Shown: positions 1-64,000 of the stretch, piece after piece
How positions within the stretch are numbered: the first letter of the stretch is position 1
Layout of the letters: each line of letters opens with the position of its first letter
Origin: Thiohalomonadales bacterium
GTDB taxonomy: Bacteria; Pseudomonadota; Gammaproteobacteria; RBG-16-57-12
Reading direction: 5' to 3'
NCBI GenBank assembly: GCA_050295955.1
Contig: JBNKQQ010000033.1
Location: 76,988 to 140,987 of the forward strand
Length of the DNA: 64,000 nt
Translations under genes and position numbers: made by a program
The notes under the pieces: model-generated
The model's input: only the letters and a program-made list of their open reading frames with translations
What the model was told of the DNA's origin: nothing
The model's database searches: none

Positions 1-51
1 GGCCTGGATGCTGAGCGCCACGTGGTATTGATCGATTCGCAAACGAGGTAG
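1..51 (+). CDS. rsmG: 3' end of 16S rRNA m7G527 methyltransferase RsmG/GidB (partial, 5' truncated)
   Basis: The in-frame translation GLDAERHVVLIDSQTR* resembles GidB C-termini, and the position upstream of parA matches the conserved mnmG-rsmG-parAB order. Confidence 0.4.
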   Translation, partial: GLDAERHVVLIDSQTR

Positions 52-53
52 CC

Positions 54-842
54 GTGATGACTAAGATTATCGCAATCACCAATCAAAAAGGTGGCGTAGG
101 AAAAACCACCACCTGTGTGAATCTGGCCGCCTCCCTGGCTGCCACCAAACGCCGGGTGTTACTGGTTGACCTGGATCCCCAAGGGAATGCCACTATGGGT
201 TCCGGTATTGATAAGTACGACCTGGAGTATTCCGCCAACGAGGTGTTGATGAATGAAGTCAACATTGAACAGGCAATCGTGCAAAGCGAGGCGGCAGGCT
301 TTGATGTACTGCCCGCCAACGGCGACTTGACGGCAGCAGAGGTCAATCTACTTCATGAGCTGAGTCGAGAGGCGCGTCTACAGCGGGCTTTGGCCAAGGT
401 GGTGGATCGCTATGACTATATACTGATCGATTGCCCTCCCTCACTTAACATGCTTACCTTAAATGCATTGACGGCGGCGCGCAGTGTGATTATCCCCATG
501 CAGTGTGAATACTATGCATTGGAAGGTTTAGCGGCATTGTTGGATACCATCGAGCAAGTGAAGGAGGCGGTAAATCCGGACCTGGAGGTGGAAGGGATGT
601 TGCGCACCATGTTTGATCCCCGCAGCAAGCTTTCTGCCGAGGTGGTGAAAACCCTGCGTGAACATTTTGATGACAAAGTATTCCGTACTGCCATTCCCCG
701 TAATATCAAGCTGGCCGAAGCTCCCAGTCACGGCTTGCCAGTATTGCAGTATGATCGCGCCTCCCGTGGTGCACAGGCCTACTTGGCATTGGCTGGAGAA
801 TTGGTGCGTCGAACTGACGAAGCGATGGCAAAAGCGAGCTAA
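54..842 (+). CDS. parA: chromosome partitioning ATPase ParA/Soj
   Basis: It has the deviant Walker A KGGVGKTT and full-length similarity to Soj/ParA, and it sits directly upstream of parB. Confidence 0.95.
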   Translation: MMTKIIAITNQKGGVGKTTTCVNLAASLAATKRRVLLVDLDPQGNATMGSGIDKYDLEYSANEVLMNEVNIEQAIVQSEAAGFDVLPANGDLTAAEVNLLHELSREARLQRALAKVVDRYDYILIDCPPSLNMLTLNALTAARSVIIPMQCEYYALEGLAALLDTIEQVKEAVNPDLEVEGMLRTMFDPRSKLSAEVVKTLREHFDDKVFRTAIPRNIKLAEAPSHGLPVLQYDRASRGAQAYLALAGELVRRTDEAMAKAS

Positions 843-851
843 CAGTAATTT

Positions 852-1745
852 TTGAGGAAGCAGATGGCAAAAAAGGCACTAGGTAAAAATCTCGGTGCGC
901 TGCTGGGCAGTAGTGCGGCAAACAAAGCAAAAGGGAACACCCGCACGGAAGAGAGTGGCCCCAAAGACAGCATACTGCGCAAGCTGCCAGTGGATGTGAT
1001 CCAGCCAGGAAAGTATCAACCCCGGGTCGATATGCATGCAGAGTCCCTGGAAGACTTGGCAGAATCGATTCGTTCGCAGGGTGTGGTGCAGCCAATTGTG
1101 GTACGACCCATCGCCAAGCCTGGTCACTTCGAGATTATTGCGGGAGAGCGTCGTTGGCGTGCCACTCAGATGGCCGGATTACATGAGATTCCCGCGGTAA
1201 TCCGTGATGTGCCCGATGAGGCAGCTATCGCTATGGCGCTGATTGAAAATATTCAGCGCGAAAATCTGAACCCGATTGAAGAAGCTCTGGCACTACAGCG
1301 GTTGATCGATGAGTTTGAAATGACCCATCAGCAGGCGGCAGATGCCGTGGGGCGATCGCGGGTGGCGGTGAGTAATTTACTGCGTCTGCTTACACTGGGA
1401 GAGGATGTACGTCGACTGGTGGAGCATGGAGACTTGGAAATGGGGCATGCCCGTGCTCTGCTGGGTCTATCTGGACTGAAGCAGATTGATGCAGCACGAG
1501 AAGTGGTAGCGAAAGAGCTTTCCGTTCGCGAGACCGAACAACTGGTTCGGAGGCTGAATGCACCCAGCTCAGAGCCTGAAACCCCTAAGCGTCCCGACCC
1601 AGATATCGAGCGGCTGCAGAATGATCTTGCGGAACGCTTGGGAGCTAAAGTTCAGTTCCAGCACAGTGCCAAGGGCAAAGGAAAAATGGTTATTCACTAC
1701 AATAATCTTGACGAATTAGATGGGATTCTGTCACGGGTTAAGTAG
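852..1745 (+). CDS. parB: chromosome partitioning protein ParB/Spo0J
   Basis: It carries the ParB-box motif GERRWRA and an HTH region, and it follows parA. Confidence 0.95.
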   Translation: MRKQMAKKALGKNLGALLGSSAANKAKGNTRTEESGPKDSILRKLPVDVIQPGKYQPRVDMHAESLEDLAESIRSQGVVQPIVVRPIAKPGHFEIIAGERRWRATQMAGLHEIPAVIRDVPDEAAIAMALIENIQRENLNPIEEALALQRLIDEFEMTHQQAADAVGRSRVAVSNLLRLLTLGEDVRRLVEHGDLEMGHARALLGLSGLKQIDAAREVVAKELSVRETEQLVRRLNAPSSEPETPKRPDPDIERLQNDLAERLGAKVQFQHSAKGKGKMVIHYNNLDELDGILSRVK

Positions 1746-1894
1746 ACGTTAAAACTATTAATAAAGGGTCTAAAGTCATTTGACCTGTTATGTCCGCTGT
1801 CATATACTGCGCGCCGCATGTGTAAATTAAATTGCAAAAATAATGCAGACATATGCGGGGGAGCAGAGGCGAAATTCGCCATGAGAATCCAACA

Positions 1895-2110
1895 ATGAGT
1901 GAAGAAGAGAAGCCAAAGGGCCCAAATTTGCTGTTAATCGGCGTGGGTACCATGCTGACTTCGATGATAGCGTCGGGGTTAATTCTCGGATTTCTAACTG
2001 ACTGGTATTTTAATACCACGCCAATTTTTATGTTGGTGTTCGGTTTGCTTGGATTTATCGGTGGCCTCCTCAAAGTGTATAAAATGCTAACTCATCCGGG
2101 GATGTTTTGA
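1895..2110 (+). CDS. small two-TM membrane protein, AtpZ-like (putative F0F1-ATPase accessory subunit)
   Basis: It is a small hydrophobic ORF immediately upstream of atpI. Of the 1853 ORF, MSEEEKPK at 1895 is the most plausible start. Confidence 0.55.
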   Translation: MSEEEKPKGPNLLLIGVGTMLTSMIASGLILGFLTDWYFNTTPIFMLVFGLLGFIGGLLKVYKMLTHPGMF

Positions 2111-2481
2111 ATCCGGCAACTCAAGCAGTAGAAGCTAGAGCGCAAAAGGTGCTCATTGCCCAGATAATCGCTGGGGTAGTCGCTGCGATTGGTTTTTTGC
2201 TCTATGCAGGAGCATGGCATGCGCTTTCCGCGCTGGCAGGTGGGGGTGTCAGTATCATCCTATTGCTGCGCTTAAGACGTGGAGTCAAGCGTGCCACTGA
2301 AGTTGCACCACAAGATCAGAAGAAGGGAATGCTGATTCTGTATATGGGTGCCGCTGAAAGGTTTCTTTTAATATTGGTTCTGTTTGCGCTGGGATTAGGG
2401 GTTGCAGGTTTGGACCCTCTCGCAATGTTTGTGGGATTTTTCTTGGCACAACTCAGTAATCTAACAAATGCACGTGGTTAA
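2107..2481 (+). CDS. atpI: ATP synthase protein I
   Basis: It is a 124-aa hydrophobic protein just upstream of atpB, the usual atpI position, and its stop overlaps the start of the upstream ORF. Confidence 0.7.
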   Translation: MNPATQAVEARAQKVLIAQIIAGVVAAIGFLLYAGAWHALSALAGGGVSIILLLRLRRGVKRATEVAPQDQKKGMLILYMGAAERFLLILVLFALGLGVAGLDPLAMFVGFFLAQLSNLTNARG

Positions 2482-2491
2482 CGCCGCGTAA

Positions 2492-3322
<831 letters not shown>

Positions 3323-3380
3323 GATTTTGCTACGTAATAATTTTGGTTTTTTGGTTTTACTTTTTAAATTTATAAATTAA

Positions 3381-3692
<312 letters not shown>

Positions 3693-3746
3693 TTTGAGCA
3701 AACATTGCTAGCTCAATCGGGTTAAGCAAACCGAGGAGAAAGAACA

Positions 3747-4217
3747 GTGAATATTACAGTTACATTGATCGCGCAGATGATCGCTTTCATTCTGCTGATC
3801 TGGTTTGTAAATAAAGTCCTGTGGGGCCCACTTTCACAGATGATGGAAGCCCGTCAAAAGCGTATCGCTGACGGTCTTGCTGCGGCTGAGAAAGGTAAGC
3901 ACGAGCAGGAATTGGCTGAAAAGCGTGCCAAAGAGGTACTGCAGGATGCTAAGAACCAGGCTGCGGAGATTATCGCGCAAGCACAGAAGCGTTCTTCTGA
4001 GATTGTTGAAGAATCAAAAGATAACGCACGAGCTGAAGGCGAGCGCATTGTTAATGCGGCTAAGGCTGAAATCGAACGCGAAGTTGCTCAAGCAAGAGAG
4101 CAGCTACGTAGTCAACTGGCTTCTGTAGCGGTTGCGGGTGCAGAGAAGATCCTGAAAAAAGAGATCAACTCAGCGGCTCACAACGACATGCTGAACGAGC
4201 TGGCTGCCAAGATTTAA
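3747..4217 (+). CDS. atpF: F0F1 ATP synthase subunit b
   Basis: It has a single N-terminal TM followed by a long charged helix, in the conserved operon position, with a GTG start. Confidence 0.9.
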
Positions 4218-4227
4218 GGCGAACGCT

Positions 4228-4764
4228 ATGGCTGAAAAAACCACAATCGCCCGTCCTTATGCCAAGGCCGCATTCGACCTGGCACATGGTGAGGGCAAAT
4301 TAGGCGAATGGTCTGAAATGCTACAGCTGCTTTCCGCTATTGCTGCCGATGCAGACTTTGCTGCATTGGCGGCAAACCCAAAAGTTGCTGATGAGAAAAT
4401 TGCCGAGGCAATGATCTCAATCGTTAGCAACAAAATGGTTACTGGTGGAGAGAATCTGGTGAAACTGCTTGTTGAAAACAAGCGACTGAATGTTTTGTCA
4501 GAGATTGCTGGTCAATTTGATCAACTGCGTGCTGATGCTGAAAAAACTATCGAAGCAGAAGTTATCTCTGCTTTTGAAGTTGGCGCAGCTGAGCAAGATA
4601 AGATCAAAACAGCGTTGAAGAATCGTTTGGGACGTGAGGTAACTCTGACTTGTAAGATCGACGAAAGCCTGATGGGCGGTGCGATCGTACGTGCAGGGGA
4701 TCTGGTAATCGACGGCAGTGTGAAAGGTCAACTGAAGGACCTGGCTGCGGCGATGTCCCGATAA
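4228..4764 (+). CDS. atpH: F0F1 ATP synthase subunit delta
   Basis: It is an OSCP/delta-family protein lying between atpF and atpA. Confidence 0.9.
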   Translation: MAEKTTIARPYAKAAFDLAHGEGKLGEWSEMLQLLSAIAADADFAALAANPKVADEKIAEAMISIVSNKMVTGGENLVKLLVENKRLNVLSEIAGQFDQLRADAEKTIEAEVISAFEVGAAEQDKIKTALKNRLGREVTLTCKIDESLMGGAIVRAGDLVIDGSVKGQLKDLAAAMSR

Positions 4765-4786
4765 TTTCCATGAAGAGGATTAGCAA

Positions 4787-6328
4787 ATGCAACTGACTCC
4801 ATCGGAAATCAGTGAACAAATTAAAAACCGCATTAAAAACTTCGAGGTGACTACTAGCGCATCTAACGAAGGCACCGTAGTTAACATTGCGGACGGTGTA
4901 GCAACTATCCACGGTCTATCAGACGTAATGTCTGGTGAGATGATCGAGTTCCCTGGCGGCGTTTACGGCATGGCTCTTAACTTGGAGCGTGATGCGGTAG
5001 GTGCGGTAATTCTGGGTGCTTACGAAGGTATCTCTGAGGGTGACACTGTTAAGTGTACTGGCCGTATCCTGGAAGTCCCAACTGGCGACGCTCTGCTGGG
5101 CCGTGTAGTTGATGCTCTGGGTAACCCAATCGATGGTAAAGGTCCAATCGAGACCTCTACTTCATCACCTGTAGAAAAGATTGCTCCTGGTGTAATCGCA
5201 CGTCAATCAGTTGATGAGCCAGTGCAAACTGGTCTGAAAGCGATCGACTCAATGGTGCCAATCGGCCGTGGCCAGCGTGAGCTGATCATCGGTGACCGTC
5301 AAACTGGTAAGACTGCTGTTGCAGTTGATGCGATCATCAACCAGAAAGATTCAGGCATCAAGTGTGTATACGTAGCAATCGGCCAGAAGGCTTCTTCTAT
5401 CGCTGCGGTAGTACGTAAGCTGGAAGAGCATGGCGCACTGAGCAACACTATCATCGTTGCTGCGACCGCTTCTGATTCTGCAGCAATGCAGTTCATCGCG
5501 CCTTATGCTGGTTGTGCGATGGGTGAGTACTTCCGTGACAACGGTGAAGATGCACTGATCGTATATGATGATCTGACCAAGCAAGCCTGGGCTTATCGTC
5601 AAGTATCTTTGTTGCTGCGTCGTCCACCAGGCCGTGAGGCATATCCTGGTGACGTATTCTACCTGCACTCACGTCTGCTGGAGCGTGCTTCACGCATCAA
5701 TGCTGACGAAGTTGAGAAGCTGACTGGTGGCAAAGTAACGGGTAAGACCGGTTCTTTGACTGCACTGCCTATCATCGAGACTCAAGGTGGTGACGTATCT
5801 GCATTCGTACCTACTAACGTAATCTCGATTACTGATGGTCAGATCTTCCTGGAAACCGACCTGTTCAACTCCGGTATCCGTCCTGCGATCAACGCAGGTC
5901 TGTCTGTATCCCGTGTAGGTGGTGCAGCACAAACCAAGATCATCAAGAAGCTGGGTGGCGGTGTTCGTCTTGACTTGGCTCAGTACCGTGAACTGGCAGC
6001 ATTTGCACAGTTCGCTTCTGACCTGGACGATGCGACTCGCGCGCAGATCGAACGTGGTCGCCGCGTAACTGAGCTGATGAAACAGAAACAGTATGCACCT
6101 CTGTCTACTGCAGACATGGCATTCTCTCTGTTCGCCGCTAACGAAGGTTTCCTGGACGACGTTGATGCAGCGAAAATCGTAGACTTTGAAGCAGCAATGC
6201 ACGCCTACGTTAAATCTAACGCCGCTGACCTGGTTGCTGAAATCAACTCTACTGCGAACTTCAATGACGAGATCGCAGCGAAGATGACAGACGCTCTGAC
6301 TCAGTTCAAAGCTAACGGCACCTGGTAA
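4787..6328 (+). CDS. atpA: F0F1 ATP synthase subunit alpha
   Basis: It has the Walker A GDRQTGKT and full-length alpha-subunit similarity. Confidence 0.97.
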
Positions 6329-6343
6329 TCGGGGGTAGAAACG

Positions 6344-7210
6344 ATGGCAGTCGGAAAAGAGATACGCACTCAGATCAAGAGCATTGAGAACACCAAGAAA
6401 ATTACTCGCGCTATGGAAATGGTGGCGGCGAGTAAGATGCGCAAGGCTCAAGATCGTATGGCGTCATCTCGTCCCTACGCCGAAAAGATGCGTCAAGTGA
6501 TTGCTCACTTGGCGCATGCACATCCTGAGTACAAGCATCCTTATCTTGAGGAGCGTGAACAGGTGAAGCGTGTTGGCTTCATTATTGTTTCAAGTGACCG
6601 TGGTCTCTGCGGCGGTTTGAACAATAACCTGTTCCGTAAAGTGCTTAAGGATATGAAGGCATGGGAAGAGAAAGGCGCAGAAGTTAATCTAGGCATTATC
6701 GGCCAGAAGGCTAACTCGTTTTTCCGTGGCATCGGTGGAAACATTACTTCTCAGGTAGCTAACCTGGGTGATGCCCCACATATCAATGATATTGTGGGTG
6801 CAGTTAAGGTAATGCTTGATGCCTATGATAACGGTGAAATCGATCGTCTGTTCGTGGTGCATAACAACTTTGTTAACACCATGACTCAAGACCCACAGGT
6901 TTCACAGCTGTTGCCCGTCGCTTCGGAAGAGATTAACGAAGAGATGACGCACCACTGGGATTACATGTACGAACCAGATGCCAAAGAGGTTTTGGATGAC
7001 CTGATGGTTCGCTATGTAGAGTCCCTGGTATACCAGGGCGTTGTAGAGAATGCTGCTTGTGAGCAGGCTGCGCGTATGGTTGCAATGAAAGCTGCAACTG
7101 ATAATGCGGGTAACCTGATCAGCGATTTGAAATTGGTCTACAACAAAGCCCGTCAGGCTGCGATTACTCAAGAAATTTCTGAGATCGTGGCAGGTGCTGC
7201 AGCGGTTTAA
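6344..7210 (+). CDS. atpG: F0F1 ATP synthase subunit gamma
   Basis: The N-terminus has [30 protein letters not shown], characteristic of the gamma subunit. Confidence 0.95.
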
Positions 7211-7246
7211 GGCCGAGGCCGAGCAAAGATTACGTAAATATATTAA

Positions 7247-8638
<1,392 letters not shown>

Positions 8639-8666
8639 TTCAGTAAACGACTCTTAGGAGGACTAT

Positions 8667-9089
8667 ATGGCCATGACTATTCACGTAGATATCGTGAGTG
8701 CAGAGCAAGAGATCTTCTCCGGCGCAGCTGAAATGGTGTTCGCACCTTCAGTTAACGGTGAAGTGGGTGTCTTGCCACGCCACGCACCTTTGCTGACTAA
8801 ACTGCGTCCTGGTGAAGTTCGCGTTCAGACTGGCGAAGGTGAAGAGTTCTTTTACGTATCCAGCGGCATTTTAGAGATTCAGCCACACTGTGTGACTGTT
8901 CTTGCTGATACCGCACTTCGTGCTAAAGACATCGACGAAGCTGCTGCGCTAGAAGCGAAGCAGCGCGCCGAAGAGGCAATGAAGGATCGTAAGAGCGAAA
9001 TCGACTATGCTAAGGCTCAGATTCAACTGGCCGAAGCAATGGCTCAGCTGCAAACGGTTCAAAAGATCCGCAAAACAGCAGGTCATTAA
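8667..9089 (+). CDS. atpC: F0F1 ATP synthase subunit epsilon
   Basis: It is an epsilon-family protein and the last gene of the operon. Confidence 0.92.
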
Positions 9090-9107
9090 TCGAAACTTGT
9101 TTCGATT

Positions 9108-9142
9108 CTTGAAAAAGGGCAGTGGAAACACTGCCCTTTTTT
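9108..9142 (+). terminator. rho-independent terminator of the atp operon
   Basis: The GC-rich hairpin gggcagtg-gaaa-cactgccc is followed by a T-run. Confidence 0.8.
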
Positions 9143-9199
9143 TATATCTAAAGACGAATTTTGATAAACTACGACACAGTAGACGTCTAAGGTACCGCT

Positions 9200-10564
9200 A
9201 TGCAAAAACTCTCTGTTGTGATCCTGGCTGCCGGCCAGGGAACCCGCATGAAATCCCATCTTCCCAAGGTCTTACACTGCGTAGGTGATCGCTCAATGCT
9301 TGAACATGCCTATGACCGTGCCAAAGCACTAAAAGCCAATGACATTCATATCGTGTATGGACATGGTGGTGAGCAGGTCAAAGCCACGCTAGCCCATCTT
9401 GACGCCGAATGGGTACTACAAGCAGAGCAGAAAGGAACAGGTCATGCCGTCGAGCAGGCTATGCCTGCCATCAGTGATGACGAGATGGTTTTGGTGCTAT
9501 ATGGCGATGTGCCTCTGGTCAGAGTTGAAACGCTGCAAGCGCTAGTTGAAGAGGCGAAGCAGAGCGGTTTCAGTTTGCTGACCGCATTCTTGGATAACCC
9601 TACCGGCTATGGCCGCATCATTCGTGATGAACAGGGGGCTGTAACACGCATTGTTGAGCAGAAAGATGCAACCCCTGAAGAATTGGCGGTGACGGAAGTT
9701 AATACCGGCATGCTGGCGGTTCAGGCAGGACGCTTACGGAAATGGATTCATGCGCTGGATAACAACAATGCCCAGGGTGAATTTTACCTGACAGACGTAA
9801 TTGGTATGGCGGCTACCTCGGGTGTCAAAATTAATACGGTCCACCCTACAACGATTGATGAAACGCTTGGCGCGAATAACCGGGTTCAGCTAGCGGAACT
9901 GGAGCGTTTTTTACAGCAACGTATCGCCAACGAATTAATGCTGGCAGGCGTTACTCTACGGGATCCGAACCGACTGGATGTTCGTGGAAATCTAACCGCT
10001 GGACAAGATGTCGAGATCGATATCAACGGCTTGTTTGAAGGCGAAGTGAAACTTGGTAATAACGTAAAGATTGGCGCTAACTGTATCCTGCGCAATTGCA
10101 CTATCGGTGATAATACAGTGATTGAAGCGAACTCACTGATCGAGAAAAGTGAAGTGGCCAGTGATTGTCATATCGGGCCTTTTGCGCGCTTGAGACCTGA
10201 TAGTAAACTTCATTCCGGTGCTAAGATAGGCAATTTTGTTGAAGTGAAGAAGTCCGTCATTGGTGCTGGCTCTAAGGTCAATCACCTAAGTTATATCGGA
10301 GATACAACCATGGGAGCCAACGTCAATATTGGTGCGGGTACCATCACCTGTAACTATGACGGCGTGAATAAATTCCAAACAATAATTGGGGATAATGCCT
10401 TTATCGGCTCCGACAGTCAGCTAGTTGCCCCAGTTGAAGTGGGCTCAGGCGCGACGATCGGCGCGGGTACCACATTAACCCGAAATGCCCCTGCTGATAC
10501 ACTAACCCTTAGTCGTAGTAAGCAGAAAAGTATAAACAGTTGGCAACGTCCAACTAAGAAGTAG
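9200..10564 (+). CDS. glmU: bifunctional UDP-GlcNAc pyrophosphorylase / GlcN-1-P acetyltransferase
   Basis: The N-terminal nucleotidyltransferase has LAAGQGTRMKS, and the C-terminal part is a left-handed beta-helix of hexapeptide repeats. Confidence 0.95.
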   Translation: MQKLSVVILAAGQGTRMKSHLPKVLHCVGDRSMLEHAYDRAKALKANDIHIVYGHGGEQVKATLAHLDAEWVLQAEQKGTGHAVEQAMPAISDDEMVLVLYGDVPLVRVETLQALVEEAKQSGFSLLTAFLDNPTGYGRIIRDEQGAVTRIVEQKDATPEELAVTEVNTGMLAVQAGRLRKWIHALDNNNAQGEFYLTDVIGMAATSGVKINTVHPTTIDETLGANNRVQLAELERFLQQRIANELMLAGVTLRDPNRLDVRGNLTAGQDVEIDINGLFEGEVKLGNNVKIGANCILRNCTIGDNTVIEANSLIEKSEVASDCHIGPFARLRPDSKLHSGAKIGNFVEVKKSVIGAGSKVNHLSYIGDTTMGANVNIGAGTITCNYDGVNKFQTIIGDNAFIGSDSQLVAPVEVGSGATIGAGTTLTRNAPADTLTLSRSKQKSINSWQRPTKK

Positions 10565-10580
10565 AGATTAGGAGAGCGCG

Positions 10581-12413
10581 ATGTGCGGGATCGTTGGTGC
10601 AGTGGCTGAACGTGATGTCACACCCATTTTGATAGAAGGGCTACGACGTCTGGAGTATCGAGGCTATGACTCTGCCGGGGTGGCAGTGTTGGATGAAGAG
10701 GGTTGTATCCGTCGAACCCGTGTTAAAGGGAAAGTGGCAGGATTGGCAGAAGCTATGCCAGAAGGCTTCAAAGGGGCAACGGGGATTGCCCATACCCGCT
10801 GGGCAACCCATGGTGAGCCTAGCCAAAGCAACGCCCACCCTCATATCTGCCGTGATCGTGTTGCGGTAGTGCACAACGGCATTATCGAAAACTACGAAGC
10901 CCTGCGAGAAGAGCAGAAAGCGCAAGGTCACCGCTTCACCTCCCAGACCGATACCGAAGTGATCGTACATCAGGTCTACAACTACCACAGTGACAACGGA
11001 CAGGATCTACTTGCTGCTGTGCAGAGTACTATCAAAGACTTACGTGGTGCCTATGCACTTGGTGTCATCAGCCATGACGAGCCAGGTCGTTTGATTGCCG
11101 CCCGAAGTGGCAGCCCACTGGTGGTTGGTGTCGGTATTGGTGAGTATTTCATTGCCTCCGATGTAGCCGCACTGCTTCCGGTAACCCAGCAATTTATCTT
11201 CCTGGAAGAGGGGGATGTAGCGGATATTAGCCGTGATGCCATCACCATCTATAACAAGCAGGGTGAGCAGGTAGAACGTCCTCTAAAGCGAAGCGAACTC
11301 ACCGCAGATGCTGTAGAGCGCGGTGAATTCCGCCACTACATGATAAAAGAGATTCACGAGCAGCCACGAGCCATTGCCGACACCTTAGAAGGGCGTATCT
11401 CAGAAACCCGTTTGCTGGAAGAGAGTTTTGGACCTAAAGCGGCTGAAATGCTCAACGGTGTTGAGCATGTCTACATCATCGCCTGTGGCACCTCATACCA
11501 TGCAGGTATGGTAGCTCGCTACTGGATTGAATCCATGGCGCGCATACCCTGCACTGTTGAAGTGGCCAGCGAGTTTCGCTATCGCAATCCAGTTGTACCC
11601 AACAACTGCCTGGTAATTTTTATCTCCCAGTCCGGTGAAACCGCTGACACCTTGGCCGCTTTGCGGGAGATCAGCGAAATGGGTATCCAGCGGACCCTGG
11701 CGATCTGCAATGTGCCAGAAAGCTCATTGGTGCGGGAAGCGGCACTGTCATTGATGACACGCGCAGGCCCAGAGATCGGTGTGGCATCCACTAAAGCATT
11801 TACCACCCAGCTGGTTGCTTTGCTGATGGTGACCATTGCGATTGCACGCCGTGGAAACCTGACAGAGCCGCAGGAAGCCGCCATCGTTAAAGAGCTGCGT
11901 ACACTGCCACGCAAAATAGAAGATGCACTACAGCTGGACAAAGCCATCTGTGAAATATCAGAACAGTTTGCAGATAAGCAACATGCCCTGTTTTTAGGGC
12001 GTGGCAATCAATATCCCATCGCCATGGAAGGGGCGCTAAAGCTAAAAGAGATCTCCTATATCCATGCGGAATCCTATCCTGCAGGCGAGCTGAAACACGG
12101 GCCATTAGCATTGGTAGATTCAGAAATGCCCGTCATCGTTGTTGCCCCCAATAACGAACTGTTAGAAAAGTTAAAAGCCAACATGCAAGAAGTAAAAGCC
12201 CGTGGCGGTAAGCTATTGGTATTTGCGGATCGCGAAGCGGCAATGGAGCAGGATGAAGGAATCCAAGTGCTGGATGTAGCACCAACAGATGACATCATTT
12301 CACCCATCATCTTCTCTGTACCGCTACAGCTGCTTTCCTATCACGTAGCTGTGCTGAAAGGCACAGATGTTGATCAGCCACGCAACTTAGCTAAGAGCGT
12401 AACTGTGGAGTAA
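10581..12413 (+). CDS. glmS: glutamine--fructose-6-phosphate aminotransferase
   Basis: The N-terminus MCGIVGAV has the Cys2 of a Ntn amidotransferase, and there are two SIS domains. It ends in the conserved VTVE. Confidence 0.97.
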
Positions 12414-12414
12414 G

Positions 12415-12476
12415 GGCGGGCACTGCCCGCCGGCATTGGCTGAATCAAGAGCCTTAGAGGTGATACATCTCTAAGG
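12415..12476 (+). terminator. glmS terminator (two hairpins, second followed by a T-run)
   Basis: The sequence gggcgggcactgcccgcc is followed by gccttagaggtgatacatctctaaggctttttt. Confidence 0.8.
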
Positions 12477-12530
12477 CTTTTTTATTGCCCAATTATCATT
12501 ATCAAAATAGAGGTACCCATGCTTTTATTT
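12415..12530. repeat. direct repeat copy A1 (glmS terminator region), paired with 14093..14215
   Basis: It is about 115 bp and roughly 85% identical to 14093..14215 by hand alignment. The shared stretch is cattgg(c/t)t(g/-)aatcaagagccttagaggtgat(a)catctctaaggctttttt...atcaaaatagaggta. Confidence 0.8.
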
Positions 12531-12829
12531 ATTTCCACCACGATAGGATGTGTGCCACTAGGTGACGCTGAATAGATGCTCGGTTCTGCCGGTACGACCA
12601 GCCCACTTTTGCAGGCTAAGCCTGCCATCTACTCCACAAATGGGTTGCCATACAAGGAAACAGACAAAGCATATCAATGGCATTGCATATATTCATGATT
12701 GCGCTACGCTATAAATGTATAAAGTGGACAAAAAAAGAGACATATATTTTCAAGTAAATATATAAGTAACTGAATTTTAATATTTTATTTAAAATAAAAA
12801 GTGGACATTTTTAGGGTCATATATCAGTA

Positions 12830-13987
12830 ATGGGTAGCAAGCAACAGCATCGTGTAGAAACTGATCGTTTCGGGCCTTTTACCTTTCAAGTTGGCGTTGA
12901 TACGTTATCTTTGGAGAGTTTGCTATTGCGTGTGGATGATGCCCACCAACGTTTCAAAAGCTCCCCCTTATCTCAAGTGGCTAATCGCCTGGAAAAAGAG
13001 GTGGTGGTTAGCAGTATCTTTGGCACCAATACCATAGAAGGTGGCACCCTTTCGATGGAGGAGACAGAGCAAGCACTGGATCTCCCGCCCTCTCAAGTAC
13101 AAGGTATTGAACAGCGCCGAGCTATCAATTTAAAGTGTGCCTATGAATTGGCACAAACCGCAGCAGTGCAACCAGGCTGGCAACTGAATATCGATTTTAT
13201 AAGAGAGATTCATGCCGCAGTGACTGATCAACTCCCCCATGAATACAACATGCCAGGAGTACTTAGGGATAATCCCAAAGGGACCATGACACGTGTAGGC
13301 AACCAAGAGCATGGAGGTGTTTACAAACCCCCTCAATATGGCAAAGATGTGGAAAGCCTGTTGAAGCATTTGATTGAATGGCATCAGCAGTTGATAGCAC
13401 AGGGAGTCTCAGTATTAATACGTGCACCGCTGGTGCATCTCTATTACGAATTGATCCATCCTTTCTGGGATGGTAACGGCCGGGTAGGCAGGGTGTTAGA
13501 GGCAACGTTACTACAGGCAGAGGGTTATAAATACGCACCCTTTGCCCAGGCGCGTTACTATCTTGAGAACATTCATCACTACTTCAGCCTATTCAATGCT
13601 TGTCGCAAGCAGGCGGAGAAAAACGCAGAAACTCCCAATACCGCGTTTGTTGCTTTTTTCCTTGAAGGGATGTTGAGCAGTATAAATACCCTGCATGACA
13701 GGGTGAACGCATTAATCAGCCTGATCCTATTTGAGAATGAAATAAAACGCCTGCACGATGAAAAGATCATAAACACCCGGCAATATGCCATCGTCACACA
13801 AATTCTTATAGCCGGAAAGCCGGTTTTTCTACCAGAATTAAGAAAATCTCCTTGGTACCAAGCGCTCTATATCAAGCTAACAGATAAAACCAAACAGCGG
13901 GACCTGAAGCATTTGCGAGAATTGGCATTGGTGAGATTAGATAGTGCTAATCGGTTATGGCCTGGATGTGTTGAAGAGGAGATGTAG
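12830..13987 (+). CDS. Fic-family protein (class II, with N-terminal inhibitory motif)
   Basis: It has the Fic active-site motif HPFWDGNGRVGR and an upstream TNTIEG matching the (S/T)xxxE(G/N) inhibitory helix. It is preceded by an AT-rich promoter-like region. Confidence 0.85.
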   Translation: MGSKQQHRVETDRFGPFTFQVGVDTLSLESLLLRVDDAHQRFKSSPLSQVANRLEKEVVVSSIFGTNTIEGGTLSMEETEQALDLPPSQVQGIEQRRAINLKCAYELAQTAAVQPGWQLNIDFIREIHAAVTDQLPHEYNMPGVLRDNPKGTMTRVGNQEHGGVYKPPQYGKDVESLLKHLIEWHQQLIAQGVSVLIRAPLVHLYYELIHPFWDGNGRVGRVLEATLLQAEGYKYAPFAQARYYLENIHHYFSLFNACRKQAEKNAETPNTAFVAFFLEGMLSSINTLHDRVNALISLILFENEIKRLHDEKIINTRQYAIVTQILIAGKPVFLPELRKSPWYQALYIKLTDKTKQRDLKHLRELALVRLDSANRLWPGCVEEEM

Positions 13988-14092
13988 ACGTTATCATTTT
14001 AGGGAGATGAATTGATATCGCTATATTTGGTGGAGCAGAGTGACGGTATTCAAGTATTGGATGTCGACCATCCTTGTAACTTAGTGGAGTAG

Positions 14093-14215
14093 GGGGGCAT
14101 CGCCCACCAGCATTGGTTAATCAAGAGCCTTAGAGGTGATCATCTCTAAGGCTTTTTTGTTGCTCGAAGCACCTCATAAGCTGCCAAATTTTCACCATCA
14201 AAATAGAGGTATTCA
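14093..14215. repeat. direct repeat copy A2 (second copy of the glmS terminator region)
   Basis: It is a near-duplicate of 12415..12530 and includes the same terminator hairpin gccttagaggtgatcatctctaaggctttttt. Confidence 0.8.
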
Positions 14216-14380
14216 AGGTGATATTTTTTAAGGTAATGTCTAGGGTAAGGGATTTTGTTCACCACCATTGCGATGAGGGAGATGATGGGCACGGGGAATA
14301 AGGATGGTGATTTTCTAGTATTGTGGGAGCCTCCTGCTTGCAGGCGATTGGGTTTGTTTCAGCAAACGCTGGAGGAATTG

Positions 14381-14690
14381 TATCACTGCGTGATGGTTTG
14401 TATTTATCGCTAGCGCGATGGAGGGGATGTCACTGCGTGACGGTGAATTGATACAGGGTTTCGCCCCCGCGCGACGAGTTCATTTTCTGTAACGCGACAG
14501 AAAACGAAACCAAAAGAACGCGCCCGAAAATACAGGTCACAAACAACGCGACTTCCCTCAGTTCTCGCTACGAATGGTACTACTGGCAACTGATTCGGGA
14601 CAGACATGCCATCCGCTTAACCCATTCGTAGCTGTGAGCCTCGGCTGCATTTAAACGGGATGTGAAAGGCATTTTATGTTTTGCTAATGC
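14381..14690. repeat. left inverted repeat (IR-L) of the STAND/recombinase element
   Basis: Its reverse complement aligns with 19685..19930. There is a ~100-bp near-identical core (cgacgagtt.attttctgtaacgcgacagaaaacgaaaccaaaagaac...cccgaaaatacaggtc) plus further similar flanks. The outer end carries two copies of tcactgcgtga, at 14383 and 14430. Confidence 0.8.
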
Positions 14691-14754
14691 AAAAGAAGAA
14701 GAGCGGCTTCGCGGTGTTTAATGGCTGGTTCTACTTCAGAGCGGACAAATTGAT

Positions 14755-14815
14755 GTAGGGTGGGCATCGCCCACCAGCGAGATGGAACGGTGGGCCGTGC
14801 CCACCCTATATGGCT
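14755..14815. repeat. REP-like palindromic element (tagggtgggcatcgcccacc ... ggtgggccgtgcccacccta)
   Basis: It is a long near-perfect palindrome. Related half-sites occur at 14093-14112 and 36536-36570. Confidence 0.6.
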
Positions 14816-15012
14816 GAAAAACCCGTTGGAGCCTTTGGTAGCTGATTGATTGAATGTCAGCTATCGGGTAGAGGGCAGCAAAGTCGCGAAAGCTGCCATT
14901 TATGACTTCATCTACAAATAAATAATTTGTGCCCAGCTATTTGGCACAATGCACTTTCAATATTAGGCTCAGCTAATGACAATTAGATTGTTATCTTACA
15001 AGGCAATACTTT

Positions 15013-18000
15013 ATGAATAGTCTCTGGGCTGTCCCAATATCGTCAGTTATTTCGCTTAGCCCTGAGCGGGCTGTAGATGTAATCCGTGCTATTCTCCGGG
15101 CAGAATGTGCCTACGCCAAGCTAGGCCCATCGGCATTAACTATTTCCGATAGACTAATGACCCCAGATGGCGGTATCGATGCAGAAGTCAACACATCCCA
15201 TGGACAAATCCCGGGAGATTGTATTTTTCAATCTGGTATTACCGGATTTCAGATTAAATCAGGAACCACATTCAAGCCTTGGACATCGAATTCAATCAGA
15301 GGTGAATTACTTAATAGTAAAGGGGAGTTATGCTCTGAGGTTGAGAGGCTTCTTAAACGAAAAGGTCACTACTCGATTATTTGCACTGGCCACGATCTGA
15401 CACCAGAGCAGCGTAATGATGCAAAAGCTCTGATCGTGGCTGTTCTGGCAGAAAAAGGATATGAAGAATACGAGCAGATTGTCGATGTTCTCGGAGCAAG
15501 TCAAATCGCAGAATTTTCTGAGCGCTATCCTGGAATAGCATCTCTATTGACGATTGATCCCGTTCAGGAAGCCTGGACTCTTGATGAGTGGCGACATGAC
15601 GCTCATATGACAAACGCATTCGAAGAGTCTCCGAAACAGACTGAAATAATCTCCCATATCCGCGCAGGCCTGTTGGGAGAAACTAAACATATTCGTATTC
15701 TTGGGGAAGCTGGCTTAGGTAAGACTCGAATCGTTCTTGAGTCATTGAAAGATGAGACCACCTCACCCTATGTTCTTTATATACAGCATGGTTCTCAGTT
15801 TGGTCAGACAAAACTTTTTCGCCAGTTACTGAAATCTGGTCATGACAAACCACTCATATTGGTCATAGATGAACTTCCTGAGAGCGAACTCTCAGATATA
15901 TGGAGGCATCTAAAGCCACGCTGTGGTCATTTGAAAATTGTTTCAATGGATCATGGACGAGATGAAACACGCGATGAAGAAATTGATCGAATAAATACGC
16001 CATATCTGTCAGACGATACAATTAAAAAGATACTTGCCCATCGCGTTGGGGAATCACCAGAGCTAGATCGGTGGATCAAAATCTGCGAAGGATCACCCCG
16101 AGTAGCCCAAGCCGTTGCTGACAATCTGTGCGCTAATCCCGCCGACTTATTAAAGCCACCAGCTACGATACCCATTTGGACAAGGTTTCTTCATGGATAT
16201 GGAAGCAGGGATGAAGCAAGTGCAAGGCAAATTGATTGTGTTGCACAGCATTTAGCACTATTCAGTCGGTTTGGTTATGAAGCTCCAGTTGGAGAGGAAG
16301 CAGCGTATATTGCTGAACTAATTCGCAATATTGACCCAACTATTGGCTGGGCTCGCTTTCAAGAAATAGTACAAGACCTTCGTGCGCGAAGAGTGTTACA
16401 AGGTAGTCGAACGCTATTTTTCGTTCCCAAGGCCCTGCATATCTATTTGTGGAAACAATTTTGGGAGCGTTATGGTCGAGGGTTTGATTTTACTCGAACA
16501 TTTTCCTCCATGCCGGAGTCTCTGCATACTTGGTTTATGAATATGTTCAAATATGCGGGTGAGGCTGATACTGCTCATGTTATTGATGATATTCTTAACT
16601 TAAAAGGCATTTTCTCTCAAAATGAGGTCATAAAATCAGAAAAGGGATCTCAGTTTCTAGCCATTCTAGCAGAGGCTAGTCCTGCTTCAGTATTGAGACT
16701 TCTTGAAGCTACTATTGGAAAATGGACTAACGAAGAATTGTTGAAATTAAGGGGAAATAGACAACATTTCGTCTGGACACTTGAGAAGATTGCGGTTTGG
16801 CCGAGCTACACTGTTAGAGCAATGCAACTGCTAATCCGATTGGCGGTTAATGAAAATGCTAGAAATTCTAATAACTCTACGGGAACGCTACTTGGCCTCT
16901 TTCGCATAGGCCCTGAGTGGGCTGCAACGGAATCCTCCCCTGATGCAAGACTCCCAGCTTTTCTGAAACTTCTTCGAGCTCAGAGTGATGCTGAGCGACA
17001 TCTTGGACTTAAAGCTGCAGAAGCATCGCTCGAAACCCGTGGCATGGGGTTTAGAACCGTTGGCCCTGAGTATCAGGGTTTAAAAGAAAGAGCAAAATTA
17101 TGGATGCCCGAAACATATGGTGATTGGTGGCAAGCTCAGTTCGTTTATTTTCAGACTTTGGTTAATGAAACAAAAAATTGGCCATCTCATCTTCGTCCTG
17201 AAGTTTGTAATGCATTACTTAATGCTGTTGAACACCAGATAAGAATACCACTATGTACGGAGCTAGCTTTTCAGGTACTAGATACACTTGTTAATGATGA
17301 TGCAATGCTGCCAGAAAAGTTAAATAGTTTCTTTTGGCATTGGAGAGAATATAAGGATGATGGTAAACATCCTGCAATAACAAAGAGACTACAAATACTT
17401 GAACGCCGCTACACGAGGCGTGACTTAGTAAGTCGATTTAATCGTTATGTGCTTGATGTGGATTGGCTCGAGTGGGAAGAGGGGCGTAGAGAGCAGAGAG
17501 GAAAGACTAGATCACGTGCAAAGGTAATTGTAAAAGTTTTGGCTCGCCGTATAGCGCGATCTCCTGAGAAGTTTAATGAAATTCGTCATCTTATTACTCC
17601 AGAGAAAAGTGCTCATGGGTTATGGTTTTTTGGAGAGCAGCTTGCAAAAAACGATGCTGATAGAATTTTTTTACCTCAACTCATTGAGGCTACCCTTACG
17701 GCTAAACACCAAACCTGTTTATACGGTTATCTTTCTGAATTAAGGAAAGACAATGAAGAGCTATACACTACAGCTATTAATGGTTTTCTTGATTCGGAAA
17801 GCACTGCTTGGTTAGGGGGACATATTGTACTTAGCTCCGATTACGATGATGATTTGTTTGTGAAGTGCTTGAATGTATTGCGTAAGGAATGGATTTCTCC
17901 CCAAGAGTTCAGCTCACTTCGATATGGGAAGTCAATAGATCACGTTCCTAAGGAACGGCTAGAAAATTTATTTCAACAATTAAATTCCCGTCAATCTGAG

Positions 18001-18786
18001 GAGTCTATGTGTTTATTGATCGAGTTACTGGACTCGATTCCATTTAACGAGTCCTCTCCAGTTGATTCAAAATTTGTATTTGGAGCGGTATCACGGTTTG
18101 TGCCTGGTGATGAAGGCGCAGAGCTAATGAGGGGATATCACTGGAAAAGTGTATGTCAAAAGTTAATTAAGTGGGATGAAAGCTGTGTATTACCTTTACT
18201 TGACGTTTTGCTTACTAAGATGGGAGACGTATATCGGTTAAGCTATGACTCGGATGTTGAGCCTCTTTCGGCCGAGTTAGTACAAGCAAATCCTTCAGGT
18301 GCTTGGGGAATTATAAAAGTGCATTTCGAAGAGACTCTCCCAAAATGGCGAGGTGATCTATTGAACTGGCTTAAAGGAGGGGTAGGAGGGTTTGAAGAAA
18401 GAGAGACTAGAGGAGTAATAAGGGATTTACCACTTCAGGAAATCCTTGAGTGGATAAATGAAAACCCTGAGTCTAGGGCTGGCCTTATAGCTCATGCTGT
18501 TCCTAGAACACTCGATGACGTAAACGGAGGAGAACTTACACGTGAGTTACTTCGTAAATACGGGCAGCTTCCCGGAGTTCAAAGCGGTATTAGTGCTAAT
18601 TTCCACTCTGGAGGGTGGAGTGGACCTACAAGTGCATATTTGAAACGTAAGAGGGAGAAATTTCGTCGATGGTTGGCTGCTGGATTTGATTATGAGATAA
18701 CTCAGTGGATTGAATCAGAGATTGAATACCTTGACCGAAATATAGAGCGCGAGGAAATTGATGAGGAACGCTCTCGATTCGATTAG
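15013..18786 (+). CDS. Avs-like antiviral STAND NTPase candidate with N-terminal Mrr-like (PD-(D/E)xK) nuclease domain
   Basis: The N-terminus has DGGIDAEV ... GFQIK, an Mrr_cat-like D...QxK motif. It has a Walker A ILGEAGLGKTR and a Walker B PLILVIDELPE. About 800 aa of helical C-terminus follows, which is probably a repeat/sensor region. Confidence 0.6.
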   Translation: MNSLWAVPISSVISLSPERAVDVIRAILRAECAYAKLGPSALTISDRLMTPDGGIDAEVNTSHGQIPGDCIFQSGITGFQIKSGTTFKPWTSNSIRGELLNSKGELCSEVERLLKRKGHYSIICTGHDLTPEQRNDAKALIVAVLAEKGYEEYEQIVDVLGASQIAEFSERYPGIASLLTIDPVQEAWTLDEWRHDAHMTNAFEESPKQTEIISHIRAGLLGETKHIRILGEAGLGKTRIVLESLKDETTSPYVLYIQHGSQFGQTKLFRQLLKSGHDKPLILVIDELPESELSDIWRHLKPRCGHLKIVSMDHGRDETRDEEIDRINTPYLSDDTIKKILAHRVGESPELDRWIKICEGSPRVAQAVADNLCANPADLLKPPATIPIWTRFLHGYGSRDEASARQIDCVAQHLALFSRFGYEAPVGEEAAYIAELIRNIDPTIGWARFQEIVQDLRARRVLQGSRTLFFVPKALHIYLWKQFWERYGRGFDFTRTFSSMPESLHTWFMNMFKYAGEADTAHVIDDILNLKGIFSQNEVIKSEKGSQFLAILAEASPASVLRLLEATIGKWTNEELLKLRGNRQHFVWTLEKIAVWPSYTVRAMQLLIRLAVNENARNSNNSTGTLLGLFRIGPEWAATESSPDARLPAFLKLLRAQSDAERHLGLKAAEASLETRGMGFRTVGPEYQGLKERAKLWMPETYGDWWQAQFVYFQTLVNETKNWPSHLRPEVCNALLNAVEHQIRIPLCTELAFQVLDTLVNDDAMLPEKLNSFFWHWREYKDDGKHPAITKRLQILERRYTRRDLVSRFNRYVLDVDWLEWEEGRREQRGKTRSRAKVIVKVLARRIARSPEKFNEIRHLITPEKSAHGLWFFGEQLAKNDADRIFLPQLIEATLTAKHQTCLYGYLSELRKDNEELYTTAINGFLDSESTAWLGGHIVLSSDYDDDLFVKCLNVLRKEWISPQEFSSLRYGKSIDHVPKERLENLFQQLNSRQSEESMCLLIELLDSIPFNESSPVDSKFVFGAVSRFVPGDEGAELMRGYHWKSVCQKLIKWDESCVLPLLDVLLTKMGDVYRLSYDSDVEPLSAELVQANPSGAWGIIKVHFEETLPKWRGDLLNWLKGGVGGFEERETRGVIRDLPLQEILEWINENPESRAGLIAHAVPRTLDDVNGGELTRELLRKYGQLPGVQSGISANFHSGGWSGPTSAYLKRKREKFRRWLAAGFDYEITQWIESEIEYLDRNIEREEIDEERSRFD

Positions 18787-18904
18787 TTTACTTCCAAGCA
18801 TATAGTCTTGATGCTTGTAAGGCCGTGATAGATTGAGTGAATTTACCGCTTTGTCTATGTTGCTGACTTCTAGAGCCCCTGGGTGAGTACCCAGGGGCTT
18901 TGTT

Positions 18905-19558
18905 TTAGACCTCTATCCTCTCTGATATTTCTAGTGCATCATCCACCTCAATCCCCAGATACCTGACAGTACTCTCTAGCTTGGTATGACCGAGGAGCAA
19001 TTGAATGGCTCTCAAGTTATGAGTTTGGTGGTAAATCAGCGATACCTTCGTCCTGCGCAATGAGTGAGTTCCATAATCAGCAGGATCTAGTCCTATATCA
19101 GTGACCCACTGCTCAACTATCCTGGCATATTGGCGAGTTGAGATATGAGGTGAATCATGAAAGCGACTTTGAAAGAGATAGTCATCATATTTCAAGGTCT
19201 GATGTGCTATCAGATTTGTTACTGCTATTCTCGTCTGATCAGTGATTTCAAATTGAACAGGCTGCTTGGTTTTCTGTTGCATGATCATGGCTCTTTTCAA
19301 TATAGATAAACCATGTGAGATGTCGCTGACTTTTAGGCTTACTAGGTCACAGCCCCGTAGCTTACTGTCGATGGCTAAATTGAATAGTGCGAGATCCCGG
19401 ATGTTGTTTGCCAGCTGAAGTCGTATGCGAATAGCCCAGATCTCTTGAAGCTTGAAGGGAAGTTTCTGCCCAACGAGCTTTCCTTTGTTCCAAGGGGAAT
19501 GGGGAGATGTTGATAGAGTGCTCATGTTGAATCCTCCATTTTGGTTTAGGGGATTCAA
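18905..19558 (-). CDS. short tyrosine site-specific recombinase (FimB/FimE-size, phage-integrase family catalytic domain)
   Basis: It is 217 aa. It has HSLRRT and LLGHTKLESTVRYL, consistent with the R...HxxR...Y catalytic residues, and it lacks the long N-terminal arm-binding domain of integrases. Confidence 0.75.
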   Translation of the reverse strand: MNPLNQNGGFNMSTLSTSPHSPWNKGKLVGQKLPFKLQEIWAIRIRLQLANNIRDLALFNLAIDSKLRGCDLVSLKVSDISHGLSILKRAMIMQQKTKQPVQFEITDQTRIAVTNLIAHQTLKYDDYLFQSRFHDSPHISTRQYARIVEQWVTDIGLDPADYGTHSLRRTKVSLIYHQTHNLRAIQLLLGHTKLESTVRYLGIEVDDALEISERIEV

Positions 19559-19684
19559 AGTATGGTAAAACAGAGGCTTACTTTCAGAGCGGACGTTCAG
19601 GGATTGTTGATGAACTACGCCTGCTGGCCGCTTGCGGCCATTTAATTTATATTGAAAATTCGCTCTTCTTCTTTCGTGTTAATG

Positions 19685-19930
19685 AAATATAAAATGACTT
19701 TCCTATCCCGTTCCAATGAAGCCGAGGCCCGCAGAAATCCTTGAATTAAGCCTTCGCTTGTTTGAGCGGTATTTGCGACCTGTATTTTCGGGTATGTTCT
19801 TTTGGTTTCGTTTTCTGTCGCGTTACAGAAAATAAACTCGTCGTGTGGGAACGAAACCCCCCATCAATACACATCACGAAGTGATACAAAATCTCATCGC
19901 CATAGTGATGAATTAAAAACATCGCTTACA
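19685..19930. repeat. right inverted repeat (IR-R) of the STAND/recombinase element
   Basis: It is the reverse complement of IR-L. The outer end carries tcacgaagtga and agtgatg motifs that mirror the paired 11-bp motifs in IR-L. Confidence 0.8.
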
Positions 19931-20071
19931 ACGCTTGGTAATTAGATGATATTCCACCCTACACGCCTATATTATGACGTATAATGTATACCCTATAAGT
20001 CACTACTGGGTTTGCTATCTAGTAGTGGTGTGATATCACCCATACTTCTATAAGACATAAGAAGATAACCA

Positions 20072-20302
20072 ATGAAAAAAGTAACCCTCTATACCACAAG
20101 TCGCTGCGAGGTGTGCAAACAGGCAAAGCAGTATTTCAAGAAGCGAAAGATTGCGTTTGTAGAGTTTGATGTTGAAAAGAGTAGTCGAGGAGCAAAGGAG
20201 TTTGCGCGTTATAAGGCACGGGGGGTACCGTTGATTGTGGTTGCTGGTGAGCCTCTTTATGGGTTTGATCGTAAACAGTTTGATGAGCTCTATTTTGAGT
20301 AA
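20072..20302 (+). CDS. glutaredoxin-family small redox protein
   Basis: It is 76 aa with a CEVC (CxxC) motif in a thioredoxin-fold context, as in the Grx/NrdH-like family. Confidence 0.7.
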   Translation: MKKVTLYTTSRCEVCKQAKQYFKKRKIAFVEFDVEKSSRGAKEFARYKARGVPLIVVAGEPLYGFDRKQFDELYFE

Positions 20303-20310
20303 ATGAACCT

Positions 20311-20378
20311 GTCGTGTGGGGGCAGCACCCCATATCAATCCAATGTCATGAAGTGACACTCACCCATCCACAGAAACA
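20311..20378. repeat. third (direct) copy of the element terminal sequence
   Basis: The sequence gtcgtgtggg..cccca.atcaat.ca..tca(c/t)gaagtgaca is about 75% identical to 19848..19915. Together with that copy it flanks the glutaredoxin gene. Confidence 0.6.
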
Positions 20379-20506
20379 TATCAAGTTGAAAATCCTCATA
20401 AAACGACTATCTTCAAGGTAGCTGAGAGTGACTGAGATTCTAATTGTAGACACAGCTCAATATCTGTAGGTAATGAAAAACAAAACGTATCCAGTAGGAG
20501 ATTGGC

Positions 20507-20980
20507 ATGAGGCTTTTGGGAAAGTTGTTAGTGTTGTTGGTCATGGTGTCGGTAGTATCACCGGTGTTGGCGGATAAAAAGAAAGATCCGAAAATGAAAG
20601 CCATTGAGGCTCGTAAAGCTGAGATGACGTTACGTTCATTTAATGCAGGCCCTTTGTTTGCGATGGCGAAAGGCAAGATGCCTTATGATGCAAAAAAAGC
20701 GCAAATGCATGCGGATAATTTAAAGCGCTTATTGGAGGTTAATATGGGGGCGGCTTGGATGCCGGGAACCTCTATCAAAGAGTATGGTGATGATACAACG
20801 GCATTGCCTAAGATCTGGGATACTTGGCCTGAAATTTCTGATTATGGAAAAGATTATGCAAAAGCGGTTAACGAGCTTGCTGAGGTTGCAGGTGATGGGC
20901 AAGATGCCCTTGGTAAAGGGGTTAAGGCGCTAGGTAAGGCTTGTAAAGGGTGTCATGATGAGTTTCGGGAGAAGGATTAA
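20507..20980 (+). CDS. cytochrome c' (class II cytochrome c)
   Basis: It has a signal peptide and a single C-terminal heme motif CKGCH. The ~135-aa four-helix size is typical of cytochrome c'. Confidence 0.75.
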   Translation: MRLLGKLLVLLVMVSVVSPVLADKKKDPKMKAIEARKAEMTLRSFNAGPLFAMAKGKMPYDAKKAQMHADNLKRLLEVNMGAAWMPGTSIKEYGDDTTALPKIWDTWPEISDYGKDYAKAVNELAEVAGDGQDALGKGVKALGKACKGCHDEFREKD

Positions 20981-20999
20981 TTTCTTCTTGGAATAGATC

Positions 21000-21590
21000 A
21001 TGAAAGGTTATTCTTACCAGAAAATTTGGGACCCAGTGACACGATTGTGGCACTGGGTTTTTGCGTTTTCAGTGATTGCCAATTGGAGCATGGGCGAGTT
21101 TATGTCATTCGATACAGTAGAGTGGCATTTCATCATGGGCTACTTCATTTTGGGTCTGATTGTATTGCGTATTGTTTGGGGAATTATCGGCCCATCACCA
21201 ATACGTATCACCACGCTTGTCGCTTCTTCTTTTGGCGTAAAGGCATACTTAAAACGTATGATGAGCAGGCAACCCAGCGGGACAAGAGGACATAATCCGT
21301 TAGGTTCATTGTCCATCATCGCCATGCTTTTGGTGTTTGGTGCACAAGGCATGACTGGGCTGTGTATTGAAACAGAAGATTTTTTCGAGGAAGGCCCGTT
21401 GTATGAGTATGTGTCTGAGGAGACCGCAGAGGAACTATCTCGTTGGCATCATCGGTTGTCAAAAGTCGGACTTGCGTTGGTTTTATTGCATATATTGGCC
21501 GTTCTTTTTTATCTGCTATGGAAGCGTGAAAATTTAATTAAGCCAATGTTTACCGGTTGGAAGTGGGTGAAGCAGATTGATAAAGAGTAA
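21000..21590 (+). CDS. cytochrome b561 family membrane protein
   Basis: It has four predicted TM segments with conserved His, and it is typically paired with cytochrome c'. Confidence 0.75.
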   Translation: MKGYSYQKIWDPVTRLWHWVFAFSVIANWSMGEFMSFDTVEWHFIMGYFILGLIVLRIVWGIIGPSPIRITTLVASSFGVKAYLKRMMSRQPSGTRGHNPLGSLSIIAMLLVFGAQGMTGLCIETEDFFEEGPLYEYVSEETAEELSRWHHRLSKVGLALVLLHILAVLFYLLWKRENLIKPMFTGWKWVKQIDKE

Positions 21591-21745
21591 AGAAGTCTGA
21601 ATAGCTTGGCTATGAGGGGCGAGTGCAGCATTGTTTGCTATGCGCGATCTCCTCATAAATAGGTGTTTATAGAAATCATAGAAGCCTCATGTATTTGTTG
21701 GAGCTGGATGTCGATAACAAGAATGCATCGGGGGGTAATATGCAA

Positions 21746-21780
21746 AAAGCCCTAGCCAAAAAGGCTAGGGCTTTTTTGTT
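21746..21780. terminator. bidirectional rho-independent terminator
   Basis: The hairpin agccctagcc-aaaaa-ggctagggct is flanked by A- and T-runs and lies between convergent genes. Confidence 0.75.
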
Positions 21781-21837
21781 GCTGTGTTGAAGAGTGTGGA
21801 TGATTCATCTGCCACGCTCTTTTTACGATTACTGTCT

Positions 21838-24800
21838 CTAGGGCATGATTGTCACTGTGACGGTATCGCTATGCATCAGTTCTAAATCCATCACACCATC
21901 CATTTGGAACTCTACCCCGAAATGAAGGGTGTAAGTACCGCTAGGCAGGCCAGTTGCGTTTAGTACATCATAAGAGGATAAATCGAATAATGGCCCTTGA
22001 TGGGTAACCACCGCTTGGCTTGGAACCCAGCCCTGGTTCAGGGTGTAGTAATAGCGGCCTCCGGGGGTATCCGCCCATATCCACCACTCGGCATTGGCTC
22101 CCAAATAAGTGCCAGAGGCTAATGTTACAGTGACCAACAGGTTTTCATTCTGGCTAATATTGAGTGGCGTATCCAGGCCATTGGCCTTGATATCTGGCAC
22201 CGGATTGGTCGCTAAGCGTATCCCGTCACTGGTGCCGATGGCAGACCAGTAACCGTTGTTGTTTTGTGCGCGAACACTGAAAAAATACGGTTGGGATGGG
22301 ATTAAAGGTGTATTCATTAGACTGACGCTGCCAGAGGTTTGGCTTAGCGTAGGTTTCCAATCGCGGACATCCGCTTTGCCCGGGGCAGTACCGATGGCGT
22401 ATTCATATTCAGCAATTCCCCCGGTGTGTTGCGCACTCCAGGAAGCCGATAATGAGGTTTGTACATCGGTTACATCACCTTCATCTGTGACTTCGGGATG
22501 TTGTGGTGCCAGAAGCCCGCTGCGATTAGATGACAAGAGGTTGATTTCATTGTCGGTGGAGTGACCACTGTGCATGACGGGGAAGGCGGCCAGCTTTGTA
22601 CCGTCTTGATGGATTGTATATTCAATGCCGCCAGAAATGCTGTTCCATCCAAGGGGCTCTTTAATGAAAAGCGTGGGTATTGACCAGCTGGTGCCATCAA
22701 AGAGAGTTTCAAAGATCTGTGATTCGAAATACACCATGTTGGACTCTCGCTGTGAATAAGCGAGATGGAGGTTTCCATCTGGTGCGATGGCGGTGTCGAA
22801 AGCGACATAACCGGACTGACTTGAAACAACCGTTCGCGCATTAGACCAAGCATTGCCATCATGGATTCGATGAGCGAGTTCTGCCTTATTTGATGCCAGT
22901 GGGTTGGCGTAAAGCATATGCAGATTATCGGATGCGTCGATGTCCAGCGAGAATTTGGATGCATAAAGTACATTCGTGACAAATTCTGGTGATCCCCAGA
23001 TACCATTTGACCATTTCAGTAGGTAAGTGCCCCAATTTTCGAGAGATTGGCTATCGCCTTCTGACCAGGCCAGATAGCCCTGATTATTCGAATCAAATAA
23101 CAGCTTCAGGCCTGCATGGTAGTTAATATCCAGTGTTGTTTGAGCAATCAGGGTTTCACTTGACCAAGTGATGCCGTTATGAACTTTGTGATAGAACTCG
23201 GCATGACCGTTTCTGTAATCAGTCCATATGACATGGACTTGGCCATTGTTATCGACACCTATGCTGTTTTTTCCGTTAAACCCCCAAATATTCTGATCAA
23301 AGATTTCTGCATTGGTGGTGATTTGTTCCGGAGCACTCCAAGTGAGGTCTTGCGAATTTTGAACGGTATAAAATAATTCAGCATCCCATGGGGCGATATT
23401 TCCCGCGTAGACCACATGCACGTTGCCATTCGCATCGATGGTGGCACTAAAATCAGACTTTCCACCTGATATATTGGGAGCATCGGAAATCTCTTCTGCC
23501 GGTAACCAGTTACCGGATGCATCGACCGTTTTTGCATATACCAACGTACTGGCACCGTGGTTTTGTGTGATTACCACATGCCCGCCAGCGGCTCTGGTGA
23601 CTATTTTGGCCCCTACGTGACCATCAATAATATAGGGTCTTCCCAGGGCCGGGTGAGTATGTAAGAGAAAGGTATCACTGGAGATTATGCCGGATTGTGG
23701 TGACGAGATATCCAGTGTGAGAGCTGCCCAATGTTCTTTGGGGGTTGCCGGGTCAATGAGGAGCGTAATGGGGTCGCCTTGATTCGTTGCACTGACATTT
23801 TCCCCGATCGATGGGATAGCGGCTGTGTGATCGACCACAGAGATATAAGGGTCTGATGTGGTGAGTGAGACGGTGATATCGGTTTGTGGTAAACCAAAGT
23901 TTTTTACAGTAGGTTTCAGGTGAATTGTCTCACCGGGGTCAAGATAGCCATCAATGTTGCCTGATTGCTCTTCCGGCCAAATGCTGATGACGCTGAGTTT
24001 TGTGGGAGAGGTGGAAAGTTGTACTGAAGCGGCGGCATCGACGCGTCCTGCACCAAATTGGTTTACGTCATCGGGGTTGGCAGAATTAATATTGGCTGCC
24101 GTGGCAAGTAAATGGCGTTCAATCTGATCTGCATTCCAATCAGGGTGAGCGGCTTTCACTAGGGCGGCAACCCCTGCAATAACCGGTGAAGCCATGCTGG
24201 TTCCCGACATGTAACCGTAGCTACCATTAACCGTTGTGCTGTAGATGCTGCTCCCGGGGGCGGCAATATCAACCCAGACACCATGGTTGGTAAAATGGGC
24301 TCTGTCATCGGAACTGCTTTGGGTGGCGGCAACGGAAATGACACCCTCAAAATTGGCGGGATATTGTGGGCGATCAGAGCTATCGTTGCCTGCGGCGGCA
24401 ACGAGTAGCACACCTGCGCTTATACAATAGTCGATAGCCACTTTTTGAGTATGCGTGCTATAAGGGCTGCCAAAGCTCATATTGACAATGTCTGCACCAT
24501 TGTCGGCGGCATAAATCAGTGCTGCGGCTGTATCGGTAATTTGGAGCACACCGCTACCGCTAGTACTTTTGTAACCGGCGCGTAGTGGCATAAGGCTGAC
24601 ATTCCAGTTCACCCCTGTCACACCTAGTCCGTTGTTGCCATCTGCCCCCACAATTCCGGCGACATGCGTACCGTGTCCTTGAACGTCCATTGGGTCGTTA
24701 TCCGCAGGCCCAGCATCTTCACCGGCAAAGACCGAACTGGCAGAGACGGAGACAAAATCCCAGCCGCGAATGTCATCAATGAAGCCATTGCCATCATTGT

Positions 24801-25536
24801 CCGCATTGTCCCCTTCGATTTCGTCGCTATTGCGCCAGATATTGCTGGAGAGGTCTTCATGGGACCAGTTCACACCGGTATCTATAATCGCAACCACTAC
24901 GTTATGGCTGCCGGTTGTTACGTCCCAGGCGTTTGCGGCATCGATTCTGGCGAAATATCGTTGTGTTCCATAGCTTGGGTCGTTGGGCTGTGTCGCTTGT
25001 GTGTACTGCAAGTAGTTGGGTTCAGCAAATTCGATGTTGGGGTCATTTTGATATTCTGCCATCGCCTGCAAAACATCTGTGCCCTTGCCAAGTTTGATCT
25101 TGTAAATGCGCTGTAGGCTTTTTCGCATCTGCTTGGCTTTTTCTGGTAAATCCGCTCGAGGCATTTTGCTTCCTTGCAAAATGGATTGCATCTGGCTGAC
25201 TTCAAACCGCTTATGTAATATGTCTAAAGAGGGAATGCCGGTGATGATGTGGTTGTTAGCGCCCAGGCGAACAGGAGTTTCTTGCTCGCTTTTTAGCTTA
25301 ATAATGATTTCACTGTCCACAAAGGCTGGGGGTGAATTATCGGCTTGATTGGGTTTCGATGCCGGATTGGCATTGCCGTTGACGATGGCGTGGTGGTTGC
25401 CATTTGGGCTGATATCGTATGTGGTATTGATATCGGTTTGCACGCTGCTGCTATTTTGTCCTAAAACACTTCCGGCCCCTGTCAGCAGGGCCAGAGTGGG
25501 GATTGCGGTTAAAAATAAACGATAAGCTTTAGTCAT
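21838..25536 (-). CDS. secreted subtilisin-like serine protease (S8) with large C-terminal beta-propeller-like repeat region
   Basis: It has the signal peptide MTKAYRLFLTAIPTLALLTGAGSVLG and the catalytic triad motifs DTGV, HGTHVAG and GTSMASP. Repeated D-x-N-G-x-(V/L)H-(V/L)-x-(Y/W) units occur in the C-terminal half. Confidence 0.85.
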   Translation of the reverse strand: MTKAYRLFLTAIPTLALLTGAGSVLGQNSSSVQTDINTTYDISPNGNHHAIVNGNANPASKPNQADNSPPAFVDSEIIIKLKSEQETPVRLGANNHIITGIPSLDILHKRFEVSQMQSILQGSKMPRADLPEKAKQMRKSLQRIYKIKLGKGTDVLQAMAEYQNDPNIEFAEPNYLQYTQATQPNDPSYGTQRYFARIDAANAWDVTTGSHNVVVAIIDTGVNWSHEDLSSNIWRNSDEIEGDNADNDGNGFIDDIRGWDFVSVSASSVFAGEDAGPADNDPMDVQGHGTHVAGIVGADGNNGLGVTGVNWNVSLMPLRAGYKSTSGSGVLQITDTAAALIYAADNGADIVNMSFGSPYSTHTQKVAIDYCISAGVLLVAAAGNDSSDRPQYPANFEGVISVAATQSSSDDRAHFTNHGVWVDIAAPGSSIYSTTVNGSYGYMSGTSMASPVIAGVAALVKAAHPDWNADQIERHLLATAANINSANPDDVNQFGAGRVDAAASVQLSTSPTKLSVISIWPEEQSGNIDGYLDPGETIHLKPTVKNFGLPQTDITVSLTTSDPYISVVDHTAAIPSIGENVSATNQGDPITLLIDPATPKEHWAALTLDISSPQSGIISSDTFLLHTHPALGRPYIIDGHVGAKIVTRAAGGHVVITQNHGASTLVYAKTVDASGNWLPAEEISDAPNISGGKSDFSATIDANGNVHVVYAGNIAPWDAELFYTVQNSQDLTWSAPEQITTNAEIFDQNIWGFNGKNSIGVDNNGQVHVIWTDYRNGHAEFYHKVHNGITWSSETLIAQTTLDINYHAGLKLLFDSNNQGYLAWSEGDSQSLENWGTYLLKWSNGIWGSPEFVTNVLYASKFSLDIDASDNLHMLYANPLASNKAELAHRIHDGNAWSNARTVVSSQSGYVAFDTAIAPDGNLHLAYSQRESNMVYFESQIFETLFDGTSWSIPTLFIKEPLGWNSISGGIEYTIHQDGTKLAAFPVMHSGHSTDNEINLLSSNRSGLLAPQHPEVTDEGDVTDVQTSLSASWSAQHTGGIAEYEYAIGTAPGKADVRDWKPTLSQTSGSVSLMNTPLIPSQPYFFSVRAQNNNGYWSAIGTSDGIRLATNPVPDIKANGLDTPLNISQNENLLVTVTLASGTYLGANAEWWIWADTPGGRYYYTLNQGWVPSQAVVTHQGPLFDLSSYDVLNATGLPSGTYTLHFGVEFQMDGVMDLELMHSDTVTVTIMP

Positions 25537-25828
25537 AAATCTCACTTCCATATAAGGCGGGTCTTATGGTGTTGGCGTATTGAGTTGCCACGTAAACGGG
25601 CATGATGGATACACTGATGAGTTCCTAGGCCAGCGCTTTTGTCGGTGCCAATCCAATAGCCTATTGGCATACTACACTAAAACTACCAATATTATTACTG
25701 TTATCAATGCGGCAGCGAGAGCAGTATCTGGTGGTGATATCGGAGCAATATCTCACCCCCGAACGCATGAGTGAATGGGGAGGCGTTGGGCTTAACGCTT
25801 GATGATATAGGCAAGTCCTAGCAGTGAA

Positions 25829-26191
25829 CTACTCAATATCACCAGAGAGATAGGTATCGACTTCATACATAATGTACTCGTTTTTACCCACATTACGGGT
25901 GACCTCGATAATGTCTTCATAGGTGTAGTTATGGAGATTAAAGCTCAGCTCGGTGAGGCGCTCGTTGTTATAGTACAGCTCTAACAAAAGCAAGATTCGA
26001 TCAACCTCGCCACTCTCATCTCGACAGATGCGTATCGCACTTACAATCCGCAAGGCACGATCTATATTGTTGATATAGCGCAGTGTCGACAGGTGAGTGA
26101 TTTGTGCTTCAGTAAACATAGGGAGCCCGATCATGTCTCTTTCATCTGATCCATGACAAGCAAGAATTTGACCAACTGCTATTGATGCCAA
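25829..26191 (-). CDS. hypothetical protein
   Basis: It is a 120-aa ORF in an otherwise unassigned gap, with no recognisable motifs. Confidence 0.3.
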   Translation of the reverse strand: MASIAVGQILACHGSDERDMIGLPMFTEAQITHLSTLRYINNIDRALRIVSAIRICRDESGEVDRILLLLELYYNNERLTELSFNLHNYTYEDIIEVTRNVGKNEYIMYEVDTYLSGDIE

Positions 26192-26369
26192 AACCCTTGT
26201 GTATCACCACTTCCACTTCTTCTATGGGGTGTTTTGTCACATCAATGAGGTACTTTTTGTGGCATATCGAACGTAGTGTTGGTTGGGGGGATATTAAATT
26301 CCATCATCTGATACTATTGCTATTTATGCTTATGTTAAAACCTATAAGAAGAAATAAAGGCCATTCTTA

Positions 26370-26966
26370 ATGATTGAAATTATTCCTAACTGGCATCCTA
26401 TATTTGTCCATTTTACCGTAGGCTTATTGTCACTATCGGTTGGCTTATTTTTAGTAACGCCGTTAATTCATAATGAATTAAAAGAGCAGTGGCAGATCGT
26501 TGCTCGTTGGTGCCTTTGGTTTGGAGCTTTATCTACGCTACTGACGGGTGCTACAGGTTTATATGCTTATAACACGGTGGCTCATGATACACCTTCGCAT
26601 ATTGCGATGACCGAGCATCGTAATTGGGCCATTGTGACGATTATCTTGTTTGTCTTGCTGGCAATCTGGTCTGCGATTTGGGTGAAACAAAAGAAAGTGT
26701 TAAACATTGCTTTCGTTGCTGCAATGGTTGTGTCTGGAGGGGTATTGGTATCCACGGCATGGCATGGCGGAGAGTTGGTTTATCGATATGGGCTGGGTGT
26801 CATGTCTTTACCTCAAGCCAATGGTGATGGGCATGATCATGCTCACGGTGAGCATGTTGAAAGTAGTCACCACGAAGATATCAGTGACACAGAGATGGAT
26901 TTTGGTGGCATGGAAGAGATGATGGATGATCATGCTCCACACTCTGATCACGACCACACCCATTAG
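26370..26966 (+). CDS. DUF2231-like membrane protein with His/Met-rich metal-binding tail
   Basis: It has four TM segments and the C-terminal tail HDHAHGEHVESSHHED...HAPHSDHDHTH. It lies upstream of the copper-efflux module. Confidence 0.6.
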   Translation: MIEIIPNWHPIFVHFTVGLLSLSVGLFLVTPLIHNELKEQWQIVARWCLWFGALSTLLTGATGLYAYNTVAHDTPSHIAMTEHRNWAIVTIILFVLLAIWSAIWVKQKKVLNIAFVAAMVVSGGVLVSTAWHGGELVYRYGLGVMSLPQANGDGHDHAHGEHVESSHHEDISDTEMDFGGMEEMMDDHAPHSDHDHTH

Positions 26967-27016
26967 TCTTCATATTTACCTTGTCACTGGCTTAGGATGT
27001 TTTAAGTGGTATAAGG

Positions 27017-27049
27017 CTTGACCTGTGTGTTACACACAGGTTGTATAGT
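27017..27049 (+). promoter_or_regulatory. MerR-type promoter with operator dyad between -35 and -10
   Basis: There is a -35 ttgacc, then a 20-bp spacer containing the perfect palindrome acctgtgtg-tta-cacacaggt, then a -10 tatagt. Confidence 0.75.
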
Positions 27050-27083
27050 TGTCTCATTGGTAGTCAAAACGGAGCCCAAGGCT

Positions 27084-27497
27084 ATGATGAAGGTGAGTGA
27101 ACTAGCGAGTTTAGCCAACGTAACCCAAGATGCGGTACGTCACTATGTGCGTATTGGTTTGTTAACGCCATTGCGTGATGAAACCAATGGTTATAAGTTA
27201 TTTTCTGAACAGGACCTCCAGCTGGTCCGGTTTATCGGCCAAGCCAAACGGCTTGGTTTTTCCCTCCAAGAGATTAAACAAATCTTTCAGCAAAGTGGCC
27301 AAGGGGCTTCACCCTGTCCAATGGTTCGAGAGCTTTTGCAGCAGCGTATTACTGAGAACCAGCAAAAAATAGCAGAACTGACGGCTCTTCAGGCGCGAAT
27401 GGAGCAGGCTTTAGGTCAGTGGCAATCCATGCCCGATGGTACGCCAGATGGTCATTCTGTATGTTGTTTGATTGAGTCCTTAGGAGAGCCGCTATGA
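27084..27497 (+). CDS. MerR-family heavy-metal-responsive transcriptional regulator (CueR-like)
   Basis: It has an N-terminal MerR HTH ([26 protein letters not shown]), a dimerisation helix and C-terminal Cys residues (SPCP, VCC). The start was moved to MMKV because the longer ORF overlaps its own promoter. Confidence 0.85.
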
Positions 27498-29983
27498 ATA
27501 CTTCACTGGATAAAACAACGTCTACGGATGAGTTGCCGCTGCACGATCCTGTCTGTGGTATGGAGGTGACGACCGACTCTATTCATCAAGCGGAATACCA
27601 AGGAAAGACTTACTACTTTTGCAGTCAGCACTGTCAGTATAAGTTTAGTGCGGCACCGGCTCAATACCTCGAAGTGGATGAGAAACCGGCGCATAGTTGT
27701 TGCTCCGCCCATGGCGCTTCCCATCATGCCCAGCAACCAGCTAGCCCGGTGGATGAAACGGCTATTTATACATGCCCGATGGACCCAGAGGTGGAGCAGG
27801 TGGGGCCTGGTACCTGTCCAAAATGTGGCATGGCTTTGGAGCCTAAATCGATTCCTCTGGCGAGTACTAAAACAGAGTACATCTGCCCAATGCACCCTGA
27901 GGTAATACAGGATCAACCAGGTGATTGCCCAATATGCGGTATGGCCCTGGAGCCCAGAACCGTCGCGGTGGATGAAGCCAATCCTGAGCTGGATGACATG
28001 TCGCGTCGGTTTTGGGTAAGTGTGGTCTTTGCCTTACCGGTATTTGGCTTATCAATGATGGCAGACATGGCACCGCAGCTGTTGGCAGGTGTGCTTTCTG
28101 TGAAGAGCATCCAGTGGATCTTATTTCTATTATCAACACCTGTGGTACTTTGGTGTGGCTGGCCGTTTTATCAACGGGCAGTGCAATCCGTGCGTAGCGG
28201 ACACCTCAACATGTTTACCTTGATCGGCCTCGGTGTCTCGGTTGCCTGGATTTACAGTCTATTCGCACTCTTTGCACCACAGCTATTTCCGCCGGCTATG
28301 CAGGGTGAGGGAGGCAGAGTACATGTCTATTTTGAAGCGGCAGCCGTCATTACCTGTTTGGTGCTATTGGGGCAGGTACTGGAACTGCGTGCCCGTTCAC
28401 GCACTAATGCGGCTATCAAGCTGCTGTTAGGATTAGCACCAAACACTGCGCGTATTGTGGGGGACGATGGTAGTGAAAAGGATATTCCACTTGAGCAGGT
28501 GCAACCGGGTGATGTGCTGCGGGTGAGGCCCGGTGAAAAAGTGCCTGTGGATGGTGTGGTGCTAGAGGGCGACAGTCACATCGATGAATCCATGGTGACG
28601 GGGGAACCGGTTCCTGTGGCGAAACATGCAGGGGAAACGCTGATTGGCGCAACCGTAAATGGTACGGGGAGCTTATTGATGCGTGCGGAAAAGGTGGGGG
28701 CCGACACCTTGCTAGCTCAGATTGTGAACATGGTGGCCGAAGCACAGCGCTCTCGCGCACCCATTCAAAAAATGGCAGATCAGGTGGCGGGTTACTTTGT
28801 GCCGACGGTGGTTTTGATATCCATCCTTACCTTTATTGTATGGAGCCTATTTGGGCCAGAACCTGCGCTCGCTTTTGCGGTAGTTAATGCCGTTGCCGTG
28901 TTGATCATTGCATGTCCATGTGCCTTGGGGTTGGCCACACCCATTTCTATTATGGTGGGTACCGGGCGGGGCGCAACGGAAGGGGTGTTAATTAAAAATG
29001 CCGAGTCCTTAGAGATAATGGAAAAGATCGACACCTTGGTGGTGGATAAGACAGGGACCTTAACTGAAGGTAAGCCCGAGCTGGTCTCCATTATCACTTC
29101 CGGGGCGTTTGATGAAGCGGTTGTTCTCAGGCTGGCAGCAAGTTTGGAACGGAGTAGCGAGCACCCCTTGGCTGAAGCCATTGTGCGCGGTGCGGAAAGT
29201 CGAAATATCACCTTACAAAGTGTGAATCACTTCCAGTCGATTACCGGTCAGGGCGTGACGGGTGATGTAGAAGGGCATCAGGTGGCATTGGGTAACCTCA
29301 AACTGCTAGCGGGCTTCAATATTGATACCTCAGCTTTAAGCGCACAAGCAGACCAACAGCGTAGTCTGGGGCAAACCGTTATGTTTGTGATGATCGACGG
29401 GAAGCCTGCAGGGCTCATTGGGGTCGCCGACCCCATTAAACCCTCCACACCAGAAGCCATTGCGGCTTTGCACCAGGAAGGCATCGAAGTGGTTATGCTC
29501 ACGGGAGATAGCCGAAAGACGGCAGAGGCCGTGGCGAATCAACTTGGTATTGATCAGATTCAGGCTGAAGTGCTACCCGAACAAAAGGCCGAAGTGATTA
29601 AACAGCTTCAAGCGCAAGGCAAAGTGGTGGCTATGGCGGGTGATGGCATTAACGATGCGCCAGCACTAGCTCAGGCTCAGGTGGGTATCGCTATGGGCAC
29701 AGGTACCGATGTGGCAATGGAGAGTGCCGGGGTGACACTGGTTAAAGGGGATCTGCGGGGCATTGTCCGTGCCCGTCGCCTATCACGTGCCACAATGCGC
29801 AACATTCGACAAAACCTTTTCTTTGCCTTTGTTTATAACTCATTGGGCGTACCTATTGCCGCAGGCGTACTTTACCCGGTATTTGGTGTATTACTGTCGC
29901 CTATGATTGCCGCGGCGGCAATGAGCTTTAGCTCCGTATCCGTTATTACTAATGCGCTACGCCTTCGAAAGGTGAGTTTGTAA
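27494..29983 (+). CDS. copA: copper-translocating P1B-type ATPase
   Basis: It has an N-terminal TRASH/YHS-like domain (CGMEV...CSQHC) and two CPMxPE...CPxCGM metal-binding repeats. It also has the CPC transmembrane motif, the DKTGTLT phosphorylation site and GDGINDAP. Confidence 0.93.
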
Positions 29984-29990
29984 TTTCACG

Positions 29991-30030
29991 ATAACCCGCA
30001 AAGCGCCCAAGCCTTGCGGGTTATTTAATG
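29991..30030 (+). terminator. putative terminator after copA
   Basis: The hairpin aacccgcaaag-cgcccaagc-ctttgcgggtt is followed by a weak T-run. Confidence 0.5.
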
Positions 30031-30135
30031 ACATCACTGTGAGCAGATAAATAAAGCAACTTTAAAGAGGTTTAGATATCTCTCTTCCTACCGCAATCCA
30101 TATACCCATCACATAACCTATCAGGAGAGATGTAG

Positions 30136-31905
30136 ATGTTGATTAATGGAAAGCGCCCCAACTTTTTGCTTATCACTACCGACGAAGAACGATACCCACC
30201 TGTTTATGAAAACCCCGAAGCAAAGGCCTACCGATTGGAGCACAGTAAAGCCATCAGGCGCATGTGTAGCCAGGGGATGCGCTTTACCAACCACTATACC
30301 GCTAGCACCGCCTGCGCACCCAGCCGAGCTTCCATCTATACCGGTCAGTACCCTTCGCTACACGGTGTAAGCCAAACGCCAGGCATTGGCAAATCTTCAT
30401 TTGATGAAAATATGTTCTGGCTGGAGCCCAATACGGTGCCTACCCTGGGTAACTATTTCCGCACTGCAGGCTATCAAACCTGGTACCACGGCAAGTGGCA
30501 TATCTCTTACGAGGATATCGACGTACCCGGTACACAGACTGGCCTACTCAGTAACGACATCAACGGAAACCCCTTTCCAGAGCGCATACGTCTCTATGGT
30601 GAATCAAACCGCCTGGATAAATTCGGTTTTGATGGCTGGATTGGTCCCGAGCCACACGGTGCTCTACAGCAAAACGATGGTACCGCCCGGGACCCAGGCT
30701 TCGCGGATCAAGTCTGTCGTACCTTAAAACATCTGGATCAACAGGCGCAGCAGGGGGATGACACACCGTTCCTGTTAGTTTCCTCCTTCCTCAATCCCCA
30801 CGATATTGTTTTGGCGGGGCAGTTACAGGCGTCCTGGTTCCCAGAATTTCAACAGGCACAGGCAAACGGTACGCTGCCAAAAGTGGATAAAGCTCCCACC
30901 GCCGACGAACCCCTGGCCAGCAAGCCCCGCTGCCAACAGGACTATCGTTATACCTATCCACGCATGTATCTGCCGCAGATGGATAACGAAACCTATCGCC
31001 AGTTCTACTACTTCCTAATGGCCCAGGTGAACACCCATATCGATAAAGTCTACGCCACACTACAAGGAACCTCTTTCGCGGATAACACCATCGTGGTGTT
31101 CTTCTCCGACCACGGCGAAATGCTGGGCGCCCACGGCGGCCTGCATCAGAAGTGGTACAACGCCTACCAAGAGACAATCCACGTACCCTTCATTGTCTCC
31201 AATCCCATACTCTTTGACGGTGCTAAAGAGAGCGATGTGCCTACTTCACATGTAGACCTGTTGCCTACGTTACTGGGCTTGGCTGATATCGACCAGGAAC
31301 AGGCTCGTAAAACGTTATCGGAAAACCACAGCGAAGCGCGGCCACTGGTAGGCAAAGACTTATCAGAACTGATTGCGAATGGTAAAAAAGTGGATGACGA
31401 AACTATCTACTTCTGCACCGATGACAATGTGGAAGTAGGCGAACAGATGAACAATCCCGTTACTGGCGTTGCCTACAATGCCATTATTCAACCCAAGCAT
31501 ATCGAAACCGTAGTGACCCGGCTGCCCAAGCTCACTGGCGACACCCTATGGAAATACTCCCGCTACTTCGATAATCCCCGTTTCTACGCCACCAGCGGAG
31601 CAATATCCACAGTCGCTACCAATAACGGAAACCTCCTAGGCGCGCTCCCTGCCACCGGCAATCCCGACGGCATTACTACCGCACGCTTCATCCCACCAGA
31701 ATATGAGTGCTACAACCTCAATGAAGATCCACTGGAAGAGATCAACCTCATGTCACCAGTCTCCACCAAAAAGTTAGACAAAAAAATCCACCAGGCACTG
31801 GAACAAGTACTCCACCAACAACGGGAAGCCAAACGCCTCCTCCCCCATACCCTAAACGACCAACAAGAGATCGCACAAAAGATAGAAGTTCCAATACGGA
31901 ATTAG
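30136..31905 (+). CDS. sulfatase (formylglycine-dependent, arylsulfatase family)
   Basis: It has the CAPSRASIYTG (C-x-P-x-R) formylglycine motif. No obvious signal peptide is present. Confidence 0.88.
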   Translation: MLINGKRPNFLLITTDEERYPPVYENPEAKAYRLEHSKAIRRMCSQGMRFTNHYTASTACAPSRASIYTGQYPSLHGVSQTPGIGKSSFDENMFWLEPNTVPTLGNYFRTAGYQTWYHGKWHISYEDIDVPGTQTGLLSNDINGNPFPERIRLYGESNRLDKFGFDGWIGPEPHGALQQNDGTARDPGFADQVCRTLKHLDQQAQQGDDTPFLLVSSFLNPHDIVLAGQLQASWFPEFQQAQANGTLPKVDKAPTADEPLASKPRCQQDYRYTYPRMYLPQMDNETYRQFYYFLMAQVNTHIDKVYATLQGTSFADNTIVVFFSDHGEMLGAHGGLHQKWYNAYQETIHVPFIVSNPILFDGAKESDVPTSHVDLLPTLLGLADIDQEQARKTLSENHSEARPLVGKDLSELIANGKKVDDETIYFCTDDNVEVGEQMNNPVTGVAYNAIIQPKHIETVVTRLPKLTGDTLWKYSRYFDNPRFYATSGAISTVATNNGNLLGALPATGNPDGITTARFIPPEYECYNLNEDPLEEINLMSPVSTKKLDKKIHQALEQVLHQQREAKRLLPHTLNDQQEIAQKIEVPIRN

Positions 31906-31955
31906 GGACTTCTGCAGAAGTTTCCAGGATAGAGAGCCGGCGAAAGCCGGCTTTA
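31861..31955. repeat. direct repeat copy B1 (sulfatase 3' end + terminator hairpin), paired with 32647..32745
   Basis: The sequence caacaagaga...gaagttccaatacggaattagggacttctgcagaagtttccaggatagagagccggcgaaagccggcttt recurs after parE with about 88% identity. Confidence 0.8.
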
Positions 31956-32026
31956 TAACAACATATGTATATTATTGACAATTTGTTGTTTGTAGATATG
32001 CTTATATGTATGACATATAGAGCGAG

Positions 32027-32293
32027 GTGTATCTTATGCGTCTTTCCATTGAAATAACCCCAGAACAACATCAAAAACTAAAGGCCATTGCCGCTCTGCA
32101 AGGTAAAACCATCAAAGACTACGTTCTTGAGCGTTCGTTACCCAACTTTGGGGATGATGACAGTAAGGCTCTGGAAGCGCTAGAGAACTTCCTCAAACCT
32201 AGAGTTAAAGCGGCAAAGAATGGTGATTTCTCAGAAAAATCAGTGAGCGATATATTTGACGAGATTGAGAAGGGGGATGACTCCCAGCAATGA
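32027..32293 (+). CDS. type II antitoxin, ParD/RHH-like
   Basis: It is an 88-aa RHH-type protein (MRLSIEITPEQHQKLKAIAALQGKTIKDYV) that is translationally coupled (caATGA) to the toxin gene. Confidence 0.75.
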   Translation: MYLMRLSIEITPEQHQKLKAIAALQGKTIKDYVLERSLPNFGDDDSKALEALENFLKPRVKAAKNGDFSEKSVSDIFDEIEKGDDSQQ

Positions 32294-32598
32294 CTTCATA
32301 TCGTTTAACGAAAGATGCAGAAAATGACCTGAGAAGTATCGCCCGCTACACACTAGATAATCACGGCAGCAAACAACTTCAGCTATACCGAAGCAAGCTT
32401 GAGGCTAAATTCTTAGAGATAGCTGAAGGGACAGTGATAGCCAAATCATTCTCCTTAAATATACCCGAAGTTCTCGTTACAAGATGTGAGCATCACTTTG
32501 TGTTTTTCCTCTCAGGCAACCCAGCCATCATCATTGCGATTCTTCACGAAAAAATGGACATGATTTCACGTTTAGGGAAGCGCTTAGATAATGAGTGA
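32290..32598 (+). CDS. type II toxin, ParE/RelE family
   Basis: It is a 102-aa protein with a ParE-like N-terminus (YRLTKDAENDLRSIARYT), and its start overlaps the antitoxin stop. Confidence 0.8.
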   Translation: MTSYRLTKDAENDLRSIARYTLDNHGSKQLQLYRSKLEAKFLEIAEGTVIAKSFSLNIPEVLVTRCEHHFVFFLSGNPAIIIAILHEKMDMISRLGKRLDNE

Positions 32599-32646
32599 TG
32601 GTTACTAATGTTAAATAGACTAATCAAGGTAGATATCCTCAATAAC

Positions 32647-32745
32647 CAACAAGAGAGGGTGCAGAAAATCGAAGTGCCAATACGGGATTAGGGACTGCTT
32701 CAGAAGTTTCCAGGAAAGAGAGCCGGCGAAAGCCGGCTTTTTTAT
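32647..32745. repeat. direct repeat copy B2 (relic of sulfatase 3' end + terminator)
   Basis: It translates in the equivalent frame to QQERVQKIEVPIRD*, compared with the sulfatase C-terminus QQEIAQKIEVPIRN*. It ends in the same gccggcgaaagccggc hairpin, with a better T-run. Confidence 0.8.
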
Positions 32746-32936
32746 AATCGATTGTCTTTTCAGGGGTTTTACATAAGTAGGGGTATAGCGGCTAATTTAA
32801 GGCTAGTTTATGGCTAATTGTTTTATTGATTTCAAGAAAGCTGGACTTCAACAAACTCATCAAGCTAAACCTGAGAAAAGTGCAAGGCACAGGGCGAGGC
32901 ACTTATTATGTGTTAGCTACAGCTTAGTGCCAATCC

Positions 32937-33194
32937 TCAATCAAGCGCCACCTTTGTGATCATCACAGCATCACTCTCCAACTGCTCTGCCTGTTTAAGC
33001 ACCAGATTCGTGATTGCCTGAATCGTGGCTTGCACCTCTTCAGTGTAATCGGGTTGGCCCATTAGCATGGGCAACTGGCTGCGTAGCACTTTGATCATTC
33101 GCTTTATCTCACGAACCAACAAGCGGCGATCGATACCACAGCGATCAGCAAAATCGGCCCAATTAAATGCGCGGACTTTATGATAGCGGCTCAA
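32937..33194 (-). CDS. hypothetical protein (downstream of XRE regulator, overlapping)
   Basis: It is an 85-aa ORF that overlaps the XRE gene stop by 17 nt. No motif was recognised. Confidence 0.35.
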   Translation of the reverse strand: MSRYHKVRAFNWADFADRCGIDRRLLVREIKRMIKVLRSQLPMLMGQPDYTEEVQATIQAITNLVLKQAEQLESDAVMITKVALD

Positions 33195-33483
33195 TGGCCG
33201 CCAGGGTCTTTGGTAACTTTGCTTTAGGCACTGCCAACAGGATCAAACCCAATTGCTGCGCTACCGCCAAAGCCTTATTCAGGCCGACAGAGCGACGGCC
33301 ATTCTCCAAATCAGAAAGCAGTTGCACCGAAACCCCACACAAAGCCGCCGCATCATCAATGCGCAGCTGCTGCTGAGTCCGCAAACTTCGGATAAACGCC
33401 CCAAAAGCCTCCGCCGAATCAACCTGAGGGGAGTCAGGAAAAGGACGTGGTGTAATTTTTCTCGCCATAGAATATTTCTCCAA
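33178..33483 (-). CDS. XRE-family HTH transcriptional regulator (antitoxin-like)
   Basis: It carries the HTH_XRE signature LRTQQQLRIDDAAALCGVSVQLLSDLENG. Confidence 0.8.
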   Translation of the reverse strand: MEKYSMARKITPRPFPDSPQVDSAEAFGAFIRSLRTQQQLRIDDAAALCGVSVQLLSDLENGRRSVGLNKALAVAQQLGLILLAVPKAKLPKTLAAIEPLS

Positions 33484-33852
33484 TATGAGAAACTATGGAT
33501 GATAATTGGCAGGAATGGCAATAATTACTCGAAAATGAGAAATAAAGTGGATGAATAGCCTGGAAAGGAAATAATTTATTAAATATGAGAAATAAATGGA
33601 GTGATTATCGAATGTGATTGCTTTTTTCTGCGGCTTGTAGGTTGGACGTCCTTGGTTTTAGGACAAAGGACAGAAAAGAGAGAAAGTAAGGGAAAAGTCT
33701 AGTGCTCAACTTAAGGAATCAACTTGTGCTGATCTCTTATTTACATTGCAATGTAATTTCAGGGTGGTATTTGACCGTTTTTGACAAAATTAACCTTTTA
33801 ATTTGATTGATGCCTGGGTAGGGTATATAAGTAAGTCAGATATCGTCAAATA

Positions 33853-35145
33853 ATGGGGTCTAATGGAATGCTTGTAGAGTTTAGTGTTGCAAATTTTCGC
33901 TCAATTCAGCAGCGGCAGACCTTGAGCTTGATCCAATCGAAGCTGAAAGAAGCTGCTAGTCTCAAAGAAAATAGTTTTAATAACAATGGGTTATCAGCTT
34001 TGTCCTTGCTTCGCTCCAGTGCGATTTATGGCCCTAATGCAGCGGGTAAAAGCAATCTTTTGCTTGCTCTACGGGAGATGAAGCGGTTGGTAGTGGCGTC
34101 ATCTACTGAGATGCAGCGGGGAGACGAGCTGGATATTATTCCGTTTCGTTTGGATGCTGATTCTCGACAATCTCCCAGTGAGTTTGAGGCTATTTTTATC
34201 ACTGAGGGTGTTCGCTACCAATATGGCTTTGCTGCTACCAATAGCCGAATTATTGAAGAGTGGTTGATTGCCTTTCCTAAGGGGCGTGCCCAGCACTGGT
34301 TTGCTCGTCAGTGGGATGAAGCGCAAAGTGAATACCAATGGCAGATGGGTAATGGCCTTCAAGGGCAAAAGCAACTATGGATGGACGCTACCCGCTCTAA
34401 TGCCTTGTTTCTTTCAACGGCTGTTCAGCTCAATAGTCAACAGCTACAGCCAGTGTTTGATTGGTTTTCTGAAATGCTTCGGATGACCAGTGTTTCGGGA
34501 TGGTCCCCTGGTTTTACTGCTTCACTGTGCGATAAGCCTGCCTCAAAAGATAAGGTGATGGATTTTCTTAGAGCAGCAGATATTGATATTGATGACGTAG
34601 TAGTTGAGAAGAAGAAGTTTGATTATAAAGATCTGCCAGATGAAATGCCCGATGAGGTGAGACAAGAACTTCGCCAGAAGCTGGAAGGGAAGGAGTTGAT
34701 TTCTAAATTAAGTACTGTTCATCGGGATAGACAAGGCGGGCCAGTCACCTTTGATTTTGATGAAGAGTCTGATGGGACGCAGAAGCTTTTTTCATTTGCA
34801 GGTCCTTGGCTGGATACGCTGGAAAAAGGTTATGTTTTGGTGATTGATGAGTTACACGATAACCTTCATCCAAAACTGGTTCAGTTCTTGGTTAAGCTTT
34901 TTCATAGTGATAAAACTAATCCTAAAAATGCTCAGCTGGTATTTACCACCCACGAAACATCTATTCTTAGTAGTGAAGTGTTTCGTCGTGATCAAATTTG
35001 GTTCTGTGAAAAAGGTGCCTCCCGAGAAACTCAGCTTTTCCCTCTGACTGACTTTGGTGCAAGAACAAGGGAGAATTTAGAAATGGCTTATTTAGCCGGG
35101 CGCTTTGGTGCATTGCCTTTTACCCGTGAATTAAAACGAGTATAA
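33853..35145 (+). CDS. AAA/ABC-like ATPase (AAA_21/RloA/OLD-N-terminal type)
   Basis: It has an N-terminal P-loop IYGPNAAGKSNLL, a Walker B/D-loop region VLVIDELHDNLHP and a C-terminal FTTHETSIL, which is the typical AAA_21 abortive-infection ATPase layout. Confidence 0.85.
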   Translation: MGSNGMLVEFSVANFRSIQQRQTLSLIQSKLKEAASLKENSFNNNGLSALSLLRSSAIYGPNAAGKSNLLLALREMKRLVVASSTEMQRGDELDIIPFRLDADSRQSPSEFEAIFITEGVRYQYGFAATNSRIIEEWLIAFPKGRAQHWFARQWDEAQSEYQWQMGNGLQGQKQLWMDATRSNALFLSTAVQLNSQQLQPVFDWFSEMLRMTSVSGWSPGFTASLCDKPASKDKVMDFLRAADIDIDDVVVEKKKFDYKDLPDEMPDEVRQELRQKLEGKELISKLSTVHRDRQGGPVTFDFDEESDGTQKLFSFAGPWLDTLEKGYVLVIDELHDNLHPKLVQFLVKLFHSDKTNPKNAQLVFTTHETSILSSEVFRRDQIWFCEKGASRETQLFPLTDFGARTRENLEMAYLAGRFGALPFTRELKRV

Positions 35146-35150
35146 GAAAT

Positions 35151-35828
35151 ATGGGGGGAGGTGATAAGCTTTTTCAAAAGCGAAAGGCAAAAAATACTGA
35201 AGGCCTACGTAGGAAGCAGGCAAAGCGCTCTCCCTATGATAAGGTGTTGATTGTCTGTGAGGGGGAGAAAACCGAGCCCAACTATTTTCGTGAGTTAAGG
35301 GATTACTACCGACTGAATACGGCCAATGTAGAGGTGACAGGGGAGTGTGGTTCATCACCTATTAACGTTTTGCAGAAGGCTCAGGAGCTATATCGAGAGG
35401 CTCAGCGTAATATACCCTTTGACCGGGTTTATTGTGTGTTTGATAAAGATACCCATCAAACGTATGGTCAGGTTTTAAATGCCATAGACTCTTTGTCACC
35501 TAAAGAAACTTTCTTCGCGATCAATTCTGTACCTTGTTTTGAATATTGGTTGTTGCTGCATTTCTGTTATACCACTCAACCATTTTACGGAACCAATGGT
35601 GGCAAGAGTGCCGGGGATCAGGTGTTAGAAGAATTAAAAGTATACATTCCCAATTATGCTAAGGGGAATCAAGGCTATTTTGAAGCGCTGATACCACAGT
35701 TGCCTCAGGCAATCGCATACGCTAAGCGGGCGCTTGCGGAAGCGCAGAAAAGCGATACAGACAATCCAAGCACACATATACATGAGTTGATAGAGTACCT
35801 TCAGGGATTGGCTGTTGCTAATAACTAA
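35151..35828 (+). CDS. RloB-like / OLD-TOPRIM-like protein, partner of the AAA ATPase
   Basis: It is a 225-aa protein with LIVCEGEKTEPNYF (a TOPRIM-like acidic motif) and it lies 5 bp downstream of the ATPase gene. Confidence 0.6.
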   Translation: MGGGDKLFQKRKAKNTEGLRRKQAKRSPYDKVLIVCEGEKTEPNYFRELRDYYRLNTANVEVTGECGSSPINVLQKAQELYREAQRNIPFDRVYCVFDKDTHQTYGQVLNAIDSLSPKETFFAINSVPCFEYWLLLHFCYTTQPFYGTNGGKSAGDQVLEELKVYIPNYAKGNQGYFEALIPQLPQAIAYAKRALAEAQKSDTDNPSTHIHELIEYLQGLAVANN

Positions 35829-35917
35829 AGTCTGTAGCCAGTAGATTGATGCTGAGCTTGCGAAGCCCAACATAAGCCGCTGATATTTGAGTTAAGTATG
35901 CTGCACGTAATAAGGCA

Positions 35918-35975
35918 CATGTGAATAAGCCAAGTAGGGAGACACATTTTTTATGTCCACAGAAAAATGCTACAT
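35918..35975. repeat. direct repeat copy C1, paired with 36425..36482
   Basis: The sequence aagccaagtagggag(a/g)ca(c/t)atttttt(a/g)tg(t/c)ccac(a/g)gaaaaat is about 85% identical between the copies. Confidence 0.7.
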
Positions 35976-36063
35976 GACTTAAGTGCACTATCTGATATTA
36001 AAAAATAGGATCAATGGGAGATCTCATTGATTTATTGTTTTATTTAATTAAGGTTGATGAAAT

Positions 36064-36426
36064 ATGATGAAAAAGCTAATTATGCTAGTTTGTTTTATGA
36101 TGGTTACATGCTCTGCTTTTGCAGACCCTGTTAGTATCGCAAAAGGGACGGCAGCAAATTATACCGGAAAGATAGCAAGCGTTGGCGTTGGATTTTATGA
36201 ACATGTAGGAGTTCGTCTTTCCGGTGGTGACACTTGCCATGGAAGTAATATTATAGTTTTGCTTAATACTGACCCTCAATATAAAGAGATGTATTCTTTG
36301 CTACTTTCTGCATATACAACACAATCTGAGATAAACATCCATCAGTTAGGTGCTCAAGACTCGACTTTTGGGATTGGTTATTGCGTAATCAATTATATTT
36401 CACTTGGGGATTTCCCTAATTGGTAA
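36064..36426 (+). CDS. small secreted protein, unknown function
   Basis: It has the signal peptide MMKKLIMLVCFMMVTCSAFA and is 120 aa. It is bracketed by ~50-bp direct repeats. Confidence 0.5.
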   Translation: MMKKLIMLVCFMMVTCSAFADPVSIAKGTAANYTGKIASVGVGFYEHVGVRLSGGDTCHGSNIIVLLNTDPQYKEMYSLLLSAYTTQSEINIHQLGAQDSTFGIGYCVINYISLGDFPNW

Positions 36427-36482
36427 TCAAGCCAAGTAGGGAGGCATATTTTTTGTGCCCACGGAAAAATACCTCTTCATGA
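36425..36482. repeat. direct repeat copy C2
   Basis: See copy C1. Confidence 0.7.
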
Positions 36483-36569
36483 TAGTGAGCTGTCGATGAT
36501 AACTCATTTTATGTGATGAACTGATTAGCTTTCGCGTGGGCACAAAATGCGTGCCCACCCTACATTGCT

Positions 36570-37460
36570 TTATTTCGAGGTGTTACTCAAACCCAACATC
36601 CTCTTCTTACAAACCTCTTCTGTCAGCACTTGTAATTTTTTCACTCTCTCTTCCAAATAGTTAAGCTCTTCTTCACTAATGCTGTAGTGCTCTGAATATC
36701 GTGCATCGATATAGGCATTTTTTAGCTGTGCGAAGCAGCGGCGTTGGAATTTGGTGTTGCCGGGGAAGGTGTCGTGGTAGCGGCCATCCTGTTGGTTGCA
36801 GAGGGAGCGTAGGCGTTTTAGGTTGTGGGTTTTGGGGAGGTAGTTGGTGGTGACGAGTAATGTGCAGGCGAAGAAGCGTTCTGTGGCTTGGTGTAATTCA
36901 AAAGCCGCTTTATTTAGCTTTCCTCTACTTTTGTCAAAGTTAGATGTAATAAGAAAGTCTGAAGCGCTTTCGAACCATTTTTCAAAATGCTTTTCCGCAA
37001 TTTCTTTTTGTTCTTCCACTGTGAGTTTGCCGGGTGGTACAAGCGCTTTATTTCCAGTGGTGTAGAGTTCGATGCCTTGTTCGCGGATGTCTTTGAAGAA
37101 GTACTGGCCTTGGGCTAGGCATGTGTTGATGTCGTCCAGGGTATGGACGATGAGGCCGAAGGGGGCGTTAATTTTGAGATCCACCCAGTCTTCAATTTTG
37201 TGCCATAGCTTGCTCTCATCTGGCAGCTCAGCATGGTTCACGATTACCAGAATATCATAGTCACTGAGGTAGCCATTTTCTGGGTCTTCTACCCAGTTGC
37301 CAGTGGCGTAGCTACCGAAGAGAATGATCTTATAGATACGGGCGCCCAGTTTGTTGCCTTCACCATGGGTGAAGCGGTCGAACTCCTCCCGTACGATATT
37401 GACGATAGTCTGAATATCGCGCTGCTTGGTTTCTGGTAAATGATCGAGGCTGGTTTTCAT
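36570..37460 (-). CDS. fused nucleotidyltransferase (MNT-like) + HEPN domain protein
   Basis: The N-terminus has GSYATG...DYDILV, the minimal NTase GS...DxD motif. The C-terminus is a helical domain with DARYSEHY, an R-x-x-x-H HEPN-like motif. Confidence 0.65.
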   Translation of the reverse strand: MKTSLDHLPETKQRDIQTIVNIVREEFDRFTHGEGNKLGARIYKIILFGSYATGNWVEDPENGYLSDYDILVIVNHAELPDESKLWHKIEDWVDLKINAPFGLIVHTLDDINTCLAQGQYFFKDIREQGIELYTTGNKALVPPGKLTVEEQKEIAEKHFEKWFESASDFLITSNFDKSRGKLNKAAFELHQATERFFACTLLVTTNYLPKTHNLKRLRSLCNQQDGRYHDTFPGNTKFQRRCFAQLKNAYIDARYSEHYSISEEELNYLEERVKKLQVLTEEVCKKRMLGLSNTSK

Positions 37461-37546
37461 CGCTTCATCATACTATGGGGCGGGTTTTGATCCAACTGGT
37501 GGTTGAGGGGGCCCCCTTGCGTGCAACCCCCTGTGCTGATGACGCT

Positions 37547-38641
37547 TTATTTAGACAAATGATGTTTCTCTCGCTCAAAGCGTTTCAATATCACCTCTTG
37601 CTCTCGCTTATGCAGAATATCCAATGAATCTAGTTCGTTTTGCTGTTGTTGGATCAGTTGGACCTTTTCACCTTCTGTGACTTCCACCAGTTGTTGTTTG
37701 TGAATCTTAGCCATGCTTTTATCTTCAGCCTGATGGTAGATGTTGAGTGCGCTGAGGATGTTTTTATGGCTTTTGGCTAGTTCAGCCGCGTTGTAGTGCT
37801 GATAGTTCAGAGAGGGGGCCGGTGGGGAGAGTTCACTGTTTAAATCGATGGTGGGTCTGAATATCGCAGCCTGATTTTCCCCGACATGTGTCATGGCAAC
37901 GGCATCTGGAAAGGTAACATCTACCAGTGAGACGAGCCTTAATGTCGGTGAGGATTCGTCAAACAGTTGGAGTGGGTCAATGCCAACGTTAAAGATACCT
38001 GCGTCACTGACTTTATAGCGACTTTCGGAGTGGGTCTGCGCTAATAGGGTGGGATTTCTGCCTGCCATGATAATGGCTTTGGCATGTAGGTTACTGGAAA
38101 AAATTTTTTTAGCCGGGACGAATGACCATGAGTAGAGATCAATACTCTCTAGTTGCTGATCGTTTAACATGGTCTCCCCATTGTTAAGCTCGAAGGCGGG
38201 TGAGAGTGGCGCCCAGCCTATTACCTCGTTACTACTGCGCCAGGCAACCCACGCTGGTGCCCACTGGGTACCGGGTTTCCAGGCCCAGCCATATTCAGGG
38301 TGAAACATCCAGCGCCCATAGTGGAAGGGGGCCCATCCCCAGGACCAGCCGGATAGCCATACCCAGCCATTGGCCTGATCATAAGCCCATTGACCAATTG
38401 TGTAGGGGCGCCAATCCGCTGGGGTTGCGGTGGGAATCCAAAGGAATTCACCCTTATCGGATTCAACCCAATCACCGTGATGGGCAAGCTCTTCGTAAAA
38501 CAGCCCCACATCAGAGTGGATATCCACAATGATATGGGAGGCATGGGATGTTGATATCAATAACAGCAATAGCATTGCCGCCAATCCCCAGTACTGCAAC
38601 TGATTGGATAGAATGATCATTATTGGCTCCTTATCGAGCAT
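37547..38641 (-). CDS. Trp-rich secreted protein with C-terminal coiled coil, unknown function
   Basis: It has a signal peptide, dense GWxW/YGWAW repeats and a charged C-terminal coiled coil. Confidence 0.55.
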   Translation of the reverse strand: MLDKEPIMIILSNQLQYWGLAAMLLLLLISTSHASHIIVDIHSDVGLFYEELAHHGDWVESDKGEFLWIPTATPADWRPYTIGQWAYDQANGWVWLSGWSWGWAPFHYGRWMFHPEYGWAWKPGTQWAPAWVAWRSSNEVIGWAPLSPAFELNNGETMLNDQQLESIDLYSWSFVPAKKIFSSNLHAKAIIMAGRNPTLLAQTHSESRYKVSDAGIFNVGIDPLQLFDESSPTLRLVSLVDVTFPDAVAMTHVGENQAAIFRPTIDLNSELSPPAPSLNYQHYNAAELAKSHKNILSALNIYHQAEDKSMAKIHKQQLVEVTEGEKVQLIQQQQNELDSLDILHKREQEVILKRFEREKHHLSK

Positions 38642-38839
38642 AACGACTGATGGATTAAATAGATAGGGTGATTTGTCTTTCTGAAAAAGTATAGCAGGTG
38701 GGCTGAGGAGTGGTTATTACCCTATAGATTGGGTATGAGTGTGGGCTTGTTAGTACTCGTTTCTTGTCGTGGCAATAAAGGCACTCCTTTTCAAGGGGGT
38801 GCCCACTATTTTGACCGTAGGGGAAGTTGTTTATTGTTG

Positions 38840-40930
38840 CTACTTCCCAGAAAGGTCTATAAATGTAATTGGGCCACTAGTGAATGAATTAGGGATGCTT
38901 AGGTTAGCTGACCCTGACTCCTCAGTTGAGCGATAGAGCCCATTATCCATATCTTCCAATCCATCTGGGTTTGCAAAGGTGGCAGCGGGGATTTGATACA
39001 GATATTTATAGGTTGATCTACGTATAATGGGTGATGGATGATAGCCACTAATATCTGCTTCGGTGCCATTTTGCTTCAGTGTTTTTTCACTGTATGAAAG
39101 GGCGAGTTGAGTGGTACTACTGAAATCTGCGTTTAGCGTCAAGTTATCTGCGCCTGTTATTGGAACAGCTTGATAATTTACTATCCCAGCTTGTTGTGAA
39201 GGTGAGAGTGAAGTTAATGTGCCTTGCTCATCAAATGAGAGAAGGACGGGTTGACCAGATGTTAGGCCGATGGGTAGCAGTTCTTTATTATCCAGCTCTG
39301 TATATAGCTCCCACTGGTTATTTCCCTCTATCTTACGGTAATAGTGGCGTAGGCTATAAGTACCCCCTAGGGAGTCATAGACATTGATTTCTGAGCTGTG
39401 GTGATAACTGTTGCTGTCAGATGATGAGAAGGGTATAGCGCTATTAATTGCTAAAACCCAGGCATTAAGGTTGAGGCTTAATGTGATGAGATCAGTGGCA
39501 GCGGGTGAGATGGTATAACCCCAGCCAAAGTAGCCTGAGTGAGTCGGTATATTAAAGTCAAATATACCTCTGAGATAGCTGCCCACATCAATATTAACTC
39601 CTGATAGATAGCCTTTAGAGAATCCATTTTGGTATAAGCGAATATCAGTACTTGGACTTTTATATTGAAGTATATGGGGGACATCCAGATTGAATGGGAT
39701 AGCTTCACCTTCAAGGGTATAGAAGGTACTGAAGGCAATATTATGGTAATCATCACCGGGTGTACTGCTTGCTATGTTCCCCGCCGTATCGAAAGTCAGG
39801 AGTACGGGCTCACCAGCGCCATTACCGTCTGCAGGAACATCTTGCTGATCGATAGTGACATACATCTCCCATAGGTTACTCTCGGTGGGAAGAATCTTCC
39901 GGTAGTAGGTCTCCAGGGTGTGTTCCATGCTCTGTGAATCATAAATCGAAAGACTATTTTTGTGGTGATAACTTTCTGGGCTGGAGGGTGTGAATGGGAT
40001 GCTTGTTGGCTCAAAGGGTGTTGATGAGGCATCCAGATTTAACCAGATTGATACCGATGTTGTTGCTGAAGCGGCTATTGGTTCTATTGGTAGCTGAATG
40101 TCTTCGAGCTCTTCGATAGCCTGGGGTCGTGGGCCCATTGCAGATTGTACAGGATAGGCTTGCAGCTTAAGGCCATTGGAATCACTGAGATAGCCGTACT
40201 TATCCATTTGCAGTTCTGCTAGTTGTGTAAAACGGGTAGATTCACCACGATTTAACTGTAGAAAAGCTTTTTTATTAATAGTAAGAAAGTTTTGATAGAC
40301 AATAGAGCTTGCCGCGCAGCTTATATCACTAGTAGATGAACCTGGGATTAAGCCAACTCCCTCGGTACCACTCAACGCAATATGAGCTGTGCCAGAGTTA
40401 TCACTCTCTTCGCACACATCATGGTTTTTTTCTAATAGATTTTGTGGGCTGTTGAAACGGGCAAGCGGGAGATGGCCTAATTTGAGTTCATTGTAGTCAC
40501 TATAGTGTGCTATGACTGTACCATCGAGTTGAGTATAAATGCTTTCCAGTGGTATACCAGCACTGGAGAGTGGTGCTTCAGCATCGATTAAAACCAGCGG
40601 CGATTCATTGCTGTTGTTTGGGCTTAGTTGAAAATATTTGCCTGAAGGGTGGCGGAGTTTACCATTCTCGTCAACACATAAGGAGCCGTTGCGGCTATAG
40701 CTTTGCTGTTCTCCATCGGAGAGGATAAAAAGGCTATTGCCTTCGATATTACCAAGTGAGTCGAAAAGGACAACTGGGTTATTTAAGCAGTAGCTGCTAT
40801 TTGTGCTGGTGGTATCATTGCTGGATTCACTGCTTGGGCCTGGGTCCGGTTCATTCTCTTCGCTACAACCGACAATGGCTGAGAGCATGATAATCAGAAG
40901 ATAAAATCGGTAGGCTGGTGGGTAATGCAC
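38840..40930 (-). CDS. lipoprotein with tandem ~75-aa internal repeats, unknown function
   Basis: It has the lipobox LSAIVGC. Two homologous segments, SSPESYHHKNSLSIYDSQ...VLLTFDTAGNI and SSDSNSYHHSSEINVYDS...VLLSFDEQGTL, are present. Confidence 0.55.
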   Translation of the reverse strand: MHYPPAYRFYLLIIMLSAIVGCSEENEPDPGPSSESSNDTTSTNSSYCLNNPVVLFDSLGNIEGNSLFILSDGEQQSYSRNGSLCVDENGKLRHPSGKYFQLSPNNSNESPLVLIDAEAPLSSAGIPLESIYTQLDGTVIAHYSDYNELKLGHLPLARFNSPQNLLEKNHDVCEESDNSGTAHIALSGTEGVGLIPGSSTSDISCAASSIVYQNFLTINKKAFLQLNRGESTRFTQLAELQMDKYGYLSDSNGLKLQAYPVQSAMGPRPQAIEELEDIQLPIEPIAASATTSVSIWLNLDASSTPFEPTSIPFTPSSPESYHHKNSLSIYDSQSMEHTLETYYRKILPTESNLWEMYVTIDQQDVPADGNGAGEPVLLTFDTAGNIASSTPGDDYHNIAFSTFYTLEGEAIPFNLDVPHILQYKSPSTDIRLYQNGFSKGYLSGVNIDVGSYLRGIFDFNIPTHSGYFGWGYTISPAATDLITLSLNLNAWVLAINSAIPFSSSDSNSYHHSSEINVYDSLGGTYSLRHYYRKIEGNNQWELYTELDNKELLPIGLTSGQPVLLSFDEQGTLTSLSPSQQAGIVNYQAVPITGADNLTLNADFSSTTQLALSYSEKTLKQNGTEADISGYHPSPIIRRSTYKYLYQIPAATFANPDGLEDMDNGLYRSTEESGSANLSIPNSFTSGPITFIDLSGK

Positions 40931-41035
40931 GCTTCCGCTCCATGGAGAAATAAACTTCCTTATCCTACCTTATTCCAAATATGGTTGAAAGATTTCATTG
41001 CGCTTTATTGGGATGATTATTCATTGTCATGAGCA

Positions 41036-43858
41036 CTAGTTAAGGTAAGTGATCACCGTATCTACACGCTCTGCTTTATTAAATTTAACCGGTTGTAGCT
41101 GGCCCAAGGCTTGGAAGCTTTGTTGAATCCATTGATCATAGAGGCCATCTTCCACCCGTTTGATATTGAGTTTGTGATAAGTGATGGCTTGCTCTTCGAA
41201 GGGGTATGCTTGTTCTTCCAGCATGAGGTGATAAACCGTCTCTTCTTGTGGGCTAAGGCCATTGGGTTTTGGTGAGGTGAGCAGTGCATGACTAAAGTGG
41301 CGATAGATCTCTGCAATATGGAAGGTGGCTGCGGTGGTGATGTAGCTAATATGAAAATCGTTTGCGTCTCGATAGCGGTTAAGGGCTAATTTCATTGCTG
41401 CCATTTTCTTGTTCACGGCTTCCCGGATGGGGTCGCTTAGCTTAATTTTAGTGAATGCTTCATTGTAACTCTCTGCCAGTGCTAATGTGGCATTGGCACC
41501 TTGTTGTAATATTTCAGTATCACGGCTTTTAGGGTTAACCTGATCAATAATCTGTTTCAGTTTTTGTTGATAGGCGGTGATATCACCTTGTGCCTTTTTA
41601 AGATCTGCAATGCGATGGGCTGTTTTGTAATAGATCGCTTCACTGCTTTTTAGTAATGATTGGTAGCGTTCTAATAAATCTATTGCCTGGGTTAAGTGGT
41701 CATATTGTTGGTAGATATCTGCGGCTTGTATTAGCAGACTACGTTTGCGGTTAGTGTCATTTTCAACATTGGCTAACGCACTATAGGCATGGGCGGTTTT
41801 TAGCTCATCGCCTAACGCATTATAGATAAATGCTAGCTTCTCCTTAGCATTGAATGAGAGTGCATGATCTGAATAACCGCTTGTTAACAACTCCAAAGCT
41901 TTGGCCGATTTTTTTAACTTTCCATCTGCAAGATAAGCTGTCGCCGCATCGTAGAGGGCGTTGGGTACAAAAGAGGAGTCCGGTACTGTCGAGACCATAC
42001 GAATATAATGCTCAGCGGCGGTTTTCATATCGCCTTGAGTCTGAGCTGCTTCTCCCTGCTTATAAATGGATGAGGCAAGGCGTTGCTTGAGAGTGAGATA
42101 GTCATCTTGATATACCACGTATTCCAACGCTGTTTGCGTAGTCGTTTCCGCTTTAGCATATTCCTTCATCATAAACAGGCAGTAGGAGAGTTTATTCCAG
42201 GCAGGGCTGAGTAGTTCATACTTTGTTTTGCCGATTGATGGGAGTAATTCGGTTAACGCCTCTTGTGCCAGTTGATACTCCTCAAGGGCGAGGTGTTGGT
42301 CTGCTTTTATGTAACGCACCTCAGCAAGGTGGGTATCATTTGGAAAGTGTTGAATAAACCTTTCGCTACTTTCTATAAGTTTTTGTCGGCGTTGTTGATC
42401 AGCTATATTTTTTTGCTTCTCATAACTGATTAAAGCCGCATAAGCAGCTTCTGCAGATTTAGCATGGGGAGGGTAGTGGTAAGCTGATTGGTGATATTCA
42501 TCTGCTGCTTTACGATAGCTTCCTAATTCAAAAAGGTTTTCCGCGTAAAGAAAACTGATTTCACCAGCTTCAGTCTCGTTGGGATAATTTTGTAAAAAGT
42601 AACGGTACCAGTATTGGGCATACATCATGTCATCTGACTGCTTGCTTTGCTGATAAGTAGCATGGAACTGCTTTGCCAGTAAGATAATGTTCTCTTTTAT
42701 AGCAGGTAATAAGTCGTTATAGAGTGATGTGGGGTGATGCTGCCAAAACTTCATGCTAGGCCCATAACGCTTTACAAAGCTCTCTCTCGTCTCAATGACG
42801 AGTTTGTTTTGTTTGGCCTCTTCAAAGAGCTGTATGGCCTGCAGGTGATAACGTGGCGCGAATGGTTGATCGCTGTAGTGGGCTGCATAGGCGAGATAGG
42901 TTTGTGCTGCATCAACATAAAGCTGCTGGGCGAGATGCTGTTTGGCAAGCGCTTGGAAAATCAGAGGAAGGTATGGCTTTTTTTCCCTTTTACCCAAAAA
43001 AGCTTGAAGGGATTGGAGGCCGTTCGGTTCATCAAAACTCAAGGCCAATACGCGTAGCACATCATTGACCAGCGCGTTATCACTACTATTTATCGCTGCT
43101 AGTTCGGGAGGCGGATCCAGATGGTCCAGTAAATCGGCAAAGCGATGGCGAGCTTGGTCTAGCTTATTGTGTTTATAGTAGGCCCAGGCCTGCTTATAGA
43201 GGGCGTATGGATAATAATCACTACTCTCTCCCTCTGCGATCACCGCTTCGTAAGCGTGTGCTGCGTCATCAAAGCGATTTGCATTAAACAGTAGCTCACC
43301 ACGGCGGAGTTGAGCTTCAATGTAGTGAGAGGAACCGCTGTGTTGCGCAACCAGATCCGTCAGTACTCGTAGGACCTGCTTTGGCGAGTCAGTGTAGTCG
43401 TAGGCGCGGGCAAGTTGATAGCGGACTTGATCGTTGTCTTGATAGTCAGGGTAGTCCGTCAGGAGTTGCTCATAGAGTGTAATGGCCTGATAGTAGCCGT
43501 CGCTTCCAGGCTTGGCCTCGCTCTCCTCAAGGGTTAGGTCTGCCCGTTGCTGAAGGGTGATTGCTTGGGGATCGCTGCTAGGCTGCTTGTTGGTGGCCTG
43601 GTGGTGTTTGTGCCCTGTAAAACTCAGAGGAGGAGCGAGATTAATGGGTTGAATTGACTGTGGAAATGTATTGTCAGCGGTGCCGATGGCATCATTGTGG
43701 CTACAGCCCGTCATGGCTAACAATAGGCTGAGAGTGAGTAGGGTTGTTAATGTCTGGGGTTGGGTTCCATAGTTGGCCTTTTCACCCATCTCCGCCAAGT
43801 CATAGGACCGAATTGCCGTCATGGTCATCATTAGCAGACAGATAGCAAGCACCAACAC
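41036..43858 (-). CDS. TPR-repeat lipoprotein
   Basis: It has the lipobox LLLAMTGC and many Y/A-rich TPR-like helical repeats. The true start is probably an internal Met (MGEKANY...). Confidence 0.65.
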   Translation of the reverse strand: MLVLAICLLMMTMTAIRSYDLAEMGEKANYGTQPQTLTTLLTLSLLLAMTGCSHNDAIGTADNTFPQSIQPINLAPPLSFTGHKHHQATNKQPSSDPQAITLQQRADLTLEESEAKPGSDGYYQAITLYEQLLTDYPDYQDNDQVRYQLARAYDYTDSPKQVLRVLTDLVAQHSGSSHYIEAQLRRGELLFNANRFDDAAHAYEAVIAEGESSDYYPYALYKQAWAYYKHNKLDQARHRFADLLDHLDPPPELAAINSSDNALVNDVLRVLALSFDEPNGLQSLQAFLGKREKKPYLPLIFQALAKQHLAQQLYVDAAQTYLAYAAHYSDQPFAPRYHLQAIQLFEEAKQNKLVIETRESFVKRYGPSMKFWQHHPTSLYNDLLPAIKENIILLAKQFHATYQQSKQSDDMMYAQYWYRYFLQNYPNETEAGEISFLYAENLFELGSYRKAADEYHQSAYHYPPHAKSAEAAYAALISYEKQKNIADQQRRQKLIESSERFIQHFPNDTHLAEVRYIKADQHLALEEYQLAQEALTELLPSIGKTKYELLSPAWNKLSYCLFMMKEYAKAETTTQTALEYVVYQDDYLTLKQRLASSIYKQGEAAQTQGDMKTAAEHYIRMVSTVPDSSFVPNALYDAATAYLADGKLKKSAKALELLTSGYSDHALSFNAKEKLAFIYNALGDELKTAHAYSALANVENDTNRKRSLLIQAADIYQQYDHLTQAIDLLERYQSLLKSSEAIYYKTAHRIADLKKAQGDITAYQQKLKQIIDQVNPKSRDTEILQQGANATLALAESYNEAFTKIKLSDPIREAVNKKMAAMKLALNRYRDANDFHISYITTAATFHIAEIYRHFSHALLTSPKPNGLSPQEETVYHLMLEEQAYPFEEQAITYHKLNIKRVEDGLYDQWIQQSFQALGQLQPVKFNKAERVDTVITYLN

Positions 43859-44013
43859 AATTTTCCCTCAAATACACCCGTTCGATACCCTAAGCGGTTG
43901 TACAATTTTACATCAATTTGCCGCCTTTGGTATTTATTTCATTAGTATAGATATGGAAATATATTTCTAGTATATGGTGGGTTTGAGGAGGGAGGGGCTC
44001 TGAGGCTAGGGGG

Positions 44014-44277
44014 CTACTTCGTTATTACACCCAATGTGATCGCTGCAACGGCAAGTAGACATTCATTGAATAGGAAATAGCGCCATGCTGGGCCTTTGCT
44101 ACGGCGAAGATCGCCAAAGCGAGTAAAAATACGCCCCTGGCTTAATAGCCAGAAAAGCAGCGTTGCCGTGCTTCCTTTAATTAATCCAAATGAGGCAAAT
44201 AAGCCGAGCGATATCCCGAATATCAGCATAATGCTGATAAATTCCAGATCAAGAATTGAGGCGTTTGACTTCGCCAT
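44014..44277 (-). CDS. small membrane protein
   Basis: It is an 87-aa ORF with two hydrophobic segments. Confidence 0.35.
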   Translation of the reverse strand: MAKSNASILDLEFISIMLIFGISLGLFASFGLIKGSTATLLFWLLSQGRIFTRFGDLRRSKGPAWRYFLFNECLLAVAAITLGVITK

Positions 44278-44335
44278 GTAGTTACTCCTGAGATGGCTAC
44301 TGGATAGTAGGAGAATGATGACTATATCGTCGAAG

Positions 44336-44935
44336 CTATGGCTTTATTAATTTTTTTTTGTATTCATGCACTCTATCTTCAAACCTATCTAAGTATTCGC
44401 AATAGCGATCGGACTTATCTAGTTTTCTGGCATGGCTAATTTCACTGAGTATTTCTTCGAGTTGAGGCGGTGTGGCTCCATTCATTCCATACAATATGCC
44501 AGATGGCCATTCATGCTCGCAGTGTTCAAACCAGCGAATCTGAGCCTGAAGCAACTTTAGTTTTGGCTCATCAGCTTCAGGGAAAAGTGCTACACACTCT
44601 TTTAGTAGTGTATGGTCAGATTTTTGATCCAATTTTTTATGAAGCTCATGTGCTTGGTATATATTCTGTATAAATTTAATTAGCATCATATAGGACCATA
44701 AATCACGCTCTTTGTAGCCCTTTAGTAGTACGGGAAAGATTACCCTATCAAATAACTCATGCCTGATTTTCCCATTATTTCCTTCTGAATATAAATTGAG
44801 ATAGTCCTTAGTCCACTCTTCTTTTTCCAAATCATTTTCAAACGATTCTATGAAGTCATTAATCGCGATAGATGCCTTTTTTTTAAGGCCTCTATCTCTT
44901 AGGGACTCAAACTCTTTAAATAGTTCTCTATTCAT
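44336..44935 (-). CDS. hypothetical cytoplasmic protein
   Basis: It is a 199-aa ORF in a very AT-rich segment. No motif was recognised. Confidence 0.45.
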   Translation of the reverse strand: MNRELFKEFESLRDRGLKKKASIAINDFIESFENDLEKEEWTKDYLNLYSEGNNGKIRHELFDRVIFPVLLKGYKERDLWSYMMLIKFIQNIYQAHELHKKLDQKSDHTLLKECVALFPEADEPKLKLLQAQIRWFEHCEHEWPSGILYGMNGATPPQLEEILSEISHARKLDKSDRYCEYLDRFEDRVHEYKKKLIKP

Positions 44936-45003
44936 CTATTTATGGTGTTATAGCTAACAAGTTGGCTAGTTAATAGTAAGTCACCTCTGATCAAATAGCT
45001 TGT

Positions 45004-45483
45004 TTATAAGTTTTTACATTCCCCCGAATTTTTGCAGAAATCCATGCCAATTTTTCTAGCTCTATTCTCATTCCAGCCACCTGTGATATCCTGCGTAATC
45101 TCAACTTTTATATATACGCGATATTCTCCGCTTTTAGGTGTGAAGTATATTCCTGCAACAGAATTCCATTCATTTGCCCTTAGTCCTCTCTTGCCAATGA
45201 TTGCAGATCCATCATTGGATTTTTTGACAACGGAATAACCGTTTTTCTCAAGTGTTAAGATAAGTTGTTGACTCAATTCTGTTGCTTCAATATTTGATAC
45301 GTAGAAAAAATACTCATTTTTTCCTTTCCAGGTCCATATGTCACCGGAAGAACTATCATGTGATTCCTCAATTTGATCAAAATTGATTTTAGATATGTCA
45401 CTCTCAAAGTTCTCTACTTTTGCTACTGACGTGCAACCACTAATAAGTAGCATGATAATCAACACAAAAAACTTTCTATTCAT
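45004..45483 (-). CDS. lipoprotein, unknown function
   Basis: It has the lipobox LISGCTS after MNRKFFVLIIMLL, and the start was chosen at that Met. It is AT-rich. Confidence 0.5.
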   Translation of the reverse strand: MNRKFFVLIIMLLISGCTSVAKVENFESDISKINFDQIEESHDSSSGDIWTWKGKNEYFFYVSNIEATELSQQLILTLEKNGYSVVKKSNDGSAIIGKRGLRANEWNSVAGIYFTPKSGEYRVYIKVEITQDITGGWNENRARKIGMDFCKNSGECKNL

Positions 45484-45605
45484 ATTGCTCCTTAATTGCC
45501 TAATGATGAGTAGATCGCAATCTACTTGATTAACTACGCTAAATTGCTGCATCGCAATCACGTAATATCCCCAGTTTAAATTACTTTCTGAGGGAGTGAA
45601 GGAAA

Positions 45606-46595
45606 TTATAGTAGATTGAAGCTCGTATTAATCTGCTTAGGCTTATACTTGTAAAACATCTCTTTGGATTTTTCAATTCTTCTTGGATTTATGAAATATG
45701 ACTTTTCACCCCACTTTTGGGTCATTGGGTAAATAAATCCATACCATGGCATTGGGATAGACCATATTTTCCCATATTTGTCCGGTGGGGAGTGGGGTTT
45801 GAAGCTTGAATCTAAGGTGATCTCCTCGACAATCACCCCTTCATCTTGGCCAAGATCAGCAAGTATATTGCCATTGCTGTCGCTAATGTAGGACTCTCCT
45901 ATAAAGCTGCTTTTTATATTACCCATGATGCTGGGTAGCTTTCCTTCAAGTCTGCCAATCCGGTTAGCCATTATGATAGGTACGCCTAGTGCTTTATAGT
46001 GGAGTGCTCTTGCATTGTTTATTGCTTTTTCTAGGCGGGTGACATCACCGGGTATGAAGGGTTTTGGGCGGCCTGCTGCGCTGGGTTGAAGGCAAATGTC
46101 TATATTCCCTTCGTATAAATCAGATATGCGATTGTGTAATAACATCTCATAACAGATATTAACGCCAATTTTACCTATATCTGTTTCAATGACATGGCTG
46201 TCATTACCTTCTTTGTAGAAGTAAGACTCAACGGCAGGTGCTGGGGATTTGCGAACGCGCCCTGCGATATTGCCTTTTGGATCGGATAGTACGAATGTGT
46301 TGAAGAAATCTTCTCCATCGGTTTCAAGAAAGGTAAATCCGATATAGGCGTTGTTTCTGTCAGACTGATTTAAAAGCCAAGATACCGATGGTCCATCGAT
46401 AGGCTCAGCGCCTTCCCATACTGATTCATTCACTCCATAGCCATAGGGTAGTAGCTCAGGGAGTAAGATTAATTCCGCTCCTTTATCTGAGGCCTGCTTA
46501 ATATATGAGGCAGCTTTTGCTAAATTCGCCTCTCTTTGTCCGAACGAGGCATCCATTTGTATTGCTGCTACGTTTAGCTTTTTAGGCATATCCAC
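45606..46595 (-). CDS. carbon-nitrogen hydrolase (nitrilase superfamily) with C-terminal extension
   Basis: It has the Glu-Lys-Cys triad context (LPEL ... GVNICYE) and roughly 60 extra C-terminal residues. Confidence 0.75.
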   Translation of the reverse strand: MDMPKKLNVAAIQMDASFGQREANLAKAASYIKQASDKGAELILLPELLPYGYGVNESVWEGAEPIDGPSVSWLLNQSDRNNAYIGFTFLETDGEDFFNTFVLSDPKGNIAGRVRKSPAPAVESYFYKEGNDSHVIETDIGKIGVNICYEMLLHNRISDLYEGNIDICLQPSAAGRPKPFIPGDVTRLEKAINNARALHYKALGVPIIMANRIGRLEGKLPSIMGNIKSSFIGESYISDSNGNILADLGQDEGVIVEEITLDSSFKPHSPPDKYGKIWSIPMPWYGFIYPMTQKWGEKSYFINPRRIEKSKEMFYKYKPKQINTSFNLL

Positions 46596-46831
46596 TACCT
46601 TTTGAGTTACGTTATCTTGCTAACTATATATCTTGTAGGCGGTGGGTGGTGGCAATTAATTGTATCAATTTGTAGTGCTAAACTTTTTCGGATTATTGTG
46701 TCACGAAGTGACACACACATTGTTGAATCATCGCCTGCGAGCAGGCTCCTACAAACAATCTACAAAACCAAAAAAGCCTGCTGAGATTTACAAATCCCAG
46801 TAGGCTTTCTCTAAGCAGTGGAAGTAAAAAC

Positions 46832-48271
46832 TTACTTCAACAACTCACTAATATCCCGACATCCCCACTCAGGGTAGTGCTTGCGAATCAGTGCGTTCAG
46901 CTCTTGCTCAAATGGGCTGTAGTCACGGCCAGTTGTAGCGCCTTCAATTGCTTCGCCTTTACCAATGATCATACCTGCGCCTAATGTGGCATTGGTGTAC
47001 TTGTCGATCACGATAAAGCTACCGGTGCCTTTCACTTGAGTGTAAGGGTCACAGGCAATAGCGCGGTTCAGGTGTAGTTGGCATTGACCAATGTGGTTCA
47101 GTTCCAGCTTATCAACTTCGCTTTGTGCCAGGGTGTTTACATCGACTTGGTGATCGATACGGGTGAATTTGCCTGGGATCAGGCTGGTGCTGCGTTTGAT
47201 CAGGTATTCACTGCCTGTGGTCAGTGCAGCTTCGCTCATCCATACCATCATCACTTCCAGATTATCGGATACTTCTGGGATGTCGCTGGATTTTACGATC
47301 ATGTCGCCACGGCTGATATCAATCTCGTCTTCAGTGGTAATGGTCACAGCCATGGGGGCGAAAGCCTCGGTGGTCTCCATATCATCGGCAGAAACCGCAG
47401 GCTTGATGATCTGCTTCACCTTTGAGGTTTTGCGTGAAGGCAGTACGGTAATCTCATCACCCACTTTGATGGTGCCCGCAGCGATGGTGCCACAGAAACC
47501 ACGGAAGTTAAGGTGAGGGCGGTTCACGTACTGTACTGGGAAACGGAAGTTTTCCAGGTTGGTGTTATCACCAATCTCGATGTTATCCAGCTGAGCCATC
47601 AGTGGCTCACCTTTGTACCAAGGCATGTGCTCGCTTGGGTTAACCACGTTGTCACCCTTCAGAGCGGACAGCGGTACGAAGATGGGGTTTTCGATACCCA
47701 GGTCTTTGGCAAACTCGGTGTATTCTGCTTTGATCTCGTTAAAGCGCGCTTCGCTGTACTCCACCAGGTCCATCTTGTTGACGGCAACCATGATGTGCTT
47801 CAGGCCCAACAGTTTGGTGATGAAGGAGTGACGACGGGTTTGAGTTTGTACACCGTAACGTGCATCGATCAGGATGATGGCCAGGTCTGCAGTTGAAGCA
47901 CCGGTTGCCATGTTACGGGTGTACTGCTCATGTCCGGGAGTGTCAGCGATGATGAACTTACGCTTGTCAGTAGAGAAGAAGCGATAAGCCACGTCGATAG
48001 TGATACCTTGCTCACGCTCGGATTGCAGGCCGTCCACCAGCAGTGCCAGGTCTACTTCTTCACCTGTGGTGCCATGCTTTTTGGAGTCTTTGTTGATTGC
48101 GGCCAGCTGATCTTCAAAGATCATTTTGCTGTCGTGCAGCAGTCGGCCGATCAGGGTACTTTTACCATCATCCACACTGCCACAGGTGATAAAGCGCAGC
48201 AGCTCTTTGTTTTCGTGCTGATGCAGGTACTCTTCGATGTTTGTTGCGATTAGGTCGGATTGGTGCGCCAT
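46832..48271 (-). CDS. cysN: sulfate adenylyltransferase subunit 1 (GTPase)
   Basis: It has the GTPase motifs [14 protein letters not shown] and NKMD. It is 479 aa and has no APS kinase fusion. Confidence 0.95.
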
Positions 48272-48349
48272 CTTGTAGATCCTTAAAAACTTTTGGTTGT
48301 GACCGCAGCGCTGTTATTCAGGCTGCGGCGACAAAATCTTTTACTGGGT

Positions 48350-49264
48350 TTAGAAGTAGCCTTCGATCTTCTTTTTCTCCATGGAGCCCGCTTCGTCGTG
48401 GTCGATCAGACGGCCTTGGCGCTCTGATACTTTGGTCAACAGCATCTCTTGGATGATCTCTGGTAGCGTGGTGGCATCGGAAGGTACCGCACCTGTCAGT
48501 GGATAGCAGCCCAGGGTACGGAAGCGTACCATCTCCATCTTGGCGGTTTTGCGCAGATCTTCTGGCATACGGTCATCGTCTACCATGATCTTGGTACCGC
48601 CGTACTCTACTACTGGACGCTCTTTGGCGAAGTAGAGGCTGGGGATCTCAATGTTTTCCAGGTAGATGTATTGCCATATGTCCAATTCAGTCCAGTTGGA
48701 GAGTGGGAATACGCGGATAGACTCGCCTTGCTTGTGCTTGCCATTGTAGATATCCCACAGCTCTGGGCGCTGGTTTTTGGGGTCCCAACGGTGATTTTTG
48801 TCACGGAAGGAGTAGATACGCTCCTTGGCACGGGATTTCTCTTCGTCACGGCGGGCACCACCGAATACGGCATCAAACTTGTGCTCGTCCAGTAGCTGGC
48901 GTAGCCCTTCGGTTTTCATGATGTCAGTGTGCATGGATGAGCCATGTTCGAATGGGCTGATGTTCATCTCTTTACCTTTCGGGTTGATATGAACGATTAG
49001 CTCCATGCCCACTTCTTTGGCGCGACGATCACGGAACGTGATCATCTCTTTGAATTTCCAGGTGGTATCCACATGGGCCAGTGGGAAAGGTGGTGGCGCA
49101 GGATAGAAGGCTTTTTGAGCCAGGTGAAGCATTACCGAAGAATCTTTACCAATACTGTAGAGCATGGCTGGATTATCAAATTCAGCGATTACTTCGCGGA
49201 TGATATGGATGGACTCTGCTTCCAGCTTGCGTAAGTGGGTTAATCTTTGTTCGTTGATTGTCAT
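48350..49264 (-). CDS. cysD: sulfate adenylyltransferase subunit 2
   Basis: It is a PAPS-reductase-like fold with SIGKDSSV, and it lies upstream of cysN. Confidence 0.95.
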
Positions 49265-49544
49265 CTCTGTCTACCTTGCTGCGTCATGGCCACGCTGCCT
49301 AAAAAAACCACTGATGGAAAAACCATCTCACTTGTGCCGATTTTAACTTTTTTATGCCCAATACCCCTATACGTGTTGCTTATGGGGGCATAAAGCTTTA
49401 TCTATACGGGTGATTTCCATTGGTTCGGAGGGTGGGTTTTCGCCCGGGTCTCGGGTTAATGGAAATGAAACTTAAACAGGCCATAGTGTGCCTGAATGGT
49501 GGATTTTTCTCCACTTTTTAAGGAAATTAGCGCCTGATTACCCT

Positions 49545-50153
49545 TTAAAGACTGCGTTTGTCGCCATCCAAGGTGACGTCCAGATTTTTTAGGATGCCAT
49601 CCTCAATACTGTAGATGAAGCCGTGGATGGAGAGTGATTGGCCGCGATCCCAGGCATCCTCCACGATGGTGGTTCGCGCTACGTTACGCACCTGTTGGAT
49701 GACATTTAGCTCACAGAGGCGGTTAACGCTCTGCTTGGGGGTAAGTGACTCAAATTCAATGAGGTTCTCTTTGTAGGTGCGTTGGATGGAGCGTAGCCAG
49801 TTGTCGATTAGTCCCAGCTTACTGTTTTGGTAAGCGGCCTGTACCCCGCCACAGCCGTAATGGCCACAGACGATAATGTCTTCCACTTTGAGATACTCAA
49901 CCGCGTATTGGATGACCGACAGGCTGTTAAGGTCGGTCTGGTGTACCACGTTGGCGACATTGCGATGCACAAACAGTTCGCCAGGCAGTAGGCCTACAAT
50001 CTCATTGGCAGGTACCCGACTGTCAGCACAGCCAATCCACAGGTAACGTGGCGCCTGCTGCTTGGAGAGCTTATGGAAAAAATCCGGATCTTCGGCCTTG
50101 ATCTGGTTGGCCCATAGCAGGTTGTTTTCAAAGAGTGCATCGATATGTGGCAT
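49545..50153 (-). CDS. beta-class carbonic anhydrase
   Basis: It has the CADSR and HYGCGG zinc-ligand motifs. Confidence 0.85.
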   Translation of the reverse strand: MPHIDALFENNLLWANQIKAEDPDFFHKLSKQQAPRYLWIGCADSRVPANEIVGLLPGELFVHRNVANVVHQTDLNSLSVIQYAVEYLKVEDIIVCGHYGCGGVQAAYQNSKLGLIDNWLRSIQRTYKENLIEFESLTPKQSVNRLCELNVIQQVRNVARTTIVEDAWDRGQSLSIHGFIYSIEDGILKNLDVTLDGDKRSL

Positions 50154-50222
50154 GGCGGCCTGCCTTATTGGTGAACGGGGGAATTATTCCCTGTTATCGT
50201 GAGATGGTCAAAAAAAGTGCGC

Positions 50223-51548
50223 TTATGGGGAGTTGGAGAGGGAGAACGCTTTAATTGAAAGAGACCGGGAAGGAGCCTCTGTCAATTGCTGGTCAATCTC
50301 TGCCAGCTGTGGGTTAAACCAGGGGCGTTGCTGAATTTGCTGTATTTCGCCATGGTAGCGCAGAGCATCCAAAACATCTGCAATGGTCAATACCTCCAGC
50401 GGTTTGGCTGGCAGCAGGGTACTTTGCTCATCACCTTCACAAAGGGTAAGAATGTGGTTGTCGATTAAGGCCTGTAACAGTGGCGAGAGTATGGAGACCG
50501 GGATTCCCAGGTCACTACGCAAGGACTCGATGTGATAAGGCGATTGCTGCTGGTAGTGGCGCTGGGTAATCCGCTGCATGATAGCCAAGCCCAGCAGCTC
50601 CTGCTCCCGAATGCTCAGCGGTAGACTCTCCTGCTGACACTGTCGGTAGTTGGGGTGTTGATGGTGGAAGGCGATGCTGGCGCCAATCAGCAGAATTAGC
50701 CAACCCAGATAGAGCCAGATGATAAACAGGATCAGTGCGGCAAAAGCAGAGTAAACCGCTGCGTGGGTGGAGGAGCCAGCGACAAAGGAGGCAAATAACC
50801 AACCACACCCTTGCCATAGACCGGCCGCGACGACACCCCCAATCAGCGCAGAGGTGAGATGAACCCGGGTATTGGGGATGAACATATAAATGAAGGTAAA
50901 GGCGGTGCTGATTAGCAGGAAAGGCAGTAGTTTTTCCAGGCTGTCAATCAGCCAGCCGATGCCAGGCAGGGCGACCAGCTCTTGCATCAGGGTGGTGCTG
51001 AGCATGGTGGCGGTGAGTCCCAGTGCGCTGAAGATCAAGACCGGACCAATCACAATCACACTCAGGTAGTTACTGAAGCGCTGGGCAAAGGAGCGGTGCT
51101 GACTGACGTGCCAGGCGTGGTTGAAAGCCTCTTCGATCTTTTGCATCAGGGATATCACGGTAAAGATCAGGATGCCCAGGCCCAGGGAGCCCAGCGCCAT
51201 GGCGCGGGTGTTATCGACAAACTCGATAATGCGATTGGTGATCTGAACGCCTTGTTCGCCTAGCGGCGCGAGTAGGTTAAGCAGGAGTGGCTCGACTTGA
51301 TTGTGGACGCCAAACCCCTTAAGTACGGAGAAGCTGACGGCCAGTAGCGGCACCAGTGAGAGCAGAGTCGTGTAGACGAGGCTCATGGCTCGCAGATTCA
51401 GCAGTCCACCGTGTAGCTCTTCGGCAACCAGGTGGATAATTCTCAGTGTGCGTATCAGAGTGGCTTTGCCCGCCGACATGGGGTGTACCGGCTCTTGCCA
51501 CAGCCAGGTAAGGAGTCGCTGATAGCGTTGCGAGAGTTGGCTTATCAA
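50223..51548 (-). CDS. YihY/BrkB-family membrane protein with C-terminal extension
   Basis: It has six TM segments of the YihY (RNase BN-like) type and a soluble C-terminal domain of about 130 aa. Confidence 0.75.
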   Translation of the reverse strand: MISQLSQRYQRLLTWLWQEPVHPMSAGKATLIRTLRIIHLVAEELHGGLLNLRAMSLVYTTLLSLVPLLAVSFSVLKGFGVHNQVEPLLLNLLAPLGEQGVQITNRIIEFVDNTRAMALGSLGLGILIFTVISLMQKIEEAFNHAWHVSQHRSFAQRFSNYLSVIVIGPVLIFSALGLTATMLSTTLMQELVALPGIGWLIDSLEKLLPFLLISTAFTFIYMFIPNTRVHLTSALIGGVVAAGLWQGCGWLFASFVAGSSTHAAVYSAFAALILFIIWLYLGWLILLIGASIAFHHQHPNYRQCQQESLPLSIREQELLGLAIMQRITQRHYQQQSPYHIESLRSDLGIPVSILSPLLQALIDNHILTLCEGDEQSTLLPAKPLEVLTIADVLDALRYHGEIQQIQQRPWFNPQLAEIDQQLTEAPSRSLSIKAFSLSNSP

Positions 51549-51645
51549 GGGGTGCTCCTTGGGCCTAATAATTAGGAAAGACCATTTAATTTTTTATGCT
51601 GGATGTGATCCGCTATCCAGCTTTTGTTGATAAGCAAAGTCTCTG

Positions 51646-52638
51646 TTACTCATGGAATAATTGCAAGGTTTGCGGGTTATTCAGGGTCTCCATGGCACAC
51701 TCGTAGCCGATCTCGATGGCTTCGTCTGCACGATCAAACTCTAACAGCCCTAGATGGGAGAGCTTGGGCTCCAGTAGAATGTCCGCGGGGTGATCGGCCA
51801 GCCGTTCCCGAGTAATACGATCCTGCATGATATTGATGGAGCCTGCCAGTACATCGAAAAGTCCGGGGTGAGGGGTGTTTTCCCGCTCCAGCAGTTTATC
51901 CAGCTTGCCATTACTTCGTTTGCGCAGCTCCGATAGCCACTGGTTGAGTAGGGGGGATTCCACCTTAAAGCGGGCCGTCTGTCGGACATTTTTTCTCAGG
52001 TGTTTGCCAGTGATATCACTATTTAGATTGACGGCAATCACGCTGTTTGCACCCAGCTCTCGGCACAGTGAGACCGGCACTGGGTTGACCAGCCCGCCAT
52101 CCACCAACCATTGACCATCACGTTGCACAGGGGTAAAAAATCCGGGCAGGGCGATGGAGGCTCGGATTGCTTCCAGCAGTGAGCCTTGCTGAAGCCAAAC
52201 CTCTTCGCCACTGGCTAGGTTGGTGGCGACAGCCGCAAAGCGTTGGCGAAGTTGCTTGATCTCTACATCACCGATGTGTTCATCGCGAAAGAAATCGATC
52301 AGCCGTTTGCCCTCAATAAAGCCGCCTCCTTCCAGTAGGCCTACATCCAGGTAGCGGATGATCTCCCGCAGATCCAGTTTGAGCAGCCATTGTTCCAACT
52401 TGTGCAGATTGCCACTGGTGTAGAAGCCACCTACCAGTGCGCCGATGGAGGTACCGCAGACGACCTCTACCTCAATCTCCAGCTCCTTGAGTGCCCGCAA
52501 CACCCCAATATGGGACCACCCTCTGGCAGAGCCACTTCCCAACGCCAATCCGACGGTGGTTTTTGCGTTTGCTGACATATCATCTCCCTGGCTGTTTATT
52601 GATCGGGCAATGTCCCGTATAATCCGCGCACTATTCAC
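51646..52638 (-). CDS. patatin-like phospholipase (RssA-like)
   Basis: It has the GSGSARG oxyanion motif, the GTSIGA (GxSxG) motif and the DGG catalytic Asp. Confidence 0.85.
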
Positions 52639-52685
52639 AATCTTATCGTCAACATTGGGTGAAAGCCCATCATGAGGAACATGTA

Positions 52686-53213
52686 ATGAACATCGATAAC
52701 ATCGCCGCGGGCAAAGATGTCCCTAACGATATTAACGTCATCATTGAGATCCCTGCTAATGCGGATCCTATCAAATACGAAATCGACAAGGATTCTGGTG
52801 CAGTTCTAGTTGACCGCTTCATGGGCACCTGCATGTTTTATCCTGTGAACTATGGCTTTATGCCTCACACCATCGCGGGTGATGGTGATCCCGTTGACGT
52901 ACTGGTGGTGACACCACACCCTCTGGCCGTTGGTTCGGTTATTCGTGCCCGTCCAGTAGGTGTACTGAAGATGGAAGATGATGGTGGTGTTGATGCTAAG
53001 GTACTGGCTGTGCCAGTTTCCAAGTTGACTCCCCTGTATGACAACATCAACGACATCAGTGATGTTGATGAGCTGCTGAAAGCGCAGATTGTTCACTTCT
53101 TCGAGAACTACAAAGATCTGGAGAAGGGCAAGTGGGTGAAAATCCAAGGCTGGGAAGATGCAGCGTCTGCCCGTGCTGAGATTCTGGCGGGCATTGAAGG
53201 CAACAAAAAGTAA
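52686..53213 (+). CDS. ppa: inorganic pyrophosphatase
   Basis: The sequence [22 protein letters not shown] closely matches family I PPase. The start was trimmed to MNIDNI. Confidence 0.93.
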
Positions 53214-53285
53214 GCCTTCCTACTTCAGAACCATCAAGGCGCTATGCTTCCGGGTATAGCGCCTTTTTTATGATAAGCTAACGAG

Positions 53286-54116
53286 ATGAACCTGATATTT
53301 ACCAAAATGCATGGATTGGGTAACGACTTCATCGTTATCGATGCCATTAATCAAACCGTTGATCTCTCTCCGGAACAGATCCGCTTTCTGGCCGATCGCC
53401 ATTTCGGTATCGGTTGTGATCAGATTCTGCTGGTGGAGCAGAGCACTCAGAGTGGGGTGGATTTTCGCTATCGAATTCTGAATGCTGATGGCTCTGAGGT
53501 GGAGCAGTGTGGAAATGGCGCGCGTTGCTTTGCCCGTTTTGTGCGTAACAAAGGGCTGACCGATAAAGATGCCATTGTGGTGGAGACGGCAGGTGGTGTT
53601 ATCACCCTTTACCTGGTGGAGAATGACCAGGTGCGGGTGGATATGGGCGTCCCTCGCTTAGTGCCGGCTGAGGTGCCTTTTGTGGCAGAGCAACAGGCTC
53701 CTGGCTATCTGATTGAGGTAGATGGTGATACGTACACCATCGGTGCGGTCTCTATGGGTAACCCCCATGCTGTGCTGCGTGTGGAGGATGTGGAGAGTGC
53801 GCCCGTTGAGCGTTTGGGGCCGCTGCTGGAGTCCCACCCCCGCTTCCCTAATCGGGTGAATGTGGGCTTTATGCAGGTGCTGGATCGTCAGTCGGTTCGC
53901 CTGCGGGTTTATGAGCGTGGTGCCGCTGAGACTTTGGCCTGTGGCAGTGGGGCTTGTGGCGCAGTGGTGGCGGGGCGCTTGCAGGGTTGGTTGGATGAAA
54001 CCGTTAAAGTCAGCCTGCCAGGTGGCGATCTAATCATCTCATGGCCAGGAGAAGGTGAAGCGGTGCAGATGACCGGGCCAGCCGTTGAAGTATTTGAAGG
54101 CAGTATTGATTTATGA
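53286..54116 (+). CDS. dapF: diaminopimelate epimerase
   Basis: It has the MHGLGNDF N-terminus and the two catalytic Cys (GNGARC, CGSGACG). Confidence 0.93.
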
Positions 54117-54757
54117 GTTCCCAACAGACAGACGATGTGATGCAGGATCAAGAGAAGCAGGTGATCGAATTCCTGCGTACCCACCCCCATTTTTTGGATA
54201 ACAATCCGTCACTATTGGCTGAACTGTCAGTCCCCCATGGCTTGAAAGGCAATCTGGAGTCGTTGATTGAGCGTCAGGTGAAGCTGTTGCGGGAGCAGAA
54301 TCGTGATTTCAAAGCTCGCCTGCAGGAGCTTATCGCGATTGCTCGTGAGAATGATGATCTGCATCAGCGCCTCAACAAGCTGGTGGTGGCAATGCTGGCG
54401 GTGGATCAGCGTGATGCCTTGATTGCATTGTTGAAAACCCAATTGCATGAAGACTTCGCGGCGGATGCCGTCAATCTGCATCTGCGCGAAGGGGATATTG
54501 AGCCTGAATGGCAGGAGCTCTATAGTTCGGTCGCTGGCGTCAGCGTGAAGTGCGGCAACACCGCAGAAGTTAATAAACAGCTGCTGTTTGGCGATATGGC
54601 TGATGGCATTGATTCCCTGGCGCTACTCTCTTTGGGCAAATATGGCTTACTGGCAATCGGTAGCCACGATGAGGAGCGCTTCCATAAAGATGTGGCAACC
54701 GACTATCTAAAGCAGCTGGCCGAAGTGATCAAGGCGATGCTGGCAAGGCTGAGCTAA
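54113..54757 (+). CDS. DUF484-family protein (YigA-like)
   Basis: It is in the conserved position between dapF and xerC, with a GAF-like region. Confidence 0.7.
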
Positions 54758-54766
54758 GGGCCTAGT

Positions 54767-55678
54767 GTGGAGACGGCACAACTTCGCTGGATGGATGCCT
54801 TTCTACAGCACCTCAGCAATGAGCGCCGCCTCTCCCCTCATACCTACAAAAACTATCAACGTGATCTGAACAACCTGCAGCGCTATTGCGATGAGCGGGA
54901 TATTGCCACTTGGCAGCAGCTGGATAGTCACGCTATTCGCGGCTATGTGGCATGGCGACACCGTAATGGACTGAGCGGCAGTAGCCTACAGCGAGAGCTA
55001 TCCGCAATTCGTGCCTTCTTCAACTATCTGATTCGCGAAGGTGAGCTACCGAGTAATCCAGCCCAGGGAATTAGTGCTCCCAAACAGGGGCGTAGACTGC
55101 CTAAAACCCTGGATGTGGATGAGGTGAGCCAACTGCTGGATGGTCCCGCGGCAAACCCTGAAGATGAGCTACAGCTACGGGATCTCACCATGATGGAGTT
55201 GATGTACTCCTGTGGATTGCGTCTGGCTGAGCTGGCAGATCTGGATCTGGATGGCCTCGATATGAAGGGGGCGATGGTGCGGGTGATTGGTAAGGGAAAT
55301 AAAACTCGTGAGGTGCCCATTGGGCGCAAGGCGCTGGAGATATTGGGATTATGGTTAACTGCACGCTCAGCGATGGCCAAGAGGGATGAACGGGCGCTGT
55401 TTGTGGGTAAGCAGGGGCGGCGTCTTAGCCATCGGGCCATACAGATGCGCATGAAAGAGCAGGGGATTAAGCAGGGGCTGTTGGCGAATGTACACCCTCA
55501 CCGTCTGCGCCACTCCTTTGCCAGTCATATGTTGGAGTCCAGTGGTGATCTGCGTGCCGTGCAGGAGCTATTGGGGCATGCGGATATCTCTACTACTCAG
55601 ATCTACACCCATCTCGATTTTCAACACCTGGCAGAGGTGTATGACAAGGCCCATCCCCGGGCAAAAAAGAAACCTTAG
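54767..55678 (+). CDS. xerC: tyrosine recombinase XerC
   Basis: It has the catalytic residues R...HRLRHSFA...LGHADISTTQIYTH and follows the dapF-DUF484-xerC order. Confidence 0.9.
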   Translation: METAQLRWMDAFLQHLSNERRLSPHTYKNYQRDLNNLQRYCDERDIATWQQLDSHAIRGYVAWRHRNGLSGSSLQRELSAIRAFFNYLIREGELPSNPAQGISAPKQGRRLPKTLDVDEVSQLLDGPAANPEDELQLRDLTMMELMYSCGLRLAELADLDLDGLDMKGAMVRVIGKGNKTREVPIGRKALEILGLWLTARSAMAKRDERALFVGKQGRRLSHRAIQMRMKEQGIKQGLLANVHPHRLRHSFASHMLESSGDLRAVQELLGHADISTTQIYTHLDFQHLAEVYDKAHPRAKKKP

Positions 55679-55679
55679 T

Positions 55680-57215
55680 CTATTTAGGCCACCAGATCTG
55701 ATATTCACCCAATTCACGTACCATGCGATAGCGGCTGTGGAGGTAGTTATCCAGCAGATTTACTCCGTTATCACGTCGACTGGCGTTGGGCTCCTGGCTG
55801 CTGCGTTGAGCAAGAATCACCATTCTTACCCGGTGCTGTTGCAGCTCCTGGATGATCTGCTGCTGTACCTCTGCCGTGGTGGTGATGCCCGGGTGTAATT
55901 CGTGATAACGGGTGCCATAGCCCCGTTCGCTCAAGAAGTAGATTAGCGGGTCATTGAGCAGGAACTGGTCATGGTTTTGCACGCCCACATAGATCTTTTC
56001 ATCTTCCGCTGTATTGTTTTTGATGAGTTGGATGATCATCTTTAGCTGTGGATTCAGGTAGGCGTAACCGGCACGCCCACTGGTGGCTTGAGGGAGTTGG
56101 GTGTTAATTAGGGTGTCGAGTGTAGTCTGATAATTTTGAATCTGTGGCCAAAACAGGAAACCGGCAGCAGATAGCGTAACAACGCCAATGCTGAGACGTT
56201 TGATCATCGCCAATGGCTGGACTAGCTGATGCAGCAGTACGGCTACCAGCGGAATGCCACAGAGCGTGACCGCTAACAGGTGCACTACATCTGAGCGTAC
56301 CAATACCTGATAAGCACAAGCGAGGCAGAGCAGAAGCAGGTAGAGCAGAGCGTATCGGTTATCCGACTTTTTCCAAAAGAGGTAGGCGATTGCAGCAATA
56401 GTCGCCAGAAGAATAAATGGCAATAGCACGAACAGAGGTGTTACTGCGCCGAAGTGGAAGGGATAAGGAAGGCTTCTGAACGCTGGAATCAACCAGGCTG
56501 GGGTTGCCACCAACTGTTGCCATAGCACTGCCGGTGAGGCGAATGTCCACAAGGCCAATAGCAACAGAAGTAGGCCAGCGGCGCTAAAGGAGATGGCGTG
56601 CCACAGAGGGGTATACCCCGCACCTCGTGTTTTCAAAAACAGCCCTAAAGTAACGAGCACTGCAAATAGTGCTGGTAACCCCATGTCATGGCGAAACAGT
56701 GTGGCCAAAAGCAGACTCAAAATGCTGGTAAAGAGCCAGGGAGCACGCTGTGCTGAAAGGTATTGGCTGAACAGATAGGCGGATAACAGTAGCAACCAGG
56801 CGGCAGGATAGACTGGATAAAGCGGCAGTGGATAGTGGCTAATCCAAAGCAGGCTGAGCAGCCAAGCGATCCAGGCTGCCATATTGGAGCGGGTGAGCCG
56901 TTTTGCCAATAGGAAGGTGGTGATCAGCAGGGCGATCTTAATGAGAATGTCGTAGCCCCTGGCGGTGAGCAGGGACGGGTCAAACAGAGAGAAGGCGGCC
57001 GCCAGCAGGAAAAACTGCCCGGGGGGATAAATGCTCCAGTAATCCCGATAGGGAAGCTCGCCTGAGAGAATACGATCAGCGGCGGCGATGACAAAGCCCT
57101 CATCATAAACTTGTGCCTCAACCAGAAAGATTGATAACAGGCTGAGTAGGCTAAGTGCCACTATAGGGATAAGTTGCCACTGTGCCAGTAGTGGCGGATA
57201 TTTACGCAAATCCAT
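55680..57215 (-). CDS. polytopic membrane protein, GT-C fold glycosyltransferase-like (ArnT/PMT-like) with C-terminal soluble domain
   Basis: It has about 11 TM segments, an early DEG/DR-type loop and a C-terminal soluble domain of about 150 aa. The assignment rests on topology only. Confidence 0.5.
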   Translation of the reverse strand: MDLRKYPPLLAQWQLIPIVALSLLSLLSIFLVEAQVYDEGFVIAAADRILSGELPYRDYWSIYPPGQFFLLAAAFSLFDPSLLTARGYDILIKIALLITTFLLAKRLTRSNMAAWIAWLLSLLWISHYPLPLYPVYPAAWLLLLSAYLFSQYLSAQRAPWLFTSILSLLLATLFRHDMGLPALFAVLVTLGLFLKTRGAGYTPLWHAISFSAAGLLLLLLALWTFASPAVLWQQLVATPAWLIPAFRSLPYPFHFGAVTPLFVLLPFILLATIAAIAYLFWKKSDNRYALLYLLLLCLACAYQVLVRSDVVHLLAVTLCGIPLVAVLLHQLVQPLAMIKRLSIGVVTLSAAGFLFWPQIQNYQTTLDTLINTQLPQATSGRAGYAYLNPQLKMIIQLIKNNTAEDEKIYVGVQNHDQFLLNDPLIYFLSERGYGTRYHELHPGITTTAEVQQQIIQELQQHRVRMVILAQRSSQEPNASRRDNGVNLLDNYLHSRYRMVRELGEYQIWWPK

Positions 57216-57403
57216 GTATTGGTCTTTATTGTTCTATACGTTGGAGTATTGTGCGGAGTTCACTGCGGAGGGGCAAATCTTTTTACCCGGTGGCTATCAC
57301 CACTTGCATTCGAGGCAACTGTCCCCATATACCTTCGATATCCATTCCTGCCTGAAGCCCGCTGAGGCTTGGTGTACAATAGGCAAAAAATAATGAGGAG
57401 AGT

Positions 57404-57958
57404 GTGTTGGAACAGTTTCGTGGCACCACTATCGTCTCGGTGAGACGGGGTAATAAGGTGGTCATTGGTGGCGATGGCCAGGTGACCTTGGGCAATACCG
57501 TGATGAAAGGCAATGCCCGCAAAGTGCGCCGTTTGCATAATGGTAAAGTGATCGCTGGGTTTGCAGGGGGCACGGCGGATGCTTTCACCCTGTTTGAGCG
57601 CTTTGAAGCGAAGCTGGATAAGCACCAGGGGCACTTGGTGCGTGCTGCAGTGGAGATGGCCAAAGATTGGCGTACTGACCGCATGCTGCGCAAGCTGGAG
57701 GCACTGTTAGCGGTTGCCGATGAGAATGCCTCGCTGATTATCTCCGGTAATGGTGATGTGATTGAGCCAGAAAAGGGCTTGATCGCCATCGGTTCCGGCG
57801 GTCCCTTTGCACAATCTGCGGCTTCAGCGCTGCTGGATTGCACCGAGATGGATGCCCGCGCAATTGTTGAGAAAGCACTGAGTATTGCCGGTGACATCTG
57901 TATCTATACCAACCATAACCACACCATTGAAGAGCTGGAGATTAGCAATGGCCAATGA
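57404..57958 (+). CDS. hslV: ATP-dependent protease subunit HslV
   Basis: The sequence [37 protein letters not shown] is near-identical to HslV. The exact start (GTG or TTG after AGGAG) is uncertain, because the catalytic Thr should be N-terminal. Confidence 0.92.
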
Positions 57959-59300
57959 TTACCAAACTCCCTGTCTGACACCTCGTGAAATCGTCCAGGC
58001 GTTGGATGAGCACATCATCGGCCAAGCAGAAGCCAAGCGAGCAGTTGCCATTGCACTGCGTAACCGCTGGCGCCGCAGCCAGCTGGATGAAAATCTGCGT
58101 AATGAGATCACCCCTAAAAACATTCTGATGATTGGTCCTACCGGTGTGGGTAAGACTGAGATCGCCCGCCGCCTAGCCAAGTTGGCCCATGCACCCTTTA
58201 TTAAAGTGGAAGCCACCAAGTTTACTGAGGTGGGTTACGTGGGGCGTGATGTGGAATCCATTGTGCGTGATTTGGTGGAGTCAGCCATCAAGCTGACCCG
58301 CGAGCAGGAGATGAAGAAGGTTCGCACCCGTGCCGCCGATGCCGCTGAAGAGCGGGTACTGGACATTCTATTACCGCCGGCCCGTAGTGGCGGTATGTTT
58401 GAAGCGCAACAGCCCAGTGAGCAGGAGTCCTCTACTCGCCAGAAATTCCGTAAAAAACTGCGTGAAGGGGATCTGGATGAGAAAGAGATCGAGGTAGATG
58501 TGGCTGCTCCCCAAATGGGTGTAGAGATCATGGCGCCGCCTGGTATGGAGGAGATGACCAGCCAGCTGCAGAGCATGTTCCAGAATATGGGCAACACTCG
58601 CACCACCAGCCGCAAAATGTCGGTAAAAGAGGCGATGAAGATCCTGACGGATGAGGAGGCCACTAAGCTGCTGAACGATGATGAGGTGAAGCAGAAGGCG
58701 GTACAGCAGGTAGAGCAGAACGGTATCGTTTTTCTGGATGAGATGGATAAGATCGCTAAGCGTGGCGAGACCAGTGGTACTGATGTTTCCCGTGAAGGGG
58801 TACAGCGCGACCTACTGCCGCTGATCGAAGGGTGTACGGTAAATACCAAGTACGGCATGATCAAAACCGACCATATCCTATTTATTGCCTCTGGTGCTTT
58901 CCACTTGGCTAAGCCTTCCGATCTGATTCCTGAGCTGCAAGGTCGTCTGCCAATCCGTGTGGAGTTGAATGCGCTACGGGTGGAGGATTTTGTGCGTATC
59001 CTCACTGAGCCCAGTGCCTCACTGACTACCCAATATACCGCGCTACTGGCGACCGAAGGTTTAAGTGTCCAGTTTACCGATGACGGTATCAAACGTATTG
59101 CTGAGATAGCGTGGCAGGTGAATGAGACGACTGAGAATATCGGTGCCCGTCGCCTGCATACTGTCATGGAGCGTCTGCTGGAAGAGATCTCTTTCGCGGC
59201 GGCGGACAAGGGTGGGGAACAGCTGATTGATGCGGCTTACGTAGATGCTCAATTGGGTGAAGTGGCACAGGATGAGGATCTTTCCCGCTATATCCTGTGA
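57948..59300 (+). CDS. hslU: ATP-dependent protease ATPase subunit HslU
   Basis: The N-terminus is [16 protein letters not shown] and the Walker A is GPTGVGKT. The start overlaps the hslV stop. Confidence 0.95.
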
Positions 59301-59309
59301 TTCATACAT

Positions 59310-59372
59310 TTGTGTAGGAGCCTGCTTGCAGGCGATCCATCTATTCGCTTGCAAGCAAGCTCCTACATAAAA
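59310..59372. repeat. REP-like hairpin (gtaggagcctgcttgcaggcga / tcgcttgcaagcaagctcctac), doubles as hslU terminator
   Basis: It is a 22-bp inverted repeat. Single copies of the same 22-mer family occur at 14328-14350 and 46728-46750. Confidence 0.65.
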
Positions 59373-59397
59373 CATTAATTTTCCTCTGGAGTTAATC

Positions 59398-59763
59398 ATG
59401 TCCCAGTCTATTCCTACCGAAATCAAACTCCACCAACAGAGTCGTCAATTAGAGATTGCCTTTGACGATGGTGCACACTATCAATTCAGCTGTGAATTTC
59501 TGCGGGTTTACTCCCCTTCGGCCGAGGTGCGAGGGCACGGGGTGGGTAATGAGGTGTTACAAGTGGGGAAAGAGAACGTCAATATTACCAACATTGAGCC
59601 GGTGGGCCACTACGCGGTGAAGTTGGTGTTTGATGACGGCCACGATTCTGGCCTCTATAGTTGGGAGTATCTGCACCGCATCGGCGCTAGTCAGGAGGCA
59701 TTGTGGCAGGAGTATCTACAACGGCTTGAACAAGCGGGCCACACACGGCAAACTGCGGATTAA
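59398..59763 (+). CDS. DUF971 (gamma-butyrobetaine hydroxylase-like N-terminal domain) protein
   Basis: The conserved segment LEIAFDDGAHYQFSCEFLRVYSPSAEVRGH is present. It sits at the hslU-DUF971-ubiE position seen in Pseudomonas-like genomes. Confidence 0.7.
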   Translation: MSQSIPTEIKLHQQSRQLEIAFDDGAHYQFSCEFLRVYSPSAEVRGHGVGNEVLQVGKENVNITNIEPVGHYAVKLVFDDGHDSGLYSWEYLHRIGASQEALWQEYLQRLEQAGHTRQTAD

Positions 59764-59851
59764 TATACTTCTGGGTTTGTCATTTTTCGCTTTTGTAAGC
59801 GATGGCATATAATGAACCTGACTCCACGCCGCACGACAATGAGAAAGTCCC

Positions 59852-60607
59852 ATGGAAAATAATAACGAGAATAATACCACCCACTTCGGTTACCAGCAGG
59901 TTAAGGTAGAGGAGAAGGCGGGTAAGGTAGCCGAGGTTTTTCACTCGGTGGCCAGCAAATACGACATCATGAACGATGTGATGTCTTTCGGTATCCACCG
60001 CCTGTGGAAGCGTTACACCATTGATATGGCACGTGCCCGGCCTGGTAACCGTATTTTGGATTTGGCGGGCGGTACCGGTGACCTTACCAAAAAATTCTCC
60101 AAGATTGTTGGTCCCAGTGGTGAAGTGGTGCTGTCTGATATCAACTCTTCCATGTTGGGACAGGGGCGTGAACGCCTCACTGATGAGGGGATTTTGGGCA
60201 ATGTGCGTTATGTACAAGCCAATGCAGAGTGTCTGCCTTTTCCCGATAACCACTTCGATGTGATTACCATTGCCTTCGGCCTGCGCAATGTGACTGACAA
60301 ATCTGCGGCGCTGGCTTCCATGTATCGTGTACTTAAACCCGGTGGTCGTCTGCTGGTGTTGGAGTTCTCTAAGCCGGTGGATGCTTTAGCTCCGATCTAC
60401 GACACCTACTCTTTTAAGATTTTGCCCAAGATGGGCAAGCTGATCGCCAATGATGAGGAGAGCTACCGCTATCTGGCGGAATCGATCCGTATGCATCCGG
60501 ACCAGGAAACCCTCAAGCAGATGATGGAAGAAGTGGGCTTTGAGCGTGCAGCATACTTCAACCTAACCGGTGGGATTGTCGCCCTGCATCGTGGATATAA
60601 GTTGTGA
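59852..60607 (+). CDS. ubiE: ubiquinone/menaquinone C-methyltransferase
   Basis: It has the SAM-binding motif LDLAGGTGD and full-length UbiE similarity. Confidence 0.93.
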
Positions 60608-61083
60608 GGGAGGCAGTGCCTTCTCCCTACGCCAGTTTTGGCCAGCGTGCTGCAGCGCTGTTGATCAATCTATTTCTGTTTGCTTTGGTAACCAGTCTGG
60701 TGCCGCTGATTATTTTGCGGCTAAGTGGTGGTGCGGTTGACCTGCTGGTGGCAGAGGGGATGAGTAGTTGGCTATTCCTGGCCCTGTTGGCACTCTGTTG
60801 GGTGAAGTTTCGTGGCTCGCCAGGACAACTGATGATGGGCTGCTATGTGGCAGATGAGCAGGGCCACTCTCCTATTGGCTGGAAGAGTGCGATAATCCGC
60901 GCACTGAGTTACTGGGTATCCTTTTTGCCACTGTGTCTGGGCTTCCTGTGGACCATCTGGGATAAGCGCCATCAGGCGTGGCATGACAAACTGGCCAATA
61001 CCCTGGTACTCAATGATGTACACCATGATGTCAGTGACGAATCACAAAAAAGCCTGCAACAACTGTTGAGGGAGTTGAGATGA
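60604..61083 (+). CDS. RDD-family membrane protein
   Basis: It has three TM segments, a conserved Arg near the N-terminus and a C-terminal [17 protein letters not shown]. It is inserted between ubiE and ubiJ. Confidence 0.5.
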
Positions 61084-61688
61084 ATATTGCTGAAGTGGCC
61101 GCCAGTGTGATGCAGAGCGCCTTTAATCGTTGTCTTGGTTTTGATTCCCAAAGTCGGGAGCGCTTTGCCAAGTTGCAAGGGAAGGTGATCGCTATTGAAC
61201 TGGCTGGTTTGGGGGCAAAGCTATTCCTGCTGCCAGGTGCCGAGCAGGTAGAGATCCGCGCCGATTATGATGGTGAGGCGGATGTGACCCTTAGTGGAAC
61301 CCCTTTTGCCTTTGCCCGCATGGGGCTGGCGGATGATAGTGCTGATTCGATCTTCCAAGGGGATGTCACTCTTAAAGGGGATAGTGCTCTGGGTAGTCGC
61401 TTTGGCGAAATCATCAAGGGACTGGATGTGGATTGGGAGGAGATGGCTTCCAGAGTGATGGGCGATGTGATGGCCCACAAGCTGGGGAACATGGTACGTG
61501 GTGGAATTGCCCTGGGTAAAGAGAACCTGGCCAGCAGCCAACAGACCCTAACCGAATACCTTCAGGAAGAGCTGCGTCAACTCCCTCCGCGGGAAGAGGT
61601 GGAGTGCTTTCTCAATGATGTCGACACACTGCGCAATGGCGTGGACCGTGCTGAAGCGCGGATAAAAAGGCTGGCAAGCAAGATTTAA
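61080..61688 (+). CDS. ubiJ: ubiquinone biosynthesis accessory factor UbiJ (SCP2 domain)
   Basis: It is about 200 aa, lies between ubiE and ubiB, and has an SCP2-like N-terminal domain. Confidence 0.7.
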   Translation: MNIAEVAASVMQSAFNRCLGFDSQSRERFAKLQGKVIAIELAGLGAKLFLLPGAEQVEIRADYDGEADVTLSGTPFAFARMGLADDSADSIFQGDVTLKGDSALGSRFGEIIKGLDVDWEEMASRVMGDVMAHKLGNMVRGGIALGKENLASSQQTLTEYLQEELRQLPPREEVECFLNDVDTLRNGVDRAEARIKRLASKI

Positions 61689-61690
61689 AA

Positions 61691-61790
61691 ACTAACACCC
61701 AACGCAAAGGCGCAAAGACGCAAAGACGCAAAGTTAAATAATAAAAGGGTTTATTCCTCTTCGCGTCTTTGCGCCTTTGCGTTAGATGTT
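61691..61790. repeat. long hairpin / REP-like element (aacgcaaaggcgcaaagacgc ... gcgtctttgcgcctttgcgtt)
   Basis: It is a perfect 21-bp inverted repeat with a ~45-nt loop containing a further gcaaagacgcaaag repeat. Confidence 0.7.
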
Positions 61791-61810
61791 ATAAAAAACG
61801 AGAACGATAA

Positions 61811-63466
61811 GTGATTAAACCGAGTCAGATTCTGCGTCTGTTGCATATCAACCAGGTCCTGATCAAGCATGGTCTGGATGAGATTGTTTTGGCGACTCAC
61901 TTGCTGCGGCCGGTGAGTTTTGTGAGCAATCTGCTGCCGTGGAATTGGTTCAAGCGTAAGCCCAAGGATTCTCAGGGGGCACGAATCCGTATGGCGCTTG
62001 AGGAGTTAGGACCGACCTTTGTGAAGTTTGGTCAGCTACTTTCTACCCGACGTGATCTGTTCCCCAATGAAATCGCCAACGAACTGGCCCGCCTGCAGGA
62101 TGCTGTTCCCCCGTTTCCCGGAGAGCAGGCTCGCGCTATTGTGGAGCGGGCCTATGGCAAGTCGGTGGCGGAGATGTTTAAGCATTTCGATGAGACGCCG
62201 CTGGCCTCTGCCTCTATCGCCCAGGTACATGCCGCTACCCTGCATAATGGTGCGGAGGTGATCGTTAAAGTGGTGCGTCCCAATATCCGCAAGGTGATTC
62301 GTCGGGACATCGGTCTGCTTTATACGGTAGCGGAGTTGGCAGAGCGCTATTGGGATGATGCGCGTCGCTTGCATCCGGTAGCGATCGTCAACGAATACGA
62401 AAAGACGATTCTGGATGAGCTGGATTTGATGCGCGAGGCAGCTTCCGCTTCCCAGTTACGACGTAATTTTGCTGACTCTGGTCAACTCTATATACCAGAG
62501 ATTTACTGGGATTACTGCCGCCGTGAGGTGATGGTGATGGAGCGAATCTCCGGCATTCCCGTGAGCGATATTAGCCGTTTGCGCCAGAGCGGTGTAGATC
62601 TGCTGAAGCTCTCCGAGGTGGGGGTGCAGATCTTCTTTACACAAGTGTTCACCCATAATTTTTTCCACGCCGATATGCATCCTGGCAATATCTTTGTCTC
62701 CCCTGAAGGGCAATATATTGCAGTGGATTTTGGCATTGTCGGTACCCTCTCTGAGGATGATAAGCGCTATCTGGCGGAAAACTTCTTCGCCTTCTTCCAG
62801 CGAGACTACCGCCGTGTTGCCGAATTGCATGTGGCCTCAGGTTGGGTGCCGGCGGATACTCGGGTGAATGAGTTTGAGGCGGCAATCCGCACGGTATGTG
62901 AGCCGATCTTTGAGCGGCCATTGAAAGATATCTCCTTCGGTCGCTTGCTGGTGAATCTGTTCCAGACTGCCCGGCGTTTTGATATGGAGGTACAGCCCCA
63001 GCTTGTGTTGTTGCAGAAGACGCTGTTGAACATTGAGGGGCTGGGGCGAACCCTGAATCCCGAGTTGGACCTATGGAGTACCGCCAAGCCCTTCTTTGAA
63101 AACTGGATGAAGGAGCAGTTGGGGTGGGGGAAGGCAAAGCATGAGCTTCAAGCGCAGATGCCCCGTTGGGGTGAAACGCTGCCCCAGCTGCCGGGTCTGT
63201 TGCACGATGTGCTGACCCAGGCCCGTGAGGGGCAGTTGGCTAATCAGCAGCAGATTCAGCTGCTGGCACAGATGCGTCGTGAACTGGAAGAGAGTAATCA
63301 ACGCAGCTCTCTGTTATTGCCCGCTGTGGCAATGATTGTGGCTGCCGCTGTGATCTACGGATTGGATGGTCGTGCACCCGCCATCGTAGCGGGTGCACCG
63401 CTACTGACCTGGATGCTGGGTGGCTTCGGCCTATGGCTGTTGATCATGGCGTGGATGCGTCGGTAG
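61811..63466 (+). CDS. ubiB: ubiquinone biosynthesis protein kinase-like UbiB
   Basis: It is an ABC1/ADCK atypical kinase fold (FHADMHPGNIFV, VDFGIVG) with two C-terminal TM helices. Confidence 0.93.
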   Translation: MIKPSQILRLLHINQVLIKHGLDEIVLATHLLRPVSFVSNLLPWNWFKRKPKDSQGARIRMALEELGPTFVKFGQLLSTRRDLFPNEIANELARLQDAVPPFPGEQARAIVERAYGKSVAEMFKHFDETPLASASIAQVHAATLHNGAEVIVKVVRPNIRKVIRRDIGLLYTVAELAERYWDDARRLHPVAIVNEYEKTILDELDLMREAASASQLRRNFADSGQLYIPEIYWDYCRREVMVMERISGIPVSDISRLRQSGVDLLKLSEVGVQIFFTQVFTHNFFHADMHPGNIFVSPEGQYIAVDFGIVGTLSEDDKRYLAENFFAFFQRDYRRVAELHVASGWVPADTRVNEFEAAIRTVCEPIFERPLKDISFGRLLVNLFQTARRFDMEVQPQLVLLQKTLLNIEGLGRTLNPELDLWSTAKPFFENWMKEQLGWGKAKHELQAQMPRWGETLPQLPGLLHDVLTQAREGQLANQQQIQLLAQMRRELEESNQRSSLLLPAVAMIVAAAVIYGLDGRAPAIVAGAPLLTWMLGGFGLWLLIMAWMRR

Positions 63467-63479
63467 GTCGGCCTGGGGA

Positions 63480-64000
63480 ATGGGGGGCGTACGGATAACG
63501 GCACCACTGCTAGTTTGCTGGCAACGCCCGTGGTTGATGTTCCTGTTGCTGCAGCTGCTGATTATTGGCTGTTATCTCCCTGGTCTATCTGGGGACTTTT
63601 TTATCGATGACCGGGGCTATACCCTCAATAACCCAGCCATTACAGATACGCCTATTGCGCAGTTCTGGCAGCTTTTTACCACTATGCCGGAGATGGAGTA
63701 TCTGCCAATACGGGATCTCAGCTATCTGCTGGATTATCAACTGTTCGGTGATAATCCTTTTGGCTACAAGCTACATAATTTTCTGCTTTTCCTTTTGTTG
63801 ACGCTGGCAGTTTGGCTGTTTTCTCGGCGTCTGCTGCAACTGTTGATCCCCCTGCAGCCCTATCTTTTCCAGCTTGCCTTGGTATTAACCGCGCTCTATA
63901 TGCTGCACCCTTCCCACGTGGAGAGTGTCAGTTGGATCGCTGGAAGAAAAGATCTGCTGGCAGCACTCTTCTGTTTTCTTTCCCTATGGCTATTTGCTAT
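63480..64000 (+). CDS. PMT_2/DUF1736-type membrane protein, probably TPR-containing glycosyltransferase-like (3' truncated by window end)
   Basis: It is an open frame not in the ORF track, because no stop is reached before the window end. It has the typical N-terminus LPGLSGDFFIDDRGYTLNNPAI...LGY.L.N...H, and an alternative start at 63528. Confidence 0.5.
   Translation, partial: MGGVRITAPLLVCWQRPWLMFLLLQLLIIGCYLPGLSGDFFIDDRGYTLNNPAITDTPIAQFWQLFTTMPEMEYLPIRDLSYLLDYQLFGDNPFGYKLHNFLLFLLLTLAVWLFSRRLLQLLIPLQPYLFQLALVLTALYMLHPSHVESVSWIAGRKDLLAALFCFLSLWLFA

Follow-up and report, generated by a model that had tools for sequence, protein, structure and literature searches.

The window, by which we mean the whole 64-kb stretch of DNA that was analysed, contains an intact glmS gene (10581..12413, + strand, 610 amino acids) 3' of the atp operon and glmU, as judged from the open reading frame list, homologues and synteny with the related locus L086. 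Full-length GlmS homologues reached at most 87% identity in a protein search. The end of glmS opens a repeated unit, copy 1 of which (12399..12533, +) comprises the last 15 nt of the gene, hairpin 1 (12415-12431), terminator hairpin 2 with its U-run (12447-12481) and about 50 nt more. A 170-bp spacer follows (12534..12704, unstranded), which matched nothing in the window or in the 185 fetched loci, and then an A+T-rich regulatory module (12705..12829, +) and a Fic gene (12830..13987, +, 385 amino acids). Beyond the Fic gene lie a displaced and decayed remnant of glmS 3' coding sequence (14020..14092, +) and the non-coding part of copy 2 (14093..14229, +), made up of hairpin 1, hairpin 2, a 21-nt insertion and the downstream 48 nt. 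Hairpin 2 of copy 2 is intact (14123-14156), and this copy is the sole terminator-like site past Fic. A third, partial copy (14755..14778, +) comprising a stop codon and hairpin 1 (GTAGGGTGGGCATCGCCCACCAGC) shares 23 of 24 positions with copy 2 (score 41, shuffle maximum 29) and is possibly an older displaced remnant.

The repeat of the glmS tail is real and non-random. Local alignment paired 12399-12533 with 14076-14229; the sequence after the stop codon (12414-12533) recurs at 14092-14229 with 100 of 117 aligned bases identical (85%), and the 21 extra bases of copy 2 lie at 14159-14175 and 14178-14181. Across the 64 kb there are exactly two instances of the 22-mer AATCAAGAGCCTTAGAGGTGAT, and 100 shuffles produced none. 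Both hairpins form when copy 1 (-42 kcal/mol, z = -5.8) and copy 2 (-30.9 kcal/mol, z = -4.1) are folded. Hairpin 1 of copy 2 carries one mismatch, and hairpin 2, the U-tailed terminator, is alike at 41 of 42 positions between the copies. A separate Logan assembly contig (L001), perhaps from the window's own sample, carries the whole structure from 12414 to 14501 with 100% identity.

The in-frame translation of the coding remnant (..VEQSDGIQVLDV..NLVE*) ends in a TAG stop codon at 14090-14092 and lacks about 17 and about 100 nt internally relative to GlmS. Its alignment score of 35 exceeded the maximum of 26 in 2000 shuffles, and it also matches glmS of the relatives L090 and L091. Because this stop-bearing remnant precedes copy 2, the duplicated unit is the 3' end of glmS together with its terminator, not the terminator alone. 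The initial annotation had described a direct repeat, about 85% identical, of the post-glmS sequence with both hairpins around a single Fic gene, and had reported no tns gene or integrase between the copies; the alignment and the open reading frame list bear out both statements. Its account of the extent of the repeat was right about the terminator but missed the coding remnant, which is the most informative part.

The Fic protein matched the Pfam Fic family (1.8e-13) and the PADLOC SoFic model (4e-37 over residues 64-369). The catalytic motif HxFx(D/E)GNGRxxR is present as HPFWDGNGRVGR at residues 210-221 and is invariant in 35 homologues. N-terminal to the Fic core, T66-N-T-I-E70-G71, within GTNTIEGG, has the form of the inhibitory motif (S/T)xxxE(G/N); T66, N67, I69, E70 and G71 are invariant (35 homologues), and the motif falls within helix 55-69/76-83 of the AlphaFold model (pLDDT 90.1). 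Foldseek aligned the model with SoFic (3eqx and 3zcn) and Coxiella Fic2 (8cil) at TM scores of 0.59-0.69 over about 365-387 columns. The PADLOC and Foldseek matches show similarity to SoFic over the full length, including both the Fic core and the C-terminal domain, whereas the NCBIfam SoFic equivalog model NF046030 scored 54.4 bits, below the cut-off of 550 that would assign orthology. From these matches, we infer a SoFic-like Fic AMPylase of class II, that is, with an N-terminal inhibitory helix, and a predicted C-terminal helical or winged-helix region. It is thought to be an autoinhibited AMPylase that would act as a toxin in abortive-infection defence.

The 130 bp upstream of the Fic gene are 77% A+T. 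The AT-rich promoter and the TNTIEG motif proposed at first reading are thus both present. Two conserved boxes in the regulatory module (12718-12747 and 12795-12824) belong to a family with the consensus GGACAT-N6-GGACA that travels with the gene: the upstream DNA of Fic homologues in L082-L085 shares the two-box layout, 69 of 76 Fic loci have a box at about -31, and 35 of the 76 have at least two boxes, one of them usually near -110, against a background of 0.009 per 240 nt. SoFic, the single-gene anti-phage system of the Shewanella oneidensis SO_4266 type, has the Fic and inhibitory motifs and the same full-length architecture with a C-terminal domain, but shares only about 20% identity with the protein described here, which, unlike SoFic, has its own conserved tandem operator upstream. 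A small, conserved antitoxin encoded 3' of Fic, of the kind represented by E. coli AS1 (PMC12249575), was not seen.

At the window locus and at three others (L082, L084 and L085), the gene lies among defence genes. Its defence-type neighbours in the window are AbiL and a PD-Lambda-4-like gene, the latter encoding the 1257-amino-acid downstream protein (PADLOC). A partnership between Fic and this protein was considered and rejected, as the protein has no similarity to the large proteins 3' of Fic in L082 and L084. Searches for carriage of the Fic family by mobile replicons returned three viral-contig matches, all of them short fragments, and one distant match (38.5% identity) among 72,556 plasmids.

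In the nearest relative, the counterpart of the 12.4-50.2 kb interval measures only about 1.9 kb and carries other cargo. This comparison supports the initial proposal that the region downstream of glmS is a cargo hotspot, and the best reading is that the Fic cassette lies within a defence island of roughly 38 kb. As had also been proposed, the cassette is the innermost element, adjoining intact glmS; in a displacement series it would be the newest layer, because it adjoins the intact gene. Rfam returned no family at gathering score in the window, and the window contains no tRNA genes. A 217-amino-acid tyrosine recombinase encoded 4.7 kb downstream of the cassette was considered as the inserting enzyme and rejected: its family is abundant, yet just 1 of the 84 other Fic loci also carries it, and the palindromic core of the window's inverted repeats is missing from all 185 fetched loci, including the recombinase-homologue loci L181-L185.

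The same architecture is found at other genes. A second cassette in the window (31847..32740, +) consists of a sulfatase 3' end with two hairpins (31847-31954), a ParD/ParE-like pair (32027-32293 and 32290-32598) and a displaced sulfatase 3' remnant with its hairpins (32633-32740). The sulfatase repeat is identical at 92 of 108 positions (85%) without gaps, and scored 136 against a shuffle maximum of 32. Elsewhere, Fic loci were tightly bracketed by duplicates of a local gene 3' end or tRNA in 5 of 71 metagenomic loci, whereas this was seen in none of 145 control segments (p = 0.001). These are L132, L133 (the 3' half of tRNA-Ala), L146, L159 and L168 (a hutU-like gene). In Shewanella algae, an intact guaA, a cassette and a 3' remnant are similarly arranged around a PD-Lambda-4-like gene. 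None of the 84 other Fic loci has glmS nearby. Because the layout recurs at sulfatase, tRNA-Ala and hutU-like genes, and none of these 84 lies by glmS, the insertion site is not specific to glmS.

Across loci, the left end of the cassette varies between 150 and 300 nt upstream of the start codon and the right end between 5 and 117 nt past the stop, and the bracketing repeats range from 54 to about 210 nt. The cassettes of the bracketed Fic loci have no terminal repeats, and no recombinase or transposase was found in or beside the bracketed cassettes here or at L132, L133, L146, L159, L168 and L172. The neighbours of the L133 cassette are housekeeping genes. Two further candidates were discarded: the repeat at L160 proved to be an operator box that recurs before the next gene, and a match at L171 in the control run was an artefact of a truncated contig.

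The differences between the copies are informative about their origin. In four pairs, pN/pS was 0.20 over 100 codons (simple Nei-Gojobori count), 58% of differences were synonymous compared with about 33% expected under decay in place (P about 3e-4), and 32 of 53 differences (60%) fell at codon position 3 compared with an expectation of 0.44 (p = 0.012); these tests cover only 100 codons and 53 differences, and transition bias would soften them. At L133, the tRNA part of the repeat has one mismatch in 37 positions, whereas the flank has 5 in 17 (p = 0.009). Among repeat pairs that enclose a Fic module, identity is 89% or less. Differences occur all along the repeats, and the longest stretches of identity (22, 24 and 30 nt) fall within hairpins or the tRNA instead of at the 5' edge, the place expected for an att core. 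Because differences concentrate at third codon positions, the copies appear to come from two lineages; that is, the pattern suggests that they may have been diverged from birth.

Which copy is foreign is less clearly marked. The glmS remnant shares more states with the glmS genes of relatives than the intact gene does, its TAG stop included (5:2 and 5:3), and the two are about equally close to relatives overall (29 versus 27-28 of 37). Third-position identity of the intact gene to L086 falls from 0.45 to 0.33 over the last 192 nt (p = 0.08) and from 0.45 to 0.32 over the last 300 nt (p = 0.015). The dip is not significant against the second relative, L090, and was weak in a mosaic test of glmS that used GC3 and third-position identity profiles. 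These signals hint faintly that the intact glmS end may be the imported one and the stub the former resident. A GTDB scan for relatives with an empty site gave GlmS at 70% identity at best, and in the nearest relatives (GlmS 87% and 85%) the DNA 3' of glmS aligns with neither copy. Among relatives, in the exact-pattern metagenome scan and at the 84 other Fic loci, neither an empty site nor a donor allele, meaning a relative's glmS with Fic behind it, was found.

The Fic scar is a real and fairly ordinary recombination scar. From its observed anatomy, the remnant, the recurrence of the layout, the signature of selection and the absence of mobility genes, we infer, with a probability of roughly 55%, that the Fic cassette was imported together with a foreign glmS 3' end by homology-anchored recombination, which displaced the resident 3' end downstream. 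The Fic unit would be a recombinase-less module of the SoFic type, consisting of a promoter/operator and one open reading frame, and its entry would be one-sided and homology-anchored, of the HFIR or Campbell type. DNA of a diverged relative would pair within glmS, bringing its own glmS 3' end, terminator and attached cassette, and the joint at the far end of the incoming DNA would be illegitimate and lie about 190 nt short of the stop codon of the resident gene. Because the far end would have joined before that stop, the resident 3' end and terminator would be pushed downstream instead of being replaced. glmS would remain intact and the displaced coding stub would decay, whereas the displaced terminator was probably retained because it now terminates Fic. 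If such events recurred, the defence island would grow away from glmS and each new layer would come to lie innermost.

The layout is that expected of HFIR, namely an intact anchor gene with an insert behind it and, beyond that, a displaced and directly oriented 3' remnant, and the two-lineage pattern expected of it is seen, in a small sample, in pN/pS, codon position 3 and the contrast of tRNA with flank. Sequential displacement of the HFIR type is known at T6SS and rhs loci, which provides a precedent for the mechanism (PMC5361080). In the Vibrio cholerae T6SS effector-immunity arrays (PMC5361080) and rhs C-terminal displacement, as in our case, a conserved upstream gene anchors the incoming module, the old 3' part is pushed downstream as an orphan without a recombinase, and repetition builds ordered arrays with the newest layer beside the intact gene. 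There, however, the anchor is a polymorphic toxin gene and the displaced piece an immunity gene. Our cassettes are instead anchored by housekeeping genes (glmS, a sulfatase, a tRNA gene or guaA), what is displaced is a 3' stub without function together with a terminator that can be reused, and the displacement route is, unlike in that precedent, a probable one deduced from the scar. The minimal mobile elements of Neisseria likewise lack mobility genes and exchange cargo between conserved genes through transformation and homologous recombination by the host, but there a homologous crossover on each side makes the swap clean and no duplicated 3' stub stays behind. Unlike those elements, the cassettes described here leave a scar, the duplicated 3' stub, which implies one non-homologous end.

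Several observations weigh against displacement by homology-anchored recombination. The donor allele and the empty site did not appear in the searches made, and the polarity signal does not reach significance against L090. Sequences that differ by about 20% recombine homologously with very low efficiency. Three loci have their right-hand joint only 5-37 nt from the Fic stop, a closeness that random illegitimate joining would not predict. In addition, an attP that mimics the 3' end of its target would give the same born-diverged signature.

This last point leads to an integrase-borne origin, which we consider unlikely. The cassette would be a CIME-like remnant of a tyrosine-integrase island whose attP mimicked the glmS 3' end, with the repeats as attL and attR and the integrase deleted or acting in trans. 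Phage 21 and e14 mimic the target 3' end at icd. In such replacements (e14 and phage 21 in icd, tRNA and ssrA islands, CIMEs), as here, the target 3' end is directly duplicated, the intact gene is rebuilt from element sequence, the differences are mostly synonymous, as expected of an attP diverged from birth, and elements accrete in tandem; tandem accretion of integrase-less elements is documented. Duplication of a gene 3' end or tRNA 3' half is the classic signature of integration, seen exactly at tRNA-Ala in L133; guaA, tRNA genes and glmS are classic island targets, and the tyrosine recombinase 4.7 kb away could be read in the same light. However, that recombinase rarely accompanies Fic, and no integrase lies in or beside any of at least six bracketed cassettes. 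Decay to a single gene would have had to happen independently each time, which is unparsimonious, a single cassette family with five or more targets would need five site specificities, and an unrelated toxin-antitoxin cassette has the same layout. The repeats also lack an identical core at the 5' edge, although an old core may have decayed, and the cassette ends are variable.

A more specific variant of recombinase-less entry is that the SoFic-like cassettes, and perhaps others such as the ParDE-like pair and the PD-Lambda-4-like gene, form a distinct class that uses a dedicated process at the 3' ends of housekeeping and tRNA genes. We regard this as improbable. If true, the process would leave diverged target duplications of 50-200 bp with the right joint a few bases from the cassette stop, and it would be more specific than sporadic illegitimate recombination.

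It is also possible, but doubtful, that the repeats arose at insertion as long target-site or local tandem duplications, through widely staggered breaks or template switching at the terminator hairpins, and that copies identical at birth diverged later. The repeats are indeed local target sequence directly flanking the insert, their range of 54 to about 210 nt fits an imprecise process, and most of them contain hairpins. However, duplication in place sits poorly with the codon-position and pN/pS patterns, by which most of the divergence accumulated under purifying selection in both copies, with the conservation of the tRNA part but not of the flank at L133, and with the identity of at most 89% in all Fic-bracketing pairs.

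Two explanations fare worst. A dispersed REP-like or terminator family unrelated to insertion, the alternative raised in the initial annotation, draws on the hairpin motif GGTGGGC-NNN-GCCCACC, present four times in the window, and on REP-like hairpins within the repeats of L146 and L159, but is very improbable: all four occurrences are confined to 12.4-14.8 kb of the 64 kb (0.15 expected), the unit is present in two copies in the window instead of at many unrelated intergenic sites, its 22-mer has no exact match in the metagenome collection, and copy 2 carries glmS coding sequence, unlike a REP element. A Tn7-like element or remnant at the attTn7-equivalent site has in its favour the position directly 3' of glmS, a known cargo hotspot, beside the atp operon, which is the classic Tn7 context, but is effectively refuted. 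Insertion of Tn7 duplicates 5 bp of target and leaves the terminator single, whereas the direct repeats here are 135-210 bp at 85% identity and reach into the glmS coding sequence. The cassette has no transposon ends or terminal inverted repeats (its inverted repeats are all hairpins of the terminators), the open reading frames tested by Pfam, NCBIfam or PADLOC from 12.4 to 50 kb yielded neither TnsA, B, C, D or E nor a DDE transposase, and genes besides glmS show this layout too. The initial suggestion of an insertion that regenerates its target thus holds for the inserted cassette, with its homology-guided option favoured, but not for the Tn7 analogy.

These results caution against labelling anything 3' of glmS as Tn7-related. 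Regulation of the Fic family can be approached directly through its conserved tandem operator. Displacement of a resident 3' end would mean that a defence gene can enter a core-genome hotspot without mobile-element machinery, leaving a scar that records the direction and order of entry, and the frequency of such scars (5 of 71 Fic loci versus 0 of 145 control segments) suggests that it may be a regular, minable route by which defence islands are seeded.

The glmS gene of the window is followed by a second, partly decayed copy of its own 3′ end, and the locus reads in order as the intact gene, an insert and a displaced 3′ stub. The insert is a Fic cassette, consisting of a promoter/operator region and a 385-amino-acid ORF (12830–13987, plus strand). 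As the initial annotation had claimed, the sequence after glmS recurs in direct orientation: copy 1 (12399–12533) aligns to copy 2 (14076–14229), with 100 of 117 aligned bases matching past the stop codon and 21 additional bases in copy 2. Within the window, an exact 22-mer is found in these two copies alone. Each copy carries a GC-rich hairpin (hairpin 1) followed by a long U-tailed one (hairpin 2), and both copies fold far more stably than shuffled sequence, and a separate Logan contig is identical to the window throughout 12414–14501. The terminator part of the proposed repeat stands, but its start at the terminator does not, since a glmS coding stub, beginning at 14020, precedes copy 2. 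This stub encodes a decayed GlmS C terminus (..VEQSDGIQVLDV..NLVE*) with internal deletions, in frame with the TAG at 14090–14092; its nucleotide match scored 35, where 2,000 shuffles gave at most 26, and it also matches glmS of two relatives (L090 and L091). Because this in-frame remnant lies before copy 2, the duplicated unit comprises the glmS 3′ end, the terminator and about 50 nt. In copy 2, hairpin 2 is almost unaltered (41/42), the remainder being 77–80% identical, and it is the sole terminator-like site 3′ of Fic, which suggests that it now terminates Fic. Farther downstream, 14755–14811 holds a third copy of the stop codon plus hairpin 1 (23 of 24 positions match copy 2) and then a related second hairpin (GGTGGGCCGTGCCCACC); the combined structure is very stable (−42.8 kcal/mol, z = −5.9). 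This element may be an older displaced remnant, yet it is located inside a segment bounded by inverted repeats.

Upstream of the cassette, the atp operon, glmU (9200–10564) and glmS (10581–12413) follow one another on the plus strand. The flanking core has a G+C content of 0.49–0.54; from ~12.4 to ~47 kb it is mostly 0.40–0.47, with some stretches of 0.50–0.53. The closest relative available (L086–L089; GlmS 87% identical) has parAB, atp, glmU and glmS in common with the window, and synteny returns only at 50.2–54.7 kb of the window (brkB, patatin, ppa and dapF). Between these points the relative has just 1.9 kb of other cargo, comprising genes for a CdiI-type immunity protein and a cytochrome c′; in L086 (11834–13700, directly 3′ of glmS), where the immunity gene is of the CdiI_2 type, the cargo also includes a short segment with flanking inverted repeats (GGGGACAGACCACGGTTTCC). 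In a second relative (L090; GlmS 85%), glmS is followed by the beginning of an IS1595-like transposase (3374–3735). The region after glmS is therefore a variable hotspot with layered cargo, as had been proposed, and in the window this cargo includes several defence-type genes: Fic, a PD-Lambda-4_A-like 1,257-amino-acid protein, AbiLi/AbiLii and a HEPN-nucleotidyltransferase. By contrast, the suggested analogy with Tn7 and specificity for the glmS site failed. Tn7-type insertion makes a 5-bp duplication and copies neither terminator nor coding sequence, both of which are duplicated here. No match to Tns proteins or a DDE transposase was found among the ORFs tested at 12.4–50 kb, the Fic cassette has no terminal inverted repeats, and glmS adjoins Fic in none of 84 further loci of the family.

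The same layout is present at other genes. Comparing the window with itself revealed a second case, in which the 3′-terminal 57 nt of a sulfatase gene and two hairpins (31847–31954) recur at 32633–32740, with 92 of 108 positions matching without gaps (85%); the copies enclose a ParD/ParE-like toxin–antitoxin pair (32027–32598) in the architecture of the Fic cassette. We fetched 80 further Fic-family loci from metagenomes, 71 of which had sufficient flank for the repeat test. Direct repeats of local sequence (54–131 nt, 78–89% identical) closely flanked the Fic module in 5 of the 71, compared with 0 of 145 equal-sized control segments from the same loci (p = 0.001). In L132 and L168, the repeat is a 3′ gene end, that of the upstream ORF and of a hutU-like gene, respectively; in L133 it is the 3′ half of a tRNA-Ala, an intact copy of which lies on the other side, and in L146 and L159 it consists of hairpin-rich flanks. 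The PD-Lambda-4-like gene of the window (15010–18785) has DNA copies, 88–92% identical, in Shewanella algae and Pseudomonadota MAGs (L172–L177). Homology to these copies extends from 3 nt upstream of the start codon to the stop codon; the transferred stretch was thus confined to the ORF. The S. algae gene lies in a 4.85-kb insert after guaA, with a 54-nt direct repeat on either side (94% identity) containing the guaA terminator and last codons. A 42-nt direct repeat (35927–35968 and 36429–36470; 88% identity) also surrounds a 120-amino-acid ORF in the window (36064–36426) with a hydrophobic, signal-peptide-like N terminus, the right-hand copy starting 3 nt past the stop codon; this stretch (35927–36470) could represent a third small cassette of this type.

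The differences between copies bear on whether they were identical at birth. Across four coding pairs (glmS, the sulfatase gene, L168 and L132; 100 codons in total), pS was 0.47 and pN 0.09, a ratio of 0.20. Synonymous changes made up 58% of differences, versus ~33% expected for in-place decay of one copy (P ~3e-4), and third codon positions accounted for 32 of 53 differences, where in-place decay predicts a fraction of 0.44 (p = 0.012). The L133 copies disagree at 1 of the 37 tRNA positions and at 5 of 17 in the adjoining flank (p = 0.009), and no Fic-bracketing repeat pair exceeds 89% identity. Together, these results are moderate evidence, from a small sample and by simple counting, that most of the divergence accumulated when both copies still served as functional gene ends, and hence in two different genomes.

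The second glmS end and terminator downstream of Fic bear out the earlier proposal of an insertion that regenerated its target. The best fit, to which we give a probability of about 55%, is homology-anchored import. DNA of a diverged relative would pair within glmS, bringing its own glmS 3′ end, terminator and cassette, and its far end would join illegitimately upstream of the resident stop codon; the resident 3′ end would thus be displaced, not replaced. The same logic, in which a resident 3′ end is pushed aside, has been proposed for sequential displacement of T6SS effector–immunity modules and for rhs C-terminal displacement (PMC5361080). The polarity evidence points, weakly, the expected way, with the stub as the putative former resident end: it shares more states with the relatives' glmS, TAG stop included, than the resident end does, and third-position identity of resident glmS to L086 falls over the last 192–300 nt, with no such fall against L090. 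Against import, recombination across ~20% divergence is inefficient, a search for a donor or empty site found none, and the right-hand joint is unexpectedly near the Fic stop codon in three loci. An integrase-less, att-flanked remnant (CIME-like) would yield the same born-diverged signature and agrees with the tRNA (L133) and guaA cases, but it would require numerous site specificities and recurrent reduction to a single gene, and we consider it unlikely. An integrase core would be expected at the gene-proximal repeat edge; the differences between copies are scattered, and the longest identical runs lie in hairpins or tRNA, not at that edge. Target duplication made in place at insertion is more doubtful still, being disfavoured by the selection signature of the coding pairs. 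As far as the data reach, a dispersed REP family is ruled out by the confinement of the 22-mer to the two copies in the window.

What the Fic cassettes share is an upstream module with tandem GGACAT-N6-GGACA boxes, conserved across Fic homologues (12718–12747 and 12795–12824 in the window). Of 76 Fic loci, 69 have a box at about −31 and 35 have at least two, usually with one near −110; the background frequency is 0.009 per 240 nt. The C-terminal winged-helix domain of Fic may bind these boxes, giving autoregulation. In L160, a box also precedes the next downstream gene. Outside this module, cassette ends vary by locus, on the left from 150 to 300 nt before the start codon and on the right from 5 to 117 nt after the stop. 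The bracketed Fic cassettes have no terminal repeats, and no recombinase was found in or beside any of them; the neighbours of the L133 cassette are housekeeping genes.

Downstream of Fic, long imperfect inverted repeats (14392–14705 and 19661–19923; ~80% identity) enclose the PD-Lambda-4-like gene and a 217-amino-acid tyrosine recombinase (18905–19558, minus strand), and form a 5.3-kb segment that is a candidate for inversion or mobility. Each repeat contains the perfect palindrome TTTCTGT-AACGCG-ACAGAAA with its spacer inverted (14484–14503 and 19812–19831; 0.02 expected by chance). Logan contig L001 ends within the left palindrome core, and the core occurs in 0 of 185 fetched loci, recombinase-homologue loci included. 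Short tyrosine recombinases of this type (206–217 amino acids; L084 and L181–L185) form a very abundant, highly conserved family: the search returned at least 8,000 matches, and the 120 listed were 71–95% identical, many on ~1-kb contigs. The gene and ~95 nt upstream are constant in related strains and the DNA beyond differs (L181 versus L183), which places the gene at the junction of a rearrangement or insertion.

Both motifs first read in the Fic ORF, catalytic and inhibitory, are present, and they are invariant in 35 homologues. The PADLOC SoFic model matches residues 64–369 (4e-37), and the structure, predicted at high confidence (pLDDT 90.1), aligns along its entire length with SoFic (3eqx and 3zcn) and Coxiella Fic2 (8cil), at TM 0.59–0.69. 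Although profile and fold resemble SoFic, the protein falls below the orthologue cut-off (54 bits versus 550) and was rejected as a SoFic orthologue. SoFic reportedly serves abortive infection as a toxic AMPylase, and in E. coli a small antitoxin lies downstream of it (PMC12249575); no conserved small gene was seen at the present locus. In three other loci examined, Fic is directly upstream of genes of defence type, namely SIR2/DUF4020, SIR2, and DUF4007 with a BrxC/PglY-like protein, and in our searches the family was nearly absent from viral contigs and plasmids. The locus joins two known kinds of feature, a SoFic-like gene and a 3′-end displacement scar; it is mildly surprising only in that this family of Fic cassettes is repeatedly flanked by such scars.

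What the first reader, a model, noticed from the sequence alone, without database searches (positions are those of the whole stretch)
14381..19930. Inverted-repeat-bounded 5.5-kb unit: Mrr-nuclease/STAND NTPase (Avs-like) plus short tyrosine recombinase
Two genes sit between ~250–290-bp imperfect inverted repeats: IR-L 14381–14690 and IR-R 19685–19930. The shared core cgacgagtt.attttctgtaacgcgacagaaaacgaaaccaaaagaac...cccgaaaatacaggtc is nearly identical between the two, by hand alignment. One gene, 15013–18786, encodes a 1257-aa protein. Its first ~150 aa carry an Mrr_cat-like motif (DGGIDAEV...GFQIK), followed by a Walker A (GEAGLGKTR), a Walker B (LILVIDEL) and a ~800-aa helical tail. That is the domain order of antiviral STAND (Avs) proteins. 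The other gene, 18905–19558, encodes a 217-aa FimB/E-sized tyrosine recombinase with HxxR...Y. Each outer repeat end carries two copies of an 11-bp near-palindrome (tcactgcgtga / tcacgaagtga) about 45 bp apart, which look like recombinase binding and crossover sites. Long inverted repeats plus a small tyrosine recombinase is the architecture of DNA-inversion switches such as the pneumococcal hsdS shufflon. Alternatively the unit could be a small self-mobilising defence element. In either case a recombinase-coupled STAND defence gene next to glmS has not, to my knowledge, been described.
Basis: partly seen in the sequence, partly recalled or inferred. Interest (0 to 1): 0.88.

Follow-up and report, generated by a model that had tools for sequence, protein, structure and literature searches.

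The report
Avs8 defence gene, recombinase, inverted repeats
The inverted repeats and both genes are real, but comparison with other genomes shows a known type of single-gene antiviral sensor (Avs8/PD-lambda-4) sitting beside an unrelated small mobile recombinase module in an insertion hotspot after glmS, not a conserved recombinase-coupled defence element.

Summary
Diverged inverted repeats (IR-L about 14360-14705, IR-R about 19938-19661) bracket a 1257-aa gene and a small tyrosine recombinase gene. They share a 67-nt core with only 4 mismatches.

The large protein belongs to the PD-lambda-4/Avs8 antiviral STAND family. It has a PD-(D/E)xK nuclease head, a STAND NTPase and a long tail. The recombinase is 206 aa (ATG at 19525), has only the catalytic domain, and keeps all catalytic residues.

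The idea of a coupled unit is not supported:
- Homologues of the STAND gene at 65-100% identity sit alone in many other contexts, several looking like integron cassettes. DNA homology there stops at the ORF ends.
- The recombinase belongs to a compact module of about 0.79 kb (18853-19641), found in more than 550 species without the repeat or the STAND gene.
- The repeat was found nowhere else.
- The outer 75-90 nt of the repeat occurs four times around the island, in orientation ++--.
- The neighbouring SoFic gene is bounded by a duplicated glmS 3' end.

The most likely reading is a lineage-specific mosaic in a glmS insertion hotspot. Inversion of the bracketed segment remains possible (about 20%) but is untested.

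The parts
10581..12413 (+). glmS. Its 3' end is the anchor of the insertion hotspot.
   Evidence: 610-aa ORF with an MCGIVG... GlmS sequence. It follows an atp-operon-sized run of ORFs (not checked by any search) and a 454-aa ORF.
12363..12520 (+). Direct repeat DR-a: the last ~50 nt of glmS, its terminator hairpin, and ...ATCAAAATAGAGGTA.
   Evidence: Aligns with 14044-14214. The repeat finder family D4.
12522..12609 (+). c1: partial copy of the outer part of the inverted repeat.
   Evidence: nhmmer E 2.3e-05 against the IR profile; alignment A3.
12830..13987 (+). Fic-domain gene of the SoFic defence type.
   Evidence: Pfam Fic 1.8e-13; PADLOC SoFic 4e-37.
14044..14214 (+). Direct repeat DR-b: a degenerate second copy of the glmS 3' end with its terminator (hairpin at 14123-14156).
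   Evidence: Alignment A5. Terminator-like site, 15-bp stem followed by a T run.
14360..14705 (+). IR-L. It contains c2 (about 14397-14490), two TCACTGCGTGA palindromes (14383, 14430) and the conserved core 14472-14538, which has the dyad AGTTCATTTTCTGT-AACGCG-ACAGAAAACGAAAC.
14753..14811 (.). REP-like GC-rich palindromes (GGTGGGCATCGCCCACC type) between IR-L and the STAND gene.
   Evidence: Inverted repeat I4 and direct repeat D5.
15013..18786 (+). Avs8/PD-lambda-4-type antiviral STAND gene (1257 aa). Nuclease about aa 1-180, NTPase about aa 205-400 (Walker A 231-239, Walker B 281-288), then a long tail of about 850 aa that was not modelled here.
18853..19641 (-). Self-contained recombinase module. 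Parts: left site region GGCCGCAAGCGGCCAGCAGGCGTAG (19615-19641), a leader with a 16-nt-arm palindrome, the gene, a terminator hairpin, and the right-end box AGAAGTCAGCAACATAGAC (18853-18871).
   Evidence: Homology with L001-L004, L018, L103 and L005 begins and ends at these points, whatever the flanks.
18905..19525 (-). Tyrosine recombinase of 206 aa with a catalytic domain only. R, K, HxxR, H and Y are all conserved.
   Evidence: Pfam Phage_integrase 1.9e-18; alignment A2; more than 8000 homologues of 206-208 aa.
19661..19938 (-). IR-R. It contains c3, one TCACTTCGTGA palindrome (19874-19884) and the core 19843-19777. Its inner end lies about 20 nt from the recombinase module border.
20072..20302 (+). 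Glutaredoxin-like gene (76 aa), lying between c3 and c4.
   Evidence: Pfam Glutaredoxin 1.2e-12. Direct repeat D1, 19827-19871 / 20298-20342.
20296..20366 (-). c4: partial copy of the outer part of the inverted repeat. It overlaps the glutaredoxin stop codon.
   Evidence: nhmmer E 3.6e-10; alignment A3.

Best explanation
The interval is a lineage-specific mosaic in an insertion hotspot at the 3' end of glmS. It is not a dedicated element. It holds three independent things.

1. **A stand-alone antiviral STAND gene of the Avs8/PD-lambda-4 family.** By analogy with that family (inferred, not shown here), the long C-terminal sensor binds a newly made phage major capsid protein. The NTPase then drives oligomerisation, and the N-terminal PD-(D/E)xK nuclease cuts DNA, aborting the infection.

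2. **A separately mobile module of about 0.79 kb.** It encodes a 206-aa tyrosine recombinase with only a catalytic domain. The module carries its own short sites and recombines at a point about 106 bp upstream of its start codon.

3. **Two old, diverged inverted copies of a local repeat.** The outer 75-90 nt of this repeat occurs four times around the island, in orientation ++--. It probably marks repeated insertion or rearrangement at this hotspot, as an att-like or operator-bearing sequence. The 67-nt conserved core is kept by selection or by gene conversion.

The STAND gene needs neither the recombinase nor the repeats to work or to move.

For: **STAND gene moves alone (shown).**
- 519 homologues were found. 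The best 120 are 61-100% identical and almost all 1257-1258 aa, from gamma-, beta- and deltaproteobacteria. The 90%-identity cluster of the window protein includes a Shewanella algae protein.
- The contexts differ completely and hold no small recombinase.
- DNA homology spans only 15010-18784, even at 89-91% identity.
- In L019/L020 versus L021/L022 the same 5' leader plus ORF follows two different attC-like palindromes, ending at GTTATAC. L016 has a GTATAAC...GTTAGCC site downstream. The gene therefore travels as an integron cassette elsewhere.

**Recombinase module is independent (shown).**
- Homology to relatives covers only 18845-19641.
- L001, L003 and L018 are 98.4-99.98% identical through the module and about 10 kb downstream. 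They carry three different sequences from position -106 upstream.
- At least 554 hits were found among species-representative genomes.
- The neighbours are heterogeneous.

**The repeat belongs to neither gene (shown).** No hit in 157 fetched loci, in genome, metagenome or viral scans, or in plasmids.

**Hotspot (shown).** The glmS 3' end plus terminator is duplicated around the SoFic gene. There are four c copies.
Against: - A 38-nt perfect run, and 63 of 67 identities, inside repeats that are otherwise about 66% identical needs an explanation. The core also has the 14-6-14 dyad geometry of a lox/FRT/dif-type site.
- A catalytically intact invertase-sized recombinase lies inside the repeat pair, with its module border about 20 nt from IR-R.
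- Other members of the family are flanked by inverted repeats or occur as inverted pairs around cargo (L058, L109).
- No close relative of this genome could be retrieved, so the absence of orientation variants is absence of data, not evidence against inversion.
- The origin of the ++-- arrangement is not reconstructed.
Confidence: 0.5

Rival explanations
1. Inversion switch. The 206-aa recombinase (or RecA acting on the 38-nt identical run) flips the 5.2-kb segment between IR-L and IR-R. This changes which flanking transcription reaches the Avs8 gene and the recombinase gene, giving phase-variable, cost-limiting expression of an abortive-infection nuclease.
For: - The repeat pair has a strongly conserved core of lox-like geometry.
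- The invertase-sized recombinase has all catalytic residues, plus a weak NCBIfam match to tyrosine-type DNA invertase.
- In L044, L087, L040, L059, L094, L097 and L035 the recombinase gene is flanked by 25-80-nt inverted repeats.
- Near-identical genomes differ exactly at the site upstream of the gene, so the family is recombinationally active.
- A strong terminator lies just outside IR-L, so the orientation could matter.
Against: - The core does not resemble the family's sites (CGGCCAGAAGCGGCC next to a hairpin). No site of that kind scores near the repeats.
- The repeats are diverged, carry a 41-50-nt indel and have fuzzy ends, so the duplication is old.
- No promoter-like site lies outside or inside the repeats that would make inversion matter.
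- No orientation variant was found anywhere.
- Long repeats are not a family feature: no inverted pair of 28 nt or more in the four loci first checked (L001, L003, L005, L008). Later scans did find 25-80-nt repeats beside the gene in some loci.
Confidence: 0.2
2. Shared regulatory leader. The repeat copies are duplicated promoter or operator regions. Each full or partial copy lies upstream of a gene and mostly points towards it: c1 to SoFic, c2 to Avs8, c3 to the recombinase. The GTCAC-N3-GTGAC palindrome would be the operator of one regulator that co-controls the island genes.
For: - Orientation of three of the four copies relative to the next gene.
- Symmetry-preserving changes in the palindrome: ATCAC...GTGAT in c3 against GTCAC...GTGAC in c2.
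- A fifth perfect 17-nt palindrome, GTGTCACGAAGTGACAC, lies in an unrelated intergenic region at 46699.
Against: - No sigma-70-like promoter was found in the repeats.
- c4 points away from the next gene.
- No candidate regulator gene lies in the island.
- One chance match to TCACNNNGTGA is expected in the window (0.81).
- This reading does not explain the separately conserved 67-nt core.
Confidence: 0.15
3. Decayed transposon-like elements with long terminal inverted repeats. IR-L and IR-R would be the ends of a 5.5-kb element carrying Avs8. It would be nested inside an older 7.8-kb element of the same kind whose ends survive as c1 and c4. This would give the ++-- pattern downstream of glmS, the classic Tn7-type target.
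For: - The ++-- order of the four copies is what nesting of elements with terminal inverted repeats produces.
- The location is downstream of glmS.
- IR-L holds two direct copies of an 18-nt motif, as in multi-site transposon ends (family D12).
Against: - No transposase genes (no tnsABC/D-like ORFs) lie between 12.4 and 20.4 kb.
- There are no sharp ends and no target-site duplication.
- The putative outer element contains a copy of the glmS 3' end, which points to site-specific or homologous integration rather than transposition.
- The repeat is absent from every collection searched.
Confidence: 0.1

Closest known systems
Avs8 / PD-lambda-4 (antiviral STAND; Vassallo et al. 2022 selection, renamed Avs8 in bioRxiv 10.64898/2026.01.04.697583)
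   Same: - Matches the PD-Lambda-4_A profile over about 1000 residues.
- Single-gene system with a STAND NTPase carrying Walker A and B motifs.
- N-terminal nuclease effector and a long C-terminal region (not modelled here).
- Lies in a defence context, next to SoFic.
   Different: - The match is moderate (108 bits), so this is a distant branch of the family.
- It forms its own tight, widely transferred clade of 1257-1258-aa proteins.
- Neither the trigger nor defence activity has been tested for it.
Integron gene cassettes carrying defence genes (sedentary chromosomal integrons as defence biobanks; bioRxiv 10.1101/2024.07.02.601686)
   Same: Close homologues of this very gene (about 86-90% protein identity or more) appear to lie in cassette arrays bounded by attC-like palindromes (L013, L016, L019-L022).
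   Different: The window has no attC site beside the gene and no IntI. The 206-aa recombinase is not an integron integrase: NCBIfam integrase_gron scores 16 bits against a cut-off of 265.
FimB/FimE-type and Hin-type inversion switches, and hsdS invertons
   Same: A small tyrosine recombinase with little more than a catalytic domain lies next to inverted repeats. As with Hin, the recombinase gene lies inside the repeat-bounded segment.
   Different: - The repeats here are about 300 nt and diverged, not short and identical.
- The segment holds a whole 3.8-kb gene rather than a promoter or alternative gene halves.
- No second orientation has been seen.
REP/RAYT 'REPtron'-like and integron-like arrangements (comparison for the recombinase family, not for the window unit)
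   Same: In other genomes the recombinase gene is flanked by inverted hairpin-plus-tail sites. In Massilia (L049, L054), palindromic copies of about 75 nt follow many small ORFs on both sides of the gene.
   Different: The enzyme is a tyrosine recombinase, neither a HUH transposase nor an IntI. The window itself has no such array.
Islands integrated at the 3' end of glmS / the attTn7 region
   Same: The glmS 3' end and terminator are duplicated around inserted DNA, and defence cargo has accumulated there.
   Different: There are no Tn7-like transposition genes. No integrase of the usual size (300-400 aa) lies among the ORFs of 60 aa or more listed up to 24 kb.

Membership tests
Avs (antiviral STAND), subfamily Avs8/PD-lambda-4 | Significant match to the family profile. 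| tested here: met
   PADLOC PDLC03991 PD-Lambda-4_A, E 5.7e-32, residues 12-1001 against profile positions 11-1021 of 1283. No Pfam or NCBIfam family matches.
Avs (antiviral STAND), subfamily Avs8/PD-lambda-4 | [quoted passage not shown] | tested here: met
   GEAGLGKTR and LILVIDEL are conserved in 26 homologues. The AF2 model of residues 1-400 (pLDDT 76) matches the ZAR1 resistosome, Apaf-1, CED-4, Avs4 (8dgf) and Avs3 (8dgc).
Avs (antiviral STAND), subfamily Avs8/PD-lambda-4 | N-terminal effector domain; here the claim is an Mrr-like PD-(D/E)xK nuclease. | tested here: met
Avs (antiviral STAND), subfamily Avs8/PD-lambda-4 | C-terminal repeat sensor that binds a phage protein (major capsid protein for Avs8), and protection against phage. 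| not testable with these tools
   Only the profile match extends into the tail.
Site-specific DNA inversion switch (fim, hin or shufflon type) | Recombinase with a complete catalytic set. | tested here: met
   R (DSKLR), K (QQKTK), H-x-x-R (THSLRR), H (LLGH) and Y (VRYLG) are invariant in 13 sequences.
Site-specific DNA inversion switch (fim, hin or shufflon type) | A pair of inverted sites bounding the segment. | tested here: met
   IR-L and IR-R share a 67-nt core.
Site-specific DNA inversion switch (fim, hin or shufflon type) | The inverted sites are the cognate sites of the adjacent recombinase. | tested here: not met
   A weight matrix built from 15 family sites (self-scores 21-39 bits) scores at most 11 bits near the module and gives nothing in the repeats. 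The test is indirect, because this subfamily's own sites are diverged.
Site-specific DNA inversion switch (fim, hin or shufflon type) | Both orientations found in a population or among close relatives. | not testable with these tools
   No other sequence carrying the repeat was found. No reads are available.
Integron | IntI-type integrase with attI, and attC-bounded cassettes. | tested here: not met
   The recombinase is 206 aa. NCBIfam integrase_gron scores 16.4 bits against a cut-off of 265. No attC-like site flanks the STAND gene in the window.
Tn7-like transposon at attTn7 | tnsA/B/C plus target-selector genes, defined ends and a 5-bp duplication downstream of glmS. | tested here: not met
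   ORFs between 12.4 and 20.4 kb are only Fic, the STAND gene, the recombinase and glutaredoxin. The ends are fuzzy and there is no duplication.
Island integrated at a gene's 3' end (att duplication) | A direct repeat containing the target gene's 3' end on both sides of the insert. | tested here: met
   This holds for the SoFic segment only: 12363-12520 against 14044-14214. It does not hold for the repeat-bounded unit.

The most novel reading that the evidence does not exclude
The 206-aa recombinase belongs to a very widespread, uncharacterised family of self-contained modules of about 0.8 kb. These modules recombine at their own hairpin-plus-CGGCCAGAAGCGGCC sites. They rearrange the DNA just upstream of themselves in near-identical strains, and in some genomes (Massilia) they sit between two outward-facing arrays of small ORFs, each followed by a palindromic site of about 75 nt. 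That would be an integron-like or REPtron-like system run by a minimal tyrosine recombinase. In this genome the module would use the 330-nt repeats to flip or shuffle an Avs8 gene, making antiviral immunity phase-variable.
Probability: 0.15. Interest if true: 0.75.

Novelty: new member of a known kind. Interest (0 to 1): 0.38.

Why it matters
As filed, the finding adds one more Avs8-type gene in a glmS-linked defence island, which is ordinary.

Two things could matter.
- If the repeat pair really inverts, it would be a rare case of a whole STAND immune receptor under recombinase-driven phase variation. That bears on how bacteria limit the cost of abortive-infection genes.
- The small recombinase family is abundant (more than 8000 near-full-length relatives; more than 550 species representatives) and has no described function. 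The evidence here for site-specific rearrangement, and for site-bounded ORF arrays, makes it a testable candidate for a new gene-shuffling system.

The same STAND gene appears to be an integron cassette in some genomes and is repeat-flanked here. This illustrates how single-gene defences hop between mobile platforms.

Tried and rejected
1. **Structured RNA in the repeats.** Rfam gave nothing at gathering scores and only two chance-level hits in E-value mode. Folding z-scores were -0.01 to -1.7. Rejected.
2. **Repeat as a companion of the recombinase.** BLAST and nhmmer against 157 loci gave nothing. Rejected.
3. **Repeat as a companion of the STAND gene.** Homology ends at the ORF. Rejected.
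4. **Repeat as a common genome-wide or public repeat.** The window has only the four clustered copies. Exact-pattern scans of genomes, metagenomes (two patterns), viral contigs and a plasmid BLAST were all empty. The scans need exact matches, so diverged copies would be missed.
5. **Recombinase module as an insertion that split a longer IR-R.** The apparent match CAGAGCGGACAAATTGA / CAAAGCGGTAAATTCA is no better than shuffled sequence: score 16 against a mean of 15.1. Dropped.
6. **Family-type sites in the window.** Only a weak palindrome, GGCCGCAAGCGGCC, at the module border.
7. **Small ORF in IR-L (14410-14607, minus strand).** No family match, and it is broken by the indel in IR-R. Rejected.
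8. **Close relatives of this genome through the glutaredoxin cluster.** The look-up failed.
9. **TTCAGAGCGGAC as a recombination site.** It occurs three times (14735, 19583, 47658). Suggestive, but left unresolved.

Full report
**Observation**

The window runs through a series of atp-operon-sized ORFs (not checked by any search) into glmS (10581-12413). After glmS come:
- a Fic gene (12830-13987);
- a 1257-aa ORF (15013-18786, plus strand);
- a small ORF on the minus strand (18905-19558);
- a glutaredoxin-like gene (20072-20302);
- cytochrome c' and cytochrome b561 genes.

The repeat finder reports inverted arms at 14443-14549 / 19766-19872 (107 nt, 86%) and 14615-14705 / 19661-19751 (91 nt, 75%). 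A global alignment extends the pair to about 14360-14705 and 19938-19661. Overall identity is 66%, with a 41-50-nt indel in the middle.

Inside the pair lies a 67-nt block (14472-14538 / 19843-19777) with only four mismatches and a perfect run of 38 nt. Its 29-mer occurs exactly twice in 64 kb, against none expected. The block contains the dyad AGTTCATTTTCTGT-AACGCG-ACAGAAAACGAAAC.

Two details need changing. IR-R has one intact TCACNNNGTGA palindrome, not two. The recombinase almost certainly starts at the ATG at 19525, giving 206 aa like its relatives.

**The large gene**

No Pfam or NCBIfam model matches. The PADLOC model PD-Lambda-4_A matches residues 12-1001 at 5.7e-32. A 2026 preprint renames PD-lambda-4 as Avs8 and shows that it is a STAND protein triggered by phage major capsid proteins.

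The family is a known defence family.

**Does the gene travel with the recombinase or the repeats?**

It does not. The protein search found 519 relatives. The best 120 are 61-100% identical and nearly all 1257-1258 aa. They come from Rugosibacter, Citrifermentans, Undibacterium, Sedimenticola and many metagenomes, and the 90%-identity cluster of the window protein includes a Shewanella algae protein. This is a tight clade that has clearly been transferred horizontally.

In every context fetched, the neighbours differ: restriction-modification genes, Gabija-like genes, TIR genes, HicAB, or small hypothetical ORFs. None has a small recombinase. DNA similarity to the window covers 15010-18784 and nothing more, even at 89-91% identity.

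In L019/L020 and L021/L022 the same 88-nt leader plus ORF follows two different imperfect palindromes with integron attC hallmarks (GCTTAAC...GTTATAC; CATTAAC...GTTATAC). L016 has GTATAAC...GTTAGCC downstream. So elsewhere this gene appears to be an integron cassette. This fits recent reports of defence genes in integrons.

**The recombinase**

Pfam Phage_integrase covers residues 50-201 of the 217-aa ORF call. Only about 38 residues precede the catalytic domain, as in FimB/FimE. R, K, HxxR, H and Y are invariant.

More than 8000 relatives at over 70% identity were returned. At least 554 hits were confirmed among species-representative genomes, mostly Proteobacteria, and 53 viral-contig loci carry it.

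Homology between the window and its closest relatives (83-84% DNA identity) runs only from 19641 to 18845-18853. That is about 110 nt upstream of the ATG to about 55 nt past the stop, whatever the flanks. This defines a module of about 0.79 kb with four parts:
- a left site region, GGCCGCAAGCGGCCAGCAGGCGTAG;
- a leader with a palindrome of 16-nt arms;
- a terminator hairpin;
- a right-end box, AGAAGTCAGCAACATAGAC.

L001, L003 and L018 are 98.4-99.98% identical across the module and about 10 kb downstream. Yet they carry three unrelated sequences from position -106 upstream. Recombination at that point is therefore recent and recurrent.

In other branches of the family the gene is flanked by 25-80-nt inverted repeats with the consensus GTCGCTnnCCGGCCAGAAGCGGCC. 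Sites of this kind fall off with distance from the gene: 8.2 per 10 kb within 200 bp, 0.9 at 0.2-1 kb, and 0.27-0.28 beyond 5 kb. In Massilia loci L049 and L054, palindromic versions of about 75 nt follow many small ORFs in two arrays that face away from the recombinase. L058 and L109 carry two inverted, outward-facing copies of the module around miscellaneous cargo.

The nearest neighbours in 59 loci are heterogeneous. A minority are defence genes: LmuA, Avs1a, SIR2/ThsA, Gabija, SoFic. None is related to the window's STAND gene.

The recombinase is thus an independent and probably mobile module. It tends to sit in variable regions and is not a partner of Avs8.

**The repeats themselves**

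They were not found next to any recombinase or STAND homologue. They were also absent from exact-pattern scans of genomes, metagenomes and viral contigs, and from plasmids. They match no Rfam family and do not fold better than shuffled sequence.

A profile of the two copies finds two further partial copies of the outer 75-90 nt: c1 at 12522-12609 (+) and c4 at 20366-20296 (-). The four copies are therefore ordered ++--. They separate glmS | SoFic | Avs8 plus recombinase | glutaredoxin | cytochrome c'.

The copies share three features: a GTCAC-N3-GTGAC palindrome, TGAATTGAT, and a GGGG-loop-CCCC hairpin followed by ACGACnAG. One symmetry-preserving change occurs in the palindrome (ATCAC...GTGAT in c3) and one compensatory change in the hairpin (CGG/CCG in c1).

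Separately, the last ~50 nt of glmS together with its terminator (12363-12520) is repeated at 14044-14214. The SoFic segment is thus an insertion bounded by an att-like duplication of the glmS 3' end.

The locus is therefore a hotspot that has been hit repeatedly.

**Interpretation**

The best-supported reading (about 50%) is a lineage-specific mosaic made of three parts:
- a stand-alone Avs8-type gene;
- an independent recombinase module whose left border lies about 20 nt from the inner end of IR-R;
- two old copies of a local repeat.

The mechanism assigned to the Avs8 gene is inferred from the family and not shown here: capsid-protein sensing, oligomerisation, then nuclease activation.

In its favour:
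- the strongly conserved lox-like core;
- an intact invertase-sized enzyme inside the pair;
- the family's evident activity and its frequent association with inverted repeats.

Against it:
- the core does not resemble the family's sites;
- the repeats are diverged;
- no promoter logic is visible;
- no second orientation could be looked for.

Two lesser rivals remain. One is a shared operator or leader (about 15%). The other is nested, decayed elements with long terminal repeats (about 10%).

**Novelty and score**

The genes are members of known kinds. Avs genes on mobile platforms and defence islands at glmS are both established. The specific repeat-bounded arrangement is unique but unproven as a functional unit, so it is filed as a new member of a known kind, with moderate interest.

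The side observations on the small recombinase family are the most promising lead and deserve their own follow-up: the self-contained modules, strain-level rearrangement at -106, and the site-bounded ORF arrays.

Noticed in passing
window 12363-12520 and 14044-14214: The 3' end of glmS plus its terminator hairpin is duplicated as a direct repeat around the SoFic gene. The second copy has a 15-nt deletion and a pseudo stop codon. This looks like attL/attR of an island integrated into the glmS 3' end, yet no integrase lies inside the segment.
   Followed up: partly
window 12522-12609 (+), 14397-14490 (+), about 19938-19790 (-), 20366-20296 (-): Four copies of an element of about 75-90 nt (GTCAC-N3-GTGAC, TGAATTGAT, GGGG-loop-CCCC hairpin, ACGACnAG), in orientation ++--. 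All lie within 8 kb downstream of glmS. Origin and function are unknown.
   Followed up: partly
L001 9893, L003 6916, L018 325 (about 106-115 nt upstream of the recombinase ATG): Three metagenomic genomes that are 98.4-99.98% identical across the recombinase and about 10 kb downstream have three unrelated upstream flanks. The break is at the same CGGCCA site each time, which points to recent site-specific rearrangement.
   Followed up: partly
L049 3778-18023 and L054 (Massilia): Two outward-facing arrays of small ORFs (80-170 aa) lie on either side of the 206-aa recombinase gene. Each ORF is followed within 20-80 nt by an imperfect palindrome of about 75 nt (GTCCGCTTTGG...CCAGAAGCGGAC, often followed by GTT). 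The layout is integron-like, but no IntI lies within 10 kb.
   Followed up: partly
L044, L087, L040, L059, L094, L097, L035 (about -49 to -209 upstream and +4 to +202 downstream of the recombinase gene, varying by locus): In many genomes the recombinase gene is tightly flanked by 25-80-nt inverted repeats (GTCGCTAACCGGCCAGAAGCGGCC type). The downstream copy overlaps the terminator hairpin. The arrangement resembles Hin or an IS element.
   Followed up: partly
L058 2997-3864 / 9852-10719; L109 2312-2880 / 5057-5625: Two inverted, outward-facing copies of the recombinase module (99.65% identical in L058) bracket 6 kb and 2.2 kb of miscellaneous cargo, including an IS110 transposase, a methyltransferase and unknown ORFs.
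   Followed up: partly
L013, L016, L019-L022 flanks of the STAND gene: Close homologues of the window's Avs8-type gene lie between attC-like palindromes (R'' GCTTAAC or GTATAAC, R' GTTATAC or GTTAGCC). The same leader plus ORF follows different attC sites in different contigs, so the gene behaves as an integron cassette there.
   Followed up: partly
window 46699-46715: A perfect 17-nt palindrome, GTGTCACGAAGTGACAC, lies between the genes read as cysN (GTP_EFTU domains, beside a PAPS_reduct gene) and a CN-hydrolase gene. It resembles the palindrome of the c elements. The 12-mer TTCAGAGCGGAC occurs three times (14735, 19583, 47658) against 0.24 expected.
   Followed up: no
window 14092-14111, 14753-14811: GC-rich REP-like palindromes (GGTGGGCATCGCCCACC) lie in the intergenic DNA of the island.
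   Followed up: no
window 31847-31961 / 32633-32747; 33504-33603; 35927-35968 / 36429-36470; 61693-61791: Other repeats in the window. A 115-nt direct repeat at 83% identity, 786 nt apart. A 50-nt tandem pair. A 42-nt direct repeat 502 nt apart. A palindromic block of CGCAAAGA-type short repeats.
   Followed up: no
window 21838-25551 (-): A 1237-aa secreted subtilisin-like protease ORF with long C-terminal repeat domains lies just beyond the island. It was not examined.
   Followed up: no

Follow-up and report, generated by a model that had tools for sequence, protein, structure and literature searches.

Diverged copies of a non-coding unit at the module boundaries of a small island downstream of glmS

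A low-GC island of ∼8 kb lies between glmS and a cytochrome c'/cytochrome b561 gene pair in the window analyzed here (the whole 64-kb stretch of DNA). It comprises three modules, a SoFic-like gene, a PD-Lambda-4_A-like gene with a 206-aa tyrosine recombinase, and a glutaredoxin gene (grx), and copies of a non-coding unit bound them; these copies are real repeats and sit at every module boundary of the island. The explanation that we favor, with a probability of roughly 0.45, is that the unit was the conserved end or arm sequence of small modules stacking at a hot spot, that grx was a cassette-like addition, and that the copies are now old junction relics. A cassette-like module boundary is supported by the data, and a new mechanism is not yet shown. 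If the units were genuine joining sites, the locus would show single-gene defense and redox modules stacked at the glmS hot spot without a transposase, possibly through very small recombinases of a family that is very widespread. Its present value is that of a well-delimited case of island accretion with decayed junction repeats, whose module boundaries can be used for annotation.

The repeated unit and its four copies

At its fullest extent (∼95 nt), the unit consists of a U block and a second block termed seg, with a dyad of 13 bp (RTCAY-GNA-GTGAY) between them. Four copies, named c4, c3, c1, and c2 from left to right, follow the order (-)(-)(+)(+). Copy c4 (12519 to 12612, - strand) reads seg-dyad-U directly after the glmS terminator and is degenerate, with the imperfect dyad GTCAC-CTA-GTGGC. 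Copies c3 (14395 to 14494, - strand, recovered with nhmmer) and c1 (19822 to 19919, + strand) make up the outer parts of the left and right arms of a long inverted repeat, the latter with the perfect dyad ATCAC-GAA-GTGAT at 19873 to 19885. Copy c2 (20294 to 20385, + strand) extends from the grx stop codon (20300 to 20302) to the edge of the native cytochrome c' promoter region and has the imperfect dyad GTCAT-GAA-GTGAC (20345 to 20357). The dyads are broken in the two outermost copies, c4 and c2, and perfect in the inner ones. The outermost pair of the dyad is A..T in two sites and G..C in four, a covariation hinting that the symmetry of the dyad was once under constraint.

The preliminary description of this DNA had reported a direct repeat at 19848 to 19915 and 20311 to 20378 that encloses just the 76-aa CxxC glutaredoxin ORF. 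The repeat is real and nothing else lies within it, but the register was ∼8 nt off, the identity at those exact coordinates being 56%. In the best register, 19827 to 19887 aligns with 20298 to 20359 at 45 of 62 positions (72.6%; blastn E = 0.002 for the whole 64-kb window), and the repeat starts ∼20 nt farther to the left, at the grx stop codon. The strong part of the similarity ends at 19887 and 20359, with a weaker tail to ∼19919 and ∼20385. A shuffled-sequence control, proposed together with the repeat, showed the similarity to be significant, with a local alignment score of 38 that is ∼10 SD above the 15.4 ± 2.3 of 2,000 shuffles (maximum, 29). Both dyads contain GAAGTGA, the longest exact word common to c1 and c2 is at most 10 nt, and an identical crossover core was not found in their alignment.

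An inverted third copy in the left arm, also described before, is confirmed by the match of 14428 to 14488 with the post-grx copy (75.4% over 61 nt, E = 9e-7). All three copies described are present, but a fourth, the degenerate c4, had gone unreported; in nhmmer, a profile made from the three others detects it at E = 3e-4, and one made from both inverted-repeat arms detects it at E = 3.7e-6. The core pattern proposed earlier recurs in all three well-preserved copies and additionally at 14381 to 14393, and its five exact matches in the window compare with 1.08 expected with one mismatch tolerated; the core of c4 reads GTCACCTAGTGGC and falls outside the pattern. Pairwise identity among the copies is 54 to 77%. 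Over a core of ∼74 nt, c2 is 66% identical to c1 and 69% to c3, and c1 is 77% identical to c3; the corresponding values for the full U-dyad-seg alignment are 63%, 66%, and 72%. Copy c2 is the most divergent of these three in both halves, and the seg of c1 is like that of c3 and unlike that of c2. Similarity by chance is effectively refuted: the c1-c2 pair by itself reaches only E = 0.002, but c2 against c3 gives E = 9e-7, the c1-c2 score far exceeds that of shuffles, and the four copies all fall within 8 kb. Matches to unit profiles reach 1e-17 to 1e-22, though these profiles were built from those very copies.

Searches with nhmmer and profiles confine the copies to 12.5 to 20.4 kb of the 64-kb window. 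The earlier caveat that the motif might be a ubiquitous REP does not apply within the window, where a REP is ruled out by the restriction of every copy to 8 kb. The bare dyad is not specific to the island, since a lone perfect dyad lies outside it at 46700; there, in a perfect 17-bp version, it precedes an unrelated gene (46.6 kb) by ∼110 nt. Single-stranded DNA folds of the four copies were no better than those of shuffles (z, -0.35 to +1.29), and no Rfam match to the unit reached the gathering threshold, those with E ≤ 5 being noise; these z-scores and the Rfam result rule out an attC-like or otherwise structured element. A coding repeat is ruled out by the mismatches between the inverted-repeat arms, which are distributed 5/5/5 and 7/7/9 by position modulo 3, and a 17-codon mini-ORF present in two copies is disrupted in the third. 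A tandem array was likewise rejected, as TRF detects none.

The inverted repeat itself, traced by repeat finding, arm alignment, and nhmmer, is long and imperfect, with a left arm, IR-L, at 14378 to 14711 (- strand) and a right arm, IR-R, at 19655 to 19925 (+ strand; start between 19655 and 19661). The arms measure ∼330 nt and share a 38-nt exact inverted repeat (14482 to 14519 versus 19796 to 19833). Their conservation peaks in the middle and not at the tips, which looks more like a duplicated segment than like classical ends. The tips themselves (about 14343 to 14358 and 19940) are too degenerate to place, and a direct repeat flanking them was not seen on inspection. An extra dyad module sits beside c3 at 14373 to 14397, giving the left arm two dyad modules 47 nt apart, and a stray seg lies at 14248 to 14277.

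Growth of the island downstream of glmS

The GC content is 0.38 to 0.47 over 12.4 to 21.8 kb (0.51 in one IR-L window) versus ∼0.52 in glmS. At its left side, the end of glmS occurs twice on the + strand. Block A (12399 to 12535) comprises the final few bases of glmS followed by a GC hairpin (12415 to 12431) and the terminator with its tail, and block B (14076 to 14229) is a displaced second glmS 3' end with a GC hairpin (14092) and terminator. The two blocks are 86% identical over 92 nt (E = 7e-22) and 77% identical over another 43 nt, and 14031 to 14064 resembles glmS coding sequence at 12244 to 12277 (E = 0.02). They flank the SoFic gene, and each is followed by a collinear unit copy in the same orientation. 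Two more copies of the post-glmS GC hairpin, also on the + strand, lie at the inner edge of IR-L (14759 to 14775 and 14789 to 14805; 24 nt match block B at 96%, E = 4e-4). The hairpin pattern thus matches at 12415, 14092, 14759, and 14789, four copies that are found only in the island, plus one probable chance match. The duplicated glmS 3' end and terminator provide independent proof of serial accretion at this locus. No tRNA or tmRNA target was found in the window. The region downstream of glmS is the classical attachment region of Tn7.

Family matches among the ORFs of 12.4 to 21.6 kb comprise Fic, a PD-Lambda-4_A-like protein, the recombinase, glutaredoxin, cytochrome c', and cytochrome b561, with no transposase. 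The first module holds the SoFic-like gene (12830 to 13987, + strand), which encodes a 385-aa protein with a Fic domain (PF02661, E = 1.8e-13; PADLOC SoFic, E = 4e-37). In the second module, the gene at 15013 to 18786 (+ strand) encodes a P-loop protein of 1,257 aa that resembles PD-Lambda-4_A (PADLOC PDLC03991, E = 5.7e-32) and has no match in Pfam or NCBIfam. The body of the third module (19920 to 20293, + strand) consists of a 150-nt upstream region with a promoter-like site (19946 to 19975), followed by grx (20072 to 20302, + strand). The 76-aa product, with a CEVC motif at residues 12 to 15, is a Glutaredoxin-domain member with a CxxC motif (PF00462, E = 1.2e-12, 48 bits, cutoff 22.9); its match to the YruB-family model TIGR02196 (E = 6.9e-21, 74.5 bits) is under the cutoff of 88.55. 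Its lineage is isolated, the sole close homologue cluster being 93% identical and the next 50%-cluster representative 56%.

Beyond c2, the genes for cytochrome c' (157 aa) and cytochrome b561 (196 aa) occupy 20507 to 21590 (+ strand). This pair is conserved in relatives without grx, where a sulfatase gene stands upstream instead, and the homology to the cytochrome c' upstream region of relatives whose cytochrome c' is 76% identical begins at ∼20385, where c2 ends. These comparisons uphold the earlier proposal that grx is an added gene, as it is not a conserved neighbor of the cytochrome pair. The proposal that it forms a mini-cassette holds as regards a cassette-like module boundary in a serially grown island. 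That c2 is the most divergent copy on either side of the dyad fits its arrival within a module, and not a crossover there.

We infer that the units were ends or arms of incoming modules and that events took the following order. The grx module (∼19920 to 20385: upstream region, grx, and c2) would have joined at the outer edge of an existing c1, with c2 brought in by the grx module itself. The SoFic module would have been added on the other side together with a glmS end, a terminator, and a unit (c4) of its own. Later, the copies would have diverged to their present identities, the outermost two losing intact dyads, which would make them relics and not demonstrably live sites. In favor of this reading, a significant copy marks each of the four module boundaries and c2 spans exactly the stretch from the grx stop codon to the native cytochrome c' upstream edge; the greater divergence of c2 also fits its arrival as part of the grx module. 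Other observations tell against it. The step in which modules carry the unit is read from a single locus, no second genome with the unit having been found, and the mirror arrangement fits neither simple integration nor simple transposition. Target-site duplications and an identical crossover core are missing, the arms are best conserved in the middle, and there is the lone dyad at 46700.

The tyrosine recombinase and searches beyond the window

The recombinase gene (18905 to 19525, - strand; PF00589, E = 1.9e-18) encodes a catalytic domain only, of 206 aa from its ATG or 217 aa from an upstream TTG; homologues have 206 to 208 aa. Its R (LRGCD), K (QQKTK), HSLRR, LGH, and RY motifs align with the catalytic residues of XerD (1a0p), and the set is intact. 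A leader (19526 to 19643, - strand) is common to close homologues; it contains a hairpin that sequesters the SD and, on the outer edge, a GC hairpin (19625 to 19640). Sharing among homologues covers only ∼115 nt upstream of the ATG and ends at ∼19643, short of the start of IR-R at 19655 to 19661. We compared loci with recombinase homologues (53 to 95% identical where full length) from metagenomes, plasmids (including pMOL30 and pLM6), and IMG/VR, and the unit, a dyad near the gene, and a bracketing inverted repeat were absent from all of them (∼40 full or near-full length). The unit as a feature of this recombinase family is ruled out by its absence from these loci. Metagenome contigs that carry a homologue frequently end immediately upstream of the recombinase gene, and this suggests that the junction at that point is variable.

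Tandem insertions by the recombinase at one att site had been put forward as the origin of the copies. Integration of circles by tyrosine recombinases leaves direct att repeats. Here, c1 and c2 form one direct pair and c4 and c3 another, but the pairs are mutually inverted, the recombinase-bearing segment lies between inverted copies, and a direct att repeat at every junction is not found. This mirror arrangement speaks against the proposed origin, even though a duplicated target-gene 3' end, as looked for in tandem insertion, is present in the glmS blocks. The proposed tie between unit and recombinase finds no support in the homologue loci, where the unit is missing and the family module ends before IR-R. 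Nor is the claim that the site is active supported by copies of 54 to 77% identity, of which c1 and c2 have no exact word of >10 nt in common; the low identity and the lack of longer words indicate that the events are old. The link between recombinase and unit and any current activity are therefore unsupported, and the adjacent 206-aa enzyme is a candidate for the joining reaction only by its proximity.

Farther afield, a scan of genome contigs with the pattern ATCAAT-N5-7-TCAYGNAGTGAYA, which proved too loose, gave at least 117 single matches that we took as chance. A 29-nt degenerate pattern of the unit had one chance match in metagenomes, within a coding region, and two viral scans for the unit and blastn of the unit against plasmids returned no matches; HMM searches of the further collections were negative as well. 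Exact-protein look-ups for the cytochrome c', recombinase, and glmS products of the window led to contigs of SRR36185845 only, with an identical arrangement; those for its grx product, the 93% homologue P0121, and P0131 retrieved no records. We found no matching small recombinase or glmS defense-island system described in the literature.

Competing explanations and known systems

The proposal that the copies are att sites of the 206/217-aa recombinase, with grx a 471-bp mini-cassette integrated beside the element end at a site that is or recently was active, appears unlikely to us. It draws on the intact catalytic set ∼300 nt from c1, on c1 and c2 being direct with GAAGTGA in common within the dyad, on the start of c2 at a stop codon as in cassette sites, and on the contig breaks upstream of the homologues. 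The variable junction of those homologues, however, lies at ∼115 nt upstream of the ATG and not at the unit, and their loci have no unit, dyad, or flanking inverted repeat. A standard tyrosine recombinase core has a 6- to 8-bp overlap, for which the 5-3-5 dyad is too short; the copies around the recombinase segment are inverted, copies that differ by 27 to 46% speak against recent activity, and the seg of c1 is like that of c3 and not that of c2, where a crossover at the dyad would predict the reverse. Passive relics of direct and inverted segmental duplications of native sequence downstream of glmS (by template switching or illegitimate recombination, for example), with no joining or regulatory role, would account for the uniform decay by position modulo 3 without an invariant core, the mid-arm peak of conservation, the broken dyads of the outer copies, and the finding of the unit in no other genome. 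We give this reading a similarly low probability, as passive duplication would not explain why the copies match all four module boundaries, with c2 fitting its interval exactly, why two diverged glmS-end lineages (A and B) carry the unit at the same place, or why the outer pair of the dyad shows a compensatory change.

The mirror geometry, with the U side inward in every copy, is what would be expected if the copies were terminal inverted repeats of the transposon type, belonging to a non-autonomous element mobilized in trans, with the post-grx copy as a third outer end as in Tn1721/Tn1722, grx thus lying inside a larger element, and c4 and c2 as an older outer pair. Read from outside, each copy starts 5'-TGT...(A/G)TCAC, the two dyad modules of the left arm recall the multiple binding sites of Tn7- and Mu-type ends, and the island occupies the classical attachment region of Tn7. 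Such an origin is nonetheless quite improbable, given that the island has no transposase gene, no target-site duplication was found, conservation of the arms peaks away from their tips, TRF detects no tandem array, and nested transposition does not account for the second glmS 3' end with its terminator that lies between c4 and c3. We also find it rather implausible that the unit is a cis-regulatory module in which the dyad is the operator of a dimeric DNA-binding protein, duplicated before island genes (grx, cytochrome c', recombinase, and PD-Lambda-4-like). Perfect inner dyads and the covarying outer pair would suit an operator, as would the position of every unit upstream of a gene in the same relative direction (c4 for SoFic, c3 for the 1,257-aa gene, and c1 for the recombinase), the location of c1 and c2 ∼70 to 100 nt upstream of promoter-like sites for grx and cytochrome c', and the perfect 17-bp version before the unrelated gene at 46.6 kb. 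Yet the relatives' cytochrome c' upstream regions have no such dyad, similarity continues ∼50 nt past the dyad on the U side without a promoter-like element, the distance from unit to start codon varies from 160 to 520 nt, the island has no candidate regulator, and a promoter scan found promoter-like sites not enriched over shuffles.

Among known systems, tandem accretion of integrative islands at one chromosomal att site, in which the 3' end of the target gene recurs as a displaced copy, offers parallels to the duplication of the glmS 3' end and terminator around SoFic, a repeat at each junction, low-GC defense-type cargo, and a tyrosine recombinase at a module edge. Here, however, the units are mirror arranged, two of the three modules have no recombinase, and the unit is not conserved with the recombinase family. 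Tn1721/Tn1722 offers the layout IR-L...IR-R-cargo-second IR-R-like copy, in direct orientation, but this island lacks a transposase and a detectable target duplication, its ∼330-nt arms are best conserved internally, and the third copy is only 66 to 73% identical.

Integron cassettes share with the grx module a single small ORF with a repeat copy straight from its stop codon, and the recombinase is divergent from the cassette side, with a variable neighborhood upstream of its homologues. Integron attC sites are imperfect palindromes that fold as single-stranded DNA, with RYYYAAC...GTTRRRY cores, and IntI carries a specific insertion. The aligned unit, in contrast, lacks both an R''/R' core (GTTRRRY is absent) and a significant hairpin, the recombinase has 206 aa versus ∼320 aa for IntI (TIGR02249 integrase_gron, E = 0.0043, 16.4 bits, cutoff 265), and unit copies in opposite orientation lie on both sides of it. 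A miniature integron-like platform, in which widespread 206-aa recombinases without a core-binding domain would use ∼95-bp double-stranded U-dyad-seg sites, placed as mirror images to either side of the recombinase gene, to add or remove single-gene modules such as SoFic and grx downstream of glmS, is in our judgment highly improbable. The FimB/FimE invertases are likewise recombinases of ∼200 aa without an N-terminal core-binding domain that act on a segment bounded by inverted repeats. The invertase model matches only weakly (E = 9e-4, 19 bits, cutoff 222), and the inverted repeats of the island enclose both of the convergent genes, whose upstream regions match like for like, so that no obvious change would follow from an inversion.

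Repeat unit and its four copies

The 76-aa glutaredoxin-like gene grx (20072-20302; Glutaredoxin domain PF00462, E=1.2e-12, with a CEVC motif) is bracketed by a direct repeat, 19827-19887 versus 20298-20359, in which 45 of 62 positions (72.6%) are identical in the best register. The preliminary description was correct in substance on this repeat but placed it ∼8 nt out of register, where identity is 56%. The two copies, c1 on the left and c2 on the right, were matched by blastn with an E value of 0.002 (both strands, 64-kb window), and their local-alignment score of 38 compares with 15.4 ± 2.3 and a maximum of 29 for 2,000 shuffles. Copy c2 begins at the grx stop codon. The inverted copy described at the outer end of IR-L, the left arm of a long imperfect inverted repeat, was borne out as well (c3; 14428-14488 against the post-grx copy, 75.4%, E=9e-7). 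A profile from these three copies found a fourth, degenerate one, c4, at 12545-12612 (-) with an E value of 3e-4, and a profile built from the two long arms only also matched it (E=3.7e-6). At its full unit span (12519-12612, minus strand), c4 directly follows the glmS terminator; the preliminary description did not include it.

Alignment of the copies defines a non-coding unit of ∼95 nt at its fullest extent with three parts: a U block (AAATGAAC..GTCG..GGG..CCC..ATCAAT), a 13-bp dyad (RTCAY-GNA-GTGAY), and a "seg" block (..CATCGC..TAG.GAT.AAT..AAA). The dyad is the core proposed earlier, and it has five exact matches in the window versus 1.08 expected even with one mismatch allowed: three in the well-preserved unit copies, one extra in IR-L (14381-14393), and one at 46698-46714, while c4 carries only an imperfect dyad. 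The last of these sites is a lone perfect 17-bp palindrome, GTGTCACGAAGTGACAC, lying ∼110 nt upstream of a nitrilase/CN-hydrolase-like gene, with a cysN-like gene on its other side.

Identity among the copies ranges from 54 to 77%. Over a ∼74-nt core it is 66% for c2-c1, 69% for c2-c3, and 77% for c1-c3, and over the full unit it is 63%, 66%, and 72%, respectively. Inner copies have perfect dyads and outer copies broken ones, and the longest exact word common to c1 and c2 is 10 nt. Given this degree of decay, there is no indication of current activity at a site that had been proposed to be, or to have been, active for the recombinase.

Several known kinds of repeat were ruled out. Folded as single strands, the copies are not stable (z, -0.35 to +1.29), so that the unit is not attC-like; its mismatch positions have no period of three as in a coding repeat, and it is neither a tRNA-type target nor a tandem array. 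Nor is it a dispersed REP within the window, where all copies fall within 8 kb. The unit has no match in Rfam, and a stricter pattern scan of metagenomes returned one match, attributable to chance.

Accretion island downstream of glmS

The island follows glmS (10581-12413) and opens with block A (12399-12535), which comprises the glmS end, a GC hairpin, and a terminator. Next come c4 (-), a SoFic-like Fic gene (12830-13987; PADLOC E=4e-37), and block B (14076-14229), a second glmS end with hairpin and terminator that is 86% identical to block A over 92 nt (E=7e-22). Between block B and c3 (-) lie an additional seg and an additional dyad module; c3 is the outer part of IR-L, which runs inward to 14711. 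Just inside IR-L are two additional GC hairpins, at 14759 and 14789 (14759-14805), and then a PD-Lambda-4_A-like gene (15013-18786; 1,257 aa, P-loop; PADLOC E=5.7e-32) convergent with a tyrosine recombinase gene (18905-19525, 206 aa) whose leader extends to ∼19643. The right arm, IR-R (19655-19925), ends in c1 (+) and is followed by the grx upstream region, grx itself, c2 (20294-20385, plus strand), and the cytochrome c' and b561 genes. The 1,257-aa protein matches the A component of PD-Lambda-4 only, no partner gene being obvious beside it, and has distant homologues (20-28% identity) on cyanobacterial and haloarchaeal plasmids.

From 12.4 to ∼21.8 kb, GC content is 0.38-0.47 (0.51 in one window at IR-L) versus ∼0.52 in glmS. 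Past the b561 gene, a bidirectional terminator (21746-21783) has a 19-nt tail in common with the terminator copy in block B (E=0.02), and GC content climbs to ∼0.5 just beyond it. The low-GC region may in fact end on its right side at this terminator, in which case the cytochrome genes would lie inside it.

The GC hairpin of the glmS end, GGNGGGCANNGCCCNCC, thus has two further copies just inward of IR-L, besides those in blocks A and B, and none elsewhere in the window. That the glmS 3' end, hairpin, and terminator recur on either side of the SoFic-like gene points to serial accretion at this end of glmS. The unit copies stand at every module boundary as a mirror-symmetric set, (-)(-)(+)(+), and the repeat around grx is therefore one pair within this set. 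As an accretion island whose junction repeats have decayed, the locus is of an ordinary kind; the mirror arrangement is its sole unusual feature.

Unit geometry and the recombinase

Tandem site-specific insertion at an att site of the recombinase had been proposed as the origin of the copies. Integration of circles by tyrosine recombinases gives direct att repeats, whereas here the two left copies and the two right ones point in opposite directions, and the U side of every copy faces inward. Terminal inverted repeats with additional ends (a third or fourth, as in Tn1721) come closer to this arrangement, and each copy read from outside starts with 5'-TGT..RTCAC. However, the island contains no transposase and no recognizable target duplication, a glmS-end copy lies between c4 and c3, and conservation of the 330-nt arms peaks mid-arm rather than at the tips, with a 38-nt exact inverted repeat at 14482-14519/19796-19833. 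It is also possible that the dyad is an operator: inner copies have perfect dyads, the outer pair varies in a compensatory manner (A..T or G..C), and a lone site at 46.7 kb precedes the nitrilase-like gene. Against this, no regulator is present and the cytochrome c' promoter regions of relatives lack the dyad.

The recombinase appears catalytically intact from its alignment to XerD, and the island adjoins through it a widespread, uncharacterized family of small recombinases (206-208 aa; 8,000 matches, with 71-95% identity among the 120 listed). What links it to the repeat is proximity alone, because close homologues share only ∼115 nt upstream of the ATG and the comparison loci from metagenomes, plasmids, and IMG/VR, ∼40 of which have a full or near-full-length homologue, include none with the unit, a dyad near the gene, or an inverted repeat bracketing recombinase and cargo. 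The window is the sole positive case among the recombinase loci examined.

The leader (19526-19643, minus strand) contains a hairpin sequestering the Shine-Dalgarno (SD) sequence, with compensatory pairs (GAATCC/GGATTC, GCTCC/GGAGC, and AACTCC/GGAGTT) across homologues 60-95% identical. Covariation preserves this hairpin even in the pMOL30 and pLM6 plasmid homologues, and it is found in L131 and L132 (both ∼6960-7000) and L149-L163 (∼7952-7994), a pattern that suggests translational control of the recombinase. Loci L001 and L003 have the same recombinase and 3' flank and diverge exactly at the leader's outer edge into different 5' flanks, and metagenome contigs with homologous recombinases often break there, as in L005, L006, L009, and L010, whose starts precede the ATG by 126-168 nt. 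Together, these breaks and flanks point to a variable junction ∼115 nt ahead of the gene, which may be where this family really recombines; in the window, the conserved-leader edge (∼19643) lies 12-18 nt before the start of IR-R. In L137, a 90%-identical homologue follows a tRNA-Thr gene (9731-9806) by ∼190 nt, with birA-coaX on one side and the mraZ cell-division cluster on the other; the setting resembles a classical small tRNA-linked island, whose integrases likewise lie beside a tRNA gene. The IMG/VR contig L142 has two recombinase genes (2294-2989 and 4954-5643), 78% identical and in inverted orientation.

grx as a joined module

Several observations weakly favor grx as a separately acquired module. 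The nearest retrievable relatives (cytochrome c' 76% identical) have a sulfatase gene before the cytochrome c'/b561 pair and no grx, and the similarity to them upstream of cytochrome c' begins at ∼20386 (TTGAAAA...), exactly at the end of c2; the other end of c2 coincides with the grx stop codon. The grx lineage is isolated, with one homologue cluster at 93% and the next representative at 56% among 1.84 billion cluster representatives. In the U half and in the seg half alike, c2 has diverged furthest of all copies, and the seg of c1 resembles that of c3 and not that of c2, which fits a joined module and not a crossover inside the dyad. A module of ∼19920-20385 would have brought its own unit copy, c2, and been added to c1 on the outer side; in mirror image, the SoFic module would have carried in a glmS end, terminator, and unit of its own (block A and c4), displacing block B. 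We infer this mode of joining from a single locus. The repeat is thus real and marks a module boundary, and "cassette-like module" is a reasonable term for grx, but its proposed tandem insertion at the recombinase's own, possibly active att site is unsupported.

Contigs independently assembled from SRR36185845 have the identical arrangement at 100% identity, likewise giving no sign of present activity. Their ends at 14501, 14509, and 19825 are accounted for by the 38-nt exact inverted repeat. One of them, the Logan contig L011, starts at 20074, on the last base of the grx start codon; no repeat in the window accounts for this break, which may stem from a variant, present in the population, in the sequence preceding grx.

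Follow-up and report, generated by a model that had tools for sequence, protein, structure and literature searches.

An AbiL-type ABC ATPase and RloB gene pair in a low-GC toxin-antitoxin/defence islet of a Thiohalomonadales bacterium

The stretch of DNA analyzed here (64,000 nucleotides, hereafter the window) contains two co-oriented open reading frames, at 33853–35145 (+ strand, 430 aa) and 35151–35828 (+ strand, 225 aa), separated by a gap of 5 bp. A previous sequence-only reading had delimited the same two frames, as an ATPase and a small protein with an acidic motif, and every motif that it quoted was found in the two products. The probable start codon of the ATPase is the ATG at 33868 (M6), which gives a protein of 425 aa, since its homologues are 423–425 aa long (the database copy has 425) and tblastn homology starts at residue 6 (430-aa numbering) in most loci. 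A candidate promoter lies ∼35 nt 5′ of this probable start codon; it was not listed by the promoter scan because its −10 hexamer ends in G. A terminator-like hairpin is located 180 nt past the stop codon of the second gene. The features of the locus are as follows.

33803–33831, + strand: candidate sigma-70-like promoter, TTGATT-17 nt-TATAAG (read by eye, low confidence)
33868–35145, + strand: abiLi-like gene, ABC (Rad50/SMC-like, AAA_21) ATPase, 425 aa (frame open from 33853, 430 aa)
34030–34062, + strand: Walker A/P-loop, GPNAAGKSNLL, residues 60–70 (430-aa numbering); G and K invariant in 50 homologues
34765–34791, + strand: ABC signature-like motif, ESDGTQKLF; E, S, G and T invariant in 50 homologues
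34834–34872, + strand: Walker B and D-loop, VLVIDELHDNLHP, residues 328–340 (430-aa numbering); D, E, H, L, H and P invariant
34942–34968, + strand: H-loop, FTTHETSIL, residues 364–372 (430-aa numbering); T, T and H invariant
35151–35828, + strand: abiLii-like gene, RloB family, putative TOPRIM/OLD-like metal-dependent nuclease effector, 225 aa
35247–35288, + strand: TOPRIM-type glutamate motif, LIVCEGEKTEPNYF, residues 33–46, at the end of predicted β1
35436–35456, + strand: DxD motif, VFDKDTH, at the end of predicted β3 (strand 92–98)
35526–35561, + strand: SVPCFEYWLLLH, just past predicted β4; S126, F130, E131 and H137 invariant or nearly so
35652–35666, + strand: NYAKG, in the C-terminal helical part of the RloB protein
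36008–36043, + strand: terminator-like hairpin followed by a T-rich tail (consensus match only)

The first gene encodes an ABC ATPase with all of its catalytic motifs intact. Its product matches Pfam AAA_21 far beyond chance (3e-36), and the motif residues of the Walker A, signature, Walker B, D-loop and H-loop are all invariant across 50 homologues. The Walker A lysine is K66 in the 430-aa numbering, equivalent to K61 in the 425-aa numbering. The set of ATPase motifs recognized earlier was right but short, as the invariant ABC signature-like ESDGTQK is also present, and the segment that had been labeled a D-loop comprises the Walker B motif together with the D-loop. A Foldseek search with the AF2 model of the ATPase returned the heads of Rad50, SbcC, SMC and RecF proteins with E-values down to 3e-5. 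As the model is of low confidence (pLDDT 60), it was used for superfamily assignment only.

The second protein matches Pfam RloB (PF13707) over its full length (2.5e-41, profile positions 1–195 of 195). Its conservation was assessed in a close alignment (n = 45) and in a diverse set (n = 47), the members of which are only 21–49% identical. The AF2 model (pLDDT 87) has the element order β1-α-β2-α-β3-α-β4, with a glutamate after β1 and the DxD after β3. This glutamate, E37, lies directly past the predicted strand 32–36 and is invariant in both alignments; E42 is invariant or nearly invariant in both. The middle glutamate of the CEGEKTE motif, E39, is variable (G/K/S/A/T/V). The sequence-only reading had proposed an E-to-A mutant in this motif, for which E37, rather than E39, is the suitable residue because E39 is not conserved. 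D98 is invariant. Position 100 is always D in the close set; in the diverse set it is mostly D, with E or occasionally N. Conservation of G64 and G67 reaches at least 90% in the close set; in the diverse set glycine is the consensus at both positions, at less than 90%. In the C-terminal part, Y169 never varies in the close alignment and seldom in the diverse one, and K171 is nearly invariant in the former and invariant in the latter. Across the diverse set, there is no variation at E37, D98, E131, H137 or K171, and E42 is nearly invariant. Members of the close clade additionally share a conserved, basic N-terminal tail of 30 residues (residues 1–30).

Judged from the alignments, the invariant residues of the RloB protein are acidic residues and a lysine that occur in the same order as those of the OLD-type TOPRIM two-metal active site. 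The two glutamates, the DxD, the acidic residue past β4 and the lysine parallel E400, E404, D455/D457, T506/E508 and K562 of Bp OLD (PMC6755086). By this analogy, the Bp OLD metal-B residues T506 and E508 could correspond to S126 and E131, and its catalytic lysine K562 to K171. The LLVEGKTE segment of P2 Old also resembles the RloB motif hhhhEGxxTE. Alignment by hhalign of a 290-sequence RloB profile with an 89-sequence profile of the Old TOPRIM domain gave a weak match (P = 0.003, probability 10%, 35 columns), compared to P = 0.45 and 0.15 for the controls. The aligned part consists of β1-α1-β2-Gly, with the RloB glycine paired to the glycine of the Old family, and RloB residues 34–70 fall on the region of the VEGKTE motif of the P2 Old family. 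This support is weak overall (probability 10–18%) and stops short of the DxD, which did not come into confident register even in a greedy alignment (-mact 0.01). A narrow RloB profile gave no match to the single P2 Old sequence in hhalign. A homologue search with the P2 Old TOPRIM fragment retrieved five fragments only, and tblastn of this fragment against plasmids found no match. HHpred has been reported to connect RloB with OLD_TOPRIM (PMC10440598).

Structure and profile searches did not return the known TOPRIM families. Foldseek with the RloB model against the PDB identified no TOPRIM, OLD, GajA or AriB structure (best E-value 6e-3, generic α/β folds; no TOPRIM at an E-value of 1e-3 or below). 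Against BFVD it identified no TOPRIM protein apart from another RloB-like one; a “Toprim-like” entry reached only E = 0.2. HMMER searches of PDB sequences with two RloB-family profiles (A1 and A5) likewise found no OLD, GajA or AriB, returning spurious helical and designed proteins and calmodulin, and HMMER gave no link from the RloB family to Pfam Toprim_OLD or DUF4435. The earlier assignment of this protein to the TOPRIM/OLD group fits with respect to E37, the DxD and the strand order, but finds no TOPRIM match in Foldseek or HMMER and only a weak one in hhalign. The RloB protein is probably a TOPRIM/OLD-like nuclease. The OLD family (P2 Old, Ts OLD, Bp and Xcc OLD) and the Gabija protein GajA similarly combine an ABC ATPase with a TOPRIM domain, although in the window pair the ATPase and the nuclease are on separate polypeptides.

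Both genes are recognized by PADLOC as AbiL. The AbiLi profile PDLC02335 matches the ATPase over residues 4–427 (E = 8.4e-98, 325 bits), and the AbiLii profile PDLC02337 matches the RloB protein over residues 14–221 (E = 7.8e-32). By sequence, the pair is an ordinary member of a very common and already catalogued AbiL/RloAB-type two-gene module. PADLOC profiles for AriA of PARIS also match the ATPase (1.7e-37 and 9.7e-8), with a best score of 128 bits. The lengths of these profiles (304 and 373) are equal or nearly equal to those of Pfam AAA_21 (304) and AAA_15 (374), and we therefore read these matches as generic. No match to AriB/DUF4435 (PF14491) was found for the RloB protein or for any of the 47 diverse relatives at E-values up to 1. 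The PADLOC candidate PDC-M12 is a sister family: PDC-M12A aligns with the whole ATPase (1.6e-22) and PDC-M12B with the RloB protein at the glutamate motif only (4.7e-5), with scores far below those for AbiL. Thus, the initial proposal of an ABC-ATPase (AAA_21) and RloB module is borne out, but the family is not PARIS: the PADLOC comparison that had been suggested yields no AriB match and calls AbiL, a family that the proposal left unnamed.

AbiL (AbiLi/AbiLii) is reportedly a system of the Lactococcus lactis plasmid pND861, described by Deng et al. in 1999. The window pair resembles it as an operon in which a Rad50/SMC-type ABC ATPase precedes a small RloB-like protein, with strong matches to both PADLOC profiles. 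It differs in coming from proteobacterial relatives that are distant from the Firmicute founder, to which it was compared through the PADLOC profiles, and in the basic RloB tail of its close clade. A tblastn search of a plasmid collection aligned the ATPase over its full length with an ATPase on a Fusobacterium varium plasmid (2e-27), tying it to the genus that supplied the AbiL homologue studied by Dy et al. (2014); no Lactococcus plasmid was among the genera reported. Most pairs of an ATPase and a small TOPRIM/RloB protein had been described as uncharacterised, which does not apply to this type, since a standard tool labels it AbiL and the lactococcal founder has a phage-resistance phenotype (PMC13064643). 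AbiL has been placed among the ABC ATPase and TOPRIM systems (PMC11464382), and the original placement of the pair in the ATPase and TOPRIM/OLD-like class of defence systems was right.

The two genes are closely linked and inherited together. Of 80 genome loci from many phyla, 79 have the ATPase gene immediately upstream of the RloB gene, as do all viral contigs that include upstream DNA (59 clean cases and 5 with overlapping ORF calls). The median intergenic distance is 0 nt, with ∼96% of 67 measurable loci at 10 nt or less. Across 113 loci, the identity of the ATPase to its window copy correlates with that of the RloB protein (Spearman 0.71, Pearson 0.83). The flanks of related loci vary, with 174 Pfam families among 139 flanking genes, and include type I restriction-modification (R-M), Hma, CBASS cyclase, DarG, Zorya and BREX components; one close relative is found amid housekeeping genes with no defence neighbours. 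The pair has a patchy distribution and is found on plasmids and prophages, including as cargo of mobilizable plasmids of 3.5–5.3 kb, and also adjoins a Rep3 gene. As the two genes co-diverge while their neighbours vary, the pair is an autonomous mobile cassette. The AbiL/RloAB-type family is very large (10,369 clusters at 50% identity), and both window proteins are 60–80% identical to many full-length relatives.

In the window, the pair is located in a small toxin-antitoxin/defence islet of low GC content (0.433, compared to 0.51), in agreement with the defence context proposed for it at the outset. The neighbouring parDE module was confirmed (ParD, 1.4e-34; ParE, 2.6e-9). The gene previously taken for an XRE regulator encodes a HipB/Y4mF-type antitoxin and is followed by a C-terminal hipA stump. 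The hipA link of this 85-aa ORF was recovered only via a Legionella HipA, and BLASTP of the ORF for likeness to E. coli HipA found nothing. We considered the XRE gene as a regulator or partner of the pair and rejected it, as it encodes a HipB-type antitoxin, has operator-like repeats of its own and belongs to a decayed hipBA module; helix-turn-helix genes occupy only 5 of the 139 neighbour positions of related loci. A HEPN-NTase gene is also present beside the pair, alongside parDE and the hipB/hipA remnant. Scans of the islet for Rfam families, tRNAs and tandem repeats gave nothing relevant.

We interpret the locus, with a probability of about 0.7 for this reading including its mechanism, as an AbiL-type (RloA/RloB-type) anti-phage cassette in a low-GC toxin-antitoxin/defence islet. 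The proposed mechanism draws on analogy with PARIS, OLD and Gabija and on the published toxicity of AbiLii homologues. An oligomer of the ATPase would bind the RloB nuclease and hold it inactive, doubling as the sensor of infection. The binding or hydrolysis of ATP, combined with a trigger from the phage, could then release or activate the RloB protein, a putatively Mg-dependent nuclease that may cut tRNA or other RNA (as for AriB) or DNA (as for OLD and GajA). Such cleavage would halt translation or replication, and the infection would be aborted. AbiLii of F. nucleatum is toxic in E. coli, while Dy et al. (2014) saw no toxicity of the lactococcal AbiLi and AbiLii in this host and no neutralisation of AbiLii in trans by the Fusobacterium AbiLi (PMC3985639). 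Because of these results, the sequestration model is unproven for the AbiL family.

Alternatively, the pair could chiefly be a selfish addiction module, similar to a toxin-antitoxin system, that stabilises its mobile elements and has no dedicated anti-phage role. Very small mobilizable plasmids carry the pair as their main cargo, toxin-antitoxin genes adjoin it in the window and one close relative is embedded in housekeeping genes, all of which is consistent with this explanation, and AAA and TOPRIM_OLD pairs act as toxin-antitoxin pairs in neutralisation assays (PMC10440598). However, the phage resistance conferred by the founder AbiL, the frequent proximity of relatives to R-M, CBASS, Hma, Zorya and BREX genes, the cost of an intact 425-aa ATPase as an “antitoxin” and the failed neutralisation in trans argue against it. 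We consider it unlikely as the principal role, although addiction and defence are not mutually exclusive.

RloA and RloB are said to have been described by Miller et al. in 2005 in type I R-M loci of Campylobacter jejuni, and the Pfam name RloB derives from such hsd-embedded rloB genes. The window pair shares with them a full-length RloB member and an AAA ATPase partner, and one plasmid homologue is annotated as RloA. The family name, and the 3–4 of 139 neighbour positions of related loci that are taken by type I R-M subunits, would fit a type I R-M accessory that works only together with hsd genes. However, the pair is outside any hsd locus, with no hsd or other R-M gene among the ORFs scanned within ∼20 kb on either side. 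The great majority of related loci have no hsd genes, and the pair stands alone on plasmids of 3.5–5 kb. An accessory role of this kind is very improbable.

A housekeeping DNA-repair pair, such as RecF (ABC ATPase) with RecR (TOPRIM), or an inactive relic is hardly credible either. The match of the ATPase model to RecF and Rad50 heads, the presence of RecR among TOPRIM proteins (PMC6755086) and the decay of the adjacent hipA could be taken in its favor. Nevertheless, the patchy and mobile distribution, variable contexts, carriage on plasmids and prophages and location in a low-GC islet are at odds with a housekeeping gene pair, and the intact catalytic motifs and reading frames, together with the identity to full-length relatives, argue against decay.

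Least plausible is PARIS proper, in which anti-restriction proteins (such as Ocr) are sensed by AriA, which frees AriB to cleave tRNA-Lys. The two-gene layout, with an ABC ATPase ahead of a small protein that has an acidic motif, is shared, and AriA profiles are matched. Against it stand the apparently generic character of those matches, the far higher AbiLi score, the missing AriB/DUF4435 match, the reported lack of sequence similarity and poor structural superposition of AbiLii with AriB (PMC13064643) and the statement by Deep et al. that the structures of AbiL and RloAB differ from that of PARIS. As far as family membership is concerned, this explanation is already refuted.

The AbiL-type cassette nevertheless shares with PARIS of E. 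coli B185 an ABC ATPase of the AAA_15/21 group, a small protein with an N-terminal catalytic glutamate and, likely, the logic of an ATPase sensor controlling a nuclease effector (PMC11464382), although the effector is RloB (PF13707) here and DUF4435 in PARIS. We tentatively suggest that AbiL/RloAB cassettes may differ from PARIS in their assembly, in which the basic N-terminal tail of RloB could dock or bind nucleic acid, and in their trigger and substrate. If so, AbiL/RloAB would constitute a mechanistically distinct branch of ATPase-controlled TOPRIM immunity, and a major one because the family is so large; the proteobacterial clade, being well conserved, would lend itself as a convenient model. 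As a single locus, the pair matters little, being one more copy, labeled by standard defence-finding software, in a family of more than 10,000 sequence clusters. It is of use as a representative of a very abundant ABC ATPase and RloB class, the mechanism of which recent reviews flag as open, and for the residue map that it provides. The targets for mutagenesis are E37, E42, D98/D100, S126/E131, H137 and K171 of the RloB protein, and K61, D327/E328 and H362 (425-aa numbering) of the ATPase.

Two adjacent genes, separated by 5 bp between the stop codon of the first and the ATG of the second, encode an ABC ATPase and a protein of the RloB family:

33853-35145, + strand, ATPase ORF of 430 aa (Pfam AAA_21, 3e-36)
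35151-35828, + strand, RloB gene of 225 aa (Pfam RloB, 2.5e-41, full length, profile positions 1-195 of 195)

Given these Pfam matches, a chance-ORF reading is dismissed and both are real genes. The sequence-only reading had placed both ORFs, and every motif it quoted, correctly in the window. The true start of the ATPase is most likely the ATG at 33868 (M6), giving a product of 425 aa, since the identical database protein has 425 aa, the homologues have 423–425 aa with the N-terminal consensus MLIEFSV, and homology in tblastn begins at residue 6 in most loci. NCBIfam holds a specific model for neither protein.

PADLOC profiles operationally class the pair as AbiL, with the ATPase matching AbiLi (8.4e-98, 325 bits) and the RloB protein AbiLii (7.8e-32). 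It had earlier been proposed as a PARIS-like abortive-infection candidate, for which a PADLOC profile search was suggested; that search returns AbiL instead. PADLOC profiles named AriA, a PARIS component, also match the ATPase (1.7e-37 and 9.7e-8), which we read as generic matches since the profile lengths (304 and 373) equal that of Pfam AAA_21 and nearly that of AAA_15. The profile of the PARIS effector, AriB/DUF4435, has no match in the RloB protein, nor in 47 diverse relatives at E up to 1. As this defining feature is absent from the effector, PARIS membership is ruled out. The pair also differs from the RloAB genes of type I restriction-modification (R-M) systems in lying outside any type I R-M locus (no R-M genes were found among the larger ORFs scanned around it), and from the fused OLD and Gabija proteins in that ATPase and RloB are separate. 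The locus is a further AbiL/RloAB-type case within the wider group of OLD-like ABC ATPase and TOPRIM systems.

The Walker A, signature, Walker B, D-loop and H-loop residues of the ATPase are all invariant in 50 homologues (61–80% identity), and the enzyme is therefore expected to be active. The motif VLVIDELHDNLHP, previously labeled a D-loop, is present and comprises the Walker B motif as well as the D-loop; upstream of it lies an invariant ABC-signature-like ESDGTQK. The AlphaFold model of the ATPase is poor (pLDDT 60), probably due to a shallow alignment. Foldseek searches with this pLDDT-60 model identified the heads of Rad50, SbcC, SMC and RecF (E down to 3e-5), which, like the Pfam result, agrees with the description of AbiLi as a Rad50/SMC-type ABC ATPase (PMC13064643).

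The RloB protein, by comparison, is modeled confidently (pLDDT 87, pTM 0.82), in the order β1 (32–36)-α-β2 (60–63)-α-β3 (92–98)-α-β4 (121–127), followed by a helical C-terminal part. An invariant Glu37 follows β1, D98xD100 lies at the end of β3, and a conserved glycine follows β2 in most members; these placements fit the TOPRIM definition (PMC6755086). Among RloB members with 21–49% identity, E37, Y45, D98, F130, E131, H137, K171 and A187 are invariant, and G38, K40 and E42 nearly so. In the acidic motif CEGEKTE, singled out from the sequence, E37 and E42 are thus conserved, whereas the middle E39 is variable. The order of the conserved RloB residues (a Glu with another Glu five positions on, DxD, a Ser/Glu just past β4 and a Lys of the helical part) parallels the two-metal site of the OLD-family nuclease Bp OLD (E400, E404, D455/D457, T506/E508 and K562; PMC6755086). 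Likewise, LLVEGKTETNVLY of P2 Old, another OLD-family nuclease, corresponds to LIVCEGEKTEPNYF in the RloB protein.

Comparison by hhalign of a 290-sequence RloB profile with an 89-sequence Old TOPRIM profile pairs RloB 34–70 with Old 395–435 (Glu motif, helix 1, strand 2 and Gly) at P = 0.003, compared to P = 0.45 for the reversed template and P = 0.15 for the Old ATPase half; the hhalign probability is just 10–18%, and the alignment stops short of DxD even in greedy mode. TOPRIM, OLD, GajA and AriB structures are absent among the PDB matches listed by Foldseek for the RloB model, the best of which are generic three-layer α/β domains (E ≥6e-3). In BFVD, the sole significant match is another RloB-like protein (9.7e-10), with a ‘Toprim-like’ protein at E = 0.2, and HMMER profiles of the RloB family found nothing relevant in PDB sequences or Pfam. 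Published HHpred analysis relates RloB to OLD_TOPRIM (PMC10440598), and Burman et al. count AbiL among the ABC ATPase and TOPRIM systems (PMC11464382). The TOPRIM-like fold proposed from the sequence stands at the level of motifs, with a low-probability hhalign pairing and no TOPRIM structure among the listed Foldseek matches. From these motif-level features and the literature on relatives, we consider the RloB protein probably TOPRIM/OLD-like, with a probability of about 0.8.

Three of 47 diverse RloB members (e.g. a homologue at L147:5938-6531) have weak matches to Pfam DUF4276 (best E = 4e-4), whose members are likewise small effectors encoded beside AAA_15/21 ATPases, and the two families may be related. 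Residues 1–30 of RloB (35151-35240) form a basic tail before the first strand, predicted as a low-confidence helix. G3, R21 and Y29 of this tail are invariant in the close clade, and distant members likewise carry a basic tail; the tail may be an ATPase-docking or nucleic-acid-binding element.

The ATPase and RloB genes are a co-inherited two-gene unit. When one genome per species was scanned, RloB relatives turned up at 80 loci, in Gamma-, Beta-, Alpha- and Deltaproteobacteria, Nitrospirae, Campylobacterota, Chloroflexi and DPANN archaea. At 79 of these, the gene immediately upstream, in the same orientation, encodes an ATPase homologue; at the lone exception, the contig offers just 90 bp upstream of the RloB gene. 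In 70 further RloB loci on viral or prophage contigs, the ATPase is adjacent wherever upstream DNA is present. Identity to the window copy rises and falls together for the two proteins, with a strong correlation (Spearman 0.71, Pearson 0.83; 113 loci). The gap between the genes has a median of 0 nt and is ≤10 nt in ∼96% of the 67 loci with a placeable start codon, consistent with translational coupling.

The immediate neighbors in the 80 genome loci (139 genes, 174 Pfam families) are highly variable and include no recurrent third gene; HTH_3 occurs five times and type I R-M domains three to four times. PADLOC matches among them include type I R-M, Hma, CBASS cyclases, DarG, Dpd, and DISARM, Zorya and BREX components. 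A defence context thus holds for many relatives, which lie in defence islands, but some lie elsewhere: one 70%-identical relative is flanked by glutamine amidotransferase and glyoxalase genes. Another, also 70% identical (L172/L173), adjoins a Rep3 plasmid replication gene and a SIR2_2/DUF87 pair. The pair is also frequent on mobilizable plasmids of 3.5–5.3 kb (matches H6–H25 and H38–H76; e.g. NZ_AP027646.1 and NC_016979.1) from Escherichia (E. coli), Klebsiella, Enterobacter, Salmonella and Acinetobacter, many with the pair as main cargo; one plasmid homologue is annotated RloA. Based on the variable neighbors, non-defence sites, Rep3 neighbor and small plasmids, the module behaves like a self-contained cassette that moves horizontally.

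The family is very large, with 10,369 cluster representatives (50% identity) at E ≤1e-3 and 927 at ≤1e-30. With relatives in the thousands and detectable by standard software, the locus is of an already known type; its remaining interest is the unsettled family-level mechanism, stated explicitly in a 2026 review (PMC13064643). In Lactococcus, the founder AbiL confers resistance to Skunavirus phages, and partial resistance to Ceduovirus phages, acting at a stage later than transcription (PMC13064643). In E. coli, an AbiLii from Fusobacterium is toxic (PMC3985639), and AAA and TOPRIM_OLD pairs act like toxin-antitoxin pairs (PMC10440598). In the window pair, the ABC ATPase is intact and the RloB protein carries the conserved acidic/lysine constellation. 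By analogy with PARIS (PMC11464382), an ATPase oligomer would keep the RloB nuclease inactive while sensing a phage cue and would then release or activate it in an ATP-dependent manner; the putative nuclease would cut RNA or DNA, arresting cell or phage. Several findings call for caution with this analogy: supplied in trans, Fusobacterium AbiLi fails to neutralize AbiLii, and neither lactococcal protein is toxic in E. coli (PMC3985639), AbiLii superposes poorly on AriB (PMC13064643), and Deep et al. regard AbiL and RloAB as structurally distinct from PARIS.

The pair lies in a 5.5-kb low-GC patch (32000-37500; 0.433 vs 0.51 for 27000-31999) whose genes are all of toxin-antitoxin or defence type. 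Neither an integrase nor a flanking repeat was seen at the patch, and no tRNA gene was found in the 64-kb window. The features around the pair are:

32027-32598, + strand, intact parDE (ParD, 88 aa, 1.4e-34; ParE, 102 aa, 2.6e-9; 4-bp overlap)
32721-32738, GC-rich hairpin with a T-run, 3' of parDE
32937-33483, − strand, hipB-like gene and hipA stump (probable hipB start, ATG 33468)
36064-36426, + strand, ORF of 120 aa with a signal-peptide-like N-terminus (MMKKLIMLVCFMMVTCSAFA), between the RloB and HEPN-nucleotidyltransferase genes
36570-37460, − strand, nucleotidyltransferase-HEPN fusion of 296 aa (N-terminal NTP_transf_2/Polbeta, C-terminal HEPN)

The neighboring ParDE module is confirmed, and the supposed XRE regulator is indeed an HTH gene, but of the HipB/Y4mF antitoxin type (TIGR03070, 1.5e-11), divergent from the pair and accompanied by a hipA stump. 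Its product is 38% identical to an HTH protein encoded before a Legionella hipA. An overlapping 85-aa ORF (32937-33194) aligns to the last 78 residues (357–434 of 434) of Legionella lytica HipA (E = 4e-10), whose gene also comes after an HTH gene and overlaps it in the same way. As this ORF covers just the C-terminal end of HipA, hipA appears to have lost ∼350 codons, the kinase core among them, so that an orphan antitoxin and a stump remain. Three ∼19-nt partially palindromic repeats (TTTCTC-N6-GAGAAA), exactly 50 bp apart, lie at 33474-33596, the series beginning where the hipB-like gene starts; the pattern ATGAGAAAYWWW has 3 matches compared to 0.14 expected by chance. They are probably operators of the HipB-like repressor, and are >200 bp away from the candidate ATPase promoter.

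The 120-aa ORF remains unmatched in Pfam with the E cutoff relaxed to 10. The nucleotidyltransferase-HEPN fusion has a weak PADLOC match alone (PDC-S09, 6.7e-6); many toxin-antitoxin systems split these two domains between an MNT and a HEPN protein.

Another low-GC stretch, at 12830-19558, includes:

12830-13987, Fic-domain protein
15013-18786, ORF of 1257 aa with no Pfam match at all
18905-19558, − strand, tyrosine-recombinase fragment of 217 aa

This stretch may be the remnant of an integrated element.
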